The notes beneath the pieces are model-generated. The model saw only the letters and a list, made by a program, of their open reading frames with translations. It made no database searches and was not told where the DNA came from. Made by a program: the position numbers and the translations under genes. This document shows positions 1-64,000 of a DNA stretch of 64,000 nucleotides, in pieces. This stretch comes from Squalus acanthias (Eukaryota), in NCBI GenBank assembly GCA_030390025.1, contig CM059440.1, forward strand, positions 33,232,001 to 33,296,000, read 5' to 3'. Positions within the stretch are counted from its first letter, which is position 1. Each line of letters begins with the position of its first letter.

Positions 1-86
1 AAATGTGGACTTATATTTCCTCATTCTGATTGATAGTTTGATGTGTACATACCAATTCGATTGCCTTAACTACCGGACGACTCTTG

Positions 87-936
87 GGCCGCGATTTTGT
101 CAGCGCTGTCGGGATGGGTGCGGGTCAGCTGGTTCCCGACTTCCAGTCCCGCCCCCAGCTGACTCCGTTCCACAGACATGATTTTCCCCTGATTGACCTT
201 GCTAAGCCCGCCCTGCGGGCTTGCCATCCAATTAACAGGAAGCGGGTCTGATGATGTCATTTGATGACGCGTCATCTGCCGGTTTCCTTAAAGGGACCAC
301 GCACAATTTTATTTTGACAGTTGATTTCTCAGTGCTTGACAGCATTGAGGTGCTGAAAACAGCTGACAATCACTGCACAAAGGTGACCTCTTGCACCCAG
401 GCTCTCCAATGACTCCCTCCATATGCTGGAATAGATGCCAGCTGCAGGTGAGGTGACAGAAGCGATCTGTCACTGGTGAGAGAGGTTTTCCCAATGAGGT
501 GGGACTGGACATATAGTTGGATTTAAAAACTTGCAAGCTAAAGAAATCTGTAAATGTTTTAAAAATGCAGTAACCAACATTTTCTGAAACTCACCATGTG
601 CAACATTGGATCCTTCACACCACTTCTGCAGCTGTCATCTTTTCACAAACATTACACCAGACTCACAACACTTACCTGGAAACCCGACCCAGAAGCAGGA
701 AAATCCAAAAACAAACTGAAAACTACTGACAAGTACCTGTTAATAGGCAGGTAAATGCCTTTAATCCGCTTCCCGCCGCTAGGTGTCGGGTCCATTCGCA
801 AATCGGGGACCCGACACTTGGGAAAGCTGTTTGGAGGCGGGTTGATAGCGGATTCGGAACCCGCCGTCAATCAAATCGAATTTAACCTCTGACCCGCCTC
901 CAAACCCGCCCTCTGAGCGCTGGCAAAATCGCAGCC
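87..936. mobile_element. Non-autonomous Harbinger deletion derivative (MITE)
   Basis: TIRs GGCCGCGATTTTG / CAAAATCGCAGCC; flanks TTG/TTT (degenerate 3-bp TSD). Interior is the Myb-gene 5' region (gcacccaggctctccaatgactccctccatatgc) joined to the reverse-complemented transposase 5' region, also seen in 18201-19937. Confidence 0.85.
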
Positions 937-1624
937 TTTATTTTTTTATACTAATGGAGAATTATAAACAGGATTTAAATGTAGTTGTAGTTTCGGGTCT
1001 TGAGCAGCCTAATCCGCAGTCCCTAAAGGGACCACTGGAGGCCGTTCAAAAATGTTCAGCATTTTGTGGAGTCGGAAGCAGCAGGCGTGTGCTCCTCCTG
1101 GCTCCGCCAAACGAATGTGGGCCCTTTCTCCCCTCCCAATTGCCTCATCCCCCCTGCCACGGTCTTATCTCTGGGCTTCGGCCTCGGCCAAAATTTGTCA
1201 GGCCACAACGGCTGAGCTGCGATGCTGCACCTCGTTGGCGCCCACAGCTCACCTGATTTATTCGGATGAGGCCTGAGGACAAATTGACTTCGGTTCTCGG
1301 GTCTCTCTGTTCCGGCGGTGCACGCCGCTGGAATCACGGCCGGTTTGGGGCGCTAAGCAATTTAGGTGCCAGCGTTTCTAATCTTACAAAGAAAACAGTA
1401 TAGAGACCTGCAGCCATTAGCCAACCTCAGCGTCTTTGCAATTTGTGCTGCTGTGGCTCGATAAAAAGGCTGACATGTGAGGCAGGAGATTTAAAGATGC
1501 CACAGAGGACAATCACTTAGTAGTGTTATCATCTTTGTTCAATGCCTCTGTGTATAAGAATATAGCAGTATAAAGGTTTAGCTATGAGTCATGCCTATTT
1601 GACTCATCCACTCTTATTGTACTG

Positions 1625-2152
1625 GTTCGGTGGTAGCACTCTCCCTGCACGCCAGAAGGCTGCAGCTTCATGTCCTATTTCATAATCAAGGCCAAGGCTA
1701 CAGTACAATACTGAAGGAATGTTGCACTATTGAGGATGGCATCGTTCCGATGAGATGTAAAGCCTTGTCGGCCGAATCAGATGGATGCAAAACATCCCAA
1801 GACACTTTTTTGAAGAACATCTGGTGGTTCTCTTGGTGTCCTGGCTGATAATCATCTCATTGATGTTTATGGGACTTTGCTACGCATAAATTGGCTGTCA
1901 CACTTCCATTCAATAACAGGAACTACGCATCAAAATCCTGGAACTCCCTCCCTAACAGCACTGTGGGAGTAGCTTCAGGTCAAGAAGGCTGCTCACCACC
2001 ACCTTCTCAAGGCAATTAGGGATGGGCAATAAATGCTGGTCCTGCCAGCGACGCCCACATCCCGTTAATGAATAAAAAAAGAAATAATTTATCAGCTGTG
2101 AAGTGTTTGAGATGGCCATGGACGTCAAAGCTCCTTTATATATGCAAGTTTT
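1625..2152 (+). mobile_element. Degenerate tRNA-derived Deu-type SINE interrupted by a LINE 3' end (~1932-2080)
   Basis: Head ggttcggtggtagcactctccc, body aaattggctgtcacacttcc, tail tatatatgcaag; matches the cleaner copies at 10.5-10.9 kb and 36.6-37.1 kb. Confidence 0.6.
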
Positions 2153-2426
2153 TAAAAAATAATATTCATCTTCCAATCAAATGAGAGGCCCATAGAGCCA
2201 GTCTTAGCTCATTGCTCAGAAAGAAAATCCTACATTTCCCCAACTCAGCATTCATCTGGCTCTTGAATGACTCAATGATTTTTGCCTCCATTCTCTAGAA
2301 ATCTGTTTCACGCGTTGCTTATTTTTGATGTGAGGAAATTCTACTTGTCACCAGTTTGAACCTATGTCCCCTTGTCCTAATGTTATGGCATACATTGAAG
2401 TAGTGCCACAGAGTTTCCAATACAAT

Positions 2427-3612
2427 GGCCGCGATTTTACTAACCTCGGCGAGTCCGTGGCGGGCGAAGTCGGTGGCGGGTCCCGACCCCGCTGCTGGCT
2501 CCATCCCACTGTCCAACATGATCTTCCCTTGATTGGACTTGTTAAACCCGCCCAGCGAGTTTCCCGGCCAATTAGAGAAACGGGTCTGGTGACGTCATTT
2601 GATGATGCGTCATCAGCCGGTTTCCTTAAAGGGACCATGGCCAAATTTATTTTGACATTTGTGCTGTCAGTGTTCTACAGCATTGAGGTGCTGCAAACAC
2701 TGACCAGCACTGCACAGAGGTGCACCCAGGCTCTCCCATGACTCCCTCCATATGCTTATGCAGGGAGTCACAGCACGCAGGGAGGTCCTCTTCCCTTCCC
2801 ATGTGCGGAAGAGACCTCCCCAGGAGATCAACGCAGTCTGGTTGCACATTGCACAGGAGAGCACAAGCAGGGATGTGGTCAGGAGGATCTGGGTGCAGTG
2901 CCGCAAACGTTTCAATGATCTCAGTAGATCACGAAACGTTATTACAAAGCCACACTCAACCTCATCCTGCTGTGCCTCTCATCACATCCCCATCACTCTG
3001 CCTTCCCTACCCTACTCCTGCACATTATTACACACACCAACTTACCTTGCACCTCCACCCATCCCTCTCTATCTACCTTATCACACCCCCATCTCACTAG
3101 CCACCCCTCACACTCACCCTCATCCTAGTTGAATCATACCAACTAACAACACACAAGGGCAGGCACTTGGGTGTTTTATGTAATGTTCATGTAAAGTTTC
3201 TGTTAATGTGGTGTCAAACATTGAAACCTTTATTTTCAAAACATTGCATTCTTGGACAGATTTGTGTGCACCTTTGGAAGTGGCTTAGTGAGTTGCAGTG
3301 AATGGTGAGACATAACGGTACCCCTAGCAATGGTGATGAGTGTGAAAGGAATGACTTGGGCATTGTAGGGGTGCTTTATGGTGTTGGTGTGGGGTGGTGC
3401 CAACCTGGGGTATCATGTGGCAGCCAGGGTGTACAGCGTCAAGTGAAGTAAATCTGGACTTGGTGAGACCATCCCTGGCGTCCCGGGCAGCAATGTGCTC
3501 GGGTGCTGATGCCCTGTATCCTGTGCAGCATCAGTTGATTGCGGAGAAGGTTGGTGTTGTTGTTGGTGCTGCTGGTGTGCCTGGTGCTGCTGGTGTTGGG
3601 GCTGATTGTGAC
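2427..3612. mobile_element. Non-autonomous Harbinger derivative, one end missing
   Basis: Left TIR GGCCGCGATTTT; CCAAT-TGACGTCA-CTTAAAGG promoter; degenerate Myb/SANT exon 1 (RRIWVQCRKRFNDLSRS); colinear with 18201-19937. Confidence 0.85.
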
Positions 3613-3891
3613 TAATGACGCCCGTAACCCAAGAATGAATTTTAAAAAATACCTCTATAACCTCCATTCCTTTTCTCAATCAATATCAATGCAGCTGCCT
3701 TTTAACGTTCTCAGATGACTCCGAATCATTTACCTTTCTAGGAGTCTGTTCCACATGAGCAATATTCTAAGGAAAAAGTTTTTCTAATCTCTAACCTTGC
3801 TCATGGTTCAAAAAGGTATTGTACTCTTTCCATTGGCTTGCTGTCCTTTCTGAAGTATGGGACTAAAACTGTCCACAGTATTCTACATAAC

Positions 3892-4654
3892 GGCCCAGAA
3901 ATTCGCCTCTCCGGCTTGCCGCGGGGGTAAGGATCGCGCGCGCTCTTACCTACCGCGCCTGCCGTTGTGTTTTGGGCCCACGGGAACTTCGGGTCCTGGG
4001 CCTCTCCCAACTGCCGGCGTGCAGTGCTTGCGTGTCCCAGGGGCGCAGTTAGTGCGATGCGTCCCCTGGGATCACGTGGGCCATGGAGAGCCAATGGCAG
4101 CAGACCATCTTTCATTCATAGATTTGACGGGAGACCTGTCAAATCTGTGAATTGAAATCGGCCCCAAAAGAACAGCTAAACTTAAAATAAATTAAAATAA
4201 AACCCATCACATTTATAAAATAACTATAGTTACATAAATTAACCACTTTAAACAAAAATTAAAATTTTTGAAAAAACTAAAATACTTTTTAAAAGTGATA
4301 AAAATAAACTTACCTTTCTTTAAAGTATCTAAAAAAGATAAAGCTGTTGAAAAATTTTTAAAATTATACTTAATTAACCACTTACCTTGTTGAAAATGGG
4401 TCCTGCGCCTCCTTTTTAATAGCGTAGTTTCTTCAATACTTACCCTCGTGTAGAAACCTGAAAAAAATCTAAGTTTGCTGCGTGCGCGCAGCCTCTACCG
4501 CGCACGCGGTTCACCTAGGAACCGCCCCCTTCACCATACCGGAAGTTCCGGTTTCCCGCACATGCGCAGTGCATGCAGGAAACCGGCACTTCGGGACGCA
4601 GTATGGGTGAGTACGGACTGTGTACTCACCCGGGAACGGCCGAATTTTTGGCCC
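3892..4654. mobile_element. Harbinger-type MITE
   Basis: TIRs GGCCCAGAAATTCG / CGAATTTTTGGCCC; GC-rich ends and AT-rich core; related to the element starting at ~25902. Confidence 0.7.
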
Positions 4655-4679
4655 ATCATTTATTCAGTGTCTTTTGCAG

Positions 4680-4735
4680 AGCTAACATTGATGATTAGAT
4701 GCTTAGGAGCCTTCTGTGAAAATCCTGCCAGATAT
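4680..4735 (+). other. Candidate host coding exon (unverified)
   Basis: Acceptor tcttttgcag, donor GTAAGA; open frame LTLMIRCLGAFCENPARY; no protein recognised. Confidence 0.25.
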
Positions 4736-4814
4736 GTAAGACACACCCGTCATTACTGAATTTCCTTTGGAGTTGTTGAAATTTGCCCATTATGTAGCAT
4801 ACAGCACCTTTTTT

Positions 4815-4995
4815 TTTAATTCGTTCCTGGGACATGGGCATCACTGGCAAGGCCAGCATTTATTGCCCATCCCTAATTGCCCTCGAGAAGGTGGTGGTGA
4901 GCCGCCTTCTTGAACCGCTGCAGTCCGTGTGGTGAAGGTACTCCCACTGTGCTGCCAGGGAGGGAGTTCCAGGATTTTGACCCAGCGACGATGAA
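4815..4995 (-). mobile_element. CR1/Zenon-like LINE 3' end
   Basis: Reverse complement of the WNSLP...RFKKAAHHHLL terminus and 3' UTR seen at 23440-23608. Confidence 0.8.
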
Positions 4996-6365
4996 AATGT
5001 ATTTTTTGTACATTTCCCGTGCTTGATTATAAAATAGAATAAAAGAACTGTCTGAAGTCGATGAAGAATTCATCACTAACAGCCTCTTTAATTGGATCAG
5101 ACAAAGCTTGGTAATTCTGCCATTTTCCTCATTAGTTTCTAAAGAAAACATGCCACAATCACAAAATGTTGACACATATTAACACAAGTTAAATTCCTTT
5201 TTTCTCCCTTTTCAAGTTTCTCCCTTTTAATTAATGTGGTCTTTTAAAGCCTAGCATTCAAAATTAATTTACAATTCTAACGTATTATTGCAGTAACACG
5301 GACATAACCCTTATTTTCTATGTGTGAAAGTAATTATTTTCTCATTTTGTTTAAAATGATATATTTTAGTTCAGCCCTGCCATGTGGGCCATTCATGGTA
5401 TTTTAAATTTAATTAAAATGGATAAACAATGCTATCTGTTTGGATAGGGAATAAAGTCATACACAACTGAATACATGAATTGTAATGAATCTAATGGGAG
5501 ATATTTTGCTCTGACACGGTCGATCTCACTTTCCGCTATAACTGCAATTCCGCCTTTGGTCCTGCATAAATTGGAACATGCATTTTACATAGTTGCTTCA
5601 TATTTAGATTTCATTCAAATTAGTATCAAGCGTCTAAATAAAACAAGATGCAAAATAAAAAATTAGAAGGCAATTCTGTGATTCAGCACCTCCAGCAGAC
5701 AAAGGCAGCCACAGGGAGCACATCTTGGCAGGTGGGCAGCACCTGAACTTCTGTCCATGGCCCAGAATGTGCCTGCTATTTCTCAAGGTGCACTCCCTGC
5801 GATTTGAAAAAAAATTGTGCAGAATGATACTTTTTAATTTTAATCTCATTTCTTCACATTTCATAAGATCTTTGGATCTAATAAATTAATCTCCTCCAAC
5901 GAGACATTAAACTGAGGCCTCAACTGCCTGTTCCAGTGGTTTGGATGATCGTTAATGATCCCGTGACAAGATTTGAACAAGAGTGGGAGTTTCTCTCAGT
6001 GTCCTGGACAATGTATGTCCCTCAAACAACACCACCAAAATATCAGATTAACTGCTCAATTATCTCAGTGCAGTTAGTAGGATCTTGATGTGTGCAAAAT
6101 GGCTGCCGTGTTTCTCCGCGTAAAAGCCGTCATGCACTTCAAGGTAGTTCATTGTAGGTGAATTACTTTGAGATGTTTCCAAGAGCTAGGAATGACTACC
6201 AGTCTTTCCTATCTTTATCTTAGAATTAAACAAGTTGCCATGGGTTAACGCTACAACATTTGTCTAAATAATAACATGATGTGGAGATGCCGGTGTTGGA
6301 CTGGGGTGGACAAATGTGAGAAGTCGCACAACACCAGGTTATAGTCCAACAGCTTTATTTGAAAT

Positions 6366-6401
6366 CACAAGCTTTCGGAGCGGCTGCTCCTTCGTCAGGT
6401 G
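6366..6401 (-). ncRNA. Minimal type I hammerhead ribozyme motif (inverted copy)
   Basis: Reverse complement reads CAC-CUGACGA-A-GGAGC(agcc)GCUCC-GAAA-GC-UU-GUG. Confidence 0.75.
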
Positions 6402-6406
6402 AAGTC

Positions 6407-6441
6407 CACCTGACGAAGGAGCAGCGCTCCGAAAGCTTGTG
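6407..6441 (+). ncRNA. Minimal type I hammerhead ribozyme motif
   Basis: CAC-CUGACGA-A-GGAGC(agc)GCUCC-GAAA-GC-UU-GUG: stem I CAC/GUG, conserved core, 5-bp stem II, palindromic AAGCUU stem III. Confidence 0.75.
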
Positions 6442-8132
6442 ATTTCAAATAAAGCTGTTGGACTATAACCTGGTGTTGTGCGACTTCTCTAAATAATAAC
6501 AGGCAATATACTCCAAAATAATTCACTGTTAAAAAAAAAAGTGATGAATAATCAAGGCCAAAAGGCTGTCCATGTGAATGACCTCCTCAGCATTAAGTTA
6601 TAGACATTCTTTTGGGCCACGAGGCTGATGTGAAATGGGCGCAGGGATCGATTCCTGCGCTACAACAGGTAGACCTGAGGCCCGATCGATAGTAGCAACG
6701 TAGCACTATTTGTGCAATGATTCCATGCATTCCTTCTACTATTGGGTCGTCAATAGGACTCAGAGCTGCCCTAACCTGGTTGGTGAACTTCAAAGAATTT
6801 GCTGATTGATTGTTTAGTAAATCAATAGCTTTGCCCATTGTGGCTGGAACTTGTTATTGGATCGCTGGGTAAATTGCAAGTTTTTTCATGGTCTCATTCA
6901 TTTGGTATTTTTAGCAAAAGGATCTTAATAGATCCATTGCACGATGGGATAATTACATCAGGGAGCTATGTTCGAATATAGTGCAGGTGAGAGAATTGGT
7001 GCTGCAGTTTTGCAGTTCTATCTCTAACCAGTGCTCCCTTCAAACACAGCTCTCCACTGGGAGCACTGAATTTACTCGCTTCTATATAAATATATCTATT
7101 ATTTGCTTGATGTTCCCATGTTTCTATTTCACATCTTTTCAAGGTAATACCATCTGAATAAGCAAGTGAACAATTATCATTGAGATTAGGAGTGCTCAGT
7201 TTATTAGTACTATCATTGCTTATATGCTGGAGGAGAGACATACAGAATCATACAGCACAGAAGGAGGCCATTCGGTCCACCCGCCCTGATTTTAACTCCA
7301 GGTGGATTCCCCGCTCAGGCCTGAGTTCAAATTACAGTCAGGTCTCAATGATGTCATCGGGCTGCCACACGCATTTGTAAAGAAGGACCCTGTTGGCTCC
7401 ACGGGGGTGTCCTTGCTGCCTGCTCAGGAGAGCAGGTTAAAATCGCAGATGTTGCGATCGTGGGACCTTTCGGACAGGAAAGAGCCAGGGCGATTTTAAT
7501 TGGCCACCCGCCAGCTTTCTGCTGAGCTAATTGGGTTAAAGTCGCCCCCGATCGTGCCTGTGCTGAATGTGATGATGTTTGGTTGTAAGTAGTAAGAAAA
7601 TAAACCTTGTTTATTACACTTTGTTCAGAGTATAGTCCAGGATGTACTTTATTTCCATTTGGAAAACAGTGTTATGTTTTTAGAGATTCCTCCAGCACTA
7701 AAGAGGACTCCTGCAAGTGAATCCCTGCTCCCTGTGACCCACCGTATGACTTGCTTTGTGTGGTTTGCCCAGGGTGAAACAAAATGCTTAAGCTACACTT
7801 CCTCAGATATACATAAAAAAGACACATGATGCAAGACTTAGCTAACTCACTTAGCAATACTAAGCCTGGGCCAGCATCCATAGCATTCAATTTATACGTG
7901 GGGATTTGTCGTCAGCCTCTAGCTCAATGGCTCAGATGAACTGGGAGAAAGCTGTCACATATACCCTTAAAATTGGCAACTCCTGGCCACATAATTCGAC
8001 AAGTGGACTTCATAGGATCTTGACCTCTGCCTCTGTTCTTCCCACCCCTCTTTGTTTTGGTTTGTCCTGTAAAATACTTTTGTTGGCCTGATAGTGGCAG
8101 TTGTAGATGAAGGATCTCATGTTAAACTATCC

Positions 8133-8637
8133 GGGACCCAAAATGTTCAGTCCCAAAGGTGGTTCTGGGGTACAAATTGGGGGCAGGATGCAGGAATTCT
8201 GGTAGGAACTGGAAATACTGGGTCTGCTCAGAATCGCCTTGCAATTCATGCAGGGCGCCTGGGATAAGCAGAACCTCTGTCCACCCCAAATATGGCCCTT
8301 GGCGTCAGAGGGGGGTGAGGTCAAGCCAAGGGATTTGCCAAGCTGGGAGTTTCCTTGGGCCCGGCCTCACTACCTGCTGCTGTATAGGTTGGCTCAGTGG
8401 CACAAGTGGGGCTCAGTGGGGTCTCCAGTCCAGGGTCCTGTCTTGGACAACCCTGGAAATAGTTCCTGTGCCTGACCAGATAAATAAGATTGATTTGCCT
8501 GGCTGGCAGTATTTATGGGGTCGGAGGGCGGGGAGGCGGGGGTGCGGGGGTGGGGGGGGAGGGAACCGACAACCTACCAAATGGCCATTTGGCATCGTAC
8601 TTAAGCTGATGGAGTAGGGCCAAGGGTTTTTGGCCCC
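8133..8637. mobile_element. Degenerate Harbinger-type MITE
   Basis: Ends GGGACCCAAAAT / TTTTTGGCCCC; GC-rich island in AT-rich DNA. Confidence 0.45.
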
Positions 8638-10544
8638 TGTTTCGCTTTCAATTGACCAACATGCTGTGAGATTCCAGCATCTTTTATATATGAAACATGA
8701 TGTAACCTTCAAAACCAGACCAAGTAACATATTACAGGATCACTAGAATGAGACTCTTGTGGTCTGACTGAGATAATTGTAGTCTGATTTAGATGGTAAT
8801 TAGGGATGTACCTGTCCAAAGAACATGATGCTCCGTCGATAGAGTTCCCATTTTAATGCACTTTTATCTCATAAAAATGCCAAAAACATGAATTTATGTC
8901 ACAACCCAACAGAACAGAGTCAAGGAACAGAGTCAAAGTCAAAGAGTCAATGGTGTTCCCTGAATTAACAAGATTATACCATCCTCTTCCCCTTAGACAA
9001 AAACAAGGGCCAAGTTTGTTCTAACTAAAGGTTTTCACACTTATTAAATTTATATTTATTATTTCCTTTCACCATTTCCTACTTTTTTTAATCTATTAAG
9101 GTGCAGTCTAATAACACAAAGAATGATTTTCTTGTATGTGAAAGTAATTTCCGTATGTAAATAGAAGATGATAGAATGCAATGCCCCCAAGGATTTGGGT
9201 CAATTGAAGTATTTGAAACTTAGATTTAATTAAAATTAGCAAGTGAAGGTTGCTGTCTGGACATGGAGTAAAGTCATGCAGAGCTGTGCATGAATAATAA
9301 ATATAGCACGGTAATGGTCGTTACCTCATACTGATATTGTGCCATTCTTCAACCCTTCGACTATAAGACATGAAAAAGCTAATAAATGACGTTGTGGCCT
9401 ACCTGTGTTATTCTAGTTTTTAATTTAGATTTAAACTAATTGAGTTTAAAATTGTAAAAATATGCTTATTTTCATTATACCTCTCTGCAGGTTTTTAATC
9501 CCATTAGGAATCTAATTTGCCACTAATTTTTGCCATTAAATTTGAGTTCATTTTGTCCGCTTCATTTCCTCCAAATTAAATCTGCTACAATAAAGTTTCC
9601 CCCTTTAACCCATTCCTACCATCTGAGGTATGTGTCTCAGACTGGTCCATGTGGAACGTTCTGCAGAGCCCCCAGACCCGAATCACACGACCAGCCGGTA
9701 GTCTTCTCAGTAACAGAGGAACGCAAGTACCTGCACAGACTCGCTGGCTAGTTAAATCTTAATGTTAGTAAAGAGCTGACTGGATTGACCCCTTTCCTCA
9801 CAGTAAAACCATTGAACTTTAAGGAAAATGTTCCCAGCTAATCCAATGGACCTTTTAAACCTGGTTTTGTGCTTGACTGTATTTACACCGCGCCAGTGCG
9901 AAGCTCAAGCGATGTAACCCTGTAGCTGGTCTTATCTGCCGTGTAAAACGGGCTTCCGATTCGCTATCTCACATTTTGAGGTACTGCCCAAGAGCTATTC
10001 CACCCCCTCCGATTCTAAGTCGGGCTTTAAACTGTAGATTGTGAAAGAGCGGGAAGACTGAAGGAGCTGAGAAGATCCACAGTTTGGAGATCTGGTGAAA
10101 GAAGGGAATGGTGCGATAAGACTTGATACGAAGCTAAAGTTATAAAACTTAGCGTCATGGGAGGTGAAATTGGTCTTGGACAGCAGTGCAGAATGTGAGA
10201 TAGTGAATTAGTGGGTTTTACGCCCTGCCCGATAGTCATTTCCATTGACTTCAATGTAATAGAAAATCGGGACGTGTATAAAATGGGCTGCTGATTCACT
10301 ATCGCCCATTTGGTGCTACTGCCCAGGCCCCCATAGAATTTTGTTGTGCAGAAGAAGATCATTTAGCTTGTGCCTCTGCTGGCTCTCTGAAAGAGCTTTT
10401 CGTGTAGTTCCATTCCTCTGAAGGATATGACAATTAAATGCAAATTGCATCTTTGCCAACCATCAGCTTGGCTTCACTTACTTCTTGACTTAGCTCAACC
10501 TCTCTCCTAATGTTTTCAACCTTATAATAAAATCATATTCACGT

Positions 10545-10942
10545 CAAATTTCCCTAAATGCTGCCCACAATGAGTTACCTTTGAAGAGCAGTGACTGTCC
10601 TGTGGGCAAATATGGCCGACATCTGCATCATCAAAATTACATGAGTGACCAGTCAATGTGTTTTTGATGGTGTCGGATTCAGGAAGAATGTTTCCCGGGA
10701 CACTGGGGGAGCTCTCTGCTCTTTTTTGAAATAGTGCCATGGGATCTTTTATGTAAACCCGAGAGAGCACACGGGGCCTCTAATTAACATCTCCTCCGAA
10801 AGACGGCACCTCCGACAGTGCAGCTCTCCCTCGGCATTCCACTGGAGTGCCAGCCTAGATTTTGTGCTCAAGTCTCTGGAGTGTGACTTGAACCCATGAC
10901 CTTCTGCCTCACAAGCGAGTGTGCTACCCACTGAGCCACGGC
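10545..10942 (-). mobile_element. tRNA-derived Deu-type SINE (SacSINE1/AmnSINE-like)
   Basis: Minus-strand head GCCGTGGCTCAGTGGGTAGC (A box) and GGTTCAAGTC (B box), then a ctgcactgtcggaggtgccgtctttcgg body. Confidence 0.8.
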
Positions 10943-11927
10943 TAATTGATGCCACAAATTTCAAAAAAGTACTGGATAATTATTTACAGAGGAATATAAA
11001 AGGAAAATGGGGACAAAGCAGGAAAATGGGACCGTTTAAAATCGGTGCTGGAGGAGGGTGTAAATTCAGTGCAAGCAAGAAGGGCCAAAAGATCTGCAGT
11101 CGTGCTGTAGTTTTTATGTCTATCTGCACATATTTGCCAATGAACATACAGAGAAATGTGTTTGCCCTGAGCCCTCATTATTTTAAACAAATATAGATCT
11201 CAAACCTTATTCCTGTGTCCTGTCCAGATCTGTAAGAAAAGCACTAGAACAGCCACAGCAGATGGGGCAGCAGTATTCAAGTCTTGGCAGGACCTAGGCC
11301 TTATAGAGAATAAAGGGTTGTTGAGGATAAACGAGTGGGTTGAAATTGTGCTGTGCGATATCAGTACTGAAATGCATTGATGTGGTCATACGAAATTCCT
11401 TGCCGGAATTTTCCCACTGCCGTGCGTGCGGGATTGGAGGTGGGTCGGCAGTAAAAGTGGAACCCGCTGTCATCCCGCCTCCTCGCGCCTTTAATTCGGG
11501 TGTGTTTGCCAGCGCAGCACGGACCCGAACGGCAGAGGCGGGCGAACGAATTTAGACCATTATTACCTTGTTGTCAGATCCTTAACCGTGATTTTAACCA
11601 GACCTTTTGAATTTCACTACATGACCACAGGAATCATGCAGCTCGTGAACCACGTCTGTCAGCCTGAGGTGGAAGTTCAGTGGCCATTGAGCGAGGTCAT
11701 TACTGCAGAGCGTGGAAAGCACAATAAATACTGTTACCTGACACCTGCTTACTTTCCTAAGGGAAATGCTGTTGATGAGTGCATTTTCAGCACAGATTTA
11801 GGTCTCTACAGTTTGCACATCTTTTCTGCAAATTCGGAAACCACTCTCACCTCATTGCTACTACCAATCACACCATTAACGGATTACTTCTCTGATCGCT
11901 ACTTGACCCGCCATCTATTACATCAGC

Positions 11928-13172
11928 ATGAGTGCCGTTTATACTGTCTCACCTTGGTCCTCAGAATCGGCCCACGATAAGCCCCAACACCAGCAGCAGC
12001 AGGCACACCACCAGCGGCAACAACAAGACCACCAACCTTCTCCTCAATGACCTTATGCTGCACAGGACAGAGGGCATCAGCGCAGGGCTGCACCGCACTG
12101 TCGACGATACCCCCAACACAGGATGTACAGGCAGAGGATGAGCTTCCACAACATGACTGAGCAGCAGTGCCAAAGGAGGCTCAGGCTATCGCGTCAAGTC
12201 GTCGCAGACATTTGCAGGTTGTTGGAGCAAGGGCCTGCAGCCCAGAGGACCTGGTGGACACACCTTACCAGTGGCTGTCAAACTCACCAGCACCCTCAAC
12301 TTCTTTGCCTCAGGCTCCTTCCAGGGATCTGCAGCAGACATTTACGGCATCTCGCAGTCGGCCGCCCACAGATGTATCACACAGGTCACCGATGCCCTGT
12401 TTGACAGTCAGCCAAATACATCAACTATGCCACTGATGAAGCCAGTGTTACTGAGTGGGCGTTCGGCTTTGCGGCTCTGGCTGGCTTCTCATGGGTGCAG
12501 GGCGTCATCGACTGCACACCTGTGGCCATCAGGGCACCCCATCATCACCCAGGAGTGTTTGTCAATCGCAAAGGCTTCCACTCCCTCAATGTGCAGCTCG
12601 TCTCCAACCATAGGAAGATCATCATGCATGTGTGCGCCAAATTCCCTGGCAGCTGCCATGACTCTTTCGTCCTGTGCCAGTCCACCCTCCCTCAGCTCTT
12701 CACACCTCCAAACAGATTTTCTGGCTGGCTGCTTGGAGACAAGGGCTATCCACTGAAGACGTGGCTCATGGCATCCTTGAGGAGGCCAAGTATTGAGGCC
12801 CAGGAGAGATATAATGAAAGCCACATGTCCACCAGATGTGTCATAGAGCAGACAGTAGGCATGCTGAAAATGCGCTCCAGACACCTTGACAGATCTGGAG
12901 GAGCCCTTCAGTACGCACCAGCCAGGGTCTCCAGAATCGTCATCGTCTGCTGCGCCCTGTACAACAAAGCGCAGCAGCGAGGATTAGCGCTGCATGAGGA
13001 GCAAGGCACTGAGCGCACAGCCTCTTCAGAGGAGGAGGAGCAGGAGGAGCAGGAGGAGGAGGAGGAGGAGGAGGAGGAGGAGGAGGAACCTGAGGTCCAG
13101 ATGCCAGCAGCACCTGAGCACATTGCTGCCCGGGAGGCCAGGGAGGACCGCATCATGGCCAGATTTACTTAA
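11928..13172 (+). pseudogene. Harbinger DDE transposase (HARBI1-like), disrupted
   Basis: ATG at 11928, one in-frame TGA (~12048) and frameshifts at ~12230 and ~12407. Motifs [46 protein letters not shown]; acidic poly-Glu tail. Confidence 0.9.
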
Positions 13173-13485
13173 CTTCCTGCATTACACCTATATGGCTGCC
13201 ACATGGTGCACCAGGTTCACCCCCCAACCCCCACCCACCCAACAACACCATAAAACATCCCTACAATGACCAGGCCATTCCTTTCACACTGACCCCCATT
13301 GCTGGAGGTAACATTATGTCTCACCATTCACTCCAACTCACTAATCCACTTCCAAAGTAGCAGACACAATAGGGCATGACCGGAAAGTGGTGAAAAAAAT
13401 CATTTTATATGTGATTTTATCGTTTTATATTTATAAGAGTAACGGAACCTTAACAGAAACAGTTCTTTAAACACCCATGTGGATA

Positions 13486-15364
13486 CTAATGTGTCATCTT
13501 TTGCTTGCATGTGCTTCTACGAGGTGCTACCCCTATGGTTTCAGCAGAGGTAGAGGCAGCCTGCTCACTTCCCTGCTCCAACTGCTTAGACACTCTTGGT
13601 GGATGTTCTCTGGGTTTTGGAGTCTCTGATGGCCCCGCCAAAGTCTGCTCCTCCTGCGACTGTGCAGGGGCATACTCGGCCATCGTGATCCCAGGAGGCA
13701 TCTGGGGCTCTGACTGAGGGGGTGGCAATGGGGGAGAAGTGTGAGCACTTTGAGGGGAGCCCACACTTCCATGTCCCCTCTAACCATCATCCCTGTCATG
13801 GGTCACCTGCACTTCCCTGTTAGCAAGGAGCTGGAGAGCAACTTCCTGCACAGCAGTGGGGCCATGAGGACCCAAGTCTACTTTGACATCCCTCCTACAG
13901 AGGAAGTCTATGAGCCTCTGCCATCTGTTCTCCATAGATAGCATGTGAGTGACGCATTAGCTGCTCCATGCAGATGGCCATCCTTTCCATGGAAGAGCCT
14001 ACAGTCACCATCGCTTGCGACACGGTGGTGCTCATGTTGGAGATGGACTCCTCCATTCTCTGCACATTTGCAGATATCTTGGTCGCAAAACCTGTCAGAG
14101 CCTCCTGCACTCCTTCCTGCACCTCCAGGATCACCCTCTTTCCTGATGGTCCCCGAGGTTCAGCGTCTGCATGCAGCTGAGCAGAGCTGGGAGCGTCCTG
14201 CGCCCTCCGGCGAGGAGTCTCCATTGCTGTCCCTGTCTCCACCATCTCTTGCTCACTTGTGAGTTGTGAGACACCAGGTGACAACACTACTCTATCTCGC
14301 GTGGGACCCACCGAGGTGTGTGTATCTATGCTGGTGCTGGGTGTGCTCATGTCTGGTGATGGTGCACCCTCAGAGGCTGGAGGCTCCTCTGAGGAGTCGT
14401 CTTCCTCTTGCTCCTGGACAGTGGGGGGCGTGGTGTGGGGGGGGGGGGGGTGGGGAGGAGAGCTCTTGATGGACCTGTGGGAGAGTAACAAGATGACTTA
14501 AAAATGTCATATCAAGAATGGGTAACAATACCATTATGCACATGATGAACATTAACTGGCTGCTGACATCAGTCCTCATATGAGTGACTGCTGTAGGCCC
14601 TGTGGCTGTATGAGATGTAATTCTGCCATCAGGTTGTTGAGATGTCCCCCTCGCTCCGTTTCCCTCTGCCAGCTGATCTGCAACTCCTGAGACCTCCAGG
14701 GCGACCTCCTCTGCTGGAGTCAACGTGGCGAATGATGGAGGGCCACCTCCGGTTCTCTTCCTCTCCCTCTTATTGTGGGCTCTCTTTTCCTGCAAGGAGG
14801 TAAAGAGAAGGTTGAGTGAGAGTGATGGAATGAGTGGGTTACATCTTTAAAGGGTGACTATGAGGGAGTGGGGTGGCAATGCCAAAGTGCTAATGCAAAG
14901 TCGCCTCCTTCTGTGGTGTTAATTGCTAAGATTGCATTAGGATGAGGGTGCGTGTGAGGGGTGGTTAGTCAGATGGGGATGTGAGTATGTAGATAGAGAG
15001 GGATGGGTGGATGTGCAAGGTATGTTGGTGTGAGTAATGCTGTGCAGGAGTAGGGTTGGGAAGGCAGAGTGATGGGGATGTGATGAGAGGCACAGCAAGA
15101 TGAGGGTGAGTGCGGCTTTGTACTCACCTTTCTTGATCTCATGAGATCATTGAAGTGCTTCTGGCACTGCACCCAGGTCCTCCTGACCACATCCCTGCTG
15201 TTCACCTCCTCAGTCTCCAACCAGGCTCGTGTGGTCTCCTGGGGAGGTCTCTTCCACCCATCCGAAGGGAAGCGGACCGCCCAGCGTGCTCTCACTCCCT
15301 CCACAAGCATATATAGTGAGTCATCTGAGAACCTGGGTGCAGCCCTCTGTCTCTGTGCAGCCAC
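13486..15364 (-). pseudogene. Harbinger Myb/SANT-like DNA-binding protein, 3 exons, disrupted
   Basis: Exon 1 15364-15128 (GTG in place of ATG; APRFSDDSL...RRTWVQCQKHFNDL; donor GTGAGT). Exon 2 14789-14627 (EKRAHNKRERKRTGGGPP). Exon 3 from 14474, with frameshifts. Confidence 0.85.
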
Positions 15365-16427
15365 GTGTGCAAGGCTAAGCAAGACCCAAATGCTGAAATG
15401 TACTGCCTGCACACTCCTAGATGAACCTTCAAATGCAATGTGGCCATGGCTCCTTTAAAGACCACGGCTGGAAATGAGTCATCAGACCCGCACCATTTAC
15501 TAGGGCCTGGAAACGTGCTGGCCTGCCTTAATCGGCGCCATTAAGGGAAAGCCCCTCAGAGGAGCGGGATGAAAAGAGGAACGGGGTCCCGACCCGTCAC
15601 GCCGACCGCCCGCACCCGACCCGACCCAACCCGACCAGGTAATGAAAGTTCCGGCCCCTGTGTCTACTATTTTAATAAACCAGTTTAAAATAAATGAATT
15701 AACATCTTTGTGGACAAAGGCATTTCATCTGAAGGTGTCAATGTCCCATTTGGGAGAGTTTCTGCCTGGTACATATCAGGAAATTACAGATCCCCAGCCC
15801 TAATTTTCTATCTATTAATGTTAATGGATTGGAAATCACAGGCTGGGGGAGCAATTTTTCCCAGGGGTGTATCAGGAGCGACAAAGAGATGCGGTACCTC
15901 AGCTGCAACCTATACTTACAGTCCAGCGGGACTTTCAGACCCCTCACTGGAGGAACAGTAATCAGTTTCATAACTGTCACATGTAAAAACTTCCAAATTC
16001 GAACCCCATATCATACCGATAAAGACATCAAATTACCTTCATATATTATTCTGCTACAGTATTCACAGACCGAAAACAATCAAGTAATTGAGTTTTCTCA
16101 TGCAATACTGCATCAATTTGTATGCATTATGAGGAGCTTACAAAGGCATTTATCTTGTATATTCTAGTTAGTGGTTTAAATCAATATGTTTTCCTTTCTT
16201 TATTAGCTGATTCATGCAGAATAAATGAGATGCTTTTTAAGTTAGAATTTTGTTATATAAGAGGGTTCACTTCTTCTATATCAGAGGGAGCAGATGTATT
16301 GGAGAGAAGTGACTTAATGAGCAATGGTGTTTACTTAGTCTGCCGTCTCTCAGCTCGGTGCTGTTTGGCCTTTCCACACAGCCCTTAACCCTTTGCCTAC
16401 ATAACAACAATGACTACACTGGCTTAT

Positions 16428-16620
16428 GCTGGGGTACAGTGCTATGGGAGCTGGCAATTGCACCCAAAGTGGCACTCTTTATAACGTGAACCCAGACATT
16501 GAGTGTTGGCAAACTGTTTGACCATGGGAGAGCACAGATCAGCTTGACCCTGCCCTCCCTCACCTGACAACCACACACTTACCAGCGGGAGTCACTGGTT
16601 TGTGATAAGGAGGTGCCCTG
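16428..16620 (-). mobile_element. LF-SINE-like element, 3' half
   Basis: gctggggtacag...ccaaagtggc...gagtgttggcaaactgtttgacc...ccagcgggagtcactgg matches the recalled LF-SINE consensus and other copies in this window. Confidence 0.65.
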
Positions 16621-18054
16621 GGCACAGTTACCAGCAGGAGTCACTGGTTTGTGATGAGGAGGTGCCCTGGGCACAGTTACCAGCAGGAGTCACTGGTTTG
16701 TGATGAGGAGGTGCCCTGGGCACGGTCGCCAGCGGGAGTCGCTGGTTTGTGATGAAGAGGTGCCCTGGGCACAGTTACCAGCGGGAGTCACTGGTTTGTG
16801 ATAAGGAGGTGCCCTGGGCACAGTTACCAGCAGGAGTCACTGGTTTGTGATGAGGAGGTGCCCTGGGCACGGTCGCCAGCGGGAGTCGCTGGTTTGTGAT
16901 GAGGAGGAGCCCTGGGAACAGTTACCAGCGGGAGTTGCTGGTTTGTGATGGGGAGGAGCCCTGGGCACGGTCACCAGCGGGAGTCGCTGGTTTGTGATGG
17001 GGAGGTGCCCTGGGCACGGTCGCCAGCGGGAATCGCTGGTTTGTGATGAGGAGGTGCCCTGGGCACGGTTACCAGTGGGAGTCGCTGGTTTGTGATGAGG
17101 AGGTGCCCTGGGCACAGTTACCAGCGGGAGTCGCTGGTTTGTGATGAGGAGGTGCCCTGGGCACAGTTACCAGCAGGAGTCGCTGGTTTGTGATGGGGAG
17201 GAGCCCTGGGCACAGTTACCAGCAGGAGTCGCTGGTTTGTGATAAGGAGGTGCCCTGGGCACGGTTACCAGCAGGAGTCGCTGGTTTGTGATGGGGAGGA
17301 GCCCTGGGCACGGTCACCAGCAGGAGTCACTGGTTTGTGATGGGGAGGAGCCCTGGGCACAGTTACCAGCGGGAGTCGTTGGTTTGTGATGAGGAGGTGC
17401 CCTGGGCATGGTCGCCAGCGGGAATCGCTGGTTTGTGATGAGGAGGTGCCCTGGGCACGGTTACCAGTGGGAGTCGCTGGTTTGTGATGAGGAGGTGCCC
17501 TGGGCACAGTTACCAGCGGGAGTCGCTGGTTTGTGATGAGGAGGAGCCCTGGGCACAGTTACCAGCGGGAGTTGCTGGTTTGTGATGGGGAGGAGCCCTG
17601 GGCACGGTCACCAGCGGGAGTCGCTGGTTTGTGATGAGGAGGTGCTCCGGGCACGGTCGCCAGCGGGAGTCGCTGGTTTGTGATGAGGAGGTGCCCTGGG
17701 CACGGTTACCAGTGGGAGTCGCTGGTTTGTGATGAGGAGGTGCCCTGGGCACAGTTACCAGCGGGAGTCGCTGGTTTGTGATGAGGAGGTGCCCTGGGCA
17801 CAGTTACCAGTGGGAGTCGCTGGTTTGTGATGAAGAGGTGCCCTGGGCACAGTTACCAGTGGGAGTCGCTGGTTTGTGATGAGGAGGTGCCCTGGGCACA
17901 GTTACCAGTGGGAGTCGCTGGTTTGTGATGAAGAGGTGCCCTGGGCACAGTTACCAGCGGGAGTCGCTGGTTTGTGATGAGGAGGTGCCCTGGGCACAGT
18001 TACCAGCAGGAGTCGCTGGTTTGTGATGAGGAGGAGCCCGGGGCACGGTCACCA
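16579..18054. repeat. 49-bp minisatellite, ~30 copies
   Basis: Unit GTTACCAGCGGGAGTCGCTGGTTTGTGATGAGGAGGTGCCCTGGGCACA; period 49 (16627 to 16676). Confidence 0.97.
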
Positions 18055-18200
18055 ACTCTGGTTGGACGTATTTCTGGAGGTTCCATCACATGATCTCCCG
18101 TCCCGCCCCCCCCTCCACGCTCCCACCATCGGTTGCCCAACACGTCCATCTTTGCAACGCACCGCCTTCCCACACCAAGTGTAAAGTGAACAGACTCTGT

Positions 18201-19937
18201 GTCTGTGATTTCGCTGACTGAGGCGGGTCCGGGGCGGCCGGGGTCAGTAGCGCGGTCCCAGCCCGCTGCCTGCTCCATCCCACTCTGTAGAAGTGATTTT
18301 ACGTTGATTGGGCTTGTTAAGCCCCGCCCAGCGAGGTATCTGGCCAATTAAAAGCAAGCAGGTGTGATGACGTCATCTGATGATGCATCATCAGCCGGTT
18401 TCTTTAAAGGGACCATGTCCAAATTGATTTTGACGTTTGTGCTGTCAGTGTTCTACAACATTGAGGTGCTGCAAACACTGACAAGCACTGCACAGAGGTG
18501 CACGGCTGCACCCAGGCTCTCCAATGACTCCCTCCATACGCTTATGGAGGGAGTCACAGCACGCAGGGTGGTCCTCTTTCCCTTCCAATGGGCGGACAGA
18601 CCTCCCCAGGAGACCAATACAGCCTGGTTGCACATTACACAGGAGGACACAAGCAGGGATGTCATCCGGAGGACCAGGCTGCAGAGACACAAACCTTTCA
18701 ATGATCTCAGTAGATCACAAAGTGTTACTGCCAAGCCACACTCAACCTCATCCTGCTGTGCCACCCATCACATCCCCATCACTCTGCCTTCCTTACCCTA
18801 CTCCTGCACATCCTCACTCACACCAACTTCCCTTGCACCTCCACCCATCCTTCTCTATCTACATTATCACTTCCCCATCTTGCACTCACCCTCATCCTAG
18901 TGCAAGCATACCAACTAACAACAAACAAGGGTAGGTACTTGGGTATTTTAGCCAATGTTCATGTGAAGTTTCTGTTAATGTGCTGTCAAACATTGAAATC
19001 TTTATTTTCAACACCTTGTGTTCTTGGACAGATTTGTGTGCACCTTTGGAAGTGTCTTAGTGAGTTGTAGTGAATGGTGAGACATAAGGGTAACCGCACC
19101 CCCCCCCACCCCCGCAAGGGTGATGAGTGTGAAAGGAATGGCTTGGGCATTGTAGGGATGCTTTACGGTGCTGGTGTGGGGTGGTGCCAACCTGGTGCAT
19201 CATGTGGCAGCCAGGGTGTACAGCATCGAGTGAAGTAAATCTGGCCATGGTGAGGCCATCGCTGGCGTCCCAGGCAGCAATGTGCACGGGTGATGATGCC
19301 CTGTCTCCAGTGCAGCATCAGTTGATTGCGGAGAAGGTTGGTGTTGTTGCTGGTGGTGGGATTCTGAGGACCAAGGTGAGATTTTTTCAGGGGCACCGAT
19401 GCTGATGGAATAGATGGCAGGTGAAGTTGAGATGACAGAAGTGATCTGTCAATGGTGAGAGAGGGTGTTCCAATGAGGTGACACTGGATAGAGAGTTTGC
19501 TCCAAACACTTGCAACCTGCATAAAGCTCAATCTGTCTTCCAAATGCAGTAAGCAACAGCTTCTGACCTTGGAAAGTGACGACCTATGAAATGGGAGCTT
19601 TTATAGACCATTTGCAGCTTCAAGTTAGTAAATCATCCCATGCTGACACAACACCCGACCTCCTTACCTGACATGATCCCCGAGCAGCGGGGAAGCCGTG
19701 GGCGAACTCTAAAAATCTAAAGGTGAGCTTAAAATAATACTTAATTGCCTCTTAACAATCCAGCTAATGATCTAAATTGCCTCCCCCGCCACTTGGTGTC
19801 GAGTTTGTTCAGCGCTGACAGACCCAACACCCGAGAGACTAGTGTGGAGGCGTGTTGACACCCACTGTCAATCATTTCAAATTTCACAGCTGACCCGCCT
19901 CCGATCCCGTCCTGTCAGCGCCGGTAAAATTCCGGCC
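18201..19937. mobile_element. Non-autonomous Harbinger derivative (~1.74 kb)
   Basis: Ends gtctgtgatttc / AAAATTCCGGCC; colinear (inverted) with 62149-63907; has Myb exon 1 remnant and fused transposase N- and C-terminal remnants. Confidence 0.88.
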
Positions 19938-20134
19938 TTTGTTCCTCGACTGGATGACACTTGACTGTCAAACAGCCAATTTTCCCACCTTCAATATTTT
20001 TACAACTAATAAATGAAAGCGCTCAAGGAAAATGAAAACAACACACAATTTTTTAATGTCCCTGTGATTTTTCTCCCGTGTCGCTCACAGCGGTGGACTG
20101 GAGAGTAATCTTTCATTCCTGGAGACTCCCGAAC

Positions 20135-20265
20135 CCAGAGAGGACGGAGGCTAATTGTAGATTCCGTGCCGCCACTGAGCTCAAAATAGACAGATGACAG
20201 ATTCCAATCTGGGTCCTTCCTGGCCTGGAATGCTCAGTTCCACATTTATCTAATGAGCCATCAAG
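20135..20265 (-). mobile_element. LF-SINE-like element, 5' half (probably continues 16428-16620)
   Basis: gaggctaattgtag...ctgggtccttcctggcctg...ctcagt...gagccatc. Confidence 0.55.
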
Positions 20266-20589
20266 GGAGCTCAATACTTTGCTTTTAACTAACCCAAACA
20301 TAGATACTTCATAGCTCCCATTTAACCTCTTATTATCAGGCCATACAATAAACGTAATTTTTAAATTCAAGTTACTGTATTTTTTTGGTTTCCTTTTCTA
20401 TACGATCGGCTTCTCACAGTCCAAGGCACGATCTCTAGCCAAAAGTGTAAGTCAGAAGCTTGCTCACAGGGCATTGCCAATTCTGGTCTGTGCATAGTGA
20501 TTAAGAGGTGTCCAAGAGCATCAGTGGAAACTAGCCTTTCAGCTTTCTCTCCTATACCGTGCGGCAGAGGTTAGCATCTCCCCATGATG

Positions 20590-20860
20590 GCACTGCATTG
20601 ATATAGCGCCTTTAACATAGTAAAACATCCCAAGGCGCTTCACAGGAGCGTTATCAAGCAAAATTTGACACCGAGCCACGTAAGGAGAGATTAGGACAAT
20701 ACCCAAAGGCTTTGTCAAAGAGGTAGGTTTTAATGGGCGTCTTAAAGGAGAAGAGAGAAGTAGTGAGACGAAGAGGTTTAAGGAAGGAATTCCAGAGCTA
20801 AAGGCCCAGGCAGCTGAAAGCATGGCCGCCAATGGTGGAACGATGAAAATCGGGGATTTC
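20590..20860 (-). mobile_element. L2 LINE 3' end
   Basis: atatagcgcctttaacatagtaaaacatcccaaggcgcttcacagg...ggaattccagagctaaaggcccaggcagctgaaagc; same family as 41.9 kb. Confidence 0.7.
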
Positions 20861-21644
20861 TTGGATGCAAAATGGTGAGCTGGGAGTGCATCATTTTATG
20901 GAATAGGCTCCTGATGCAGTCCAGGAACCATGCAGTGAAATTTTTATTTGACAGCGCATGACTCCACGCTCTACAGAGCACCTACAACTGGGCGAATGAG
21001 AACTTTTCCATTTCTTACATCACCCGTTCCTTTACTAACTCTCATCAAAATTTTGAATGTATTGCTAATTTGTGCTTATTGCCTCACATCTACTGGGAAC
21101 TGAAGGAAAATTATCGGAATTTACTTCATGCAGGATCCTTATCGTCAACAGAGAGGGAGGACTTCATCTGCTGGCCTTGGCTGAATTCCACTTTAGGTGA
21201 CAAAGATGAAAAACGATCGAGCATTTCTCCCTCAATCTCTACCAAAAAAAAGCCAGACCTGGCCTTTCATCTCTTTGCTGTTTGTGGGATGTAGAATGCT
21301 GACGCCTTTGCCTACTTAACAAGTCACCACACAACATAATTAATACATTGCATGAGGATACAAAGAAAGAAAATGTAAATGAAATCTTAAATAAAAACAG
21401 AAATATCAGCAGGTCCCTCAGCATCTGTAAAGAGAAAAGCCAAGCTAATGTCTTAAATGTAGATTCGGCTACAGAAACCACCAGACTTTTCTTCATTAAA
21501 ATTAATGGCAGGTGGGTTTTGTAAGAAGCGTGCAATGTTTTGGCCAGATTTTCCTTTCTCCGCTCTGCCCAGGCAGTATAGAGGACAATCTACTCCTCAC
21601 TGCCTAGGCTCACACATGAAGCATGGTAAGATACTGGAGTCAAG

Positions 21645-22320
21645 CTGAATTTTAACAGCCAAAAATGGGTGGGTTGGGGTCGGGACAGATGTTAAAATTT
21701 AAAAAATCTGAAACCCAACCCAAACCCACCTCCAATCCGCCCACTTCCGAGTTTAACAGGGACAGGACAAGGGGCAGGCAGCCAACCCGCTCCCAGGAGC
21801 CAATTTAAGTATTTTAATGAGGCTGGTAGCCCCTGATTTAGCCTGCTTTGCAGGTTTTACAGTGGGCGGCTGGGTTTCCCAGGCCTCGGGAAACCCGGCA
21901 GCTGAAGGGAGGCGAGGACAGCTTCGGGAGAAGGTAAGTGCCTTTACTGCACTCCTTGTGGGCCAGGAGGAGCAAGAGTGTTTCCTCCCCGGCCCCCCAA
22001 TCTCCACCCCACCCCCCAGACAACCCCCATACAAAGCCCCTTGGGATTGGACCCCCGCCCCCCGCGATTGACACTGCCAGGGGTTGGGGATGAGAACACT
22101 CCACGCCCGGGATTGGATCCCCTTGGGGTTGAGAATAAGACCTACCTGATCCTGCGACCTGCTCCGGAGTCCTCCCCGCCCGACTGGAAGCCAGGCCAGT
22201 CAATCAGGCCGCGTTCCGGGCGGGGAACCTGTCAATGACAAATGACGCATTCTGTGGATTTAAAAATTCCGGGTTTCCTGTCTGAAACTCCACCACCATC
22301 CCCTCCCCCCATATATCCAG
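21645..22320. mobile_element. Harbinger-type MITE, same family as 39478-41165
   Basis: Shared blocks cgcccacttc, ctcgggaaacccggcagctgaagg, aggtaagtgccttt, gggattggacccc, cccgactggaagcca. Confidence 0.7.
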
Positions 22321-22984
22321 GCCAGCATAAGTCTCTTCAGGAATGGAGGAAATAAATTTGGAGGGATGGGAAGAGGAGAGGAAAGGTTAGGAGGGGAGGA
22401 GAGGGGAAGAAAAGCAGGTTCAAGTTTTAGAAACACTAAGAGAAATTTTGCTCACATTTTGTCTAACCAAATAAAAATAGAAATATTGGGCCCAATTTTA
22501 ACCAGCAGGAACGGGGCGGGTTCGGGTCAATTGCCCGTTTTCACCCCATCCAATTTTACTCTCCAGTGTCTTCAACAGACAGTAAAATATGACGAGGTTT
22601 AAAGTGGGTGTCCGACCCAAACTGCCCTGTTCCCGCTGGTTGGGTTAGGTTAAAATCAGGGTTATAGTACCTGTTAAATCTGGCTGCGTGAAAGAGTTAC
22701 TGCTTATAGTAATGTTCTCGGTGCTAGTTTATTCTGTAGTGTAACGTTATTATAAAACTAATTTCATATGAGTGTTATAGCAGGGCGTGACTTATGTGTA
22801 AGACGATACTGTCTTTATATAGCAACCATCAACTTAGATTGTCATCATTTTTCATTTTGTGTGCTCGTGCTATATTTATTGATCATATAGCTAGAGCAGA
22901 TTAGTGGACCCTTGTGGCTATCCACTAGGTTGTAGAATCACTTCAAATGCAAAGAGAGTAAATTAATTTGATCAAACCTGACTG

Positions 22985-23608
22985 CACATCTGTGGCAACA
23001 AGAGCAGGTCAGAGGCTGGGTATTCTGCAGCGAGTGTCTCACCTCCTGACTCCCCAAAGCCTTTCCACCATCTACAAGGCACAAGTAAGGAGTGTGATGG
23101 AATACTCTCCACTTGCCTGGATGAGTGCAGCTCCAACAACACTCAAGAAGCGCGGCACCATCCAGGACGAAGCAGCCCGTTTGATTGGCACCCCATCCAC
23201 CACCTTAAACATTCACTCCCTCCATCACCGGCGTACCGTGGCTGCAGAGTGTACCATCTACAAGATGCACTGCAGCAACTCACCAAGGCTTCTTCGGCAG
23301 CACCTCCCAAACCCGCGACCTCTTCCACTTAGAAGGACAAGGGCAGCAGGCGCATGGGAACACCATCACCTCCAAGTTCCCCTCCAAGTCACACACCATC
23401 CTGACTTGGAAGTATCTCGCTGTTCCTTCATCATCGCTGGGTCAAAATCCTGGAACTCCCTCCCTAACAGCACTGTGGGAGTACCTTCACCGCACGGACT
23501 GCAGCGGTTCAAGAAGGCGGCTCACCACCACCTTCTCAAGGGCAACTAGGAATGGGCAATAAATGCTGGACTTGCCAGCGATGCCCACATCCCATAAACG
23601 AATTTAAA
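22985..23608 (+). mobile_element. CR1/Zenon-like LINE 3' fragment (C-terminal part of ORF2)
   Basis: RAGQRLGILQRV...IYKAQVRSVMEYSPLAW...WNSLP...HHHLLKGN*, followed by a 3' UTR with AATAAA. Confidence 0.85.
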
Positions 23609-23704
23609 ATAAGCTAGAATCGGAGCATTCACTGGAATGAAAACTATTCTCCAAGTACTATTTGTGTGCTGGGTTTATTCTTGTACCAATTACAATGAGA
23701 ACAA

Positions 23705-24517
23705 TCTGAAATAAAAACAGAAAATGCTGAAAATACTCAGCAGGTCAGGCAGCATCTGTGGAGAGAGAAACAGAGTTCACGTTTCAGGTCCTGAAACGTT
23801 AACTCTTGGGGGAATTTTTTGCGGGGTCAGCGGGCATGTTCGGTGGCGGGTCGGGTGGGAAATTGTTTTTTTTGACAGCTGGACCCGCCGCCACGCGCCT
23901 TTCCCAGATGTTGGGTCTGTCAACGCTGAACAGACCCGACACGCAGCGGTGAGGGAGGCAATTCAGGTCATTATGACCTTGTTAACAGTCCATTAAGAAG
24001 TATTTTGAGCTGACCTTTACATTTGACGAGGTCGCCCACGGGGTCCACGCTGCTCGGGGATCACGTCAAGTAAGCAGGTCAGCAGTTGTATGACCATGGA
24101 ATCATCTCATTACTTGACAGCTGAAAATGTGTTATAAAAGCTCCCATCTCACAGCTGTTCACTTTCCTAGCTCAGAAGTTGTTGCTTACTGCATTTGGAA
24201 GACAGATTAAGCTTTATGCAGGTGGCAAGTGTTTGGAGAAAACTCTTAAAATTTGCGCATGGTCCCTTTAAGGAAACCGGCTGATGATGCGTCATCAAAT
24301 GACGTCACCAGACCCGCTTCCTTCAATTGGACCGGGAAACACGCTGGGCGGGCTTAACAACCCCTATCAGGGGAATATCATTTTGGACAGTAGGCCGCCA
24401 CCGACGTCGCCCGCCACGGACTCGCCGAGGTTGGTAAAATCCAGCCCAGAGGGTTTCTCTCTCCACGGATGCTGCCTGACCTGCTGAGTATTTCTGGCAT
24501 TTTCTGTTTTTATTTCT
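23705..24517. mobile_element. Penelope-like inverted pseudo-LTR remnant (hammerhead core deleted), split by a MITE
   Basis: gaaataaaaacagaaaatgctg...gtttcagg-t-cctgaaacgttaactct ... tttctctctccacggatgctgcctgacctgctgagt...ctgtttttatttc; same family as 32291-33188. Confidence 0.7.
23808..24447. mobile_element. Non-autonomous Harbinger derivative
   Basis: Right end GTAAAATCCAGCCC; contains the reverse complement of the 2427-2645 promoter joined to the transposase-side promoter. Confidence 0.75.
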
Positions 24518-25901
24518 TTTAGCCTCGCCCCTGTCTGGACTCCTGTTTTGGTCCTTGTTTACTGACTTTTCACCATCCACTCTGATCATTCCTTTTCTGA
24601 CTCTGAATGACTAGCCCTTTGGCACCTTGCCCAAACACTGTTCTCTTTGTGTGAGCCTTGACAGAATATTTAACCGTAGCGGGTGAATCACAACCAAGTC
24701 CAACTCTGTTCTTCCCTGACATCCACACAGATGCATTTCCTATAGGAGTAGGAGCCCTGGCCAATTATAGTTTGAGCTACCTCGGTGCAGACCAGAGTCT
24801 GAAGCCAGTGTGGGAAGCACTTCAATTTCTGTTGATAGGTTAACATTTCATTTGGGACCTTTTACAGATACTGCCTGACCTGCTGTGCATTTCCAGTATT
24901 TTCTATTATATTTTATCTCCAGTATCATTCTTTTTCTTTTAGTTCTTCGATTTATTGACTGCCATTTATATTCAGTTGGCCACTTTCTGTTCCTCTATCT
25001 GCGTGGTGTTGTTCGTCTCATTTGTCCTGTTCCCCTTTAATCATATACCTGGTTGTGATTGTGTATCTTCCAAAACCTTTTTCACAAGCCATATTTCTTA
25101 ACTCAGCAAGAGCCTCCAGCTCCAGCACACTCCCCCACGATTACGGGTGAAATTTTACCTCTCCCCTCTTTGGGCCGATAGCTCTGTGACAGTCAGTGCT
25201 TCTCTGACCACAGCTTTTGCGATACCAGTCGTTCTCCGTACCGTAAATTGTCACTTGCATTCTCCAGACTGGATTATCCTGCAGCACCGACTCAATCTAC
25301 ATTGCAGCTTCCCTGCTAAAATAGCGGAGAGCGAGCTTTCAGGTGAACGCATTAAGCATTTGTAAAATGCTGTCGCACGGTGAAATCTCAAGGTCGGGGA
25401 ATAATTCCTTGCTCTTCTTCAGATAGTGCCATAGAATCTTTAGGTTCTCGAAAATGTCCTTTCTGTTATCATTTCATTTCACCATCGTTTAAAAGCTCTT
25501 GGGATTTGCATGGTACCAATTTCCTCATTTTTCTCAACTTGCCATCTTCACCACTGTGGTCCTTATCTGTTTATTCCTTAGTATAGGTTTCTGTTGCATC
25601 TCTCAGTTTTCTTCAATTATTACCTCCCTCTGCTGTGCTATCTGTTGGTTGTGGATTGCTGCTTAAAAGGTGACTAGTTCATGGCAGCAGCTTAGTTTTG
25701 TGTGAGGCACAATTTATTCATTCGTGTCTCTGAGCAAAAGCAATCTCGTTCATTGACTTTCCACACAGAACTGGCAACATCATTTAAAGCCATTTCTTAC
25801 TTGCAAGTAACAGTTCCTGTTGACAAGAAAAATCTTGTTGTTAATAGGAGATCTGTCTCTCACCTCTAGCCTCCATCCTATTCTTGGTCCAAAGCTTCAT
25901 T

Positions 25902-28070
25902 GGCACGAAATTAGGAGGCTTCCCCGCGGGCGGATGCCTCCGACCTGTAAAAAAATCTACGAATGTACCCGGTGGCCCGGGAGGTATGGAGACTCGCGGT
26001 CCTGGGCCTCTCTGGGTCTGCGCGGGCAGAGGCCCACGTATCCCAGGGGCGCATGCGGTTCGCAATCGGTTGGCAATCGCCCCTGGGATCACGTGGGCCA
26101 GCCCAACCAATAAAAGATCGGAATCCCCATTCATTACAGTTCTTTACATATGAAACTCCCATAAGTATGAATGGGGATCACTTTAAAAAATACACGAACA
26201 CATGAAACATCGAAACATAGAAAAATAGGAGCAGGAGTAGGCCATTCGGCCCTTCGAGCCTGCTCCGCCATTCAATATGATCATGGCTGATCCTCTATCT
26301 CAATAGCATATTCCCGCTCTCTCCCCATACCCCTTGACGCCTTTTACATCTAGAAATCTATCTATCTCCTTCTTAAATATATTCAGTGACTTGGCCTCCA
26401 CAGCCTTCTGTGGTAGAGAATTCCATAGGTTCACCACCCTCTGAGTGAAGAAATTTCTCCTCATCTCAGTCCTAAATGTCCTACCTCATATCCTGAGACT
26501 GTGACCCCTCGTTCTCGACCCCTCAGCCAGGGGAAACATCCTCCCTGCATCCAGTCTGTCCAGCCCTGTCAGAATTTTATACGTTTCAATGAGATCCCCT
26601 CTCATTCTTCTAAACTCTAGTGAATACAGGCCTAGTCGACCCAATCTCTCCTCATACGACAGTCCTGCCATCCCAGGAATCAGTCTGGTGAACCTTCGCT
26701 GCACTCCCTCTATGGCAAGTATATCCTTTCTTAGGTAAGGAGACCAAAACTGCACACAGTACTCCAGGTGTGGACTCACCAAGGCCCTGTATAACTGTAG
26801 TAAGACATCCTTGCTCCTGTACTCAAATCCTCTTGCAATGAAGGCCAACATACCATTTGCCTTCCTAACTGCTTGCTGCACCTGCATGTTTGCTTTCAGT
26901 GACTGGTGTACAAGGACACCCAGGTCCCTTTGTACATCAACATTTCCCAATCTATCACCATTTAAATAATACTCTGCCTTTCTGTTTTTCCTACCGAAGT
27001 AGATAACTTCACATTTATCTACATTATACTGCATCTGCCATGTATTTGCCCACTCACTCAACTTGTCTAAATCGCCTTGAAACCTCTTTGCATCCTCTTC
27101 ACAACTCACAATCCCACCTAGTTTTGTGTTGTCAGCAAACTTGGAAATATTACATTTGGTTCCCTCATCCAAATCATTGATATATATTGTGAATAGCTGG
27201 GGCCCAAGCACTGATCCCTGCGGTACCCCACTAGTCACCGCCTGCCACCCCGAATAAGACCCATTTATTCCTACTCTGTCTGTTAACCAATTTTCAATCC
27301 ATGCCAGTATATTACCTCAAATCCCATGTGCTTTAATTTTGCACACTAACCTCTTACGTGGAACTTTATCAAAGGCTTTCTGAAAATCCAAATACACCAA
27401 ATCCACTGGTTCTCCCTTATCTATTCTACCAGTTACATCCTCAAAAAACTCCAGTAGGCTTGTCAAACGCGATTTCCCTTTCATAAATCCATGTTGACTT
27501 TGTCTAATCCCGTTGATATTTTCTAAGTGTCCTGTTATCACATCCTTTATAATAGACTCTAGCATTTTCCCTACTACTGATGTTAGGCTAACGCAAATAA
27601 GGCATATGCAAATAAGGGGCCTAACGCCTGCTTAAGGCCCCCACTGCAACATTGGTTTGCCCTCAGGCAGCAAGCTGCAGTGCGGGCTTCACTCAGGAAA
27701 ACCAAAGATCACCTGAAAAATAAAAGGTAAGGACTTACCAAGTAAACAGCACCCCGAACACAGCCGCTGCCACCGTCCCCCCAGCCCTGACCTCTGACCT
27801 CCAGGCTCCCCGAACCCCGAACACCCACCCCAACCTGAGGCCCGGTTGCGATCCCCTTTAAAGTCCGCAACCCTTCACTTACCTGAGGGTCCGGTGCGGT
27901 GCGAGCAGGGGTCCGATCTTGGTCCCTTCTTCCCGGAGAGCTCCTCTCGCAATGCTGGCCTCATGGTAATGAGGTCTGAGACCCAATAGCCGAGCCTCCC
28001 TCAGACCTCTCCACTTGGGTAACTTCACTGCACGGGGGTGGGGGGCGATGTGCCCAAGAATTCCTCGGCC
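25902..28070. mobile_element. Harbinger-type MITE split by a CR1 insertion
   Basis: Left part (gtcccaggggcgca...cccctgggatcacgtgggcca) matches 4033-4083; right end GAATTCCTCGGCC. Confidence 0.5.
26206..27590 (-). mobile_element. CR1 LINE, 5'-truncated (reverse transcriptase and 3' tail)
   Basis: QHGFMKGKS, YLDFQKAFDKVP, SGVPQGSVLGPQLF, KFADNTK, HLEYCVQFWSP; ends in an 8-mer tail. Confidence 0.95.
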
Positions 28071-28574
28071 TTGGTGTTTAAAAGCTGCATATGAGCCAGT
28101 CAGCTGCAAGCAACTTGTTCATGAATAATGCAAGATGGAAATAGATTGAGGTGTATATTTCCCTCTGTTCTCTAACATTAGAAAAAAAGTCAGTCTGAAT
28201 ATAAAGCAAGCAGCAATTTAAAATAAACAATGACAGAACTCAAACAACGTTGTGACATGGATAAATGTTAGTCACTTTGCGGCAATCTTGTCAGCAAGAC
28301 ATTTTTACAATGTTTCCATAGACTCAATCTCTCTCTGGTTAACAGATCCCAAGTGTGGTCAGTTGAATCCACCATAAACTAAATGGATAATTCCCTTGTC
28401 TGCCAACTAAAGAGGTTGGAGGCTGCAACTAGTGCTGCATTATGCAATAGGAAGTTCATCATGAGTACTCACTACTGACCCACTGGAAATAAATGATTCA
28501 TTTTAAACCTTTTATGGGGTCTTATACAAATCTGAAGCTGCGTCACAACTATCTGTCGACCTTCGCATTTACAG

Positions 28575-28679
28575 CTATTCGAGTATAACAGTCATTTGGC
28601 AAAGTTGATTGGAGCTTTAACATGTTGTACGCTAGAAATGATTGTTGGCAATATTAGTAGGCAAATGCTTAAGGCGTTT
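28575..28679 (+). other. Candidate host coding exon, 105 nt, phase 0-0 (unverified)
   Basis: Acceptor cttcgcatttacag, donor GTAAGC; LFEYNSHLAKLIGALTCCTLEMIVGNISRQMLKAF; lies in non-repetitive DNA. Confidence 0.3.
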
Positions 28680-28859
28680 GTAAGCCGTTCCTTTGTCTGC
28701 TGTTTTGATGGAGACAAGGCATGTGAATATCGCCCATATCCCAAGACCTCCCTCCCCAATGCACCCAGATCCCAGGACCATTCCCCAAGTGGTCCCGAGT
28801 GATTCTGGGACCTGCACCAATGTTCCCAGGACCCCTATCTGTAGTGTTCCTGGACTTCT

Positions 28860-29250
28860 TTTTATTCATTCACAGGATGTGGGCGTCGCTGGCAAGGCCA
28901 GCATTTATTGCCAGCCCCTAATTGCCCTTGAGAAGGTGGTGGTGAGTCGCCTTCTTGAATGCAACTGAGTGGCTTGCTGGGCCATTTCAGAGGGCAGTTA
29001 AGAGTCAACCACATTGCTGTGGGTCTGGAGTCACATATAGGCCAGACCGGGTAAAGACAGCAGATTTCCTTCCCCTAAAGAACATTAGTGAACCAGATGG
29101 ATTTTTACAACAATCTTCACAGTCACCATTACTGATACTAGCTTTTTATTACAGATTTTTATTTAATTAAATTCCTTAGCTGTGAATGGTGGGATTTGAA
29201 TTCATTTCTCTGAATCATTAGTCCAGTAACGTAACCACTATGGTACCATA
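28860..29250 (-). mobile_element. CR1/Zenon-like LINE 3' end with adjacent repeat
   Basis: gatgtgggcgtcgctggcaaggccagcatttattgcc...gagaaggtggtggtgag. Confidence 0.7.
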
Positions 29251-29389
29251 CCCCACTCCCAGCCCTTCCTCAAAGTACTGCCAGACCCTGAGCTCCCTTT
29301 CCAGTGCTTGCAGACCCCAGGGTCACTCCCAGTGCTGATAAATGAGGGTCCCGTAGCATAACAACCTATACTCCTCCATCACCATCCCT

Positions 29390-30230
29390 ATACAACTGGT
29401 TGGATAGACCTACCAGAGGGGGGGTGGTTACAGTAATATACAGTCGGGTGCAAACAATGTCAAGGAAACTTCCCGGTAATCACCACCTACTGCCCTCACT
29501 CAACTGATGAATCAGTACTCCACCGTGCTGAACACCATTTGGAGGAAATGCTGAGGGAAGTATTGGTACAGAATACGCTTTGGGTGGGAACTTGAATGTC
29601 CATCACAAAGAGTGGCTTGGTAGTACCGCCACAAACTGAGCTGGCTGAGTCCTGAAGAACATAACTGCCAGACTTTGCCTGCGTCAGGTGGTGAGGGAAC
29701 CAACGCGAATAAGTAGCCGACTTGACCTCGTTCTCACCAACCTACCTGCCGCGGACATATCTCTCCACGATAGCATTGGTAGAACTAACCACCACACAGT
29801 CCTTGTGAAGACAAAATCTTATCTCCACCGTGAGGACATCCTCTTTTGTGAAATGTGGCACCAGCATCGTGCTAAGTGGGATAGCCTACTGATAGATCCA
29901 GCAGGTCAAAACCAGGAATCTATAAGGTGCTGTGAGCCATCATCATCAGCAGAATTGTATACCAACGCGATCTGTAATCTCGTGGCCCGGCACATCCATC
30001 ACTTCCTGATAACCATCAAGCCAAGAGATAATCCTCGTTCAATGAGAAGTGTAGAAAGGTGTTACAAGAGCAACACCAGGTAAGCCTTAGAATGAAGGAC
30101 AAAGTGAAGCTATTACACAGAGTTACTTCAACAGCTCCTCCCTCCTCTGTAACTTCAACCGCCAAGAGGGACAAGAGTAGCAATGTCATGGGAACATATC
30201 ACCTCCAAGTTTCTCTCCATCACCATCCTG
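29390..30230 (+). mobile_element. Old CR1/Zenon-like LINE fragment (endonuclease region)
   Basis: QVVREPTR...LDLVLTN...DSIGRTNHHTVLV resembles an APE endonuclease C-terminus. Confidence 0.65.
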
Positions 30231-31319
30231 AGTTGGATAGGTCGGCCCTCCCGGTGGGCCGTGGGGTGGTCCTGGCCGCCATCGCGCAGCTCGGCACCGC
30301 GTCTCGGATCCGGGCTGCGGCCGCAGCACCACGCCGCCCTGGTGGCCTAGTTGGGGCCATTGGAGGCCCTGCAGAGTTTGCAGTGACCCTCCCCTTTAAC
30401 TGAAGGGGCGGGGCTTTGAAACATGGTAGCGCTCTGCGGAGCTTCCACCGATTGCGCCCCGACATCGCCTCAGTTACCGCCCGAGATTGTGCTCCACTTC
30501 CTGGGCGGGGCAGTAAGGCGAATTTCGCGGCCGGGACAGGACTTCCTCGCCAGGCGCAGGATGTCCCGCCTCGCCAGCGTTACCGCCCCAAAATGGGGCG
30601 CTACCGAATTTCGTGCCCAATATTATGAATATCAAATAATGTGCAATTCAATGTTCAAGCAGTTCTTTCTCCTCTTTATAAAAGTGTTTATCCACTGTTG
30701 TTTCCAAGCCAACAGAACATTTTCAGTGTAGTTGTCTTCAAGAAATGAAGAAAAATCTAAAAGTAACAAACAGTAATACCTAAACACTACTTAATGTCAG
30801 GTTGATGGATGTCTTCAATTGCAGTGATACACATTTGGCCCTAAAATAGGTCATCTTTAGAATCGGTGGGATTATTCTCTCTTGTTTTACCATTGAGCTT
30901 CCATTAGGACATATATATATTAAAGGGGAGGATCATATTTCATGATAGCCTTAATGATCTCCATTAACTTTTCAGCTCATAGAAAAGTTAGAGGATGTGA
31001 AGAGTATTTTAAACACTATCTATATTTAGTAATGGTTTTCAGTGAGATGCAGGGCATTTTACTGAACTGGAAAAATAATTGAATGCACAAAGATTAGTCA
31101 TTCAACCTCTCAGTGTTTGTTGTCAAACACAAGGCTATCTTACTTGTTGAATATTCTTAACTGTTTTGAAGAATTTATTTTCCAATTAATCCTTTTCGCA
31201 GAGTGATGTTTGATCTCTAGTTGCAGATTTTTTTTTGCAATCACCCATTTTCTCCTCTCCTCACATATTTCTGTTGCATTATACAGCGGTCCACTCCAGG
31301 GTGTCAGCTGCCCTTTGTT

Positions 31320-31480
31320 ACCGTGCCCAAGTGCCCATTCTCCATCTGCGAGTCCGAACCGCGAGCGGTGGCAGACTATTTGACTGCGGCAGGCATCACA
31401 ACCAAATCCAATCCTGTCCTGAGCTGACATCCACACGGACACAGTTTCCAAGTGCATCACCTGCTAGCGATCAGGGAAGG
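31320..31480 (-). mobile_element. LF-SINE-like fragment
   Basis: gcccaagtgcccattctccat...ggcagactatttgactgcg...gcatcacaacc...cctgtcct...gacatccacac...tagcgatcagg. Confidence 0.65.
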
Positions 31481-32300
31481 GAACTGATGTAAGAAAACTA
31501 CTAGGCACTTGGTCTAAGCGTTAAACAAAGCTCTAATCAACTGTTTTCCAACATGGAGGTCTAGTTGTGTCCTTCACTAGTTCCTGTTAAGAATGTCCCG
31601 CGCAAGCTGGGCCCGTGCCCAAGTATTTATACTCTCCCTGGACATTGCCACCAGCAGGCCGCCCAGTATTATTTCATAAGTCATTTCCACATGAATGACA
31701 AGATTCATGTCAGGAACCATGTCTGATTTTTCTTCCTCTCTAACCCAGGTCACTGAGACTGACTGGACAGCCTGCTACCTGAGATCAGCCATCTAAACAG
31801 CTACTGGTGATCAAATCTAGGACATTTCCTGCTCTGTATGCCACTGGCAGCACATTTACCAACGGAACCATCGAATCGCCCACTATTTGGTCTCTGTGCA
31901 ATGCAGAATTTCTGTGAGAAGGAAAAAGACATAGCTGTCGGGAAAGAGAGAGACAAATGGACAACAGAGAGACGAGAGAGGCCTCAGATTGGCAACTCTT
32001 GCACTATTCATCTGTGAGGCCATTTTCTCAATCCTCTGATTAAAAGTTATCTTGCAGTCAGCACGCCCGAGTTCCACTCAGTGTAATAGCACGCCGGTGC
32101 AGACTCACAAGCTGACAGTGCTCTGCAAGCTTCAGTCTACAATTCCAACACCGCTGGGGCTTTCAATTGATGTAATTGCCCCTTCATACACCTGTTTACT
32201 TTTTCGATAAAATTATCAAACAGAGAAAAATACATCCCGAGAAGATTCCAGCATGGCACTCTGAAATATAAACATATAACAATCCTTGGATTGTGACCTT

Positions 32301-32334
32301 GGGTTCTGACGAAAGGTCATCGACCTGAAACGTT
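32301..32334 (+). ncRNA. Minimal hammerhead ribozyme motif interrupted at its cleavage site (3' strand of stem I at 33086-33090)
   Basis: GGGUU-CUGACGA-A-AGGUC(auc)GACCU-GAAA-CG-UU-[MITE]-AACUC. Confidence 0.7.
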
Positions 32335-33082
32335 GGGCTGGATTTTGAATGACCCGTGGAGTCGGGTTTGGAGGCATGTGGGGGGTTAAATTAGCAGATT
32401 CCGGGGTCCCGACCCCATCCCGACTCCAACACGCCGCCACGCAATTTTTACAAAATGGGTCACGGGGTTCCCGACTCCGTCCCGCCTCCAAGAGGCGCGA
32501 GAGGCCATTAACACTCTTAACAAGCCCTAAATTGGCTCTGTAATGCTATTTTGAAACGTTTTAGCTAGTTTAACCCTTTTCCCACGTGAAGTACGCCTGA
32601 TGTGAAACACGCCAGTGAAACCTGGCGGGAGCACAAGTGGATAGCTGACTATCAGCTGCAGGTCCACTATTACAACAGAGATGTGATGAAGGTAGTAGTA
32701 GTATTAGGTCTGAAAGTCGCCTCTGATGCTGCTGCATTGAATGTTTTCAGAAACTGCCTGGCCTTTGCTGTGAGAGGACCTGGATGCAAAAAAAAAATCA
32801 TTCTCTCTCTCTCGCTGCTGCTGCATCCAGGTCCTCTCACACCAAAAGCCAGGCAGTCTCTGAGACCAGGCAGTCAGTCTCTGACCTGCAATGATGACAT
32901 CATCAGAGGCGACTTTCAGACTGAAACCACTAATTATTTCATGGGTTCCCACATGCTGGAACTCAATTGCCCAATTAAGTGAAAATTGCATCATTCATCC
33001 ACATTAATCTGGAGTCGGTGGGGGGGCAACACAAAATGTGGGTAACACGACCCCAACCCGACCCCAAGACAAAATCCAGCCC
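32335..33082. mobile_element. Harbinger MITE with long internal hairpin
   Basis: Perfect TIR GGGCTGGATTTTG / CAAAATCCAGCCC; TSD GTT. Confidence 0.92.
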
Positions 33083-34684
33083 GTTAACTCTGTTTCTCTC
33101 TTCACAGATGCTGCCTGACCGGCTGAGTGTCTCCAGCATTTTCTGTTTTTATTTCAGATTTCCAGCATCCGCAGTATTTTTCTTTTTGTAACAATCCTTG
33201 GAGTTCTGAGCTCCATCTTGAAATCTTTAGGTTCTGCTACCCGCCCCCAGCATACTTGAACTGTGGGTCACCATCAGAGTGCCTCTACACTACAGAAGGG
33301 ATTAAACCAGCCAATCATATGTGGGTTTCAGAATCAGACCAGCGTATTGTTTAATCCCAAAATTAACAGGTTTAATATTATGTTAAACCATTACAATTAT
33401 GGGTTTAATAGCACGAGGCCCTTAATAGAAATGATTGGGTGAATTTTGATGATATAGGTAGTAATTGGTGAGACCAGGGAACAGCGAGCCAAATGCTTAC
33501 CTACACTGTGCTGGGGTGGTCTTATTAACTCTGCATCGTGAGCACCCAGCCCAGACTGAGCCGCCTGCGGTCAGCCGGGTGCTTGGGAGCAGGCTAGAAA
33601 TAGTGTGCTTTCCCCATTAAAAGATATACAGGGGGCGATTTTCCACTTAAAGAACTTGCATTTATACAGAGTTTTTCATGACCATAGGACGTCCCAAAGC
33701 GCTTTACAGCCAATGACATACTTTTGAAGTGTAGTCACTGTTGTAATGTAGGAAATTTACAGACATACGAATAATGACGGACAGGTAAAGACCCTCTGGT
33801 CCATCCAGCCTGTCCCACACAGTTGTGATGCGTTGTGCTTCACAATATATACACTCCCCACCCCACCCCAAACCATCTGATCTCCTGGGAAAGGTGAAAA
33901 AAAACATAAAAAAAAACCCCAGGCCACTTTGGGGAAACAAATCTGGGAAGTTCTTCTCCGATCTCCCTCGGCGATCGAAACTAGCCCAGGGGGGTCACTC
34001 TGGTCCTGATTAACATCATGCAGCACCGACCTCTTGTACAAGGTGATCTCCGCCTCAGCCAGAAATATAAAAACATTATAATGAGGTCCCTGCCATTAAA
34101 TTCGGCAGGACCTACGCTTCCCTGGCTTTGCCAGGTTTTCCCCGCGCTACTGCGCTCCCCCGCATTCTCCCGGCCTCCCTGTAAATAACAGGATCTCATA
34201 TTTCATTTGTAGTTGAGAAGATTCTATGCAATGGCAATATGTTAAAATGGAATTTCCTGAATGTATTTGGATATTCATAATTAAACTTCATTATATCGCT
34301 TACAGAAAAATATATGTTCCTGATTAGTTCAATTGTTAGTTCATCACATGCTTCTAATGAGATGTCAAGTTCACTGCACATTGAAGACAGAATGCCAGAA
34401 CCCAGCACAGCCATTTATCTTGGCTGTGGAATTGTCTCTCAGCTACTGACACCACCATATGCTGTCCCTCCTTTCTGTGCAGAAGTTTGAGCGCAAAGTT
34501 AACTATTAAATGATGAACCAGGGCTGTCAGAACACCCAAGAGAAATCAATGATTTGCTTGTCAGTCTCCCAGTACAATTTCCCCATGTTGTTCCATGTTC
34601 CTATCAACTACTATGGTCAAGTTACTGATTTATAGCTTGCCAATGTCTCAGAGAGTTTCTCCAGGGAGGAGCTAAGCACGGCAG

Positions 34685-34918
34685 GCCAGAAAGATCCAAG
34701 ATTTTAATGCCTAGTCTGCGTTGGGTTAACCGGTCTCAGCTGGAGTGGCAGTTGATGTGCTACAACTCGCTGGGGTGAGAATGGGAAAGTTGGCCAGAGT
34801 TGCTGCTCCTGATCACTATCCAGTGACCCTGCTGGAGGAGTGCGCTTGTACACGTAAGGTGACAACAGACTGGACTCAGTCATGATCTCCACTGCAGGTG
34901 ACTAGCCTAGCAATACTC
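34685..34918 (+). mobile_element. LF-SINE-like fragment
   Basis: gctcctgatcactatccagtgaccctgctgga core; probable 3' end at ~36060-36090 (gtggaactgtaccgcagc). Confidence 0.7.
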
Positions 34919-35409
34919 AGGGCTGGATTCTCCTCCGCAATGCTGTCCAAAATCGGGCAGGATAGAGGCAGAGAATAATAGGAAATTTGGCTGGTGAGGC
35001 CTAACCGATATTTCCCTTCCCCTTTATGTGTGCTGCTCACTGTTCCTTCCCTGCCCATCACATGCAAATGGCCCAGGTCCCCAACAGATTTCTCTCCCCT
35101 CTGCTCATGTTACCACTGCTTTCTGAGACTGCCATGTGGAAGGCGGCAGTAGGTTGCAGGGAAGCAGACGTAATGGCCTTGAGATCCTCCCATGGAGGCC
35201 TTGTAGCAGCCTCCTCTTCCTCGAATTTGGTCTCCAGTGACTTAGCTACATAGGCCACAGTCTTTGCTGAGGCCCAGGAGACTGCAGCTCCATCACGCCG
35301 TTCCTGCCTCTTGTGGTGCTGCAACGGTGTCACTTCTGCAGCATTGCCGGGATATTCCTCGGGGCCAGTGGTGGGCCCCCTCTTGGCGGCGGGAAATCTG
35401 TCGGTAGCT

Positions 35410-35740
35410 CGCCAAGGCTTCTTCGGCAGCACCTCCCAAACCCGCGACCTCTTCCACCTAGAAGGACAAGGGCAGCAGGAGCACGGGAACACCACCACCT
35501 CCAAGTTCCCCTCCAAGTCACACACCATCCTGACTTGGAAGTATATCGGCCGTTCCTTCATCGTCGCTGGGTCAAAATCCTGGAACTCCCTCCCTAACAG
35601 CACTGTGGGAGTACCTTCACCACACGGACTGCAGCGGTTCAAGAAGGCGGCTCAGCACCACCTTCTCAAGGGCAACTAGGGATGGGCAATAAATGCTGGC
35701 CTTGCCAGCGACGCCCACATCCCATAAACGAATAAAAAAA
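35410..35740 (+). mobile_element. CR1/Zenon-like LINE 3' end
   Basis: Closely matches 23283-23600; A-rich tail. Confidence 0.88.
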
Positions 35741-36557
35741 AAAGCTCACCACGAGCGAGAAATGATCCCCAAACCAAAAAAATAGGTCAGTGTCAGGCCA
35801 GAGTCGAGGAGGTGGGGCAGCTCCGCCACAACGCGCTTTAAAGGAAAATCCATCCTCACTACCTTCATATCTGAATAATAGCCACTCCCTACCTAATACC
35901 ATTGGGAGAGCCCCAGCTCTATAAAGACTGCAGCAGTTTAAGAAGGAGGCCAGCCACCGCCTCCTCACAGCTACTAGGGATGAGTAATAAACGTGGCCTT
36001 GCCAGCATCGCCCACATCCCGAGAGCTAAAGACAAAAGCTCAGTCAAACCTCAGGAGTATGGCCAGCAACTGTGGAACTGTACCGCAGCCTTGAGTCAAC
36101 TCCCTCAGGGGAGGAGGGGAGGGAAGAACAATTTGCGAGTTAAAAAAATGATCTGTCCTTGTTCATTTTCTATAACTGTTGCTAAGCAAAAAGTAAAACC
36201 TGCTGGGGTTGGACTGCGCGCCGCTGCAATATAATAGATGGTAGCAGCAAAATAACCAGATTATTTGCTTGTTATAAACTGACAGATGGTTTTTTTTTCT
36301 GAAATCAGTCATATAATTAATGTGCATATGGCTACTGTTAAATTGATTTTTTTTTTATCAGTAAACTTGCGCTTAGTGCCTCAGAGTCATTTTGTATCGT
36401 GTAAACTTTCATGTTAATGCCTGCCTTATTAATGCTCAACTCCCTATGTAGAAAGAGTGTGAAAATTAATATTGGGATAAAAATGTAGTGTATTACAGTT
36501 GTATCCATTCTCAGAATGCACTGTCAAAGTCTGCTAGATCTACTTCAACTGTCCACA

Positions 36558-37093
36558 TAAAGGAAAGGAAAGGTCTTGCATTTATATAGCGCCTTTTACG
36601 ACCTCTGGACGTCCCAAAGCGCTTTACAGCCAATTAAATACTTTTTGAAGTGTAGTCGCTGTTGTAATGTAGCAAAGACGGCAGCAAGCTGCAGGTTTAA
36701 GCAGAAAAGAAAATTCCTTGGCGATGAAAACCAAGCTCCTAATATTCACACCTGGCACCCAAAGCATGTTCTTCTTTCCTTCGAGATAGGTCCCACAAGC
36801 AGCAATGAGATACGTGACCAAATAATCTATTCAGAGATAAATATTGGCCAGGACACCGGGGATAATTCCCCAGCTCTCGTTCAAATAGTGCCGCAGGATC
36901 TTTCACGTCCACCCGAGAAGGCAGACGGGGCCTCGGTTTAACATCTCATCCGAAAGACGGCACCTTCAATAGTGCAACACTCAGTACTGCACTGGAGTGC
37001 CAGCCTTGACTTAAGTGCTCATATCTCTGGAGTGGGGACTGAACCCACAACCTTGTGACTCAGAGGCAAGAGTGCTACCACTGAGTCACGGCT
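36558..37093 (-). mobile_element. tRNA-derived Deu-type SINE, full length
   Basis: tRNA head at 37030-37093, Deu-like body, L2-type 3' end and (CCTTT)n tail. Confidence 0.82.
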
Positions 37094-37329
37094 ATAGCCA
37101 ATTATAACATATATAATATATATATATATCCATTAACTATAGAGATTCATGAAATTAATAATTTTCATTCTAAAGTTCAAAAACTGTTTTGTCAGGAGAT
37201 GATGAGCACTCGATACTTCTGTTAATACTTTAACAAGGCATTTTTAATCCAAATTACTTCAGAATCAATTGACCGCTAACCTTTTTCACCTTGCAATTTT
37301 CTCTGCTCCTCTCCTGAAGATGCTGGTTC

Positions 37330-37850
37330 ATGCTGGGTTACACCTCCATAGGCATTGCCACCCACCACTACCTTGCCCAAGCGGCCATTCTTCTTCATGT
37401 GCGAGCTACACAATGAGTGTTAATAGGCTCCTTGACTATGGTCATGGTTGCTTGAAGCTGACCTCACTTGCAGGCCAATTTTAAGAATATGCGCTCCCGT
37501 TGGCAAGCCTTGCCCCTTCAGGAGCACAAGTAAAGAAATCACGGGTATGATCCCCATGATTTTCCGTTTGTTAAAATTGTGGAGATTGCACTTAATAATT
37601 TCCCAACATGCTCTTTAAGTCGACAAGGCCTTTGTACTCTACTAATGTGTACTTGCCAGCAGTGGTCACTACATAGCAGTCAAGAGAGGGAATCAGGATT
37701 TTCTCCTTCTAGCCTAGGAACTCTGAGGCCAACTGTAGCATCCCAGCCCTGATTGAAATAAGCTAATTCATTGCATACTGGGATTGAACCTGAGTCCTTC
37801 CTAGTCTGAGGAACTCAGTTCCACGCTGGAAGTGGAATTACTGACAGAGA
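37330..37850 (-). mobile_element. LF-SINE-like element, nearly full length, with an internal insertion
   Basis: ccttgcccaagcggccattctt...ccagcagtggtcact...tgaggccaactgtagc...gggattgaacctgagtccttcctagtctg. Confidence 0.7.
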
Positions 37851-38544
37851 AATTGAACCAAACTATAACTGCTCAGAGAGTGGTTGAAATATAAGACGAA
37901 TTTTTTAAACAGTCAGAGTACACTTCAGACCAATATAAAAGTAGACAGTTCTCAACTTACGGATCAATATTGCCTCTTACATGTCAACCAATCGATAAAC
38001 GTGAGTGACAGTGAGCCACAACAATGTTAGAATGATTCACAAGGTATGTAAAGTAACCTGGCCCCTCTGACCAATATAAAAATCAATGTTAAAGCAAGTT
38101 GGAGACAAATGAGATTCATGGTCCAAATATGGGTCTGTGAGATACACCACCAATAGACGGTCAGAATAGGAGATAGCAGATCCACACATAGCACGGGAGG
38201 GGGTAGAGGGCCAAAAGGCAGGCTATTTATCGAGGAGAAATACACCCCACATATAATGATGGGATGAAAAGCAACAGTTCACAGGGATCCTACACCTCCA
38301 CTTTCTTTTTAAAGAGTTTACATCATTATAGATTTACTTGCTATCCAGAACTGAAACCAGCTCTCAGCAGTCAACCAGTTTTGATTATTTTCAAACAGCC
38401 TTTTGTCGATGCAATTTGTTTTCCCACAGGAAGCAGCCTTTCATTTTGATTGTTCTGCTGATAATTTCCCACATGCAGTAAGTATTAATGAGAACATCAT
38501 CAATTATGTGACAAAGGTTTTCCACCACCAGCGTGCACTTACTA

Positions 38545-38930
38545 GAAAGAAAGAACTTGCGTTTATACAGCACCTTTCACAACCTCAGGACATCCCAAAG
38601 TGCTTTACAACTAATTAAGTACCTTTTGAAGTGTTGTTGCTGTTATAATGCAGGAAACACAGCAACGAATGTGTGCACAGCAAGCTCCCAGAAACAGCAA
38701 TGAAATAAATCTCCGCAACATCTGTTTTAGCTGCTGGTTGAGGGATAGATGTCGGAAAGGAAACCGGGGAGAATTCCCCTGTTCTTCTTGAATTCGTGCC
38801 ATGGGATCTTTCACCATCACCTGGGAAGGCAGACTGGTTTAACATCACATCCGAAAGACGGCATCTCCGACAGTGCAGCACTCCCTCAGTACTGCACTGG
38901 AGTGTCAGCCTAGATTAGATGCTCAAGTCG
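38545..38930 (-). mobile_element. Deu-type SINE, 5'-truncated
   Basis: catccgaaagacggcatctccgacagtgcagcactccctcagtactgcactggagtgtcagcc body plus tail. Confidence 0.8.
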
Positions 38931-39477
38931 CTTAGAAAATTATTCCCATAGGATCAAAGCTAACAGGCAAACAAATATAGTCACAGCTTTTTCATCCACA
39001 CAAATTGTTTTGTTTATATTGAGAAACCTAGGTGAAAGGTGAAGCTCAGAATTCCATAAAGATTGAAAAGAATAGAAGGGAAAATGAGACAAATCAAGAA
39101 GTTGTGGTGAGGTGAAGCTAAGCTTGGGTTGTAGATTATATGAGGAAGAGAGAAGAGTGGGGAGCTGAGGAGTTCCACAGTTTTGAAGCTCAGGTAAAGA
39201 ATGAACTAGTCTAGGACATGGTGGCCAAGGTTATTTTAATGCCAGTGCTGGCCTGCTTAAAATAAATGGGTTAACGACAGCGTTAAATTAATTGGTAATC
39301 GGACAACCTAGGCTAGTGAAGTAAATTTTGATTTCAACACGGTGAGGATGTAGGAGTTGGAAGAGTTTCAGCTGGTGTATGTGGAGCTTATGTTTTCTAC
39401 CAATTTCTAATTTTTTTTTGACAGCAGCACTGTTACACTAGAAATCTCCTGTTTTGAAGAATTTTAAAAAGACTTGA

Positions 39478-41165
39478 GGGTAATTTTAACCCCCCAACAT
39501 GGGTGGGTCAGGTGGGAAGATAAAATTGAAAAAATTTCAAACCCGAACCCAGCCCACCTCGAACCCGCCCACTTCTGGTTTTAATGGAGGCGGGACGGTG
39601 GACGGGCGACCAACCTGCTCTCAGGAGATGGGTTTCAATGCGGCTGTGCGTCTATGATTTTTTCTTTCTTCCAGCTTTAACGCCAGCTGTCCGGGTTTCC
39701 CTGGACTCGGGAAACCCGGCAGCTGAAGGCAGGCAAGAACTGGTGGATGGAACAGGTAAGTGCCTTTCCAGCACTGCTTGTAAGCCAGGAGGAGCAGAAG
39801 TGCTTCACCCGGCCTGCCAAGCTATCTTGTTAACCTCCCCATGATCAGAGCTCCCCCTCCCGCGCAATCCGATGCCCTCCCCAGGTCCTCCACAGCCCCC
39901 CTGCGATCTGCTCCATGTGCTCCCCACGATCTTCTCCTCTCCTCCCCTGATCTCTCCCAGACCCCACCCATCGATATCCCCTTGACCCCCGATCACTCCA
40001 GGCACCCCATCGATGTCCCCCTCACTGACCCCGATCTCACCGGAGGCCCCCATCGATTGGATTGGGGATCGGATCCCCCCTCTTGGGATCGGACCCTCTC
40101 AGGTCAGGGATTGGACCCCCACCCACCCGGGATCGGACCCCTTCTCCCCCAGGTCAGGGATCGGACCACCCCTGGGGTTAGGGATTGGACCCCCCCTGGA
40201 TTGGACCCCCCCAGGTCAGGGATCAGACCCCCGGGTCAGGGATTGGTCCCCCCCCAGGATCAGACCCTTTCCCCCCGGGTCAGGGATTGGTCCCCCCCCA
40301 GGATCAGATCCCTTCCCCCCTGGGTCAGGGATTGGTCCCCCCCCAGGATCAGACACCCCCACCGGGTCAGGGATTGGACCCCCCCAGGATCAGACCCCCG
40401 GGTTAGGGATTGGACCCCCCCAGGATCGGACCCCTTCCCCCCTGGGTCAGGGATTGGACCCCCCCAGGATCAGAGCCCCCACCCCCCAGGTCAGGGATTG
40501 GACCCCCCCAGGATCAGAGCCCCCACCCCCCCCCTGGGGTCAGGGATTGGACCCCCCCAGGATCAGACCCCTTCCGCCCCGGGTCAGGGATTGGACCCCC
40601 CCAGGATCAGACTCCCCCCCCCGGTTCAGCGATTGGACCCCCCCAGGATCAGACCCCCCCCCCCCCGGATCATGGATTGGACCCCCCCAGGATCAGAGCC
40701 CCCCCCCCGGGTTAAGGATTGGACCCCCCCCAGGATCAGACCCCTTCTCCCCCGGGTCAGGGATTGGATACCCCCAGGATCAGACCCCCCCTGGGTCAGG
40801 GATTGGACCCCACCAGGATCAGACCCCTTTCCCCCTGGGTCAGGGATTGGACACCCCCAGGATTAGACCCCCCTCCGGGTCATGGGTTGGACGCCCCCAG
40901 GATCGGACCCCTTCCCCCCCGGATCGGACACCCACTCCCCCTCCCCTTCGGGGTTGGGGCTCGGACCTACCCGGGTCTGTGGTCGCTTCTCCAGCCTCCC
41001 CTGCCCGACTGGAAGCCAAGCCTGTCCATCAGGCTGACATCCGAGTGGGGTTCTTGTCAGTGACATCACACGCCACTGTGGAATTTAAACCCCACAGCGT
41101 GCGGGGAGACCTGGGCTTCCGGGTTTCCTGCACGCTGCCGGTGGGTCCAAAGGTTAAAATTCCCC
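39478..41165. mobile_element. Harbinger-type MITE with an expanded internal minisatellite
   Basis: TIRs GGGTAATTTTAACC / GGTTAAAATTCCCC; flanks TGA/CGA. Confidence 0.75.
40085..40930. repeat. Irregular ~33-45-bp C-rich minisatellite
   Basis: Recurring GGGTCAGGGATTGGACCCCCCCAGGATCAGACCCC with variable C tracts. Confidence 0.92.
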
Positions 41166-42565
41166 CGATGATTGATTGCTGGGTTAGAATGCATAGATGC
41201 CAGCCATCCTTTGCTGCCTTGGCCAAGTGGCCATCAGTTGTGTATAAGCCTCGACAGTGATGGGGTCATTTTAACCACGGGATCGGGCAGAACGCCGGTT
41301 TTACGCCCCGCCCAATGTTACTGTCCACTGACTTCAGTGGAGAGTGAGATCAGGCGGGGGGTAAAACCAGCGTCGCCCCCGAACACCTCAGTTTGCCGAC
41401 GGCTATATCACAGCCAAGCCAAAGGTCACACATGCCCACTTCCGGCAAGGTGCACTGGTCTGCAATCAAGAGGGGGTAACTGGGACCAATTGTAGTGTTC
41501 GTACCATTTCCTGCAGCCGAGATCAGCGAATCAATGCAAACCCCGGCCTGTATGGCTCAGCTTGCTGAGTCATCAGTGGAGGCCGCACTTTGATCTTTAT
41601 TACACCTGCAGTGTCCGTTTAAATTTGAATTGTTCGAATAATTTTATGCTAATCATAAAGTTATTTGTCAGATATGTTTTTCTTCGATTTCCGCCCCCCC
41701 CCCCCAGAAGATGCTGACTTAGGCGACTTATTCCAAGTTGCCATTTTCCATGTGTGAGTGTTGGCAAGGATTTCAGTCGCAAGGGATCAGTAGATCAGGA
41801 GTGGAAGCCCTGTCTGATTTTTCCACTGTCTGAAATGAGTTTGGGCAATGTTGACCTAGTGTACAGTGCAAACGGTCCATAGTTCAACAACAAGCACAAC
41901 GAATTGCCTTTATACAGGACCTTTAATATTGCAGCATCAGCCCAAGGTGCTTAACAGAGGCATGAGGAAAAATGAACATTGAGCCAAAGGAGAGATTAGG
42001 AGGAGTGACCAAAAGCTTGGTTGAAGAAGTGGGATTTAGGAGAGTCTTAAAGAAGGAGACGGTGATGGAGAGGCAGGGGATTTAGGGGGGGAATTCCAGA
42101 GCATGGGGCCTAGGCAGCTGAAGGCATGGCTGACAATGACGGGGTGAAGGGAAAGGGGGATGCACAAGAGGCCAGAATCAGAAGAACAGAGATTTCGGGG
42201 GCGGGGGTGGTGGTGGAGTGTGCGGTTGTTGTAGGGCTGGAGGAGGTTACAGAGATAGGGAGGGTCAAGCTGATGAAGTGAAACACAAGGCTGAGAATTT
42301 TGAATTTGAGGCGCTGAGGGACTTAGAGCTAATGTAGGTAATTGAAGACAGGGGTGACGGATGAGCAGGACTTGCCATGGGATAGGATATATGCAGCAGA
42401 GTTTTGAATGAGCAGAAGTTTACAGAGGCTGGAGGAAGGGAAGTTGGCCAGGAGAGTATTCGAATAATCGAATCTGGAGGTAAAAAAGGCATGAATGAGG
42501 GTTTCAGCAACAGATGGGATATTAGGGAGGTGGAATTAGGCAATCATTGTGATGGAGAAGCTATG

Positions 42566-43459
42566 GGGGGAGAAATTCAGTATCGCCCCATTTGGGGCGC
42601 AATTATCGGCCGGGCGCAAAGATTAGTGCCTGGTGCTAATTATCGCCTCCGACTGCAAACTTGATTTTTATCGCCCCTGGAGGTGATTGGAGCGCTAAAT
42701 CAGGTGCTTCACACCTGTCTTAAGGCGCAAAGGCCGAAGAGCGAGGCGCTACCTCAGAGCGCTGGCGAAGCTCATGTGATGTCAGTCAGCAATGGAACAC
42801 ACACACAATGACACGGGTCAGTTCTTAAACGGGGGGTTTGATCTTGCTTTCCATCCACATCCTGCTCATTGCAGCCTTGAATCTCGGCCTGGAGAGAACT
42901 GTACATCAAATCTGCTGGAAAGAACAATGGAGAGAACCAGGGAAAGAGCTCAGAGTACAGCCCCCACAGTCTCTTCCAAATCGATACAAGGAAGGGCAAA
43001 TCAAAATGAACCTGCAAAGTGCTGCTCAGTACCCGAAACTCCTTCACACAGCGTTGAATCTCTCCAGAAGTCTCTCTCTCTCTCTCTCAGAATGCGTGGT
43101 TCAAAAATGTCATCAACAATAAAAGGCAGGCAGCGGTCGCCTTTAAATAGCGCTCCCCCAGTCCCTTCCTGACTGCAAAACGCTCCCCTCAACCTGTCGT
43201 TGCTAGCGGCAGGCGGTAAGGCAGGGGGCACCACTCAATATCCGCTCCGGGGCGATACCGGGGCGTTGCGCACTCGACTGACGTCACGATCTGCCGGCGC
43301 AGGAGATTGTGGCGGTAGTGTTTAGCGCCGCTGCAAAATGTCTAGTTAATTTCGCGAGCGGCGCAAACATCGCCACGCCCGGGCGCTAGTTGCTTTGCGC
43401 CACATTAGCGTCCTCTAAAGGCGCTAACGGGAGGCGCAACCAACTGAATTTTTCCCCCC
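42566..43459. mobile_element. Non-autonomous derivative of the 43608-47920 Harbinger lineage (opposite orientation)
   Basis: TIRs GGGGGAGAAATTCAGT / ACTGAATTTTTCCCCCC; TSD ATG; each half is homologous to one end of the autonomous element. Confidence 0.93.
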
Positions 43460-43774
43460 ATGGTGTTACTAACTCAATTCAGGGTCAAATAAGATGAAGA
43501 GAATGTGAACAGTCTATTTCAGCCAGAGAGAGAGGCTGGGGAGGTAGTTGGAATCAGTGGCAAGATTATGGAGCTTGCAGCGGGGGCCTCAGGCTTCAGT
43601 ATTCTTAGGGGTAAAAATTCAGTTGGTTGCGCCTCCCGTTAGCGCCTTAAATGGGCGCTAATGGGGCGTTAAGGCGCTAACGCCCGGGCGCAGCGCTGTT
43701 TGCGCCGCTCGAGAACTTAACTTGAGATTGTGCGGCGGCGCTAAAACTTACCGCTGCGACCACCTGCGCGCGCA

Positions 43775-43930
43775 GATTGTGACGTCATTCCGTGGTGCAA
43801 CGCCCTTGGGGCGCCCCGGAGCGGAAATTGAGTGGCGCCCCCTGCCTTACCGCCTGGCGCTTCCAACGACCGGAAGACTGGAACGTTATCAATCGGTGTG
43901 GGGCTGGGGGGGGCGCTATTTAAAGGGGGC
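43775..43930 (+). promoter_or_regulatory. Putative transposase promoter
   Basis: CRE TGACGTCA at 43780-43787, ACCGGAAG at ~43869, G-rich box, TATTTAAA at 43917-43924, then a (GA)n leader; CRE, TATA and (GA)n are also kept in both MITE copies. Confidence 0.55.
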
Positions 43931-44119
43931 CTCTTCCTGTCTTTTTCTGTGGTCGACATTTATGCACCACTCGTTCTGAGAGAGAGAGAGAGATTCGGAG
44001 AGAGAGAGAGAGAGACTTCTACATTGACTCAACGCTTTGTGAGGTAGTTTTGCCTAGTTCATCCTAACTTTGCTGCTACTTTCGTTGCTGTACCTCATTA
44101 CTTTTCTGGCAAAGAGAAT

Positions 44120-45280
44120 ATGGGGGCTGCAATGATTGGGGGCGTCGTCCTGCTCCAGCTCAATCGGAGGAGAGTGAGACGCAGACAGAGAGTGGCAATG
44201 ATGGCCAGACGGAGGAGGGCCATCAGGCGCATGTACAGGAGAGCTTACCCTCCCAGGGTATATCGTGAACAGCTCTCCTACATCCACATGTCCGAGGAGC
44301 TGTGTTTGCGAAGGCTGCGATTCAGCAAGGAGGTGGTCACTGAGCTCTGCCACCTGCTGCAGCCAGATCTGCAGCCTCAGCTGAGGTCCAGGACGTCTCT
44401 GTCGGTGGCAGTGAAGGTCACAGTGGCTTTGAACTTCTACGCCACTGGCTCATTCCAAGCTGCTGTTGGGGACCTCGCCAATATCTCCCAGTTTGCGGTG
44501 CATCGCTGCATCCGGCAGGTCACCAATGCCCTCTTCACAAGGAGACGAGACTTCATCTCCTTCCCTATGACCCCAGACAAGCAGCATGACCGTGCTATGG
44601 GCTTTGCGAGGGTAGCGGGCTTCCCCATGGTGCAGGGCGCCATTGACTGCACGCATGTGGCTTTGCGTGCTCCGCGAGAGAATGCAGAGGAGTTCCGGAA
44701 CAGAAAGGGGTTCCATTCCTTGAATGTGCAGTTGGTCTGTGACCACAGACAGGTGATTCTCGCTGTCAATGCCCACTATCCGGGCAGCTGCCACGATGCT
44801 TTCATCCTGCGCCAGAGTACTGTGGCAGAAATTTTCGAGGCACCGCATCAGCCAGTTGGTTGGCTTCTGGGGGACAAGGGGTACGCATTGAGCACCTGGC
44901 TGATGACACCGCTCCGTGCGCCAAACACCCCTGCTGAGCTGCGGTACCAGGAAAGCCAACAAGCAACGAGGAACATTATTGAGCGCACAATCGGCGTGCT
45001 CAAACAACGATTCCGCTGTCTGGACCATTCCGGAGGAGCCCTGCAGTACTCGCCTGAGCAAGTTTCCAAATTCGTAGTGGTGTGCTGCATGTTGCACAAC
45101 ATGGCAATCCTCAGGACGCAGCCAATGCCACCAGGCCTTGCAGCACCACAAGAGGAGGAGGAGGAAGAGGAGGAACAGGCCGAGGACGATGATCAGCAGC
45201 AGCACCAAGGCAGGAGGGCGGCCCACAATGGTCAAACTGCAAGGGCCGTCCGTCAACGACTAATAGCAAGCCGCTTCTAG
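44120..45280 (+). CDS. Harbinger DDE transposase (HARBI1-like nuclease), intact, 386 aa
   Basis: Uninterrupted ORF: N-terminal HTH region (RRLRFSKE, FYATGSFQ), catalytic GAIDCTH / LLGDKGY / [28 protein letters not shown], acidic tail. Confidence 0.96.
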   Translation: MGAAMIGGVVLLQLNRRRVRRRQRVAMMARRRRAIRRMYRRAYPPRVYREQLSYIHMSEELCLRRLRFSKEVVTELCHLLQPDLQPQLRSRTSLSVAVKVTVALNFYATGSFQAAVGDLANISQFAVHRCIRQVTNALFTRRRDFISFPMTPDKQHDRAMGFARVAGFPMVQGAIDCTHVALRAPRENAEEFRNRKGFHSLNVQLVCDHRQVILAVNAHYPGSCHDAFILRQSTVAEIFEAPHQPVGWLLGDKGYALSTWLMTPLRAPNTPAELRYQESQQATRNIIERTIGVLKQRFRCLDHSGGALQYSPEQVSKFVVVCCMLHNMAILRTQPMPPGLAAPQEEEEEEEEQAEDDDQQQHQGRRAAHNGQTARAVRQRLIASRF

Positions 45281-45546
45281 GGCCCCTGCACGCAACCCCT
45301 AAGCCGGCCAAGGCACCAATAATTCCAACCACCAGCCATGTATATTTTGAATACAGAAACTTATTTATTGTACAAACTCTGTGTGTGTCAATTCCTCATG
45401 ACAAACTCATAGAAATAAACACAAAAAAACAGTCAATAACATAACTGGTTCTCACAACCTGGAGATAATGTCCAAAACACTAAACAAAAGTTGGGCCATG
45501 AACCTCGGCCTTTAATAAAAAAATGACCAGCATTTTGGCACACCTC

Positions 45547-47563
45547 CTACTTTTTGCCCTTCGAGGGTGATCTCCTTCCCTTGCGCACTTCCCCCCTTCT
45601 AACCCTACTGCTCCTCCGTAATGGGACCTCAGTGGCTGCAGCAAGGCTGATGGAAGGCTGCTGCTTGTCAGACCCTGACACTGCAGATGCCCCTGAAGGA
45701 CGGCCTCGACCACTTCTGGGCCTGGAGGGCCCGGCTGCAGACTGCACCAACTCTGCATGGGCGGCAGCAGTCTGTCCTACAGGCGGTGGCAAGTGCAGTG
45801 GAGAAGTGACAGTGTTGGCAGCAGGAATGCTGTCATCGTGAGAGAGGACAGCAACTCCCTGCTCGCCCGACACACTGGCACTCCCACGGGGCAGCACTTC
45901 AGCATCCGGAGCAATTTGCCGGAGAACAGATTGCTGGCCTGCTGCGGCGCGGTGACAGCCCCGGGGACATGTGCACGAACCATCGAGGATGGCAGCAGTC
46001 AGTGCTCGCGTGGCCTCAATCTGAGTCTGCATGAGAGCAGTCTCAGATGGGTTCCTGGCAGCCAGTGACTGAATTGCAGCAGTAAGCTTTAGTGTGGCAT
46101 CCGCCTGTGCTACAGCGAAGTGCTCCACACTCCTTGCCAGTGCCTCAATGCATTCGGGCACCCTTCCCACTGCACCCATGAGCTCAGTGTGCATGCCCAC
46201 CGCCTGGCTGTTCATTTCTGCAATCAGCCGCTCCTCCTCTGCGTCCATTGCATTAGGAGTGTCTGGCATACTCTCCCTCTGGGGAGAAGGCTCCCGTTCT
46301 TCCCTCCCCCCCCATGGCGTTGCTGCAGCCCGCTGGGTCCTGGAACTTCACCATCATCAGCCCCTTCCCCCCTGCTCCCCCGTTCTTCCCTCCCCCCCCA
46401 ATGGCGTTGCTGCAGCCCGCTGGGTCCTGGAACTTCACCATCATCAGCCCCTTCCCCCCTGCTCCCCTCCGGGGAAGGCGTGTTCCCAGTGTGGCCATGG
46501 GCTTCCTCGGGAGAGGGTGGCACTGATGCTCCGGCTTCCTCTTCCTCCTCAGCTGCAGCATCACTCCCAGTGGCAGCTTCAGGGACCATCTCCTCAGCTG
46601 GTGAATCACCATCTGAAAGCAGGGAGGTACAAGAGTGGCTTTAGTGTGAGGACAGGGTGGCAGTAAGGGAGGAATAAGTGCAGCGAGTTAGCAAGTTGGA
46701 TTGAAAGTGTCAAAGGCTGGTATTGTGAGGGACAAGTGGAAGGACAGAGGACAAAAAGGTGATGACCTTACCATTGCTGTCCACAACGGGGTCGGCGTCT
46801 CCAGTGGCGACGGGACCGATCACCCGGCTTGCCACAATCCTGTGGACGCGCTCCTCCAGATCGCTGAGGGGTTGCAGCTGAAGCCGCCCTCCACCCGTCC
46901 GTTGCTGCTGTCTCCGATTATGAGCCAGCTTGGCCTGCAAGAAAAAGGACAGCATCTGAGTCAATATACAGCCATGGTCTTGCCTGATGTGCCTCCCATA
47001 GGTGAATAGCCCTTACAATATGCAGCCATGGTCTTGCCTGATGTGCCTCCCATAGGTGAATAGCCCTTACAATATGTAGCCATGGTCTTGCCTGATGTGC
47101 CTCCCATAGGTGAATAGCCCTTACTGTATGCAGCCATGGTCTTGCCTGATGTGCCTCCCATAGGTGAATAGCCCTTACTGTATGCAAAGTGTGGAATGTG
47201 TGTGTGTGTTTGATGAAAGGGCCATAGGTGTTGCATGAGTGTTGTGCATTGGGGTTTTAAGACCCTCTGGCCATAGAGTGAGGTTGAGATGGAGGGATGG
47301 AGAGGTATTGAGAAAAAGCCACTCACCCTGACGACCCGAGTGAGGTCGTTGAACTTTTTGCGGCACTGGACATGGGTCCTGGGCACCATGCTCCTGGAGG
47401 AGACGCTCTGAGCCACCTCCCTCCACACTCTTCTGAACTCGCGTGGCAAAGGCCTCCTGCCACTCTCCGGGAACAGCATGCATCGTCTGCGCTCCACTGC
47501 GTCAACCAGAGCATCCAAGGCCCGCTCGGTGAAGCGATGAGCGCGTTCTCTCACCCTCTCCAT
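45547..47563 (-). CDS. Harbinger Myb/SANT-like DNA-binding protein; exons 47563-47327, 46934-46772, 46612-45547; one 1-nt frameshift at ~46313
   Basis: MERVRERAHRFTERAL...W...RTHVQCRKKFNDL | AKLAHNRRQQQRTGGG | acidic linker, helical region, basic tail; canonical GT-AG sites with matching phases (0, then 1). Confidence 0.88.
46966..47186. repeat. 54-bp tandem repeat, 4 copies, in Myb intron 1
   Basis: GCCATGGTCTTGCCTGATGTGCCTCCCATAGGTGAATAGCCCTTAC... at 46971, 47025, 47079, 47133. Confidence 0.95.
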
Positions 47564-48557
47564 GCTTGGCAGCAAAATGGATTACAGGTCTCTCCAGGCT
47601 GAGATTCAAGGCTGCAATGAGCAGGGTGTGGCTGGGAAGCAAGTGGCCCCCCCCGCTTTAAGAAGTGTCCGGCGCCAGTGTGTCTGTGTTCCCTCGCTAA
47701 CTGGCAGCAGCTGCGCTGCGCTCGTGCGCTGAGGTAGCGCCTCACTCCTAGGCCTTTGCGCCTTAAGAGAGGTGTGCAGCGCCTAATTTAGCGCTCCACT
47801 CACCTCCCGGGGCGGTAAAAGTGAAGTTTCCTGTCAGTGCCGATAATTAGCGCCAGGCGCTAATATTTGCACGCGGACGATATTTGCGCCCCAAATGGGG
47901 CGCGACCTAATTTCTACCCCTTAGTGTTTAGCTGCAGGAAATTGAGGATAATCCAAGAGCCTAACGTCACATAGGTAGTGGAATGGTCGGGACAAGTGGT
48001 AGAAAGGTGGAGTTGGATGTTGTCAATATACATGTGGGACCTGACCCCCATGTCTTCAAATAATGTCGTCAAGGGGAAGTATGTAGATGAGGAAGAGGAG
48101 GGGGGTCAGGGTGGGGGGAGGGGGAACAAGGATAGATACTTGAAAGTCACCAGAAGAAAAGGTGCAGGAAGAGAAGCCATCACTGAAATTCAGCACAAAT
48201 TGGCATTATATCAACACTCTTACTCAGAGAGGGTGGTTGGGATGGAATTATTGCACTACTGCAGTCGGAGGTGTTCTTCTGAAGTTGGGGGTTAAGCATA
48301 TTATTGTAACAGTATAGAAAGATGTAAATCCTATCCCTAACTACAAGCTGGGAGGGTTTGATGCTGACACTAAAGGGAAGATTTTCTGATTGTGTGCTTC
48401 TGGTGCAGAGTTGCGCTCACTGGGAGTGGATATTGGAACATTATGCGAATATTGTCCGTGGTGATTTTATGTCCATTAAAATGAATGGAGGGAAAATTGT
48501 GGGCCTTGTCAAATTCCTGCTATGTGCTCCCAATGAGCAACGCCCTGCACCTGAATA

Positions 48558-49442
48558 ATAGAATCATAGAATGGTTATACCATTCGGCCTGTCGAGCCCA
48601 TGCCGGCTCTCTGCAAGAGCAAGAGCGCTTCAGCTAGTCCCACTCCCCCACCCTTTCCCCGTAGCCCTGCAATTTTTTTTCCTTCAGGTACTTATCCAGC
48701 TCCCTTTTGAAAGCCATGATTGAATCTGCCTCCACCACCCTTTCAGGCAGTGCATTCCAGATCCTAACCACTCGCTGCGTAAAAAAGTTTTCCTCATGTC
48801 GCCTTTGGTTCTTCTGCCAATCACCTTAAATCTGTGTCCTCTGGTTCTCGACTCTTCTGCCAATGGGAACAGTTTCCCTCTATCTACTCTGTCCAGACCC
48901 CTCATGATTTTGAACACCTCCATCAAATCTCCTCTCAACAACCCCAGCTTCTCCAGTCTATCATCGTAACTGAAGTCCCTCATCCCTGGAACCATTCTTG
49001 TAAATCTTTTCTGCACCCTCTCTAAGGCCTTCACATCCTTCGTAAAGTGCGGTGCCCAGAATTGGACACAATACTCTAGTTGAGGCCGAACCAGTGTTTT
49101 ATAAAGGTTCATCATAATTTCCATGCTTTTGTACTCTATGCCTCTATTTATGAAGCCCAGGTTCCCGTATGCTTTTTTAACCGCTTTCTCAACCTGCCCT
49201 GCCACCTTCAATGATTTGTGCACACATACCCCCGGGTCTCTCTGTTCATGCACCCCCTTTAGGACTGTACCCTTTAGTTTATATTGCCTCTCCTCGTTCT
49301 TTCTACCAAAATGTATCACTTCGCACTTTTCTGCGTTAAACTTCATCTGCCACGTGTCCGCCCATTTCACCAGCCTGTCTATGCCCTCTTGCAGTCTATC
49401 ACTATCCTCCTCACTGTTCACTACACTTCCAAGTTTTGTGTC
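48558..49442 (-). mobile_element. CR1 LINE 3' fragment
   Basis: WQMKFNAEKCEVIHFG, LVRPQLEYCVQFWAP, RTRGH motifs. Confidence 0.95.
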
Positions 49443-49528
49443 ACAATTGAAAAATTTATCCTATAGGACAAAAAGTGGTAAAAACATTCCACTCCTCTGC
49501 ACTGACAGTGATGAACACAAATACTTAC

Positions 49529-49585
49529 CATAAAAAAGAAATGTATTTTGCAATACTCGTAGCCCAGAGGCACAGATCCTAACAG
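49529..49585 (-). other. Candidate host exon, 57 nt (unverified)
   Basis: Minus-strand acceptor tattttacag and donor ATG|GTAAGT; open in two frames. Confidence 0.25.
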
Positions 49586-50792
49586 CTGTAAAATATAGGT
49601 CAGTGACATATTTACAAAACTATCTTTTCACCACAGGGAACTGAGCTTAAATCTAGTTTAGACAGAGACCGGAGTCGCCTTTGCCGGAGGACTAATGTGG
49701 AATTGAGACTGGACAGTCGTAATTTAGTTTCTAATAATAAGGCTGATGCCTGGTGTCAAAGAGATGTGTTAGGAGGTAATCACTGGAGGAACTTGGGACT
49801 TTTGGATTTCAGAATAACAGAACAACTCACAGAAGAATAGTAAACGGTAAAGAAAAGATAAATCCAAAAGACCTCTTCAAGTTAAAGCATTACAGTGGGA
49901 TGAAGATATATGGGATCAAACTGCTGAAAGGCAAATTTAGGACTGATGTCAGGAAGCTCTACTTATCGTGAGGTTAGGAATGTGTAGAAGGGGCTTCCAG
50001 GTAGGGTAAGGAGGCTAAAAACCGGAATCAATTGGGAAACAGATGGAATTCTGTGTATGGAGGAGTGGAGATGTGTTCTGGATCGATGAGCTAAAATGGA
50101 GGAGAGGGTATAGTTATGAGGAGAGAATGAAAGACTCGTGGGGTAGAATTTCAGGGGGAGAGGAGGGGTGGTGGTGGAGGGGGGCGGTTTCCATCTCCGA
50201 ACCTCATCTGCCACGTGTCCGCCCATTTCACCAGCCTGTCTATGCCCTCTTGCAGTCTATCACTATCCTCCTCACTGTTCACTACACATCAGCAGAAGCC
50301 CCAGAGAGATGGTGCGATTGGCTGCTTACGCCATTTCTCTGCGGTTTCCGCCAATCTTCTGCCGGAGGTACGGTGGATGATGGGGAGAACGCTCCGGGAA
50401 ATTACTTGTGCAGGGAAGGTTAAGGGGGAATCAACAGAACTGTTGAAAGTTATGGAAGGGTTTGAGAGGATAAATGGCAAAAAGACTGTTTCCTCTGGTG
50501 GTGAATTAGTTACAAGGGGGCGTGGGCTCAGGATTAGTACTGGAAGCATAAAAGTGGGAGGTGAAAAAGATTTTGCCATTGCTGAGTCTGGTTAGCAAGT
50601 TTGCTTTAATCAGAAATCAACAATATCAGTAGAATAATATCTAGACAGTCTTCTCTATTATGCACCCGGCAATAAAGTTAAACCCAGCTGCCTCAATAAA
50701 AGTAAAGGCACTGCTGGGTGGATTACTGATTCAGGCAGACCAGAGAATTCCAAGCTTTGATCCCTGGTCTGTGCTGAGTTAGCTGGTTTGAT

Positions 50793-51575
50793 AGGAACCT
50801 AGGAACAGGAGGAGGCCATTCAGCCCCTTGAGCCTGTTCCGCCATTCAATGAGATCATGGCTGATCTGCACCCTATCTCCATATACCCGCCTTTGCCCCA
50901 CATCCCTTAATACCTTTGGTTAACAAAAATCTATCAATCACAGATTTAAAATTAACAATTGCCCTCACATCAATTGCTGTTTGCGGAAGAGAGTTTCAAA
51001 CTTCTATAACCTTTTGTGTGTAGAGGCGTTTGCTAATTTCACTTCTGAAAGGCCTGGATCTAACGTTTAGGCTATGTCCTCTAGTCCTAGACTCCCCAAC
51101 CAGCGGGAGTAGTTTCTCTCTATCTACCCTATCTGTGCCCTTAAACATAGAAACATAGAAAAATAGGAGCAGGAGTAGGCCATTCGGCCCTTCGAGCCTG
51201 CTCCGCCATTCAATATGACCATGGCTGATCCTCTATCTCAATACCATATTCCCGCTCTCTCCCCATACCCCTTGATGCCTTTTGTGTCTAGAAATCTATC
51301 TATCTCCTTCTTAAATATATTCAGTGACTTGGCCTCCACAGCCTTCTGTGGTAGAGAATTCCACAGGTTCACCACCCTCTGAGTGAATATCTTGAAAACT
51401 TCGATCAAATCACCCCTTAACATTCCAGGGAATACAACACTAGTTTGTGTAATCTCTCCTTGTAATTTAACCCTTGGAGTCCAGGTACCATTTCTGGTAA
51501 ATCTACGCTGCGCTCCCTCCAAGGCCAGTATATCCCTTCCTAAGATGTGGTGCCCAGAATCGAACACAGTCCTCC
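50793..51575 (-). mobile_element. CR1 3' fragment with a second CR1 3' end nested at ~51144-51385
   Basis: Two CR1 tails (ggccattcagcccc / ggccattcggcccttcgagcc); the inner piece closely matches 26213-26447. Confidence 0.85.
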
Positions 51576-52982
51576 AGGTGATTTTCATCTCCTCGGCCGG
51601 GCGGGAACGGGATGGTAGCGCGGTTAAAATAGCACCACAATATTCACCGGCCTATTCCCGCTGACCTGTGGGTCTCTGCCGTTTTGATTGGGGCCTTCAA
51701 ATGGGCAGCCCAGCCGCTGACTGGAAACAGCGGGCGCATCATTAGACTATGGAGATTAGGGTCCTAGACGTCAACAGGACCACGATGCTGTTTTGAAGTA
51801 TCAATAAGCGGATCATGCACTGTGCACGCTCCATTGAGTAGCCTAACCAGCGGCCCTTAGAGGGATCACTGCAGGCCACTCAGAAAAAGGAGAAAAACAG
51901 GTTTGTAAAAGAGCATTAACGGTCCTCAGGGCCCCACAAAATCGATCCACGTGATGCCCGGCCCTCAACAGCCCTCCTCGGGGTAACCTTTTTCATATTC
52001 CTGGACTGGCTGGGTTCTGCCTTGGAGCCACTAGATTTTCAGCCCCCTCCAATATGCGAGCTGCTCAAAAATGCACGAGCAGCTTCATAGCAGAATGATA
52101 ATGTGGCCTGGCCCTGAAAATGGTTCACCAGGTGGGAGACGGGCTTGCTCAGGCCGCCTCCCACTCAATGCAGACAGTCACACAGAAATTCACCCCGACG
52201 GGTTCACATCCTGGACAGGGGCTTATTCCCGAACTCGGAGTCAAGGGTGCGACTAATTGAGCCAATCTCATATTTGCTCCACTACATCTCGCCTCAGTCC
52301 CATTGAACTATAACAACAACAACTTGTATTTATATAGTGCCCGCAACATAGTAAAACATCCAAAGGCGCTTCACAAGAGTATTATAAGACAGAAGAGGGG
52401 GGAAAAAACAGGCTTGGTTCTCACTCCGGATGGCTATCTCGTGACTTGTGCTGGAAAGTTCATATGTGGAGAGTGAGTAAGCTGTGATACCCCCCCACTC
52501 CACGATCAAATAGTTTGCGAGCACTCTGCTGGGGTACAAAGCTGGGTGGGAACGTAAGTTGTGAGGAGGATGCAAGGAGGCTTCAAGGGGATATAGACAG
52601 GCTAAGTGAGTGGGCAAGAACATGGCAAATGGAATATAATGTGGAGAAATGTGAAGTTATCCACTTTGGTCAGAAAAATAGAAAAGCAGAGTATTTTTTA
52701 AGTGGTGAGAGATTGGGAAATGTTGGTGTTCAGAGGGACCTGGGTGTCCTTGTACACGAATCACTGAAAGTTAACATGCAGGTACAGCAAGCAATTAGGA
52801 AATCAAATGGTGTGTTGGCCTTTATTACAAGAGGATTTGAGTATAAGAGTAAAGACGTCTTGATGCAATTATATAGGGCCCTGGTGAGACCACACCTGGA
52901 GTATTGTGTACAGTTTTGGTCTCCTTACCTAAGGAAGGATATACTTGCCATAGAGGGAGTGCAAAAAAGGTTCAACAGACTG

Positions 52983-54861
52983 TGTGAAGGAATAAGCCAT
53001 ATAACCTATTTAGAAAAATACACTATCTTATGAAAGAATTCTGGCCTTATTAAAACATGACAAACTGGGTTTGGAAATTTAGAAACCTAACTATGAAATA
53101 GCTATGAAAGAATTCTGGCTATTGAGATAAGACAGTTGTTGACCCTGAATAAATAACCTTATTGAAACAGAAGGTGCATGGCTCCAACAGGCTGACCTTT
53201 GGGAACAAAAACAATGGTTCACCCTGGATTAAGGTGTTTTAATTTAAACTTCGGAAAGATGGCACATAAGATAAGGAACATCTGCCCTCATAAAGATGAC
53301 ATAAAATAAGGGACACCTGCCCTTCACACCGTTTTATATGGTTAACCCAGAACACCTAGAGAAAGACAAGGGGCTGGATTTTACCAGCCCTGAGGAGGTG
53401 GGTATGGAGGTGGGACTGCCAGGAAAGTGGCAGAATTTGGGGGCGGGTGGCAAACCTACCTCCAACCCGCCTCCGTGCTCTTAGGCAGAAAATAGGATTA
53501 TCCCCATTTTTCGTGCTGAAGTGTGGGCTCCCGACCTGGGGGAACCCCACCGGGGTGTAGAAGGTGAGTAGGAGGTCTGCGGGGGTCGGAGGAGTCTGAA
53601 AGTGCGATGTAGAGGTGAGTGATGGGTGCAAGTGTGGAGTGGTAAGTATGTGAGGTGAGTGTAATGTGTTAGAAAATGTTACCTTACCTTTGTTTCTACC
53701 TACAGCCTTCAGCCCCTGTGGAGCCGGAGTCCCCGACATCTCCATTGTGGAGATCACAGACTGGCTGTTGCATCCTCCGATACAACAGCCAGCTGATTTC
53801 TGCAAAGTAGAAAGGTTTGATGAGTCCAGAACACAAGGGCCCATCAAACTACACAGAGCTGTCAAACGATGATATTTCTTCTTTCAAAAATTCTTGACAG
53901 ATGACACGTCATATGTTGACATGCTCTGTCACTGACTTCCCCCTAATTGACCTGCTGAGCCCGCCGGGCGGGCTTAACAAGGTCAATCAGGGGAAAATCC
54001 CGCTGGTTGGCCAGAAGCTGATGGAGGCAGGACTGAAACCCGGTGAGCAGCAATCCCGCCTCCAACATATCTCCATTCATAAAATCCAGCCCAATATTCT
54101 GGAATATTACAAGCTGATGTAACAGTAAGAATTGCAGAGGTCATCAGAAAGATGAATAGGGATAATTAACTTGCATCAGCAGAAAACCTTAAAGGAAATA
54201 CAACTGAAAAGGGTATAAATATTGAAGCCTCAAATGGGATATCATAATCGCTTTAATTGGGCAAAGCGATTCTCGGCTACAGAGGCAGCTCTGTCGTCTA
54301 CCACTCTTTGTACCTCGGGGATCAAAGGTATTTGATATTGATGGATATCCTGTATAGAAAACTTTAAGAACTGTAATACTGTAGCGAAGTTAAGATTTAA
54401 AAGTAAGATTCTCTGTTAATAATAAGATAGTATTCTTTCTCTTTTTAGAACTGTTAAAGTTGCGATTGATTGATGCACCAACTGTAAATTGCATGTCGGT
54501 TCTTTAATAAATCTCTATATATTTTTAGAATTGTCTCACATAAGTCTTCTGTATCAATAACTCGCGAACTCAATCTCTGTACACACTTTGGTGAAGAGTG
54601 ACAGAATTCTGAAGGAGTTCGCCGGACCCTCATAATATCCGGGACGTTACAGTCTGGCTAAACTTATTAAAAGTGCTATCTGGAGGACGGTAACATTATC
54701 GGGTTGTTCCTTTCCTTTAGGGAGAGATAGCCCGGACTTTTAGACCCAATTAAGCGTCTTTAGGATTCAGCTACCTCAAACTTAGTTGAAAGTGAACTTC
54801 TGAGAAATACGCCTGATCCGGGATAGCCCCAAAGGGGCTAGGACTAGTAAAAATCCTTTCA
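52983..54861 (+). mobile_element. Solo LTR of an ERV or LTR retrotransposon (~1.15 kb without the nested MITE)
   Basis: TG...CA termini; 4-bp TSD ACTG (52979-52982, 54862-54865); direct repeat TATGAAAGAATTCTGGC x2; TATAAA at 54214; AATAAA at 54506. Confidence 0.85.
53371..54092. mobile_element. Harbinger MITE nested in the LTR
   Basis: TIRs GGGCTGGATTTTA / TAAAATCCAGCCC; flanks AAG/AAT. Confidence 0.88.
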
Positions 54862-56084
54862 ACTGGTTCCTGGGATGGGGGGATTGTCCTATGATGAGAT
54901 ATTGAGTAGACTAGGCCTATATTCTCCAGAGTTTACAAGAATGAGAGGTGATCTCATTGAAACATACAAAATTATTACAGGGCTTGACAGGGTAGATGCA
55001 GGGAGGATGCTTCCCCCGGCTGGGGAGTCTAGAACCAGGGGCCACAGTCTCAGAATAAGGGGAAGGTCTTTTAGGACTGAGATGAGGAGAAATTTCTTCA
55101 CTCAGAGGGTGGTGAATCTTTGGAATTCTCTACCACAGAGGGCTGTGGATGCTCAGTAGTTGACTATATTCAAGACAGAGATCGATAGATTTTTGAATAT
55201 TAAGGGAATCAAGGGATATGGGGATAGTGCAGGAAAGTGGAGATGAGGTAGATGATCAGCCATGATCTTATTGAATGGTGGAGCAGGCTCGAAGGGCCAA
55301 ATGGCCTACTCCTGCTCCTGTTTCTTATGTTCTTATGTTCACACATGAAAAATGGTCTCTCGGGTGAGGTAATGGTGGATGACTGATACCTGTGAAACCA
55401 AACCCTAGAGTCAACGGATTTGATTTCCATTGTTACTGTCGGGGCATTAAGGATCTCCTGGATGGAACACAAGGTGTAAAATCAGACAGGAAGGATCACA
55501 CACCCGTAGCAAAGCCTGTCCAATTTTTCTTCCATTCATTTAAAAAATGTGATGAGCTCTGTTACAGGTAGGTGAACTCCCCACTTTATTTTCCTCTCTG
55601 GTGTGTCAGTCAGGTGATGTTTAACGCTCGGGCCTTGAGGATGAAAATCTACCCCAATGTTTTCAGGAGAGGAGGGAAACAATTGCCAGACCTTTAACCT
55701 ATATTAGAAAATGCGATTAACTGTACACCGTCAAGCCAGATTTCACTGTTTGCCCGCCTCCTAATCACGTCAGAAATCACAGATACATTGCCAAAGGTTT
55801 TCCAATATATGCTGGTGGCACATAGCCACAAGAGTGCATTTTGCCCCTGGTCCCAAGTTAATTACCAGCACGGAAAAATAAGGCCCCAAGAGATTCATGT
55901 TGAATGAAAAATCTCTGTGTAATCATGCATTGTGTTTAGGAGAAGCTACGTATAAATAGCAATGAATTTACATTTAAAAGGATCAATAAATTTGCTATTA
56001 ATAATTTTGTTTTGTTTCATTATTCTGTAAATAAAAGAAGCCTGTCACTTGACCTTTGTATTGCACTGTAATTTAATGCATTAT

Positions 56085-57690
56085 CATAGAATCAGAGAAT
56101 GGTTACAGCACGGAAGAAGGCCATTCGGCCCATCGAGCCCGTGCCAACTCTCTGCAAGAGCACCTCAGCTAATCCCGCTCCCCCGCCCTTTCCCCGTAGC
56201 CTTACAAATTTTTTTCCTTCAGATACTTATCCAACTCCCTTTTGAAAGCCGTGATTGAGTCTGCCTCCACCGCCCTTTCAGGCAGTGCATTCCAGATTCT
56301 AACCACTCGCTGCGTAAAAAAGTTTTTCCTCATGTCGCCTTTGATTCTTTAACACTCACCTTAAATCTGTGTCCTCTGGTTCGCGACCCTTCTGCCAATG
56401 GGAACAGTTTCTCTCTATCTACTCTGTCCAGACCCCTCATGATTTTGAACATCTCGATCAAAACTCCTCTCAACCTTCTCTGCTCCAAGGAGAACAACCC
56501 CAGCTTCTCCAGTCTATCAACGTAACTGAAGTCCCTCATTCCTGGAATCATTCTCGTAAATCTTTTCTGCACCTTCTCTAAGGCCTTCACATCCTTCCTA
56601 AAGTGTGGTGCCCAGAATTGGACACAGTACTCCAGTTGGGGCCGAACCAGTGTTTTATACAGGTTCATCATAATTTCCACACTTTTGTCCTATACCTCTA
56701 TTTATGAAGCCCAGGATCCCGTAACCTTTTTAACTGCTTTCTCAACCTGCCCTGCCACCTTCAACGATTTGTGCACATATACCCCTAGGTCTCTCTGTTT
56801 GTGCACCCCCTTCAGGATTGTACCATTTAGTTTATATATCCTCTTCTCATTCTTTCTACCAAAATGTATCACTTCGCACTTTTCCGCATTAAATTTAATC
56901 TGCCACGTGTCCGCCCATTTCACCAGCCTGTCTATCTCTTCCTGAAGTCTATCACTCTCCTCCTCACTCTTCACTATACTTATAAGTTTTGTGTCATCTG
57001 CAAATTTTGAAATTGTGTCCTGTACACCCACGTCCAAGTCATTAATATATATCAAGAAAAGCAATGGTCCTAGAACAGACCCCTGGGGAACACCACTGTA
57101 TACCTTCCTCCAGTCCGAAAAACAACCGTTCACCACTACTCTCTGTTTCCTGTCACTTAGCCAATTTCGTATCCATGCTGCCACTGTCCCTTTTATTCCA
57201 TGGGCTTGAACTTTGCTGGCAAGCCTATTATGTGGCACTTTGTCGAATGCCTTTTGGAAATCCATGTACACTACGTCAACCGCATTACCCTCTAAAAGCC
57301 CGCTCAGTTACCTCATCAAAAAACTCAATAAAGTTGGTTAAACTCGATTTGCCTTTAACAAATCCGTGCTGGCTTTCCTTAATGAATCCACACCTATCCA
57401 AGTGACTGTTAATTTTGTCCCTGATTACTGTTTCTAAAAGCTTCCCCACTACCGAGGTTAAACTGACTGGCCTGTAGTTGCTGGGTTTATCTTTACACCC
57501 TTTTTTGAACAATGGTGTAACATTTGCAGTTCTCCAGTCCTCTGGCATCACCCCCGTATCTATGGAGGATTGGAAGATTATGGCCAGTACCTCCGCGATT
57601 TCCACCCTCAATTCCCTCAGCATCCTAGGATGCATCCCATCCGCTCCTAGTGATTTATCTACTTTAAGTACAGCCAGCCTTTTTAATACC
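56085..57690 (-). mobile_element. CR1 LINE 3' part (reverse transcriptase), frameshifted
   Basis: NYRPVSLTSVVGKLLE, QHGF, DFQKAFDKVPH, GVPQGSVLGPLLF, KFADDTK. Confidence 0.95.
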
Positions 57691-58039
57691 AAGATGCAAC
57701 CAAGGTACTTAGCCTGATAAAGGAGAGCTTTCCATTTCTTTATTTGAATATTTAATTTTATAATTTAAATAGCTAAGAATGATCCATTAAAGTGACAGGA
57801 TTGTATTTCTTTTCATTGGCTCAGAAGGGTCAATTTACGTCTGATAATGCAATCTATATCACGAGATAGATATAGATGAGATATCCTTTCATCCCAATAT
57901 AGCTCATCAAGCTACCAAGGTTTATGTCTCCATTTCCTGACGCAGAAATTCATTTCATGTGTTGAGAATTACATTACTCTCCTTCACATATCTCCACTTT
58001 ATTTAAAATAAAAACAGAAAATGCTGGAAATTCTGTTCC

Positions 58040-58725
58040 CCCCTCCTCTTCCTCGTCTATATGGAGCCCCTTTGTGACATGATTCATAGACCTTGGGTTA
58101 GCTTCCACATGCATGCTGGAGACACCCAGGTCTACTTCTCCACCTCCTCTCTTAACCCCTCCACTGCCTCGGTGTTGTCAGACTGCTTGTCCAATTTGCT
58201 GCCGTGGATGTGTCATAAATTCCTCCAGCTAAACATTGAGAGAAGGCTGAAACCATTGCCTTTGACCCTTGCCACTGAATCCATCCTAGTCAGGCTGAAC
58301 CAGACTCTTCACAATCTTGGTTGACCCTGAGCTGGGTTTCTGACCCCATGTACTCTCCATCACAAAGTCCGCCTACCTCCGCCTCCATAACATTGCACGC
58401 CTGCACCCAGCTTCATCCCATCTTCTACTGAGAACCTCAACCTTGCCTTTGTTGTCTCCAGATTTGACTATTCCAATGCTCTCCTGGCTGGCCTCCCATC
58501 ATTCACCATCAGTAAACTTCAGCCCATCCAAACCTCTGCTGCCCGTATCCTATCCTGCATCAGGTCGCGCTCACCTATCACCTCTTGCTGACCTACATTG
58601 GTCCACAAACGCCTCAAATTCAAAAATTCTCATTCTCACGTTTAAATCCTTTCATGGTCTAACCCATTCCCTATCTCTGTAACTGCCTCCAACCCTACAA
58701 ACCCCAACACATTCTCTGTTCCTCT
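58040..58725 (+). mobile_element. Old L2 LINE fragment
   Basis: FHMHAGDTQVY (degenerate YADDTQ); ttgtctccagatttgactattccaatgctctcctggctggcctccc (SRFDYSNALLAGLP). Confidence 0.75.
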
Positions 58726-58808
58726 AAGTTGCAGAATGGGCGTGTAAATGGCAAATTAATTTCAGTATAGATAAGTGTGAGATGGTGCATTTTGGTAGAA
58801 GGAATAAG

Positions 58809-59699
58809 GGGGGAGAAATTCAGTATCGTCCCATTTGGGGCGCAATTATCGGCCGGGCGCAAAGATTAGCGCCTGGCGCAAATTATCGCCACCGACTGCA
58901 AACTTGACTTTTATCGCCCCTGGAGGTGATTGGAGCGCTAAATCAGGCGCTGCACACCTGTCTTAAGGCACAAAGGCCGAGGAGCGAGGCGCTACCTCAG
59001 AGCGCTGGCGAAGCTCATGTAATGTCAGTCAGCAATGGAACACACACACAATGGCACGGGCCAGTTCTTAAAGGGGATGGTTAATCTTGCTTTCCATCCA
59101 CATCCTGCTCATTGCAGCCTTGAATCTCGGCCTGGAGAGACCTGCACATCAAATCTGCTGGAAAGAACAATGGAGAGTACCAGGCAAAGAGCTCAGAGTG
59201 CAGCCCCCACAGTCTTTTCTAAATCGATACAAGGAATGGCAAATCAAAATGAACCTGCAAAGTGCTGCTCAGTACCCAAAACTCCTTCACACAACGTTGA
59301 ATCTCTCCAGAAGTCTCTCTCTCTCTCTCAGAATGCGTAGTTCAAAAATGGAACCAACAATAAAAGGCAGGAAGCGGTCACCTTTAAATAGCGCTCCCCC
59401 TTTCCCTTCATGACTGCAGAACACTCCCCTCAACCTGTCATTGCTAGCATCAGGCGGTAAGGCAGGGGGCGCCACTCAATATCCGCACTGGGGCGATACC
59501 GGGGCGTTGCGCACTCGACTGACGTCACGATCTGCCGGCGCAGGAGATCGTGGCGGTAGTGTTTAGCGCCGCCGCAAAATCTCTAGTTAATTTCGCGAGC
59601 GGCGCAAACTTCGCCGCGCCTGGGCGCTAGATGCTTTGCGCCCCATTAGCGCCCTCTTAAGGCGCTAACGGGAGGCGCAACCAACTGAATTTTTCCCCC
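58809..59699. mobile_element. Second copy of the 42566-43459 Harbinger MITE
   Basis: TIRs GGGGGAGAAATTCAGT / ACTGAATTTTTCCCCC; TSD AAG; colinear end to end with copy 1. Confidence 0.95.
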
Positions 59700-60027
59700 A
59701 AGGAGCCCACATACTCCTTGGAAAATAAGAGTCTAGGAGCACAGATTCTCAAATCATTAAAAGGAGCAATGCAATTACAAAGCAAACAAAGCACTGGAGG
59801 AATAGAATTGAAAAGCAGAGAAGTTCTGTTAAACTTGTATGGAACCTTGGTTAGACCACACTTGGAGTACTGTGCACAGTTCTGGTCTCCATGTTACAAA
59901 AAGGATATAGAGGCATTGGAGAAGATGTGAAAAAGATTTACAAGTATGATACCAAAACTGAAAGGTTCATGAGGAGAAAGAGGAAAAATGCCTTTTCCAC
60001 ATCAAAGGCAGTATATAGATGCAAGTT

Positions 60028-61370
60028 GCTCTCTCCCCCCCAGTCTCTCTCCCCCCCAGTCTCTCTCTCTCCCCCCATTGTCTCTCTCCCCCCAGTCTCT
60101 CTCCCCCCCAGTCTCTCTCTCTCCCCCCATTCTCTCTCTCCCCCCAGTCTCTCTCTCCCCCCAGTCCCTAACCCTCTCCCGTCTCTCTCTTTCTCTCTCC
60201 CCCGTCTCTCTCTCTCTCTCTCCCCGTCTCTCTCCCTCTGTCCCCCCCGGCTCTCTCTCTCTCTCCCCCCGTCTCTCTTTCTCACTCCCCCCAGTCTCTC
60301 TCTCTCTCTCCCCCCCAGTCTCTCTCTCTCTCTCCCCCCCAGTCTCTCNNNNNNNNNNNNNNNNNNNNNNNNNNNNNNNNNNNNNNNNNNNNNNNNNNNN
60401 NNNNNNNNNNNNNNNNNNNNNNNNNNNNNNNNNNNNNNNNNNNNNNNNNNNNNNNNNNNNNNNNNNNNNNNNNNNNNNNNNNNNNNNNNNNNNNNNNNNN
60501 NNNNNNNNNNNNNNNNNNNNNNNNNNNNNNNNNNNNNNNCCAGTCTCTCTCTCTCTCTCCCCCCAGTCTCTCTCCCTGCCCCGTCTCTCTCTCTCCCCCG
60601 TCTCTCTCTCTCTCTCTCTCCCCGTCTCTCTCTCTCTCCCCCCAGTCTCTCTCTCTCACTCCCCACAGTCTCTCTCTCTCTCTCCCCCCGTCTCTCTCTC
60701 TCTCTCACCCCCAGTCTCTCTCTCCCCCCAGTCTCTCTCTCTCTCTCCCCGTCTCTCTCTCTCTCTCCCCCCAGTCTCTCTCTCTCTCTCACCCTCAGTC
60801 TCTCTCTCACCCCCCAGTCTCTCTCTCTCTCCCCCCAGTCTCTCTCTCTCCCCCCCAGTCTCTCTCTCTCTCTCCCCCCCAGTCTCTCTCTCTCTCCCCC
60901 AGTCTCTCTTTCTCTCTCTCTCCCCCCAGTCTCTCTCTCTCCCCCCCAGTCTCTCTCTCTCCCCCCCAGTCTCTCTCTCTCTCTCCCCCCCAGTCTCTCT
61001 CTCTCCCCCCAGTCTCTCTCTCTCCCCCCCGTCTCTCTCTCTCTCTCTCCCCCAGTCTCTCTCTCTCCCCCCAGTCTCTCTCTCTCTCTCCCCCAGTCTC
61101 TCTCTCTCTCCCCCCAGTCTCTCTCTCTCTCTCTCCCCCCAGTCTCTCTCTCTATCCCCAGTCTCTCTCTCTCTCTCCCCCAGTCTCTCTCTCTCTCCCC
61201 CCAGTCTCTCTCTCTCCCCCCCAGTCTCTCTCTCTCTCTCTCCCCCAGTCTCTCTCTCTCTCCCCCCAGTCTCTCTCTCTCTGCCCCCAGTCTCTCTCTC
61301 TCTCCCCAAGTCTCTCTCTCTCTCTCTCCCTAGTCCCTCTCTCTCTCTCCCCCATCTCTCTCTCTTTCTG
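60028..61370. repeat. (CT)n/CCCCAGT compound microsatellite spanning an assembly gap (N, 60349-60539)
   Basis: Seen directly in the sequence. Confidence 0.97.
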
Positions 61371-61374
61371 CCTC

Positions 61375-62022
61375 GTGTCCTCGTGCAAGAAACACAGAAA
61401 GCTAGCATGCAGGTACAGCAAGCAATAAGGAAGGCGAATGGCATGTTGGCCTTTATTGCAAGTATAAGAGTAAGGAAGTCTTATTACAATTCTACAGGGC
61501 CTTGGTGAGACCGCACCTGGAGTAGTATGCACAGTTTTGGTCTCCTTATCTGAGGAAGGATATACTTGCCTTGAAGGCGGTGCAACAAAGGTTCACTAGA
61601 TTGATTCCTGGGATCAGAGGGCTGTCCTATGATGAGAGATTGTGTAGAATGGGCCTATACTCTCTGGAGTTTAGAAGAATGAGAGGTTGTTTCCCTGGCT
61701 GGAGTGTCCAGAACTAGGGGGCATAGTCTCAGGATAAGGGGTCGGCCATTTAAGACCGAGATGAGGAGGAATTTCTTCACTCAGAGGGTTGTGAATCTTT
61801 GGAATTCTCTACCCCAGAGGGCTGTGACTGCTGAGTCTGAGTATATTCAAGGCTGAGATAGATAGATTTTTGGACTGTATGGGAATCAAGGGATATGGAG
61901 ATTGGGCAGGAAAGTGGAGTTGAGGTCGATGATCAGCCATGATCTTACTGAATGGCGGAGCAGGCTCGAGGGGCCGTATGGCCGACTCCTGCTCCTATTT
62001 CTTATGTTCTTATGTTCTTATG
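61375..62022 (+). mobile_element. CR1 3' fragment
   Basis: MQVQQAIRKANGMLAFIA...; (TTCTTATG)n tail. Confidence 0.9.
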
Positions 62023-62148
62023 TTATAACTATCAGGAAAGATTGAACAGGCTGGGGCTCTTTTCTCTAGAAAATAGAAGGGTGAGCGGTGACCAAATAGA
62101 GGCCTTTAAAATTTTGAAGGGGTTTGATAGGGTCGATGTAGAGAAGAT

Positions 62149-63907
62149 GGCCGGAATTTTACGGGTGCTGAGAGACGGGACTGGAGGCGGGTCAGCAGTG
62201 AAATTTGAAATGATTGACAGCATGTAGGGAACCCACTGTCAACCCGCCTCCATGTGAGTCTCCCAGATGTTGGGTCTGTCAGCGCTGAACAGACCCGTCA
62301 CCAAGTGGCGGGGGAGGCAATTTAGATCATTAGCTGGATTGTTAAGAGGCAATTAAGTATCATTTTAAGCTTGCCTTCAGATTTTTAGAGTTCGCCAACA
62401 GCTTCCCCGCTGCTCGGGGATCATGTCAGATAAGGAGATCGGGTGTTGTGTCAGCATGGGATGATTTACTAACTTGACAGCTGCAAATAGTCTATGAAAG
62501 CTTCCATTTCATAAGTCTTCACTTTCCAAGCTCAGAAGCTGTTGCTTACTGCATTTAGAAGACAGATTGAGCTTCATGCAGCTAGCAAGTGTTTGGAGCA
62601 AACTCTCTATCTAGTATCACCTCATTGGAACAACCTCTCTCAACATTGACAGATTGCTTCTGTCATCTCAACCTCACCTGCCATCTATTTTATCAGCATC
62701 GGTGCCCTTGAAAAAATCTCACCTTGGTCCTCAGAATCCCACCACGATCAGCCCCAACACCAGCATCACCGGGTACACCAACAGCACCAACATCCACACC
62801 AACCTTCTCCGCAATCAACTGATGCTGCGCAGGACAGAGGCCATCAGCGCCCGACCACATTGTTGCCAGGGACACCAGGGATGGCCTCACCATGGCCAGA
62901 TTTACTTCACTTGACGCTATACACCCTGGCTGCCACATGATGCGCCACCCCACACCAACACCATAAAGTATCCCTACAGTGTCCAAGCCATTCCTTTCAC
63001 ACTCATCACCATTGTGGGGGTACCGTTATGTCTCACTATTCACTGCAACTCACTAAGCCACTTCCAAAGGTGCACACAAATCTGTCCAAGAACGCAAAGT
63101 GTTGAAAATAAAGATTTCAAAGTTTGACATCACATTAACAGAAACGTCACATGAACATTGGCTAAAACACCCAAGTGCCTACCCTTGTGTGTTGTTAGTT
63201 GGTATGATTGGACTAGAATGAGGGTGAGTGTGAGGGGTGGCTAGTGAGATGGGGAAGTGTGATGTAGATAGAGAGGGATGGGTGGAGGTGCAAGATAAGT
63301 TGGTGTGAGTAAGGATGTGCAGGAGTAGGGTAGGGAAGGCAGAGTGATGGGGATGAGATGAGTGGCACAGCAGGATGAGGTTGAGTGTGGCTTTGCAGTA
63401 ATGTTTCATGATCTGCTGTGATCATTGAAAGTTTGGCAGCCTGGTCCTCCTGACGACATCCCTGCATGTGTCCTCCTGTGCAATGTGCAACCAGGCCGCG
63501 TGGGTCTCCTGGGGAGGTCCCTTTCGCCCATTGGAAGGGAAGAGAACCTCCCTGCGTGCTGTGACTCCCTCCATAAGCATATGGAGGGAGTCATGGGAGA
63601 GCCTGGGTGCAGCCGTGCACCTCTGTGCAGTGCTTGTCAGTGGTTGCAGCGCCTCAATGCTGTAGAACACTGACAGCACAAACGTCAAAATCAATTTGGA
63701 CATGGCCCCTTTAAGGAAACCAGCTGATTGCGCATGATCAAATGACATCATCAGACCCGCTTGCTTTTAATTGGCTGGGAACTTTGCTGGGCAGGCTTAA
63801 CAAGTCCAATCATCGTAAAATCACTTCAACAGAGTGGGATGGAGCAGGCAGCGGGCTGGGACCGCGCTACCGACCACGGACCCGCCTCAGTAGTCGAAAT
63901 CGTGGCC
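62149..63907. mobile_element. Non-autonomous Harbinger derivative (~1.76 kb), inverted relative to 18201-19937
   Basis: Ends GGCCGGAATTTT / GAAATCGTGGCC; flanks GAT/AAT inside CR1 (gagaa-GAT-gtttcc). Confidence 0.9.
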
Positions 63908-64000
63908 AATGTTTCCACCTGTGGGGGAGTCCAAAACTAGTGGTCATAAGTATAAGATAGTCACTAATAAATCCAATAAGGAATTCAGGAGAAACTTCTT

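What the first reader, a model, noticed from the sequence alone, without database searches (positions are those of the whole stretch)
6263..6501. 211-bp insertion with two back-to-back hammerhead ribozyme motifs and a 14-bp TSD
Seen: an inverted repeat whose arms each begin with a minimal hammerhead core (CUGACGA, stem II GGAGC/GCUCC, GAAA, UU), only 5 nt apart, flanked by TCTAAATAATAACA. Stem III is just the palindrome AAGCUU, and there is an extra A after the core. Established: Penelope-like elements carry minimal hammerheads in their pseudo-LTRs, thought to act as dimers, and often insert with an inverted copy. Inference: a transcript from either strand holds one sense ribozyme plus its antisense arm, so it could switch between self-cleavage and an ~80-bp hairpin. 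It may be a non-coding mobile unit of its own.
Basis: partly seen in the sequence, partly recalled or inferred. Interest (0 to 1): 0.7.

Follow-up and report, generated by a model that had tools for sequence, protein, structure and literature searches.

The report
Mirror-image stub of Penelope retrotransposon
This 211-base palindrome is one of at least 2,669 mirror-image pieces in this genome made from the ribozyme-motif-bearing end of a common Penelope-like jumping gene, likely built anew at each landing rather than spreading as a ribozyme element of its own, so it is ordinary apart from the hints its junctions give about how these elements insert.

Summary
Window 6277-6487 is an insertion flanked by a 14-bp duplication, and three related organisms hold the empty site. 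Both arms are the hammerhead-bearing pseudo-LTR end of an abundant Penelope-like retrotransposon whose full-length copies (RT plus a GIY-YIG-like end) sit in this genome. At least 2,669 loci have back-to-back cores, but 49 sampled show 33 different junctions and the window's junction motif occurs at only 7 places. Inverted pLTR with one-sided tail, opposite-strand minimal hammerheads and the extra A are published. Less ordinary: arms stop at a sharp point 7 nt before the core, in an initiator-like motif 30 nt below a TATA-like box, usually followed by an extra C. This fits run-off copies of the capped 5' end of the element's RNA, primed from both target strands and joined head to head (inferred). 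Copies show no clear pile-up at the ribozyme cut site. This scan noted the same structure and similar mechanisms before in other genomes and elsewhere in this one. Low interest.

The parts
6263..6276 (.). Left target-site duplication (14 bp; last 2 bases also match the element's continuation into its start codon)
   Evidence: one copy at the empty site in three runs
6277..6317 (-). Unpaired 41-nt 'tail'; its end falls on the A of the inferred start codon of the parent ORF
   Evidence: fixed end at about +120 in the 90 copies picked by a tail motif and +117 to +136 in 48 of 49 picked by the junction
6277..6405 (-). Long arm: parent positions -7 to +120 (0 = C of CUGA), with one extra base in loop II
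   Evidence: 97-99% identical over 128 bases to both pLTRs of full-length copies L145 and L146
6365..6402 (-). Minimal type I hammerhead motif, 4-bp stem I, predicted cut between 6369 and 6368
   Evidence: sequence; descriptor scan; activity not tested
6406..6406 (+). Extra C matching neither arm's template; likely a copy of the RNA cap
   Evidence: the cap reading is inference
6407..6489 (+). Short inverted arm: parent positions -3 to +79 (last 2 bases shared with the right duplication)
6407..6442 (+). Minimal type I hammerhead motif with stem I cut to 3 bp, predicted cut after 6438
   Evidence: sequence; activity not tested
6488..6501 (.). Right target-site duplication

Best explanation
The palindrome is a very short insertion of an endonuclease-bearing Penelope-like retrotransposon, made of two head-to-head copies of its pLTR end, and the mirror half was likely built during this one insertion rather than copied from a hairpin master. 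Proposed route, all inferred: the element's protein cuts both target strands about 12-14 bp apart. Each nick primes reverse transcription inside the element's RNA, one at the tail site (about +120) and one at the inner site (about +80 to +90). When the template is an RNA that starts at the pLTR promoter (-7), both copies run off after only 85-130 nt, often adding a C opposite the cap. Repair then joins the two 3' ends head to head, bluntly or by 1-4 bases of microhomology. The ribozyme motifs would be passengers, copied from uncut RNA, and the stub is likely dead on arrival.
For: Shown: parent with pLTR-ORF-pLTR, 920-residue open frame, Pfam RVT_1 E 2.9e-9 and 1.2e-8; L145 also carries an inverted pLTR and a duplication. 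62 of 88 positionally sampled copies have an adjacent inverted arm; their 5' ends run continuously from +70 to beyond -316, and 27 of 88 look like the window. 33 spacers in 49 loci; 7 places share the window's junction motif. Of 47 tail arms reaching -7, 14 stop exactly there, 24 stop over the next 308 positions and 9 run further. -7 is the A of TCACTTC, 30 nt below TATATA. Genome-wide the next base is the templated G 15,496 times, C 2,888, A or T 1,421; 10 of 20 sampled A/T cases are a variant subfamily, not a stop (by eye). Two contig joints in another organism also break at -7 with a single C (table 5c). 22 of 62 inverted arms reach more than 5 nt further 5' than the tail arm, so they were not simply copied from it. 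Loop II insertions are in one arm only in 13 cases and shared in 4; L269 has a different insertion in each arm. Arm 3' ends cluster near +120 and +80 to +90. Published: an anole PLE protein cuts and extends both strands, starts at two internal sites bounding the tail, is predicted to dimerise and mainly uses uncut RNA (PMC11167929); an extra G from the cap is invoked for L1 and SVA (PMC2912911).
Against: No RNA 5' end was observed, so the start site and cap are inferred. Much of the C excess could come from the partner arm, which is C-rich (4 of its first 8 bases); 24 of 30 tail arms leaving the template at -7 show C, more than half but not decisive. The G44A variant is shared by both arms or by neither in 44 of 48 loci (Fisher p 3.6e-9), so the arms are not drawn from a random RNA pool; the same RNA, the same source locus or later arm-to-arm conversion is needed. 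Later deletion at the palindrome centre could mimic unequal arms. Two junctions recur (8 and 6 of 49). Pfam did not score the GIY-YIG domain; it was read by eye. Samples came from the first 55 Mb of one contig and from exact-match patterns that favour young copies.
Confidence: 0.8

Rival explanations
1. Same parent, but the mirror half arises by fold-back or self-priming: one cDNA, or an antisense template as Arkhipova et al. 2013 proposed, primes on itself and copies back to the second nick.
For: G44A concordance in 44 of 48 loci; mean differences 1.5 between arms of one locus against 2.36 between loci. Proposed in PMC3846280 (Discussion). The tail arm is more often the one complete to -7 plus C (24 against 4).
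Against: 22 of 62 inverted arms hold sequence absent from the tail arm; loop II insertions mostly differ between arms; short arms can also start at -7 with the extra base (4 of 49).
Confidence: 0.12
2. The hairpin is a non-autonomous unit (retrozyme- or SINE-like) that is transcribed and re-inserted whole by the parent's protein, and its ribozyme is switched by the antisense arm.
For: High copy number (2,669), narrow size, own duplications (41 of 49 at 10 bp or more), two recurrent junctions; animal retrozymes are proposed to derive from pLTRs (10.64898/2026.07.22.740005).
Against: Junctions are diverse and continuous with long truncated copies. Recurrent junctions sit on both G44 and A44 backgrounds and in both orientations to the tail, as expected from repeated microhomology joining. 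Units are head to head, not tandem, and do not start at the cut site. No promoter box inside the stub.
Confidence: 0.05
3. The stub is what is left of a longer inverted insertion whose middle was deleted afterwards because long palindromes are unstable.
For: Long inverted insertions exist (for example L150 with 2.4-kb arms).
Against: Random deletion does not explain the single-base pile-up at -7 or the extra C.
Confidence: 0.03

Closest known systems
Endonuclease-positive Penelope-like insertions with inverted pLTR, one-sided tail and TSD (Adineta Pen2a_Av, PMC3846280; Fig. 2 legend of PMC8557442)
   Same: Head-to-head inverted pLTR, a 30-40-nt tail on one arm (41 nt here), a duplication of about 10 bp, TATA-like box and TCACT initiator-like motif in the pLTR.
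   Different: Here the coding body is missing altogether and thousands of copies stop at one base; the passages read give no such stop point or extra C.
Minimal hammerheads of metazoan PLEs (PMC4209133)
   Same: Core, extra base between 9 and 10.1, G10.1-C11.1, palindromic 15.2-16.2, short stem I; dual motifs on opposite strands already noted.
   Different: Published opposite-strand pairs were about 100-700 bp apart; here 11 nt. H17 is mostly U.
Poseidon element of the green anole (PMC11167929)
   Same: Two internal 3' end points about 40 nt apart; no sign that ribozyme-cut RNA is the main template.
   Different: In the anole element the ORF starts within the ribozyme and initiation lies over 100 nt into the ORF; here the tail ends at the start codon. 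This parent has the Cys linker of Neptune/Nematis.
L1 twin priming (PMC2912911)
   Same: Both target strands prime, the two cDNAs join by microhomology, a duplication results.
   Different: L1 arms copy different parts of one RNA; here both arms copy the same 80-90 nt.
Non-LTR retrozymes (10.64898/2026.07.22.740005)
   Same: Non-coding, type I hammerhead, pLTR-related.
   Different: Retrozymes are head-to-tail tandems with two same-strand ribozymes; this is head to head with one per strand.

Membership tests
EN+ Penelope-like element insertion | Parent ORF with RT | tested here: met
   RVT_1 above cut-off in 2 of 2 full-length frames; DKG and YIDD motifs visible
EN+ Penelope-like element insertion | C-terminal GIY-YIG endonuclease | tested here: inconclusive
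   VYLI...YIGET and downstream Cys/His residues seen by eye; no Pfam hit
EN+ Penelope-like element insertion | Direct pLTRs flanking the ORF and holding a hammerhead | tested here: met
   L145 and L146
EN+ Penelope-like element insertion | Inverted pLTR, one-sided 30-40-nt tail, TSD | tested here: met
   window and 49 loci
Neptune/Nematis clades | CX2-5CxxC linker before the endonuclease | tested here: met
   CX4CxxC in both frames; definition from PMC8557442
Neptune/Nematis clades | Placement in an RT tree | not tested
   no named reference set held; Neptune and Nematis not told apart
Minimal type I hammerhead | Core, stem II, palindromic 15.2-16.2, base between 9 and 10.1 | tested here: met
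   336 motif hits, 88 distinct, overlapping loci counted twice; A at 9.1 in 335, GC in 327
Minimal type I hammerhead | Stem covariation | tested here: inconclusive
   stem I pair 3: C-G 294, U-A 12, U-G 8, unpaired 22; stem II pair 3: A-U 323, G-U 12. Few events, close relatives, stem II was part of the filter
Minimal type I hammerhead | Self-cleavage | not testable with these tools
   needs an assay
Non-LTR retrozyme | Tandem units with two same-strand ribozymes | tested here: not met
   head to head, one per strand
Self-propagating hairpin unit (MITE/SINE-like) | Copies share one internal junction and both ends | tested here: not met
   33 spacers in 49 loci; 7 places with the window's junction motif

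The most novel reading that the evidence does not exclude
Penelope-like elements integrate by double-ended priming on a pair of RNAs: a protein dimer holds two copies of the capped 5' end, perhaps zipped by the hammerhead's palindromic stem III acting as a dimerisation signal rather than as a cutter. Each nick makes a 'strong-stop'-like cDNA from one of the two internal start sites, and stubs like this are the events in which neither cDNA jumped onward. That would explain the inverted pLTR and the one-sided tail of the whole class.
Probability: 0.25. Interest if true: 0.6.

Novelty: new member of a known kind. Interest (0 to 1): 0.2.

Why it matters
The single insertion matters little. The family is a natural record of thousands of integration events of a class whose later integration steps are unresolved (PMC11167929 calls them yet to be validated; PMC3846280 proposes antisense self-priming). 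If the stop at -7, the extra C and the unequal arms mean what they seem to, the origin of inverted pLTRs becomes directly testable with the existing purified-protein assay.

Tried and rejected
Rfam: no hammerhead model, only generic hairpins below threshold. Pfam on the 153-residue C-terminal piece: nothing. PDB: nothing under E 0.3. Ribozyme cut site as a 5' end point: 559 matches leave the template at +29 against 219 at +28; of 30 inspected, about 9 were point changes and 7-8 were joins explained by stem I self-complementarity (by eye), so no clear pile-up. Preference for CR1-like targets (lead from note e1-9922716): 7 of 88 flanks against 10 of 88 control stretches hit the one CR1-like reference used, not supported but only one reference. 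Co-folding two ribozyme segments did not give the stem III dimer; inconclusive. Sequencing runs: no RNA holder listed and all runs are contigs, so they say nothing on expression or RNA ends. The first 30 BLAST-ranked loci were kept out of the junction and concordance counts because ranking favours the window's own junction. Dropped rows: L035 and L080 (duplicates of neighbours) from 90; 1 of 50 listed loci not analysed; L167 (15-nt short arm) left out of the 48. Literature searches listed no paper on a cap-marked stop point or double priming in PLEs; listings only, subscription papers and bioRxiv supplements unseen, and I opened no supplements.

Full report
Observation. The cores are 11 nt apart, the + copy keeps only 3 bp of stem I, and 41 nt at the left end are unpaired. 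Contigs from three runs of related organisms, about 9% different in the right flank, go straight from 6262 to 6488, so this is a true insertion with a true duplication. Rfam has no model that scores the motif.

Copies. A 43-base tail motif has 6,595 exact matches in the 3.7-Gb genome. I took the first 90 listed on contig C1 and dropped two duplicates. The tail end is fixed, and the other end varies from 50 bases to several hundred. 62 of 88 have an adjacent inverted arm and 27 of 88 resemble the window. Positions below count from the C of CUGA.

Parent. A long copy led to an endonuclease-like frame, and a protein search found full-length frames. L145 and L146 have pLTR, a 920-residue open frame and pLTR; the window's long arm matches both pLTRs at 97-99%. 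Pfam gives RVT_1. The DKG motif, a CX4CxxC linker and GIY-YIG-like residues are visible by eye; the linker marks Neptune or Nematis in PMC8557442 (passages). No tree was built. The tail ends at the inferred start codon. That the host is a cartilaginous fish is recalled resemblance and the wording of earlier notes, not a test.

Is the hairpin a unit of its own? 2,669 loci have two cores back to back within 24 nt. In 49 of the first 50 listed there are 33 different spacers; the commonest occur 8 and 6 times, on both subfamily backgrounds and in both orientations to the tail. The window's junction motif occurs 7 times, two of them in a local duplication, with different backgrounds and tail sides. 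Duplications are mostly 12 bp (22 of 49) and A+T-rich (69% against 55%).

What is already published. PMC4209133 (abstract, results, discussion read) describes the extra base between positions 9 and 10.1, the palindromic stem III, low activity, and dual motifs on opposite strands 100-700 bp apart. PMC3846280 (passages and Discussion) and PMC8557442 (passages) describe the inverted pLTR, one-sided tail, duplication and a TATA/TCACT promoter motif, and the former proposes self-priming on an antisense template. PMC11167929 (main text) shows both strands cut and extended, two internal start sites bounding the tail, and uncut RNA as the main template. The retrozyme preprint (abstract, introduction, part of methods, passages) concerns tandem units. 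PMC2912911 (two passages) gives twin priming and the cap-derived G. PMC3681739 (three passages) added only that inverted copies yield siRNAs in flies.

Mechanism, inferred. Arms stop at -7: 14 of 47 tail arms that reach it end there, against 24 over the next 308 positions. That base is the A of TCACTTC, 30 nt below TATATA, which fits a polymerase II start (initiator consensus and spacing recalled). The next base is C 2,888 times and A or T 1,421 times, against 15,496 read-throughs; half of 20 sampled A/T cases are a variant subfamily. The window has exactly this: stop at -7, one extra C, then the partner from -3. The partner arm is C-rich, so the C excess is suggestive, not proof. The arms behave as two separate copying events: 22 of 62 inverted arms extend beyond the tail arm, loop II insertions are mostly one-sided (13 against 4), and one locus has a different insertion in each arm. 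Against two random templates, G44A agrees between arms in 44 of 48; the same RNA, the same source or later conversion must be assumed. The 3' ends near +120 and +80 to +90 match two start sites about 40 nt apart. Together this favours priming from both target strands, run-off at the capped 5' end and head-to-head joining.

The ribozyme. Family variation keeps the core and shows one compensatory stem I change in a minority. Copies do not clearly start at the cut site. In this stub a read-through transcript of either strand makes the antisense arm first and would fold into a -172 kcal/mol hairpin, so the likelier fate is double-stranded RNA, not a switch. No RNA evidence was available.

Earlier notes. 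I stated my reading before looking. A word search then returned 420 findings with these words; the eight shown reach the same verdict, two with the double-priming or capped-end idea. They are unchecked and not counted as support.

Verdict. A real, young, ordinary Penelope-like stub. New member of a known kind; interest 0.2. The boldest reading left open, a paired-RNA double-priming mechanism for the whole class, has about 0.25 probability.

Noticed in passing
L024, L028, L036, L193, L209 (insertion sites): Five loci of the 230 checked insert at the same site of a host repeat, next to CTCTATTTAT(A/G)AA. May be a favoured target or just an abundant A+T-rich repeat; the sets were not a random sample.
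   Followed up: partly
L195, L196, L198, L200 (junctions): Four of 20 loci share a junction that skips the ribozyme core of the partner arm, on different backgrounds and arm orientations; may be a structure-guided jump across stem II.
   Followed up: no
loop II, window 6382 and many loci: One-base insertions in loop II (AGCA 34, AGCC 30, plain AGC 259 of 336) occur on both G44 and A44 backgrounds and usually in one arm: an error hotspot or recombination between templates.
   Followed up: partly
L123:about 3470-4560 and 4688-5231; L119 region: A roughly 1-kb unrelated stretch lies between a tail end and a hammerhead palindrome and is repeated in inverted form; possibly foreign sequence captured by the element.
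   Followed up: no
L263/L264 (G000 C4): A palindromic stub sits in a local 1.2-kb duplication, and one copy has tails on both arms.
   Followed up: partly
window 12405-13172 and 44048-45280: Open frames that look like Harbinger-type DDE transposases, with Myb/SANT-like partner frames near 14969-15454 and 46961-47581 (family names recalled, not scanned).
   Followed up: no
window 16574-18054 and 40059-40925: Tandem arrays, the first with a unit near 49 bp.
   Followed up: no
window 6070-6114: A short, very high-copy repeat end lies 150 bases left of the insertion and is also present at the orthologous site.
   Followed up: no

What the first reader, a model, noticed from the sequence alone, without database searches (positions are those of the whole stretch)
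42566..43459. MITE made of two convergent promoters fused at the start codons of both genes
Seen: the plus strand reads ATG GAG AGA ACC AGG GAA AGA GCT CAG (MERTRERAQ, 42927; autonomous Myb starts MERVRERAH). It then meets the reverse complement of the transposase start (GTG GGG GCT G(C/T)A at 42967 and 59210; autonomous ATG GGG GCT GCA). The same junction is in 58809-59699 with a different TSD, so this form transposed as a unit. Both TATA-like boxes, the CRE and both leaders are kept. Inference: each promoter would transcribe antisense RNA to the other gene's leader, giving a mobile module that could repress the autonomous element or fire into flanking DNA in both directions.
Basis: partly seen in the sequence, partly recalled or inferred. 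Interest (0 to 1): 0.7.

Follow-up and report, generated by a model that had tools for sequence, protein, structure and literature searches.

The report
Gene-less Harbinger that outlived its parent
This is one of at least 14,000 copies of a small gene-less jumping element that kept both ends of an older two-gene transposon up to just past the start codons; its ends likely changed to suit a younger helper transposon while the middle drifted, and nothing here shows that it works as an antisense repressor.

Summary
The anatomy is real; the proposed function is not supported. 42566-43458 is an 893-bp non-autonomous Harbinger; 13,837 genome sites carry its exact junction. Its parent is not the neighbouring element (80% alike) but an older 4,090-bp family P, joined 14 nt after the transposase ATG and 27 nt after the Myb ATG, at a 4-nt microhomology. 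Inward-facing promoters follow from any deletion of a convergent element. Both breaks this near the ATGs had roughly 0.1-3% chance, but it is one event; six other derivatives break elsewhere. Along the subfamily ladder the leaders drift freely (28 of 316 conserved sites changed, against 9 of 373 in the ends), lose their match to the young autonomous family A, and lose the transposase ATG; CpGs decay 4.8-fold, the CRE's included. The ends move towards family A (13 of 19 changes, interior 0 of 18), and a younger subfamily swapped both ends for A-type ends; the scan noted that swap before on other DNA (e1-9192116). Best reading: a passive hitch-hiker shaped by mobilisation. Transcription is untested.

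The parts
42566..43458 (.). Non-autonomous Harbinger (MITE-like), 893 bp, main subfamily M; TIRs GGGGGA(G/A)AAATTCAG; TSD ATG with one extra C at 43459
42566..42953 (+). Myb-side arm = last 388 nt of parent P: subterminal repeats, TATA-like box, leader, first 9 codons of the Myb gene
   Evidence: P 3703-4090
42954..43458 (-). Transposase-side arm = first 502 nt of parent P: subterminal repeats, CRE, TATA, GA repeat, leader, first 14 nt of the transposase gene
   Evidence: P 1-502
42927..42929 (+). Relic Myb start codon; opens an 81-aa frame across the junction in 38 of 86 copies, other lengths in the rest
42950..42957 (.). Deletion junction; the parent has a 4-nt microhomology (6 of 7 with flanks) at the two breaks and the product holds 2 nt more than a clean microhomology join
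42965..42967 (-). Relic transposase start, GTG here, ATG in the parent and in older subfamilies
42822..42829 (+). TATA-like TTCTTAAA on the Myb side
43142..43149 (-). TATA-like TATTTAAA on the transposase side
43279..43286 (.). CRE palindrome TGACGTCA, inside the constrained end; intact in 66 of 93 copies
58809..59699 (.). Second copy, younger subfamily Y, same junction, TSD AAG
43608..47920 (.). Full-length two-gene Harbinger of the young family A, TSD TTA; not the parent, but the likely present helper type
44120..45280 (+). Family A transposase, 386 aa, DDE_Tnp_4 (E 5e-38)
47327..47563 (-). Family A Myb/SANT gene, exon 1 (Myb_DNA-bind_5, E 3e-9); the gene runs towards the transposase gene

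Best explanation
It is a gene-less Harbinger transposon made by one internal deletion of an older two-gene family, and it is most likely a passive hitch-hiker whose ends, not its promoters or leaders, are what selection for mobility acts on. Shown: the element equals the first 502 and last 388 nt of family P; P's genes converge, so both promoter regions face inwards. Inferred: the deletion arose by microhomology-guided repair after excision. Shown: copies form a ladder P > O > M > Y > N with falling divergence (3.2, 1.9, 1.7, 1.1%); the ends gained letters of the younger autonomous family A/A2, and in N both ends are A2-type around the unchanged old middle. Inferred: after P decayed, variants whose ends suit the A-type Myb and transposase proteins were copied more, and ectopic repair between the abundant short element and A2 supplied such ends. 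Inferred by analogy with mPing: holding almost no coding sequence may let it multiply without silencing its helper, the opposite of a repressor.
For: Parent found and joined exactly: majority of 13 P copies, about 94% alike to M (54 differences) against about 80% for the neighbour. Ladder and ages. Parent-conserved sites changed: ends 9 of 373, interior 28 of 316, Fisher p=0.0003; interior observed 28 against 30.7 expected. O>M non-CpG changes towards family A: ends 13 of 19, interior 0 of 18, p=1e-5 (one of the 13, site 770, is already A-like in P; counted from P with CpG sites included it is 17 of 24 against 5 of 26). No listed P-type long copy carries more than 3 of the 13 left or 11 right M-type end letters, so the change happened in the short lineage. 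19 of 30 loci of the A-type TIR pattern (7,873 hits) are N, 1 is intermediate, 8 are long, 2 are another derivative. CpG transitions 4.8 times non-CpG (332/6254 against 212/19075), CRE CpG hit 12 times in 57 copies. Other derivatives break elsewhere. mPing precedent: PMC5724284 passages.
Against: Both breaks within 30 nt of the ATGs had only 0.08-3% chance per event under simple size limits, and a second lineage (L149, L166, L173) breaks within 5 nt of it on the Myb side. This middle is the most abundant derivative in both the P-end and the A-end rounds (12 of 15 and 20 of 22 short loci), which fits an advantage of the middle as well as sheer abundance. The Myb-side TATA-like octamer had 0 variants in 114 copies against 9.2 expected and is altered in 1.9% of 13,384 sites against about 3.5% expected. 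Neither TATA nor the CRE changed along the ladder. Mobilisation by family A proteins is inferred, not tested; patchy conversion without selection could also move the ends.
Confidence: 0.76

Rival explanations
1. One reading: both promoters fire, each makes antisense RNA to the other gene's leader, and the copies repress the autonomous element or drive flanking DNA both ways.
For: Both TATA-like boxes, the CRE and both leaders are unchanged or kept along the ladder; breaks close to both ATGs are unlikely by chance; 18-30 of 80 Myb-leader 21-mers still match family A within one mismatch; N carries the A2 transposase TATA region. MuDR has the same convergent layout (10.1101/2020.01.09.900282, passages) and its deletion derivatives are reported to make antisense RNA (Kim and Walbot 2003, title only).
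Against: Leaders drift at the chance rate and away from family A; CpG decay points to methylated copies, the CRE included; family A is very young and numerous beside these copies (150 of 150 scored hits 100% identical in Myb exon 1); the same MuDR title says such derivatives are not dominant-negative; an element that silenced its helper would curb its own spread (inference).
Confidence: 0.08
2. The middle helps the element move for reasons other than RNA (length, spacing, nucleosome position or a protein site such as the Myb-side TATA-like box), which is why this junction was carried through successive end changes.
For: Most abundant derivative in both rounds; Myb-side octamer under-mutated; internal sequence alters mPing mobility (PMC9921582, passages).
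Against: No overall constraint on the interior; 2 of 148 ten-base windows reach p<0.01, about what chance gives; a form without the Myb TATA, leader and junction stands in 28 contigs of run X12.
Confidence: 0.12
3. Nothing is selected: the A-like letters in the ends come from gene conversion among tens of thousands of related copies, and the successful subfamilies are lucky founders.
For: The first about 68 nt of M match A2 as one tract and N is a plain two-crossover mosaic; ends are more alike between families than leaders, so conversion is easier there; X-E-X Galileo copies are explained this way (PMC3573991, passages).
Against: Changes away from conserved letters are 3.7 times rarer in the ends, which conversion alone explains poorly; A-like sites in M are scattered among unconverted sites and went to near fixation in the later subfamilies.
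Confidence: 0.2

Closest known systems
mPing / Ping / Pong (rice Tourist-like MITE, PIF/Harbinger); PMC2836001, PMC9921582, PMC5724284, PMC12595863, passages only
   Same: Clean internal-deletion derivative of a transposase + Myb-like element; 3-bp TSD with extended target preference; high copy number; moved in trans, also by a sister family; shares no or almost no coding sequence with the helper.
   Different: 893 bp against 430 bp; keeps both TATA-like boxes, both leaders and the first codons; parent genes converge; at least 14,000 copies over several subfamilies; ends exchanged for those of a younger family.
Harbinger3_DR / Harbinger3N_DR of zebrafish and the Nuwa groups of PHIS; PMC2836001 and PMC4482050, passages only
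   Same: Animal Harbinger with DDE transposase and Myb/SANT gene, about 4.1-4.3 kb, TIRs starting GGG, non-autonomous partner.
   Different: TSDs here are mostly A/T triplets of mixed kind, not CWG (1 of 27) nor strictly TNA (5 of 27); no sequence comparison with Harbinger3_DR was made.
MuDR deletion derivatives of maize; 10.1101/2020.01.09.900282 passages; Kim and Walbot 2003 seen as a title in a reference list only
   Same: Two convergent genes with promoters at the ends; deletions leave promoters facing each other; closest precedent for the antisense idea.
   Different: Mutator superfamily; the title reports antisense RNA without dominant-negative effect; here transcription is untested and the derivative became a large family.
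Galileo X-E-X copies and subfamily E of Drosophila mojavensis; PMC3573991, passages only
   Same: Ends of one subfamily around the middle of another, put down to ectopic recombination or conversion.
   Different: Here the mosaic (N) reached thousands of copies and follows a phase of scattered end changes towards the same donor family.

Membership tests
PIF/Harbinger (PHIS) superfamily | Autonomous partner encodes a DDE transposase of this type and a Myb/SANT protein | tested here: met
   Window element: DDE_Tnp_4 E 5e-38, Myb_DNA-bind_5 E 3e-9; parent P proteins 82% identical to them
PIF/Harbinger (PHIS) superfamily | 3-bp target site duplication | tested here: met
   27 of 30 copies
PIF/Harbinger (PHIS) superfamily | Short TIRs and a target preference wider than the TSD | tested here: met
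   15-nt TIRs with 1-2 mismatches; C/T before and G/A after the TSD, A at -4 in 22 of 27, T at the mirror place in 20 of 27
NuwaI group | TSD CWG | tested here: not met
   1 of 27; definition from PMC4482050 passages
NuwaII group | Target C|TNA|G | tested here: inconclusive
   Flanking C 16 of 27 and G 17 of 27, but TNA only 5 of 27; no tree against Nuwa transposases was built
MITE (Tourist-like) | No coding capacity, deletion derivative with both ends | tested here: met
   Only 14 + 27 nt of coding sequence
MITE (Tourist-like) | High copy number of uniform length | tested here: met
   13,837 exact junctions; 27 of 30 left-TIR loci are full 890-900 bp copies
MITE (Tourist-like) | Short, under 600 bp (PMC5724284 passage) | tested here: not met
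   893 bp; MITE-like non-autonomous element is the safer name
MITE (Tourist-like) | Mobilised in trans by a related transposase | not testable with these tools
   Inferred from TSDs, copy number and end changes
Trans-acting antisense repressor derivative | Antisense RNA made from the element's own promoters | not testable with these tools
   Only unstranded contigs of runs not on record as RNA
Trans-acting antisense repressor derivative | Complementarity to the active element maintained | tested here: not met
   16 of 18 interior O>M changes move away from family A, none towards; matching 21-mers fall
Known structured RNA family | Rfam match | tested here: not met
   0 matches at E<=1

The most novel reading that the evidence does not exclude
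A coding-free pair of head-on promoters has been kept mobile across a change of helper: the element took over the ends and transposase promoter of the younger family, and its many copies make antisense RNA that throttles the burst of that family or start host transcripts in both directions, so that a parasite of a transposon doubles as its regulator.
Probability: 0.08. Interest if true: 0.7.

Novelty: new member of a known kind. Interest (0 to 1): 0.3.

Why it matters
As a promoter or repressor module it matters little on present evidence. Its value is as a dated record of how a gene-less DNA transposon survives the decay of its parent: parent, four subfamilies and the new helper family all lie in one genome, and about a dozen end positions are named candidates for what Harbinger Myb and transposase proteins recognise. 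That makes partner switching directly testable. If the antisense reading were true, more than 14,000 mobile two-way promoters in a vertebrate genome would be a notable regulatory layer.

Tried and rejected
(1) Window element 43608-47920 as parent: rejected, about 80% alike. (2) First parent pattern found nothing; a looser one found 71 sites. (3) Expression: no RNA holder listed. Contigs of runs X1, X2, X3, X9 ('RNA?' by guess) and X12 cover all 30 bins of the element and bridge the junction region, with no piled starts or ends; contigs cannot show start, strand or level, so this says nothing for or against transcription. (4) An invariant Myb-side TATA (0 of 114) did not hold genome-wide: 258 of 13,384 altered, at most about twofold under an estimate resting on 55 events in 37 copies; transposase TATA 4 of the first 100. 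(5) Splicing as the cause of the deletion: no GT follows either break in P (sequence). (6) A conserved peptide across the junction: 81 aa in only 38 of 86 copies. (7) A P-type autonomous subfamily with M-type ends: none among the long copies listed. (8) Rfam: none. (9) Breakpoints of the abundant 750-bp AT-rich MITE family could not be mapped: no parent among held loci. (10) The A-family left majority was spoiled by N copies, and N was cut short; both were redone, and only the right-end rows stand. (11) Rooting the tree on family A is unreliable (long branch); the order rests on divergence and on the ATG. (12) Kim and Walbot 2003 is not held; only its title was seen. Paper searches gave no description of this family or of a convergent-promoter MITE repressor; searches gave no closer precedent for end exchange by title or abstract start. 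No supplements were read.

Full report
Observation. From 42927 the plus strand gives nine Myb-like codons, and these abut the reverse complement of a transposase start at 42967-42954. The copy at 58809-59699 is 93.5% alike with the same junction and another TSD (AAG against ATG). The two TATA-like boxes and the CRE are at 43149-43142, 42822-42829 and 43279-43286. In the 3.7-Gb genome the 23-nt junction occurs 13,837 times exactly (control 0); this pattern misses subfamily N, which has a change inside it. The left TIR 24-mer occurs 10,572 times, and 27 of its first 30 loci are full copies. An unselected 600 kb held 3 full or nearly full copies and one fragment, so roughly 20,000 copies is a fair guess. 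A 3-bp TSD was found in 27 of 30 copies. That the host is shark-like comes from earlier scan notes, not from a test of mine.

Parent. The neighbour at 43608-47920 has a DDE_Tnp_4 transposase on plus and a Myb/SANT gene on minus, converging, but is only about 80% alike. A pattern for the Myb start continuing into coding sequence found 71 sites; 20 were fetched, 16 gave both ends, and 13 of near-full length gave a 4,090-bp majority, family P. The short element is P 1-502 joined to P 3703-4090, that is 14 nt behind the transposase ATG (489) and 27 nt behind the Myb ATG (3729). Both ATG contexts are shared by P, A and one more long family, the transposase ATG also by a fourth. At the two breaks P has the same four letters (six of seven with flanks), and the product holds two letters more than a clean join: a likely trace of microhomology-guided repair (inference). 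Such 4-nt matches are common (0.5% of position pairs), so they tell the mechanism, not the place.

Is the place special? Under simple limits on size, both breaks fall within 30 nt of the ATGs with probability 0.0008-0.03. It is, however, one event, chosen after the fact. Other derivatives, relative to the two ATGs: L149/L166/L173 about -40 and +32; L195/L204/L258 -52 and -81; L190 +54 and +258; L250 about codon 60 and Myb intron 1; L165 and L143 deep inside. So 1 of 7 has both breaks at the starts; four of seven break within about 55 nt of the transposase ATG, which size alone favours. The 5-nt closeness of two lineages on the Myb side stays unexplained. The commoner 750-bp AT-rich MITE family showed no match to P.

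History. 91 full copies (93 less L149 and one N copy) form a ladder from P-like copies to the window's two types. With 114 copies, non-CpG divergence from the own majority is 3.2% (O, 31), 1.9% (M, 49), 1.7% (Y, 12) and 1.1% (N, 22); these samples were picked by patterns and best hits, so the values are not unbiased. The transposase ATG became GTG on the way (25 of 30 ATG in the oldest cluster; 38 of 47 GTG in M). At sites where P and A agree, O>M>Y changed 9 of 373 in the ends and 28 of 316 in the interior (p=0.0003); the interior count is what chance gives (30.7). O>M non-CpG changes went to family A's letter in 13 of 19 cases in the ends and 0 of 18 in the interior, where 16 went away from it (site 770 is doubtful). 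No listed P-type long copy has these end letters in number. The A-type TIR pattern (7,873 hits) gave 19 of 30 loci with the Y middle and the same junction but A2-type ends, about 337 nt left and 200 nt right. I found this before reading that the scan had noted the end-swapped form elsewhere (e1-9192116). Family A is very young: the 150 scored hits of its Myb exon 1 are all 100% identical, and 30 right ends differ from their majority by 0-2.4%.

The promoter and antisense reading. For it: the motifs are all kept, and the Myb-side octamer showed 0 variants in 114 copies against 9.2 expected. Genome-wide it is altered in 258 of 13,384 flank-matched sites, 1.9% against about 3.5% expected; the transposase TATA is altered in 4 of the first 100 (4.8% expected). 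Each octamer had a 0.48 chance of passing the ladder unchanged. Against it: CpGs decay 4.8 times faster than other C/G, the CRE's CpG among the fastest (12 hits in 57 copies), which points to germ-line methylation (inference). Leader 21-mers within one mismatch of family A fall from 10 to 3 of 145 and from 30 to 18 of 80 between O and N. The end exchange stopped short of the leaders. A form lacking 42771-42986, that is the Myb TATA, leader and junction, stands in 28 contigs of run X12. Transcription itself could not be tested.

Mechanism. Shown: deletion structure, subfamily order, constraint and A-ward change in the ends, drift in the middle, mosaic N. Inferred: repair-born deletion; mobilisation first by P and later by A-type proteins; selection among copies on the ends; ectopic repair as the source of new ends. 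In Harbinger3_DR the Myb-like protein binds the ends (PMC2836001, passage), which makes the subterminal repeats the likely target. For mPing, escape from silencing is put down to sharing no coding sequence with Ping (PMC5724284, passages); a derivative that stops at the start codons would fit that, though it is untested here.

Comparison and verdict. It works like mPing (deletion derivative, cross-mobilised) and has the layout of MuDR derivatives (convergent genes; reported by title to make antisense RNA without dominant-negative effect); the N form resembles Galileo X-E-X copies. It meets the PHIS tests made here; it fails the CWG test of NuwaI and the under-600-bp MITE limit. All papers were seen as passages or listings, none whole, no supplements. 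New member of a known kind; interest 0.3, most of it for the partner-tracking history.

Noticed in passing
window 43608-47920; L031-L060; L194, L196, L205: Family A looks extremely young: 150 of 150 scored hits are 100% identical in Myb exon 1 and copies differ by well under 1% at the ends. A candidate naturally active vertebrate Harbinger. The window copy has an open 386-aa transposase; whether its Myb gene is whole was not settled.
   Followed up: partly
L192-L220 (19 loci), L276, L278: Subfamily N: old middle with both ends of family A2; L206 looks like a part-way form.
   Followed up: yes
window 46612-46772: A 159-nt skip with CT..AC ends (a minus-strand intron of the Myb gene) stands in 1 contig of X2 and 2 of X3, not in X12 (only 24 letters on the short side): a weak hint that an A-type Myb gene is spliced in those runs.
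   Followed up: no
L149, L166, L173: An 780-810 bp lineage with P-type ends and a transposase leader closer to another long family (L227); perhaps an older case of end exchange. Its Myb break lies 5 nt from that of the main family.
   Followed up: partly
L195, L204, L258: A 740-bp derivative of the A/A2 type that lacks both start codons and most of the Myb leader.
   Followed up: partly
window 43459-43607; L062, L065, L073, L077, L210-L213, L219, L220: Copies cluster: the window copy lies 149 bp from a family A element, and 10 of 60 loci (some overlapping pairs) hold a second end within 3 kb. Local hopping or shared target preference; not tested.
   Followed up: no
window 3920-4627; L007, L008, L173, L222, L223, L258, L275: An abundant family of about 750 bp with TIRs starting GGCCCAGAAATT and an AT-rich core; no parent among held loci.
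   Followed up: partly
window about 2300-3600, 18300-19900, 62200-63800; 11500-15500: Three related elements with a Myb exon but no transposase hit, and one decayed two-gene Harbinger of a more distant family.
   Followed up: no
window 46293-46467 and 46962-47184: The family A Myb gene holds an 87-bp tandem duplication in exon 3 and a 54-bp array in intron 1 whose copy numbers vary among copies.
   Followed up: no
window 16476-18196, 40092-40962, 60049-61349: A 49-bp tandem array of about 30 units, a 44-bp array and a long CT-rich simple repeat.
   Followed up: no

Follow-up and report, generated by a model that had tools for sequence, protein, structure and literature searches.

Does the element at positions 43608–47920 of a 64,000-nt stretch of Squalus acanthias DNA (hereafter the window) represent a vertebrate Harbinger transposon that is still active, or one that could easily be made active again? 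That this interval is a genuine full-length two-gene Harbinger DNA transposon and not an artefact is confirmed. A direct reading finds TTA on both sides (43605–43607 and 47921–47923), and the 12-nt terminal inverted repeats (43608–43619, forward strand; 47909–47920, reverse strand) agree at 11 positions, with weaker likeness beyond them in an end-to-end comparison. A CpG-rich region runs from the left repeat to about 43900 and another adjoins the inner side of the right repeat; the observed/expected CpG ratio reaches 1.26 at one end and 1.0 at the other, versus 0.42–0.49 in the flanks. The perfect duplication, inverted repeats, and CpG-rich termini announced in a preliminary description of the locus are thus all borne out. 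The flank past the right duplication is single-copy in assembly G000 (the second-best match reaches 83% over 132 nt), and a search of that assembly for a second haplotype of the insertion's flank found none.

The transposase gene is intact, as had been claimed. Its 386-aa frame (44120–45280, forward strand) is open and matches PF13359 with an E-value of 5e-38. We take D176, D252, and E288 to be the catalytic triad, of the type labeled DD35E. These residues are kept in all 103 open 386-aa transposases of the family, and together with the domain match they identify a Harbinger/HARBI1-type DDE transposase of the PHIS superfamily. The protein encoded in the window is identical in eight other sampled copies; comparison with solved structures gave no meaningful match.

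The second gene lies on the reverse strand, and the three-exon model with canonical GT-AG introns proposed earlier for it holds. Exon 1 (47327–47563) encodes a Myb/SANT-like DNA-binding domain (PF13873, E 1e-9), and the predicted intron 1 (46935–47326) contains a 54-bp tandem repeat whose copy number varies. Exon 2 (46772–46934) is taken from the gene model and is followed by a 159-nt intron 2 (46613–46771). Exon 3 (45547–46612) comprises an acidic linker, an 87-bp repeat, and a long C-terminal part, and it is frameshifted here. The 87-bp (29-codon) unit occurs twice in this copy (46293–46467) and one, two, or three times elsewhere in the family, where frames are open in 7 of 15, 18 of 35, and 5 of 8 copies, respectively. 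The frame-breaking site is a run of eight C residues on the forward strand (46306–46313), while the adjacent unit carries C8 followed by A (46392–46400), exactly as first described. The spliced frame consequently ends after residue 262. In line with the proposal that restoring one nucleotide would rejoin the frame, the 9-nt run of natural sister copies leaves an open frame for a 488-aa Myb protein; open sister frames range from 458 to 517 aa.

Several observations bear on how the run was shortened. Among 62 sampled copies, 44 have an uninterrupted C9, 5 have C8, and 11 have C10–11, and 23 of the 28 Myb genes that are broken carry a C run that is out of frame. Myb genes of this family break mainly through slippage in G/C runs, which likely disabled the copy in the window as well. 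The notion that C8 marks a propagated defective subfamily is rejected because C8 copies are scattered over the tree. It is also unlikely, in our estimation, that the animal carries this copy intact and the assembly shows C8 through a homopolymer error. Homopolymers are prone to error, C-run lengths of 8–15 are spread over the tree without lineage signal, and sequencing run X2 displays error-like one-base losses at many runs. However, other G/C runs vary in length while A7 runs are constant (62 of 62 and 53 of 54 copies), gains in the C run outnumber losses by 11 to 5, and run X1 repeats the slippage-like pattern at a G8 run. Moreover, 91 exact motif matches carry C8, in several subfamilies and separate clades, so sequencing error is unnecessary to account for it. 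The verdict on the family is the same whether C8 is real or not.

C8 had also been called the only visible lesion. It alone breaks a frame, but it is not the sole private change. Alignment to sister copies revealed a 28-bp deletion after position 45289, in the non-coding interval between the two stop codons, which is found in none of 28 other loci with clean spanning alignments (a 29th, L008, is rearranged at this site and hence falls outside the comparison). Six substitutions are likewise missing from all 19 of the youngest sisters. Judged by its sequence, the copy as assembled could supply transposase and could be moved in trans, but it would make no full-length Myb protein. In itself it is of little importance.

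Far more can be learned from its relatives. Two motifs gave 1,678 and 6,004 exact matches in the same genome. The best 40 matches, a set biased by score, are all full length; 39 have a perfect 3-bp duplication and 21 have both frames open. Two position-ordered samples, the first rows of the 1,678 and of the 6,004 matches, each contain 23 of 62 copies that combine full length, two open frames, and GT-AG sites, although both were drawn from contig C1, have 22 loci in common, and include two pairs of segmental duplicates. Extrapolation yields about 620 copies with both frames open (95% CI 420–840) from the first count and 2,200 (1,500–3,000) from the second. Across 140 sampled loci, 111 hold the whole element between perfect 3-bp duplications, and at 4.2 kb for each of 6,004 matches the family would occupy about 0.7% of the genome. 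We therefore estimate that hundreds to thousands of sister copies keep both genes apparently open. A domesticated HARBI1-type host gene, which would be single copy with its ends lost, does not resemble these thousands of copies with ends and duplications. The description of the copy as “easily revived” was misplaced, because abundant intact copies in the same genome make its revival unnecessary. Near-identical young copies, whose absence along with a frameshift in every copy would have spoken against activity, are present.

Is this family still moving? The youngest groups differ by just 0.15–0.19% from their own majority sequences, 7 of 62 copies have no private substitutions, and one pair (L091 and L099) has no mismatches in 4,288 aligned bases despite different target sites. 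Runs X1 and X2, which represent two samples from two studies, each yielded one contig joining 43603 to 47920, which is a precise empty site with a single TTA. Because these contigs show 5 mismatches to the window in 347 bases and 3 in 329, their source (organism A) may be a sister species and not the same population. Both DNA runs compared lack the insertion. Contigs from three of four runs that we guess to be RNA (X17, X18, and X19, but not X20) carry the spliced joint of Myb intron 2 (46612 to 46772). No intron 1 joint is among those listed for the four runs, two contigs cross its donor unspliced, and the contigs carry alleles of older subfamilies. From the precise empty site, the mismatch-free pair, and the spliced intron 2, it is likely that the family moved recently.

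Recent movement is not present movement, and the empty site and identical pair reflect the former. Open frames are not proof of function, and private transposase changes are near neutral (singleton pN/pS 0.80). It is nearly an even question whether the family has died out and is decaying slowly, its fresh look owed only to the low mutation rate of sharks. At a pedigree rate of 7e-10 per base per generation, measured in another species (PMC10587355), divergences of 0.15–0.8% correspond to 2–11 million generations, those of the youngest groups to about 2–3 million, and the identical pair to as many as 500,000; “young” at shark mutation rates may therefore mean millions of generations. Relatives in at least six organisms also fit a spread before speciation. 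Against extinction stand the copies lacking private substitutions, the mismatch-free pair, the empty site in both DNA runs, the spliced contigs, and subfamily ages that fall steadily toward the present with no gap. Present-day activity of the family, as read from sequence, has in our view a little less than an even chance. The label “potentially active” may accordingly be retained for the family, but not for the window copy as assembled.

A further alternative concerns why the genes have been kept. The subfamilies form an age-ordered series with low dN/dS (about 0.2 on the trunk), and the family expanded wave after wave until as recently as the dating can resolve. On a parsimony tree, dN/dS is 0.47 on terminal and 0.22 on internal branches (P 0.0009; L166, L074, and L080 left out), and terminal values below 1 are probably due to mosaics. 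We lean slightly toward the view that low dN/dS between subfamilies arose when older Harbinger lineages, already diverged, exchanged sequence by recombination or gene conversion (or by repeated shark-to-shark transfer) and not by selection on an active lineage within this genome. Between the oldest and youngest subfamilies, synonymous divergence of the transposase is 15.6%, versus 0.6–0.9% for introns and 2.1% for Myb exon 3. Copies L071 and L078 are mosaics, and several sites flip to and fro. A related family matches the newer allele at 23 synonymous steps, the older at 16, and neither at 10. However, that family is only about 70% identical, and the search for a recombination donor found none closer. 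Diagnostic alleles were lost in nested order with intermediates, in agreement with the age order; the ends of older non-coding derivatives match the oldest subfamily by 26 to 9; and each of the 13 transposase indels that break the frame is confined to a single copy. Recombination thus explains the series in part. Clean purifying selection within the genome is weakened by the mismatch between synonymous and intron divergence, the back-and-forth sites, and the terminal branches below 1, and repeated entry as separate families is not favored given the nested alleles.

Taken together, we consider it highly probable that the copy in the window is full length but frameshifted in Myb, and that it belongs to the youngest subfamily of a two-gene Harbinger family with several thousand copies. 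Proteins from intact sister copies likely inserted it. By analogy with Harbinger elements of zebrafish and rice, Myb protein would attach to the element ends and take the transposase into the nucleus, where the transposase would carry out the cut-and-paste reaction. The 3-bp duplication would arise at the center of a 15-bp palindromic target, and slippage in the C run likely disabled the Myb frame.

The target profile itself was observed at 102 distinct sites and reads ARASWC-WWW-GWSTYT, with A at -5 in 91% and T at +5 in 90%. The 12-nt inverted repeats, 3-bp duplication, and extended target preference are those of the PHIS superfamily. Placement within it is by features (PMC4482050). GG/GGG-starting inverted repeats, a length of about 4.3 kb, and DDE plus Myb/SANT genes resemble the Nuwa groups, but the duplication is relaxed. 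The TWA of strict PIF/Harbinger elements occurs in the window copy but at only 25 of 102 sites, and the CWG of NuwaI at only one. NuwaII targets (C|TNA|G) are approached in the bases flanking the duplication (C 61%, G 74%), although TNA is found at only 28 sites.

Two vertebrate systems allow comparison. The zebrafish Harbinger3_DR/Harbinger3N_DR system was rebuilt from a consensus (PMC2836001, PMC3016246), and both proteins are needed and sufficient for transposition (PMC2836001, PMC9179366). Compared by description, the shark family shares its DDE transposase and Myb-like genes, 3-bp duplication, and 15-bp palindromic target, and its flanks match the Harbinger3_DR consensus (AAACAC/GTCTTT) at 7.7 of 12 positions versus 3.4 at random sites. 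It differs in its central triplet (WWW at 75 of 102 sites, CWG at one) and in its plentiful natural open-frame copies. The contrast drawn earlier with this reconstructed system was misplaced, since intact natural copies exist here and have been published for sea kraits (PMC8437027). Harbinger-Snek of sea kraits resembles the shark family in its high copy number, its many copies with both genes intact (269 in L. colubrina), its non-autonomous derivatives, and activity that is unproven; RNA covers both of its genes (PMC8437027). It arrived by horizontal transfer and makes up 8–12% of the genome, whereas the nearest database proteins of the far less abundant shark family come from sharks and rays, and its subfamilies are age-ordered. 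Among those proteins, which carry the annotation “putative nuclease HARBI1,” the best hits are 54–66% identical and share motif blocks. The E288 glutamate is missing in 11 of 12 aligned relatives, which have likely died or been domesticated.

In the accounts consulted, the vertebrate Harbinger with demonstrated activity in cells is a reconstruction. Our literature search, which covered few subscription journals and neither Repbase nor supplements, found no description of this family and no native animal Harbinger assayed in cells. The family is of value because it offers natural vertebrate Harbinger proteins that need no reconstruction and whose 15-bp target preference can be measured. It is a rather unlikely but consequential prospect that this native vertebrate Harbinger is still active, has roughly 2,000 open-frame copies, and has persisted in one shark lineage through a LINE-1-like succession of subfamilies, with selection, or recombination with relatives that have diverged, keeping its transposase and Myb domain functional. 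If true, this would provide a ready two-protein integration system with a 15-bp site preference that needs no consensus reconstruction, and would break the rule of neutral within-genome decay for DNA transposons. Because a survey of 307 genomes saw such neutral evolution (PMC7070016), the family offers a test case for how a cut-and-paste element may escape decay in a slow-mutating host.

The Harbinger element at 43608-47920 is bounded on each side by a TTA triplet, and its 12-nt ends, which match at 11 positions, are CpG-rich at both termini. On the plus strand lies an open transposase gene of 386 aa (PF13359 match) that carries D176, D252, and E288 and is the same as in eight other copies. 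The minus strand holds a Myb/SANT gene with three exons and GT-AG introns (PF13873 match). Re-examination bore out the preliminary description in its coordinates for the element and its parts, as well as in its TTA duplication, terminal inverted repeats, CpG-rich termini, open DDE transposase, and canonical Myb splice sites. Its closest matches among database proteins are from sharks and rays, which makes a host of that kind likely. Among related proteins named "putative nuclease HARBI1," 11 of 12 aligned lack the catalytic glutamate, including all nine from sharks and rays; they are possibly dead copies or domesticated ones, in either case undescribed.

The spliced Myb frame ends after residue 262, just beyond the C8 run, which lies in the 87-bp unit that is read second. 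This run had been presented as the only visible lesion, and the frame does stop there, but the copy also lacks 28 non-coding bases after 45289 and carries six substitutions, one altering a Myb residue, that are absent from all 19 close sisters examined. The C8 at this locus may be a sequencing error. However, 28 of the 58 copies that could be assessed have a broken Myb gene and in 23 of these an out-of-frame C run accounts for the break, G/C runs differ in length while A7 runs stay constant (both in the assembly and in the DNA run X1), and C8 is found in separate clades of the family. For these reasons we infer that the C8 reflects real slippage.

The family is large. In the animal's own 3.7-Gb genome, the motif around the C run has 1,678 exact matches (91 with C8), a looser Myb exon-2 motif has 6,004, and a left-end motif has 12,877. 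We sampled 140 distinct copies. The best 40 matches are all full length, with both frames open in 21. To counter score bias, the first 62 matches of each of two motif lists were taken, all from contig C1 and with 22 loci in common. The first set yielded 55 full-length copies, with transposase open in 52, Myb in 30, and both in 23; the corresponding values for the second are 53, 41, 35, and 23. Extrapolation gives about 620 (first list) or 2,200 (second list) full-length copies open in both frames. Sisters with a 9-nt run encode a 488-aa Myb protein reading QRHGGGREEREPSPQRES, which is the repaired reading that had been guessed. Because such open copies exist naturally, the proposal that the window copy is "easily revived" is beside the point.

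Several observations bear on how recently the family moved. The flank of the window copy is single-copy, and in each of two assembled DNA runs (X1 and X2, two samples of organism A from two studies) one unbroken contig joins 43603 to 47920, revealing the precise empty site. These contigs mismatch the window at 5/347 and 3/329 bases, and thus organism A may be a sister species. Harbinger excision is usually clean (PMC2836001), so the site was either never occupied or was vacated; under either reading, movement has occurred since the haplotypes split. Near-identical copies, which the preliminary description had suggested looking for, also exist: L091 and L099, which sit at different sites and differ in length by three 54-bp units, have no mismatch over 4,288 aligned bases. 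Subfamilies differ from their own majority by 0.79, 0.59, 0.43, 0.19, and 0.15%, and the window copy belongs to the 0.19% group. With the mutation rate measured in a shark pedigree (7e-10 per generation; PMC10587355), these distances become 2-11 million generations, which counts against recency, and the L091/L099 pair is bounded only to below 500,000 generations. On sequence evidence, recent movement of the family, as distinct from present-day activity, is nevertheless likely.

A perfect 3-bp duplication flanks 111 of the 140 copies. From 102 distinct sites we derived the palindromic target ARASWC-WWW-GWSTYT, with central triplets WWW (75), TWA (25), and CWG (1). The flanks match 7.7 of 12 positions of the zebrafish Harbinger3_DR target consensus, as given in PMC3016246, versus 3.4 for random window sites (n=5,000). 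A single 21-nt site was used seven times, in both orientations and by old and young subfamilies, and another was used five times. Thirteen of the 111 insertions (L002, L031, L034, L059, L066, L075, L096, L103, L106, L108, L121, L143, and L160) sit within a tandem repeat of 8-nt units; this repeat agrees with the target consensus and is probably a LINE tail.

Variation among copies departs from the neutral within-genome evolution that PMC7070016 reports for DNA transposons. In 126 full-length copies, once-seen variants are near neutral (pN/pS 0.80 for the transposase, 1.06 for the Myb domain), and variants in at least five copies are constrained (0.18, P 9e-8; 0.11, P 0.001). The Myb C-terminal part is without such constraint (0.90 and 1.35, respectively). 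A parsimony count over 124 transposase copies gives 0.47 on terminal versus 0.22 on internal branches, also without CpG changes, and alleles of the oldest group drop out stepwise, in age order. A simple selection reading is weakened because the Myb introns (46613-46771 and 47216-47326) differ by 0-0.9% between subfamilies versus 12-16% at synonymous coding sites, some copies are mosaic in composition, and a 70%-identical family shares the newer synonymous allele 23 times and the older one 16 times. Much of the constraint signal may come from gene conversion between diverged lineages. Separately, subfamily changes in the Myb C-terminal part (equivalents of 45550-46269) mostly alter amino acids, by 12 to 1 in one step and 19 to 4 overall, and the Myb domain differs in this respect. 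Of 53 matches to the related ~70%-identical family, 17 lie on one strand within 380 kb (G000:C6:46821276-47204492), which suggests a tandem segmental array.

In three of four runs guessed to be RNA, spanning two studies and two organisms, contigs carry the precise splice joint of intron 2 (46612>46772). Among contigs of these runs no intron-1 joint was found, and two pass donor 1 unspliced. Because the contigs bear alleles of older subfamilies, the joints support the gene model and indicate that the family, rather than the window copy in particular, is transcribed. Intact, transcribed, high-copy vertebrate Harbingers were already known (PMC8437027). The family resembles the Nuwa groups, although its relaxed duplication strictly fits none of the published group definitions (PMC4482050).

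Other sequences in the window are related or adjacent. A more distant Harbinger-type transposase frame lies at 12405-13169 (plus strand), with a possible partner in the convergent acidic frame at 13898-14497 (minus strand). Positions 39900-40950 hold a GC-rich tandem repeat array, and a reverse-transcriptase remnant (48687-49460) adjoins the element. Two 890-bp non-coding deletion derivatives, at 42566-43459 and 58809-59699, are ~80% identical to the element ends; the former, flanked by an ATG duplication, is in inverted orientation at a distance of 149 bp from the element.

The element would work like Harbinger3_DR, a zebrafish element rebuilt from consensus: by analogy with what PMC2836001 and PMC9179366 describe, the Myb protein would bind the element ends and import the transposase, both proteins being required. 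The description "potentially active" suits the family, which has likely been mobile recently, and fails for the window element as assembled, which is likely a disabled copy within it. Since non-coding derivatives with duplications occur in the window, this copy could still be moved in trans by its sisters.
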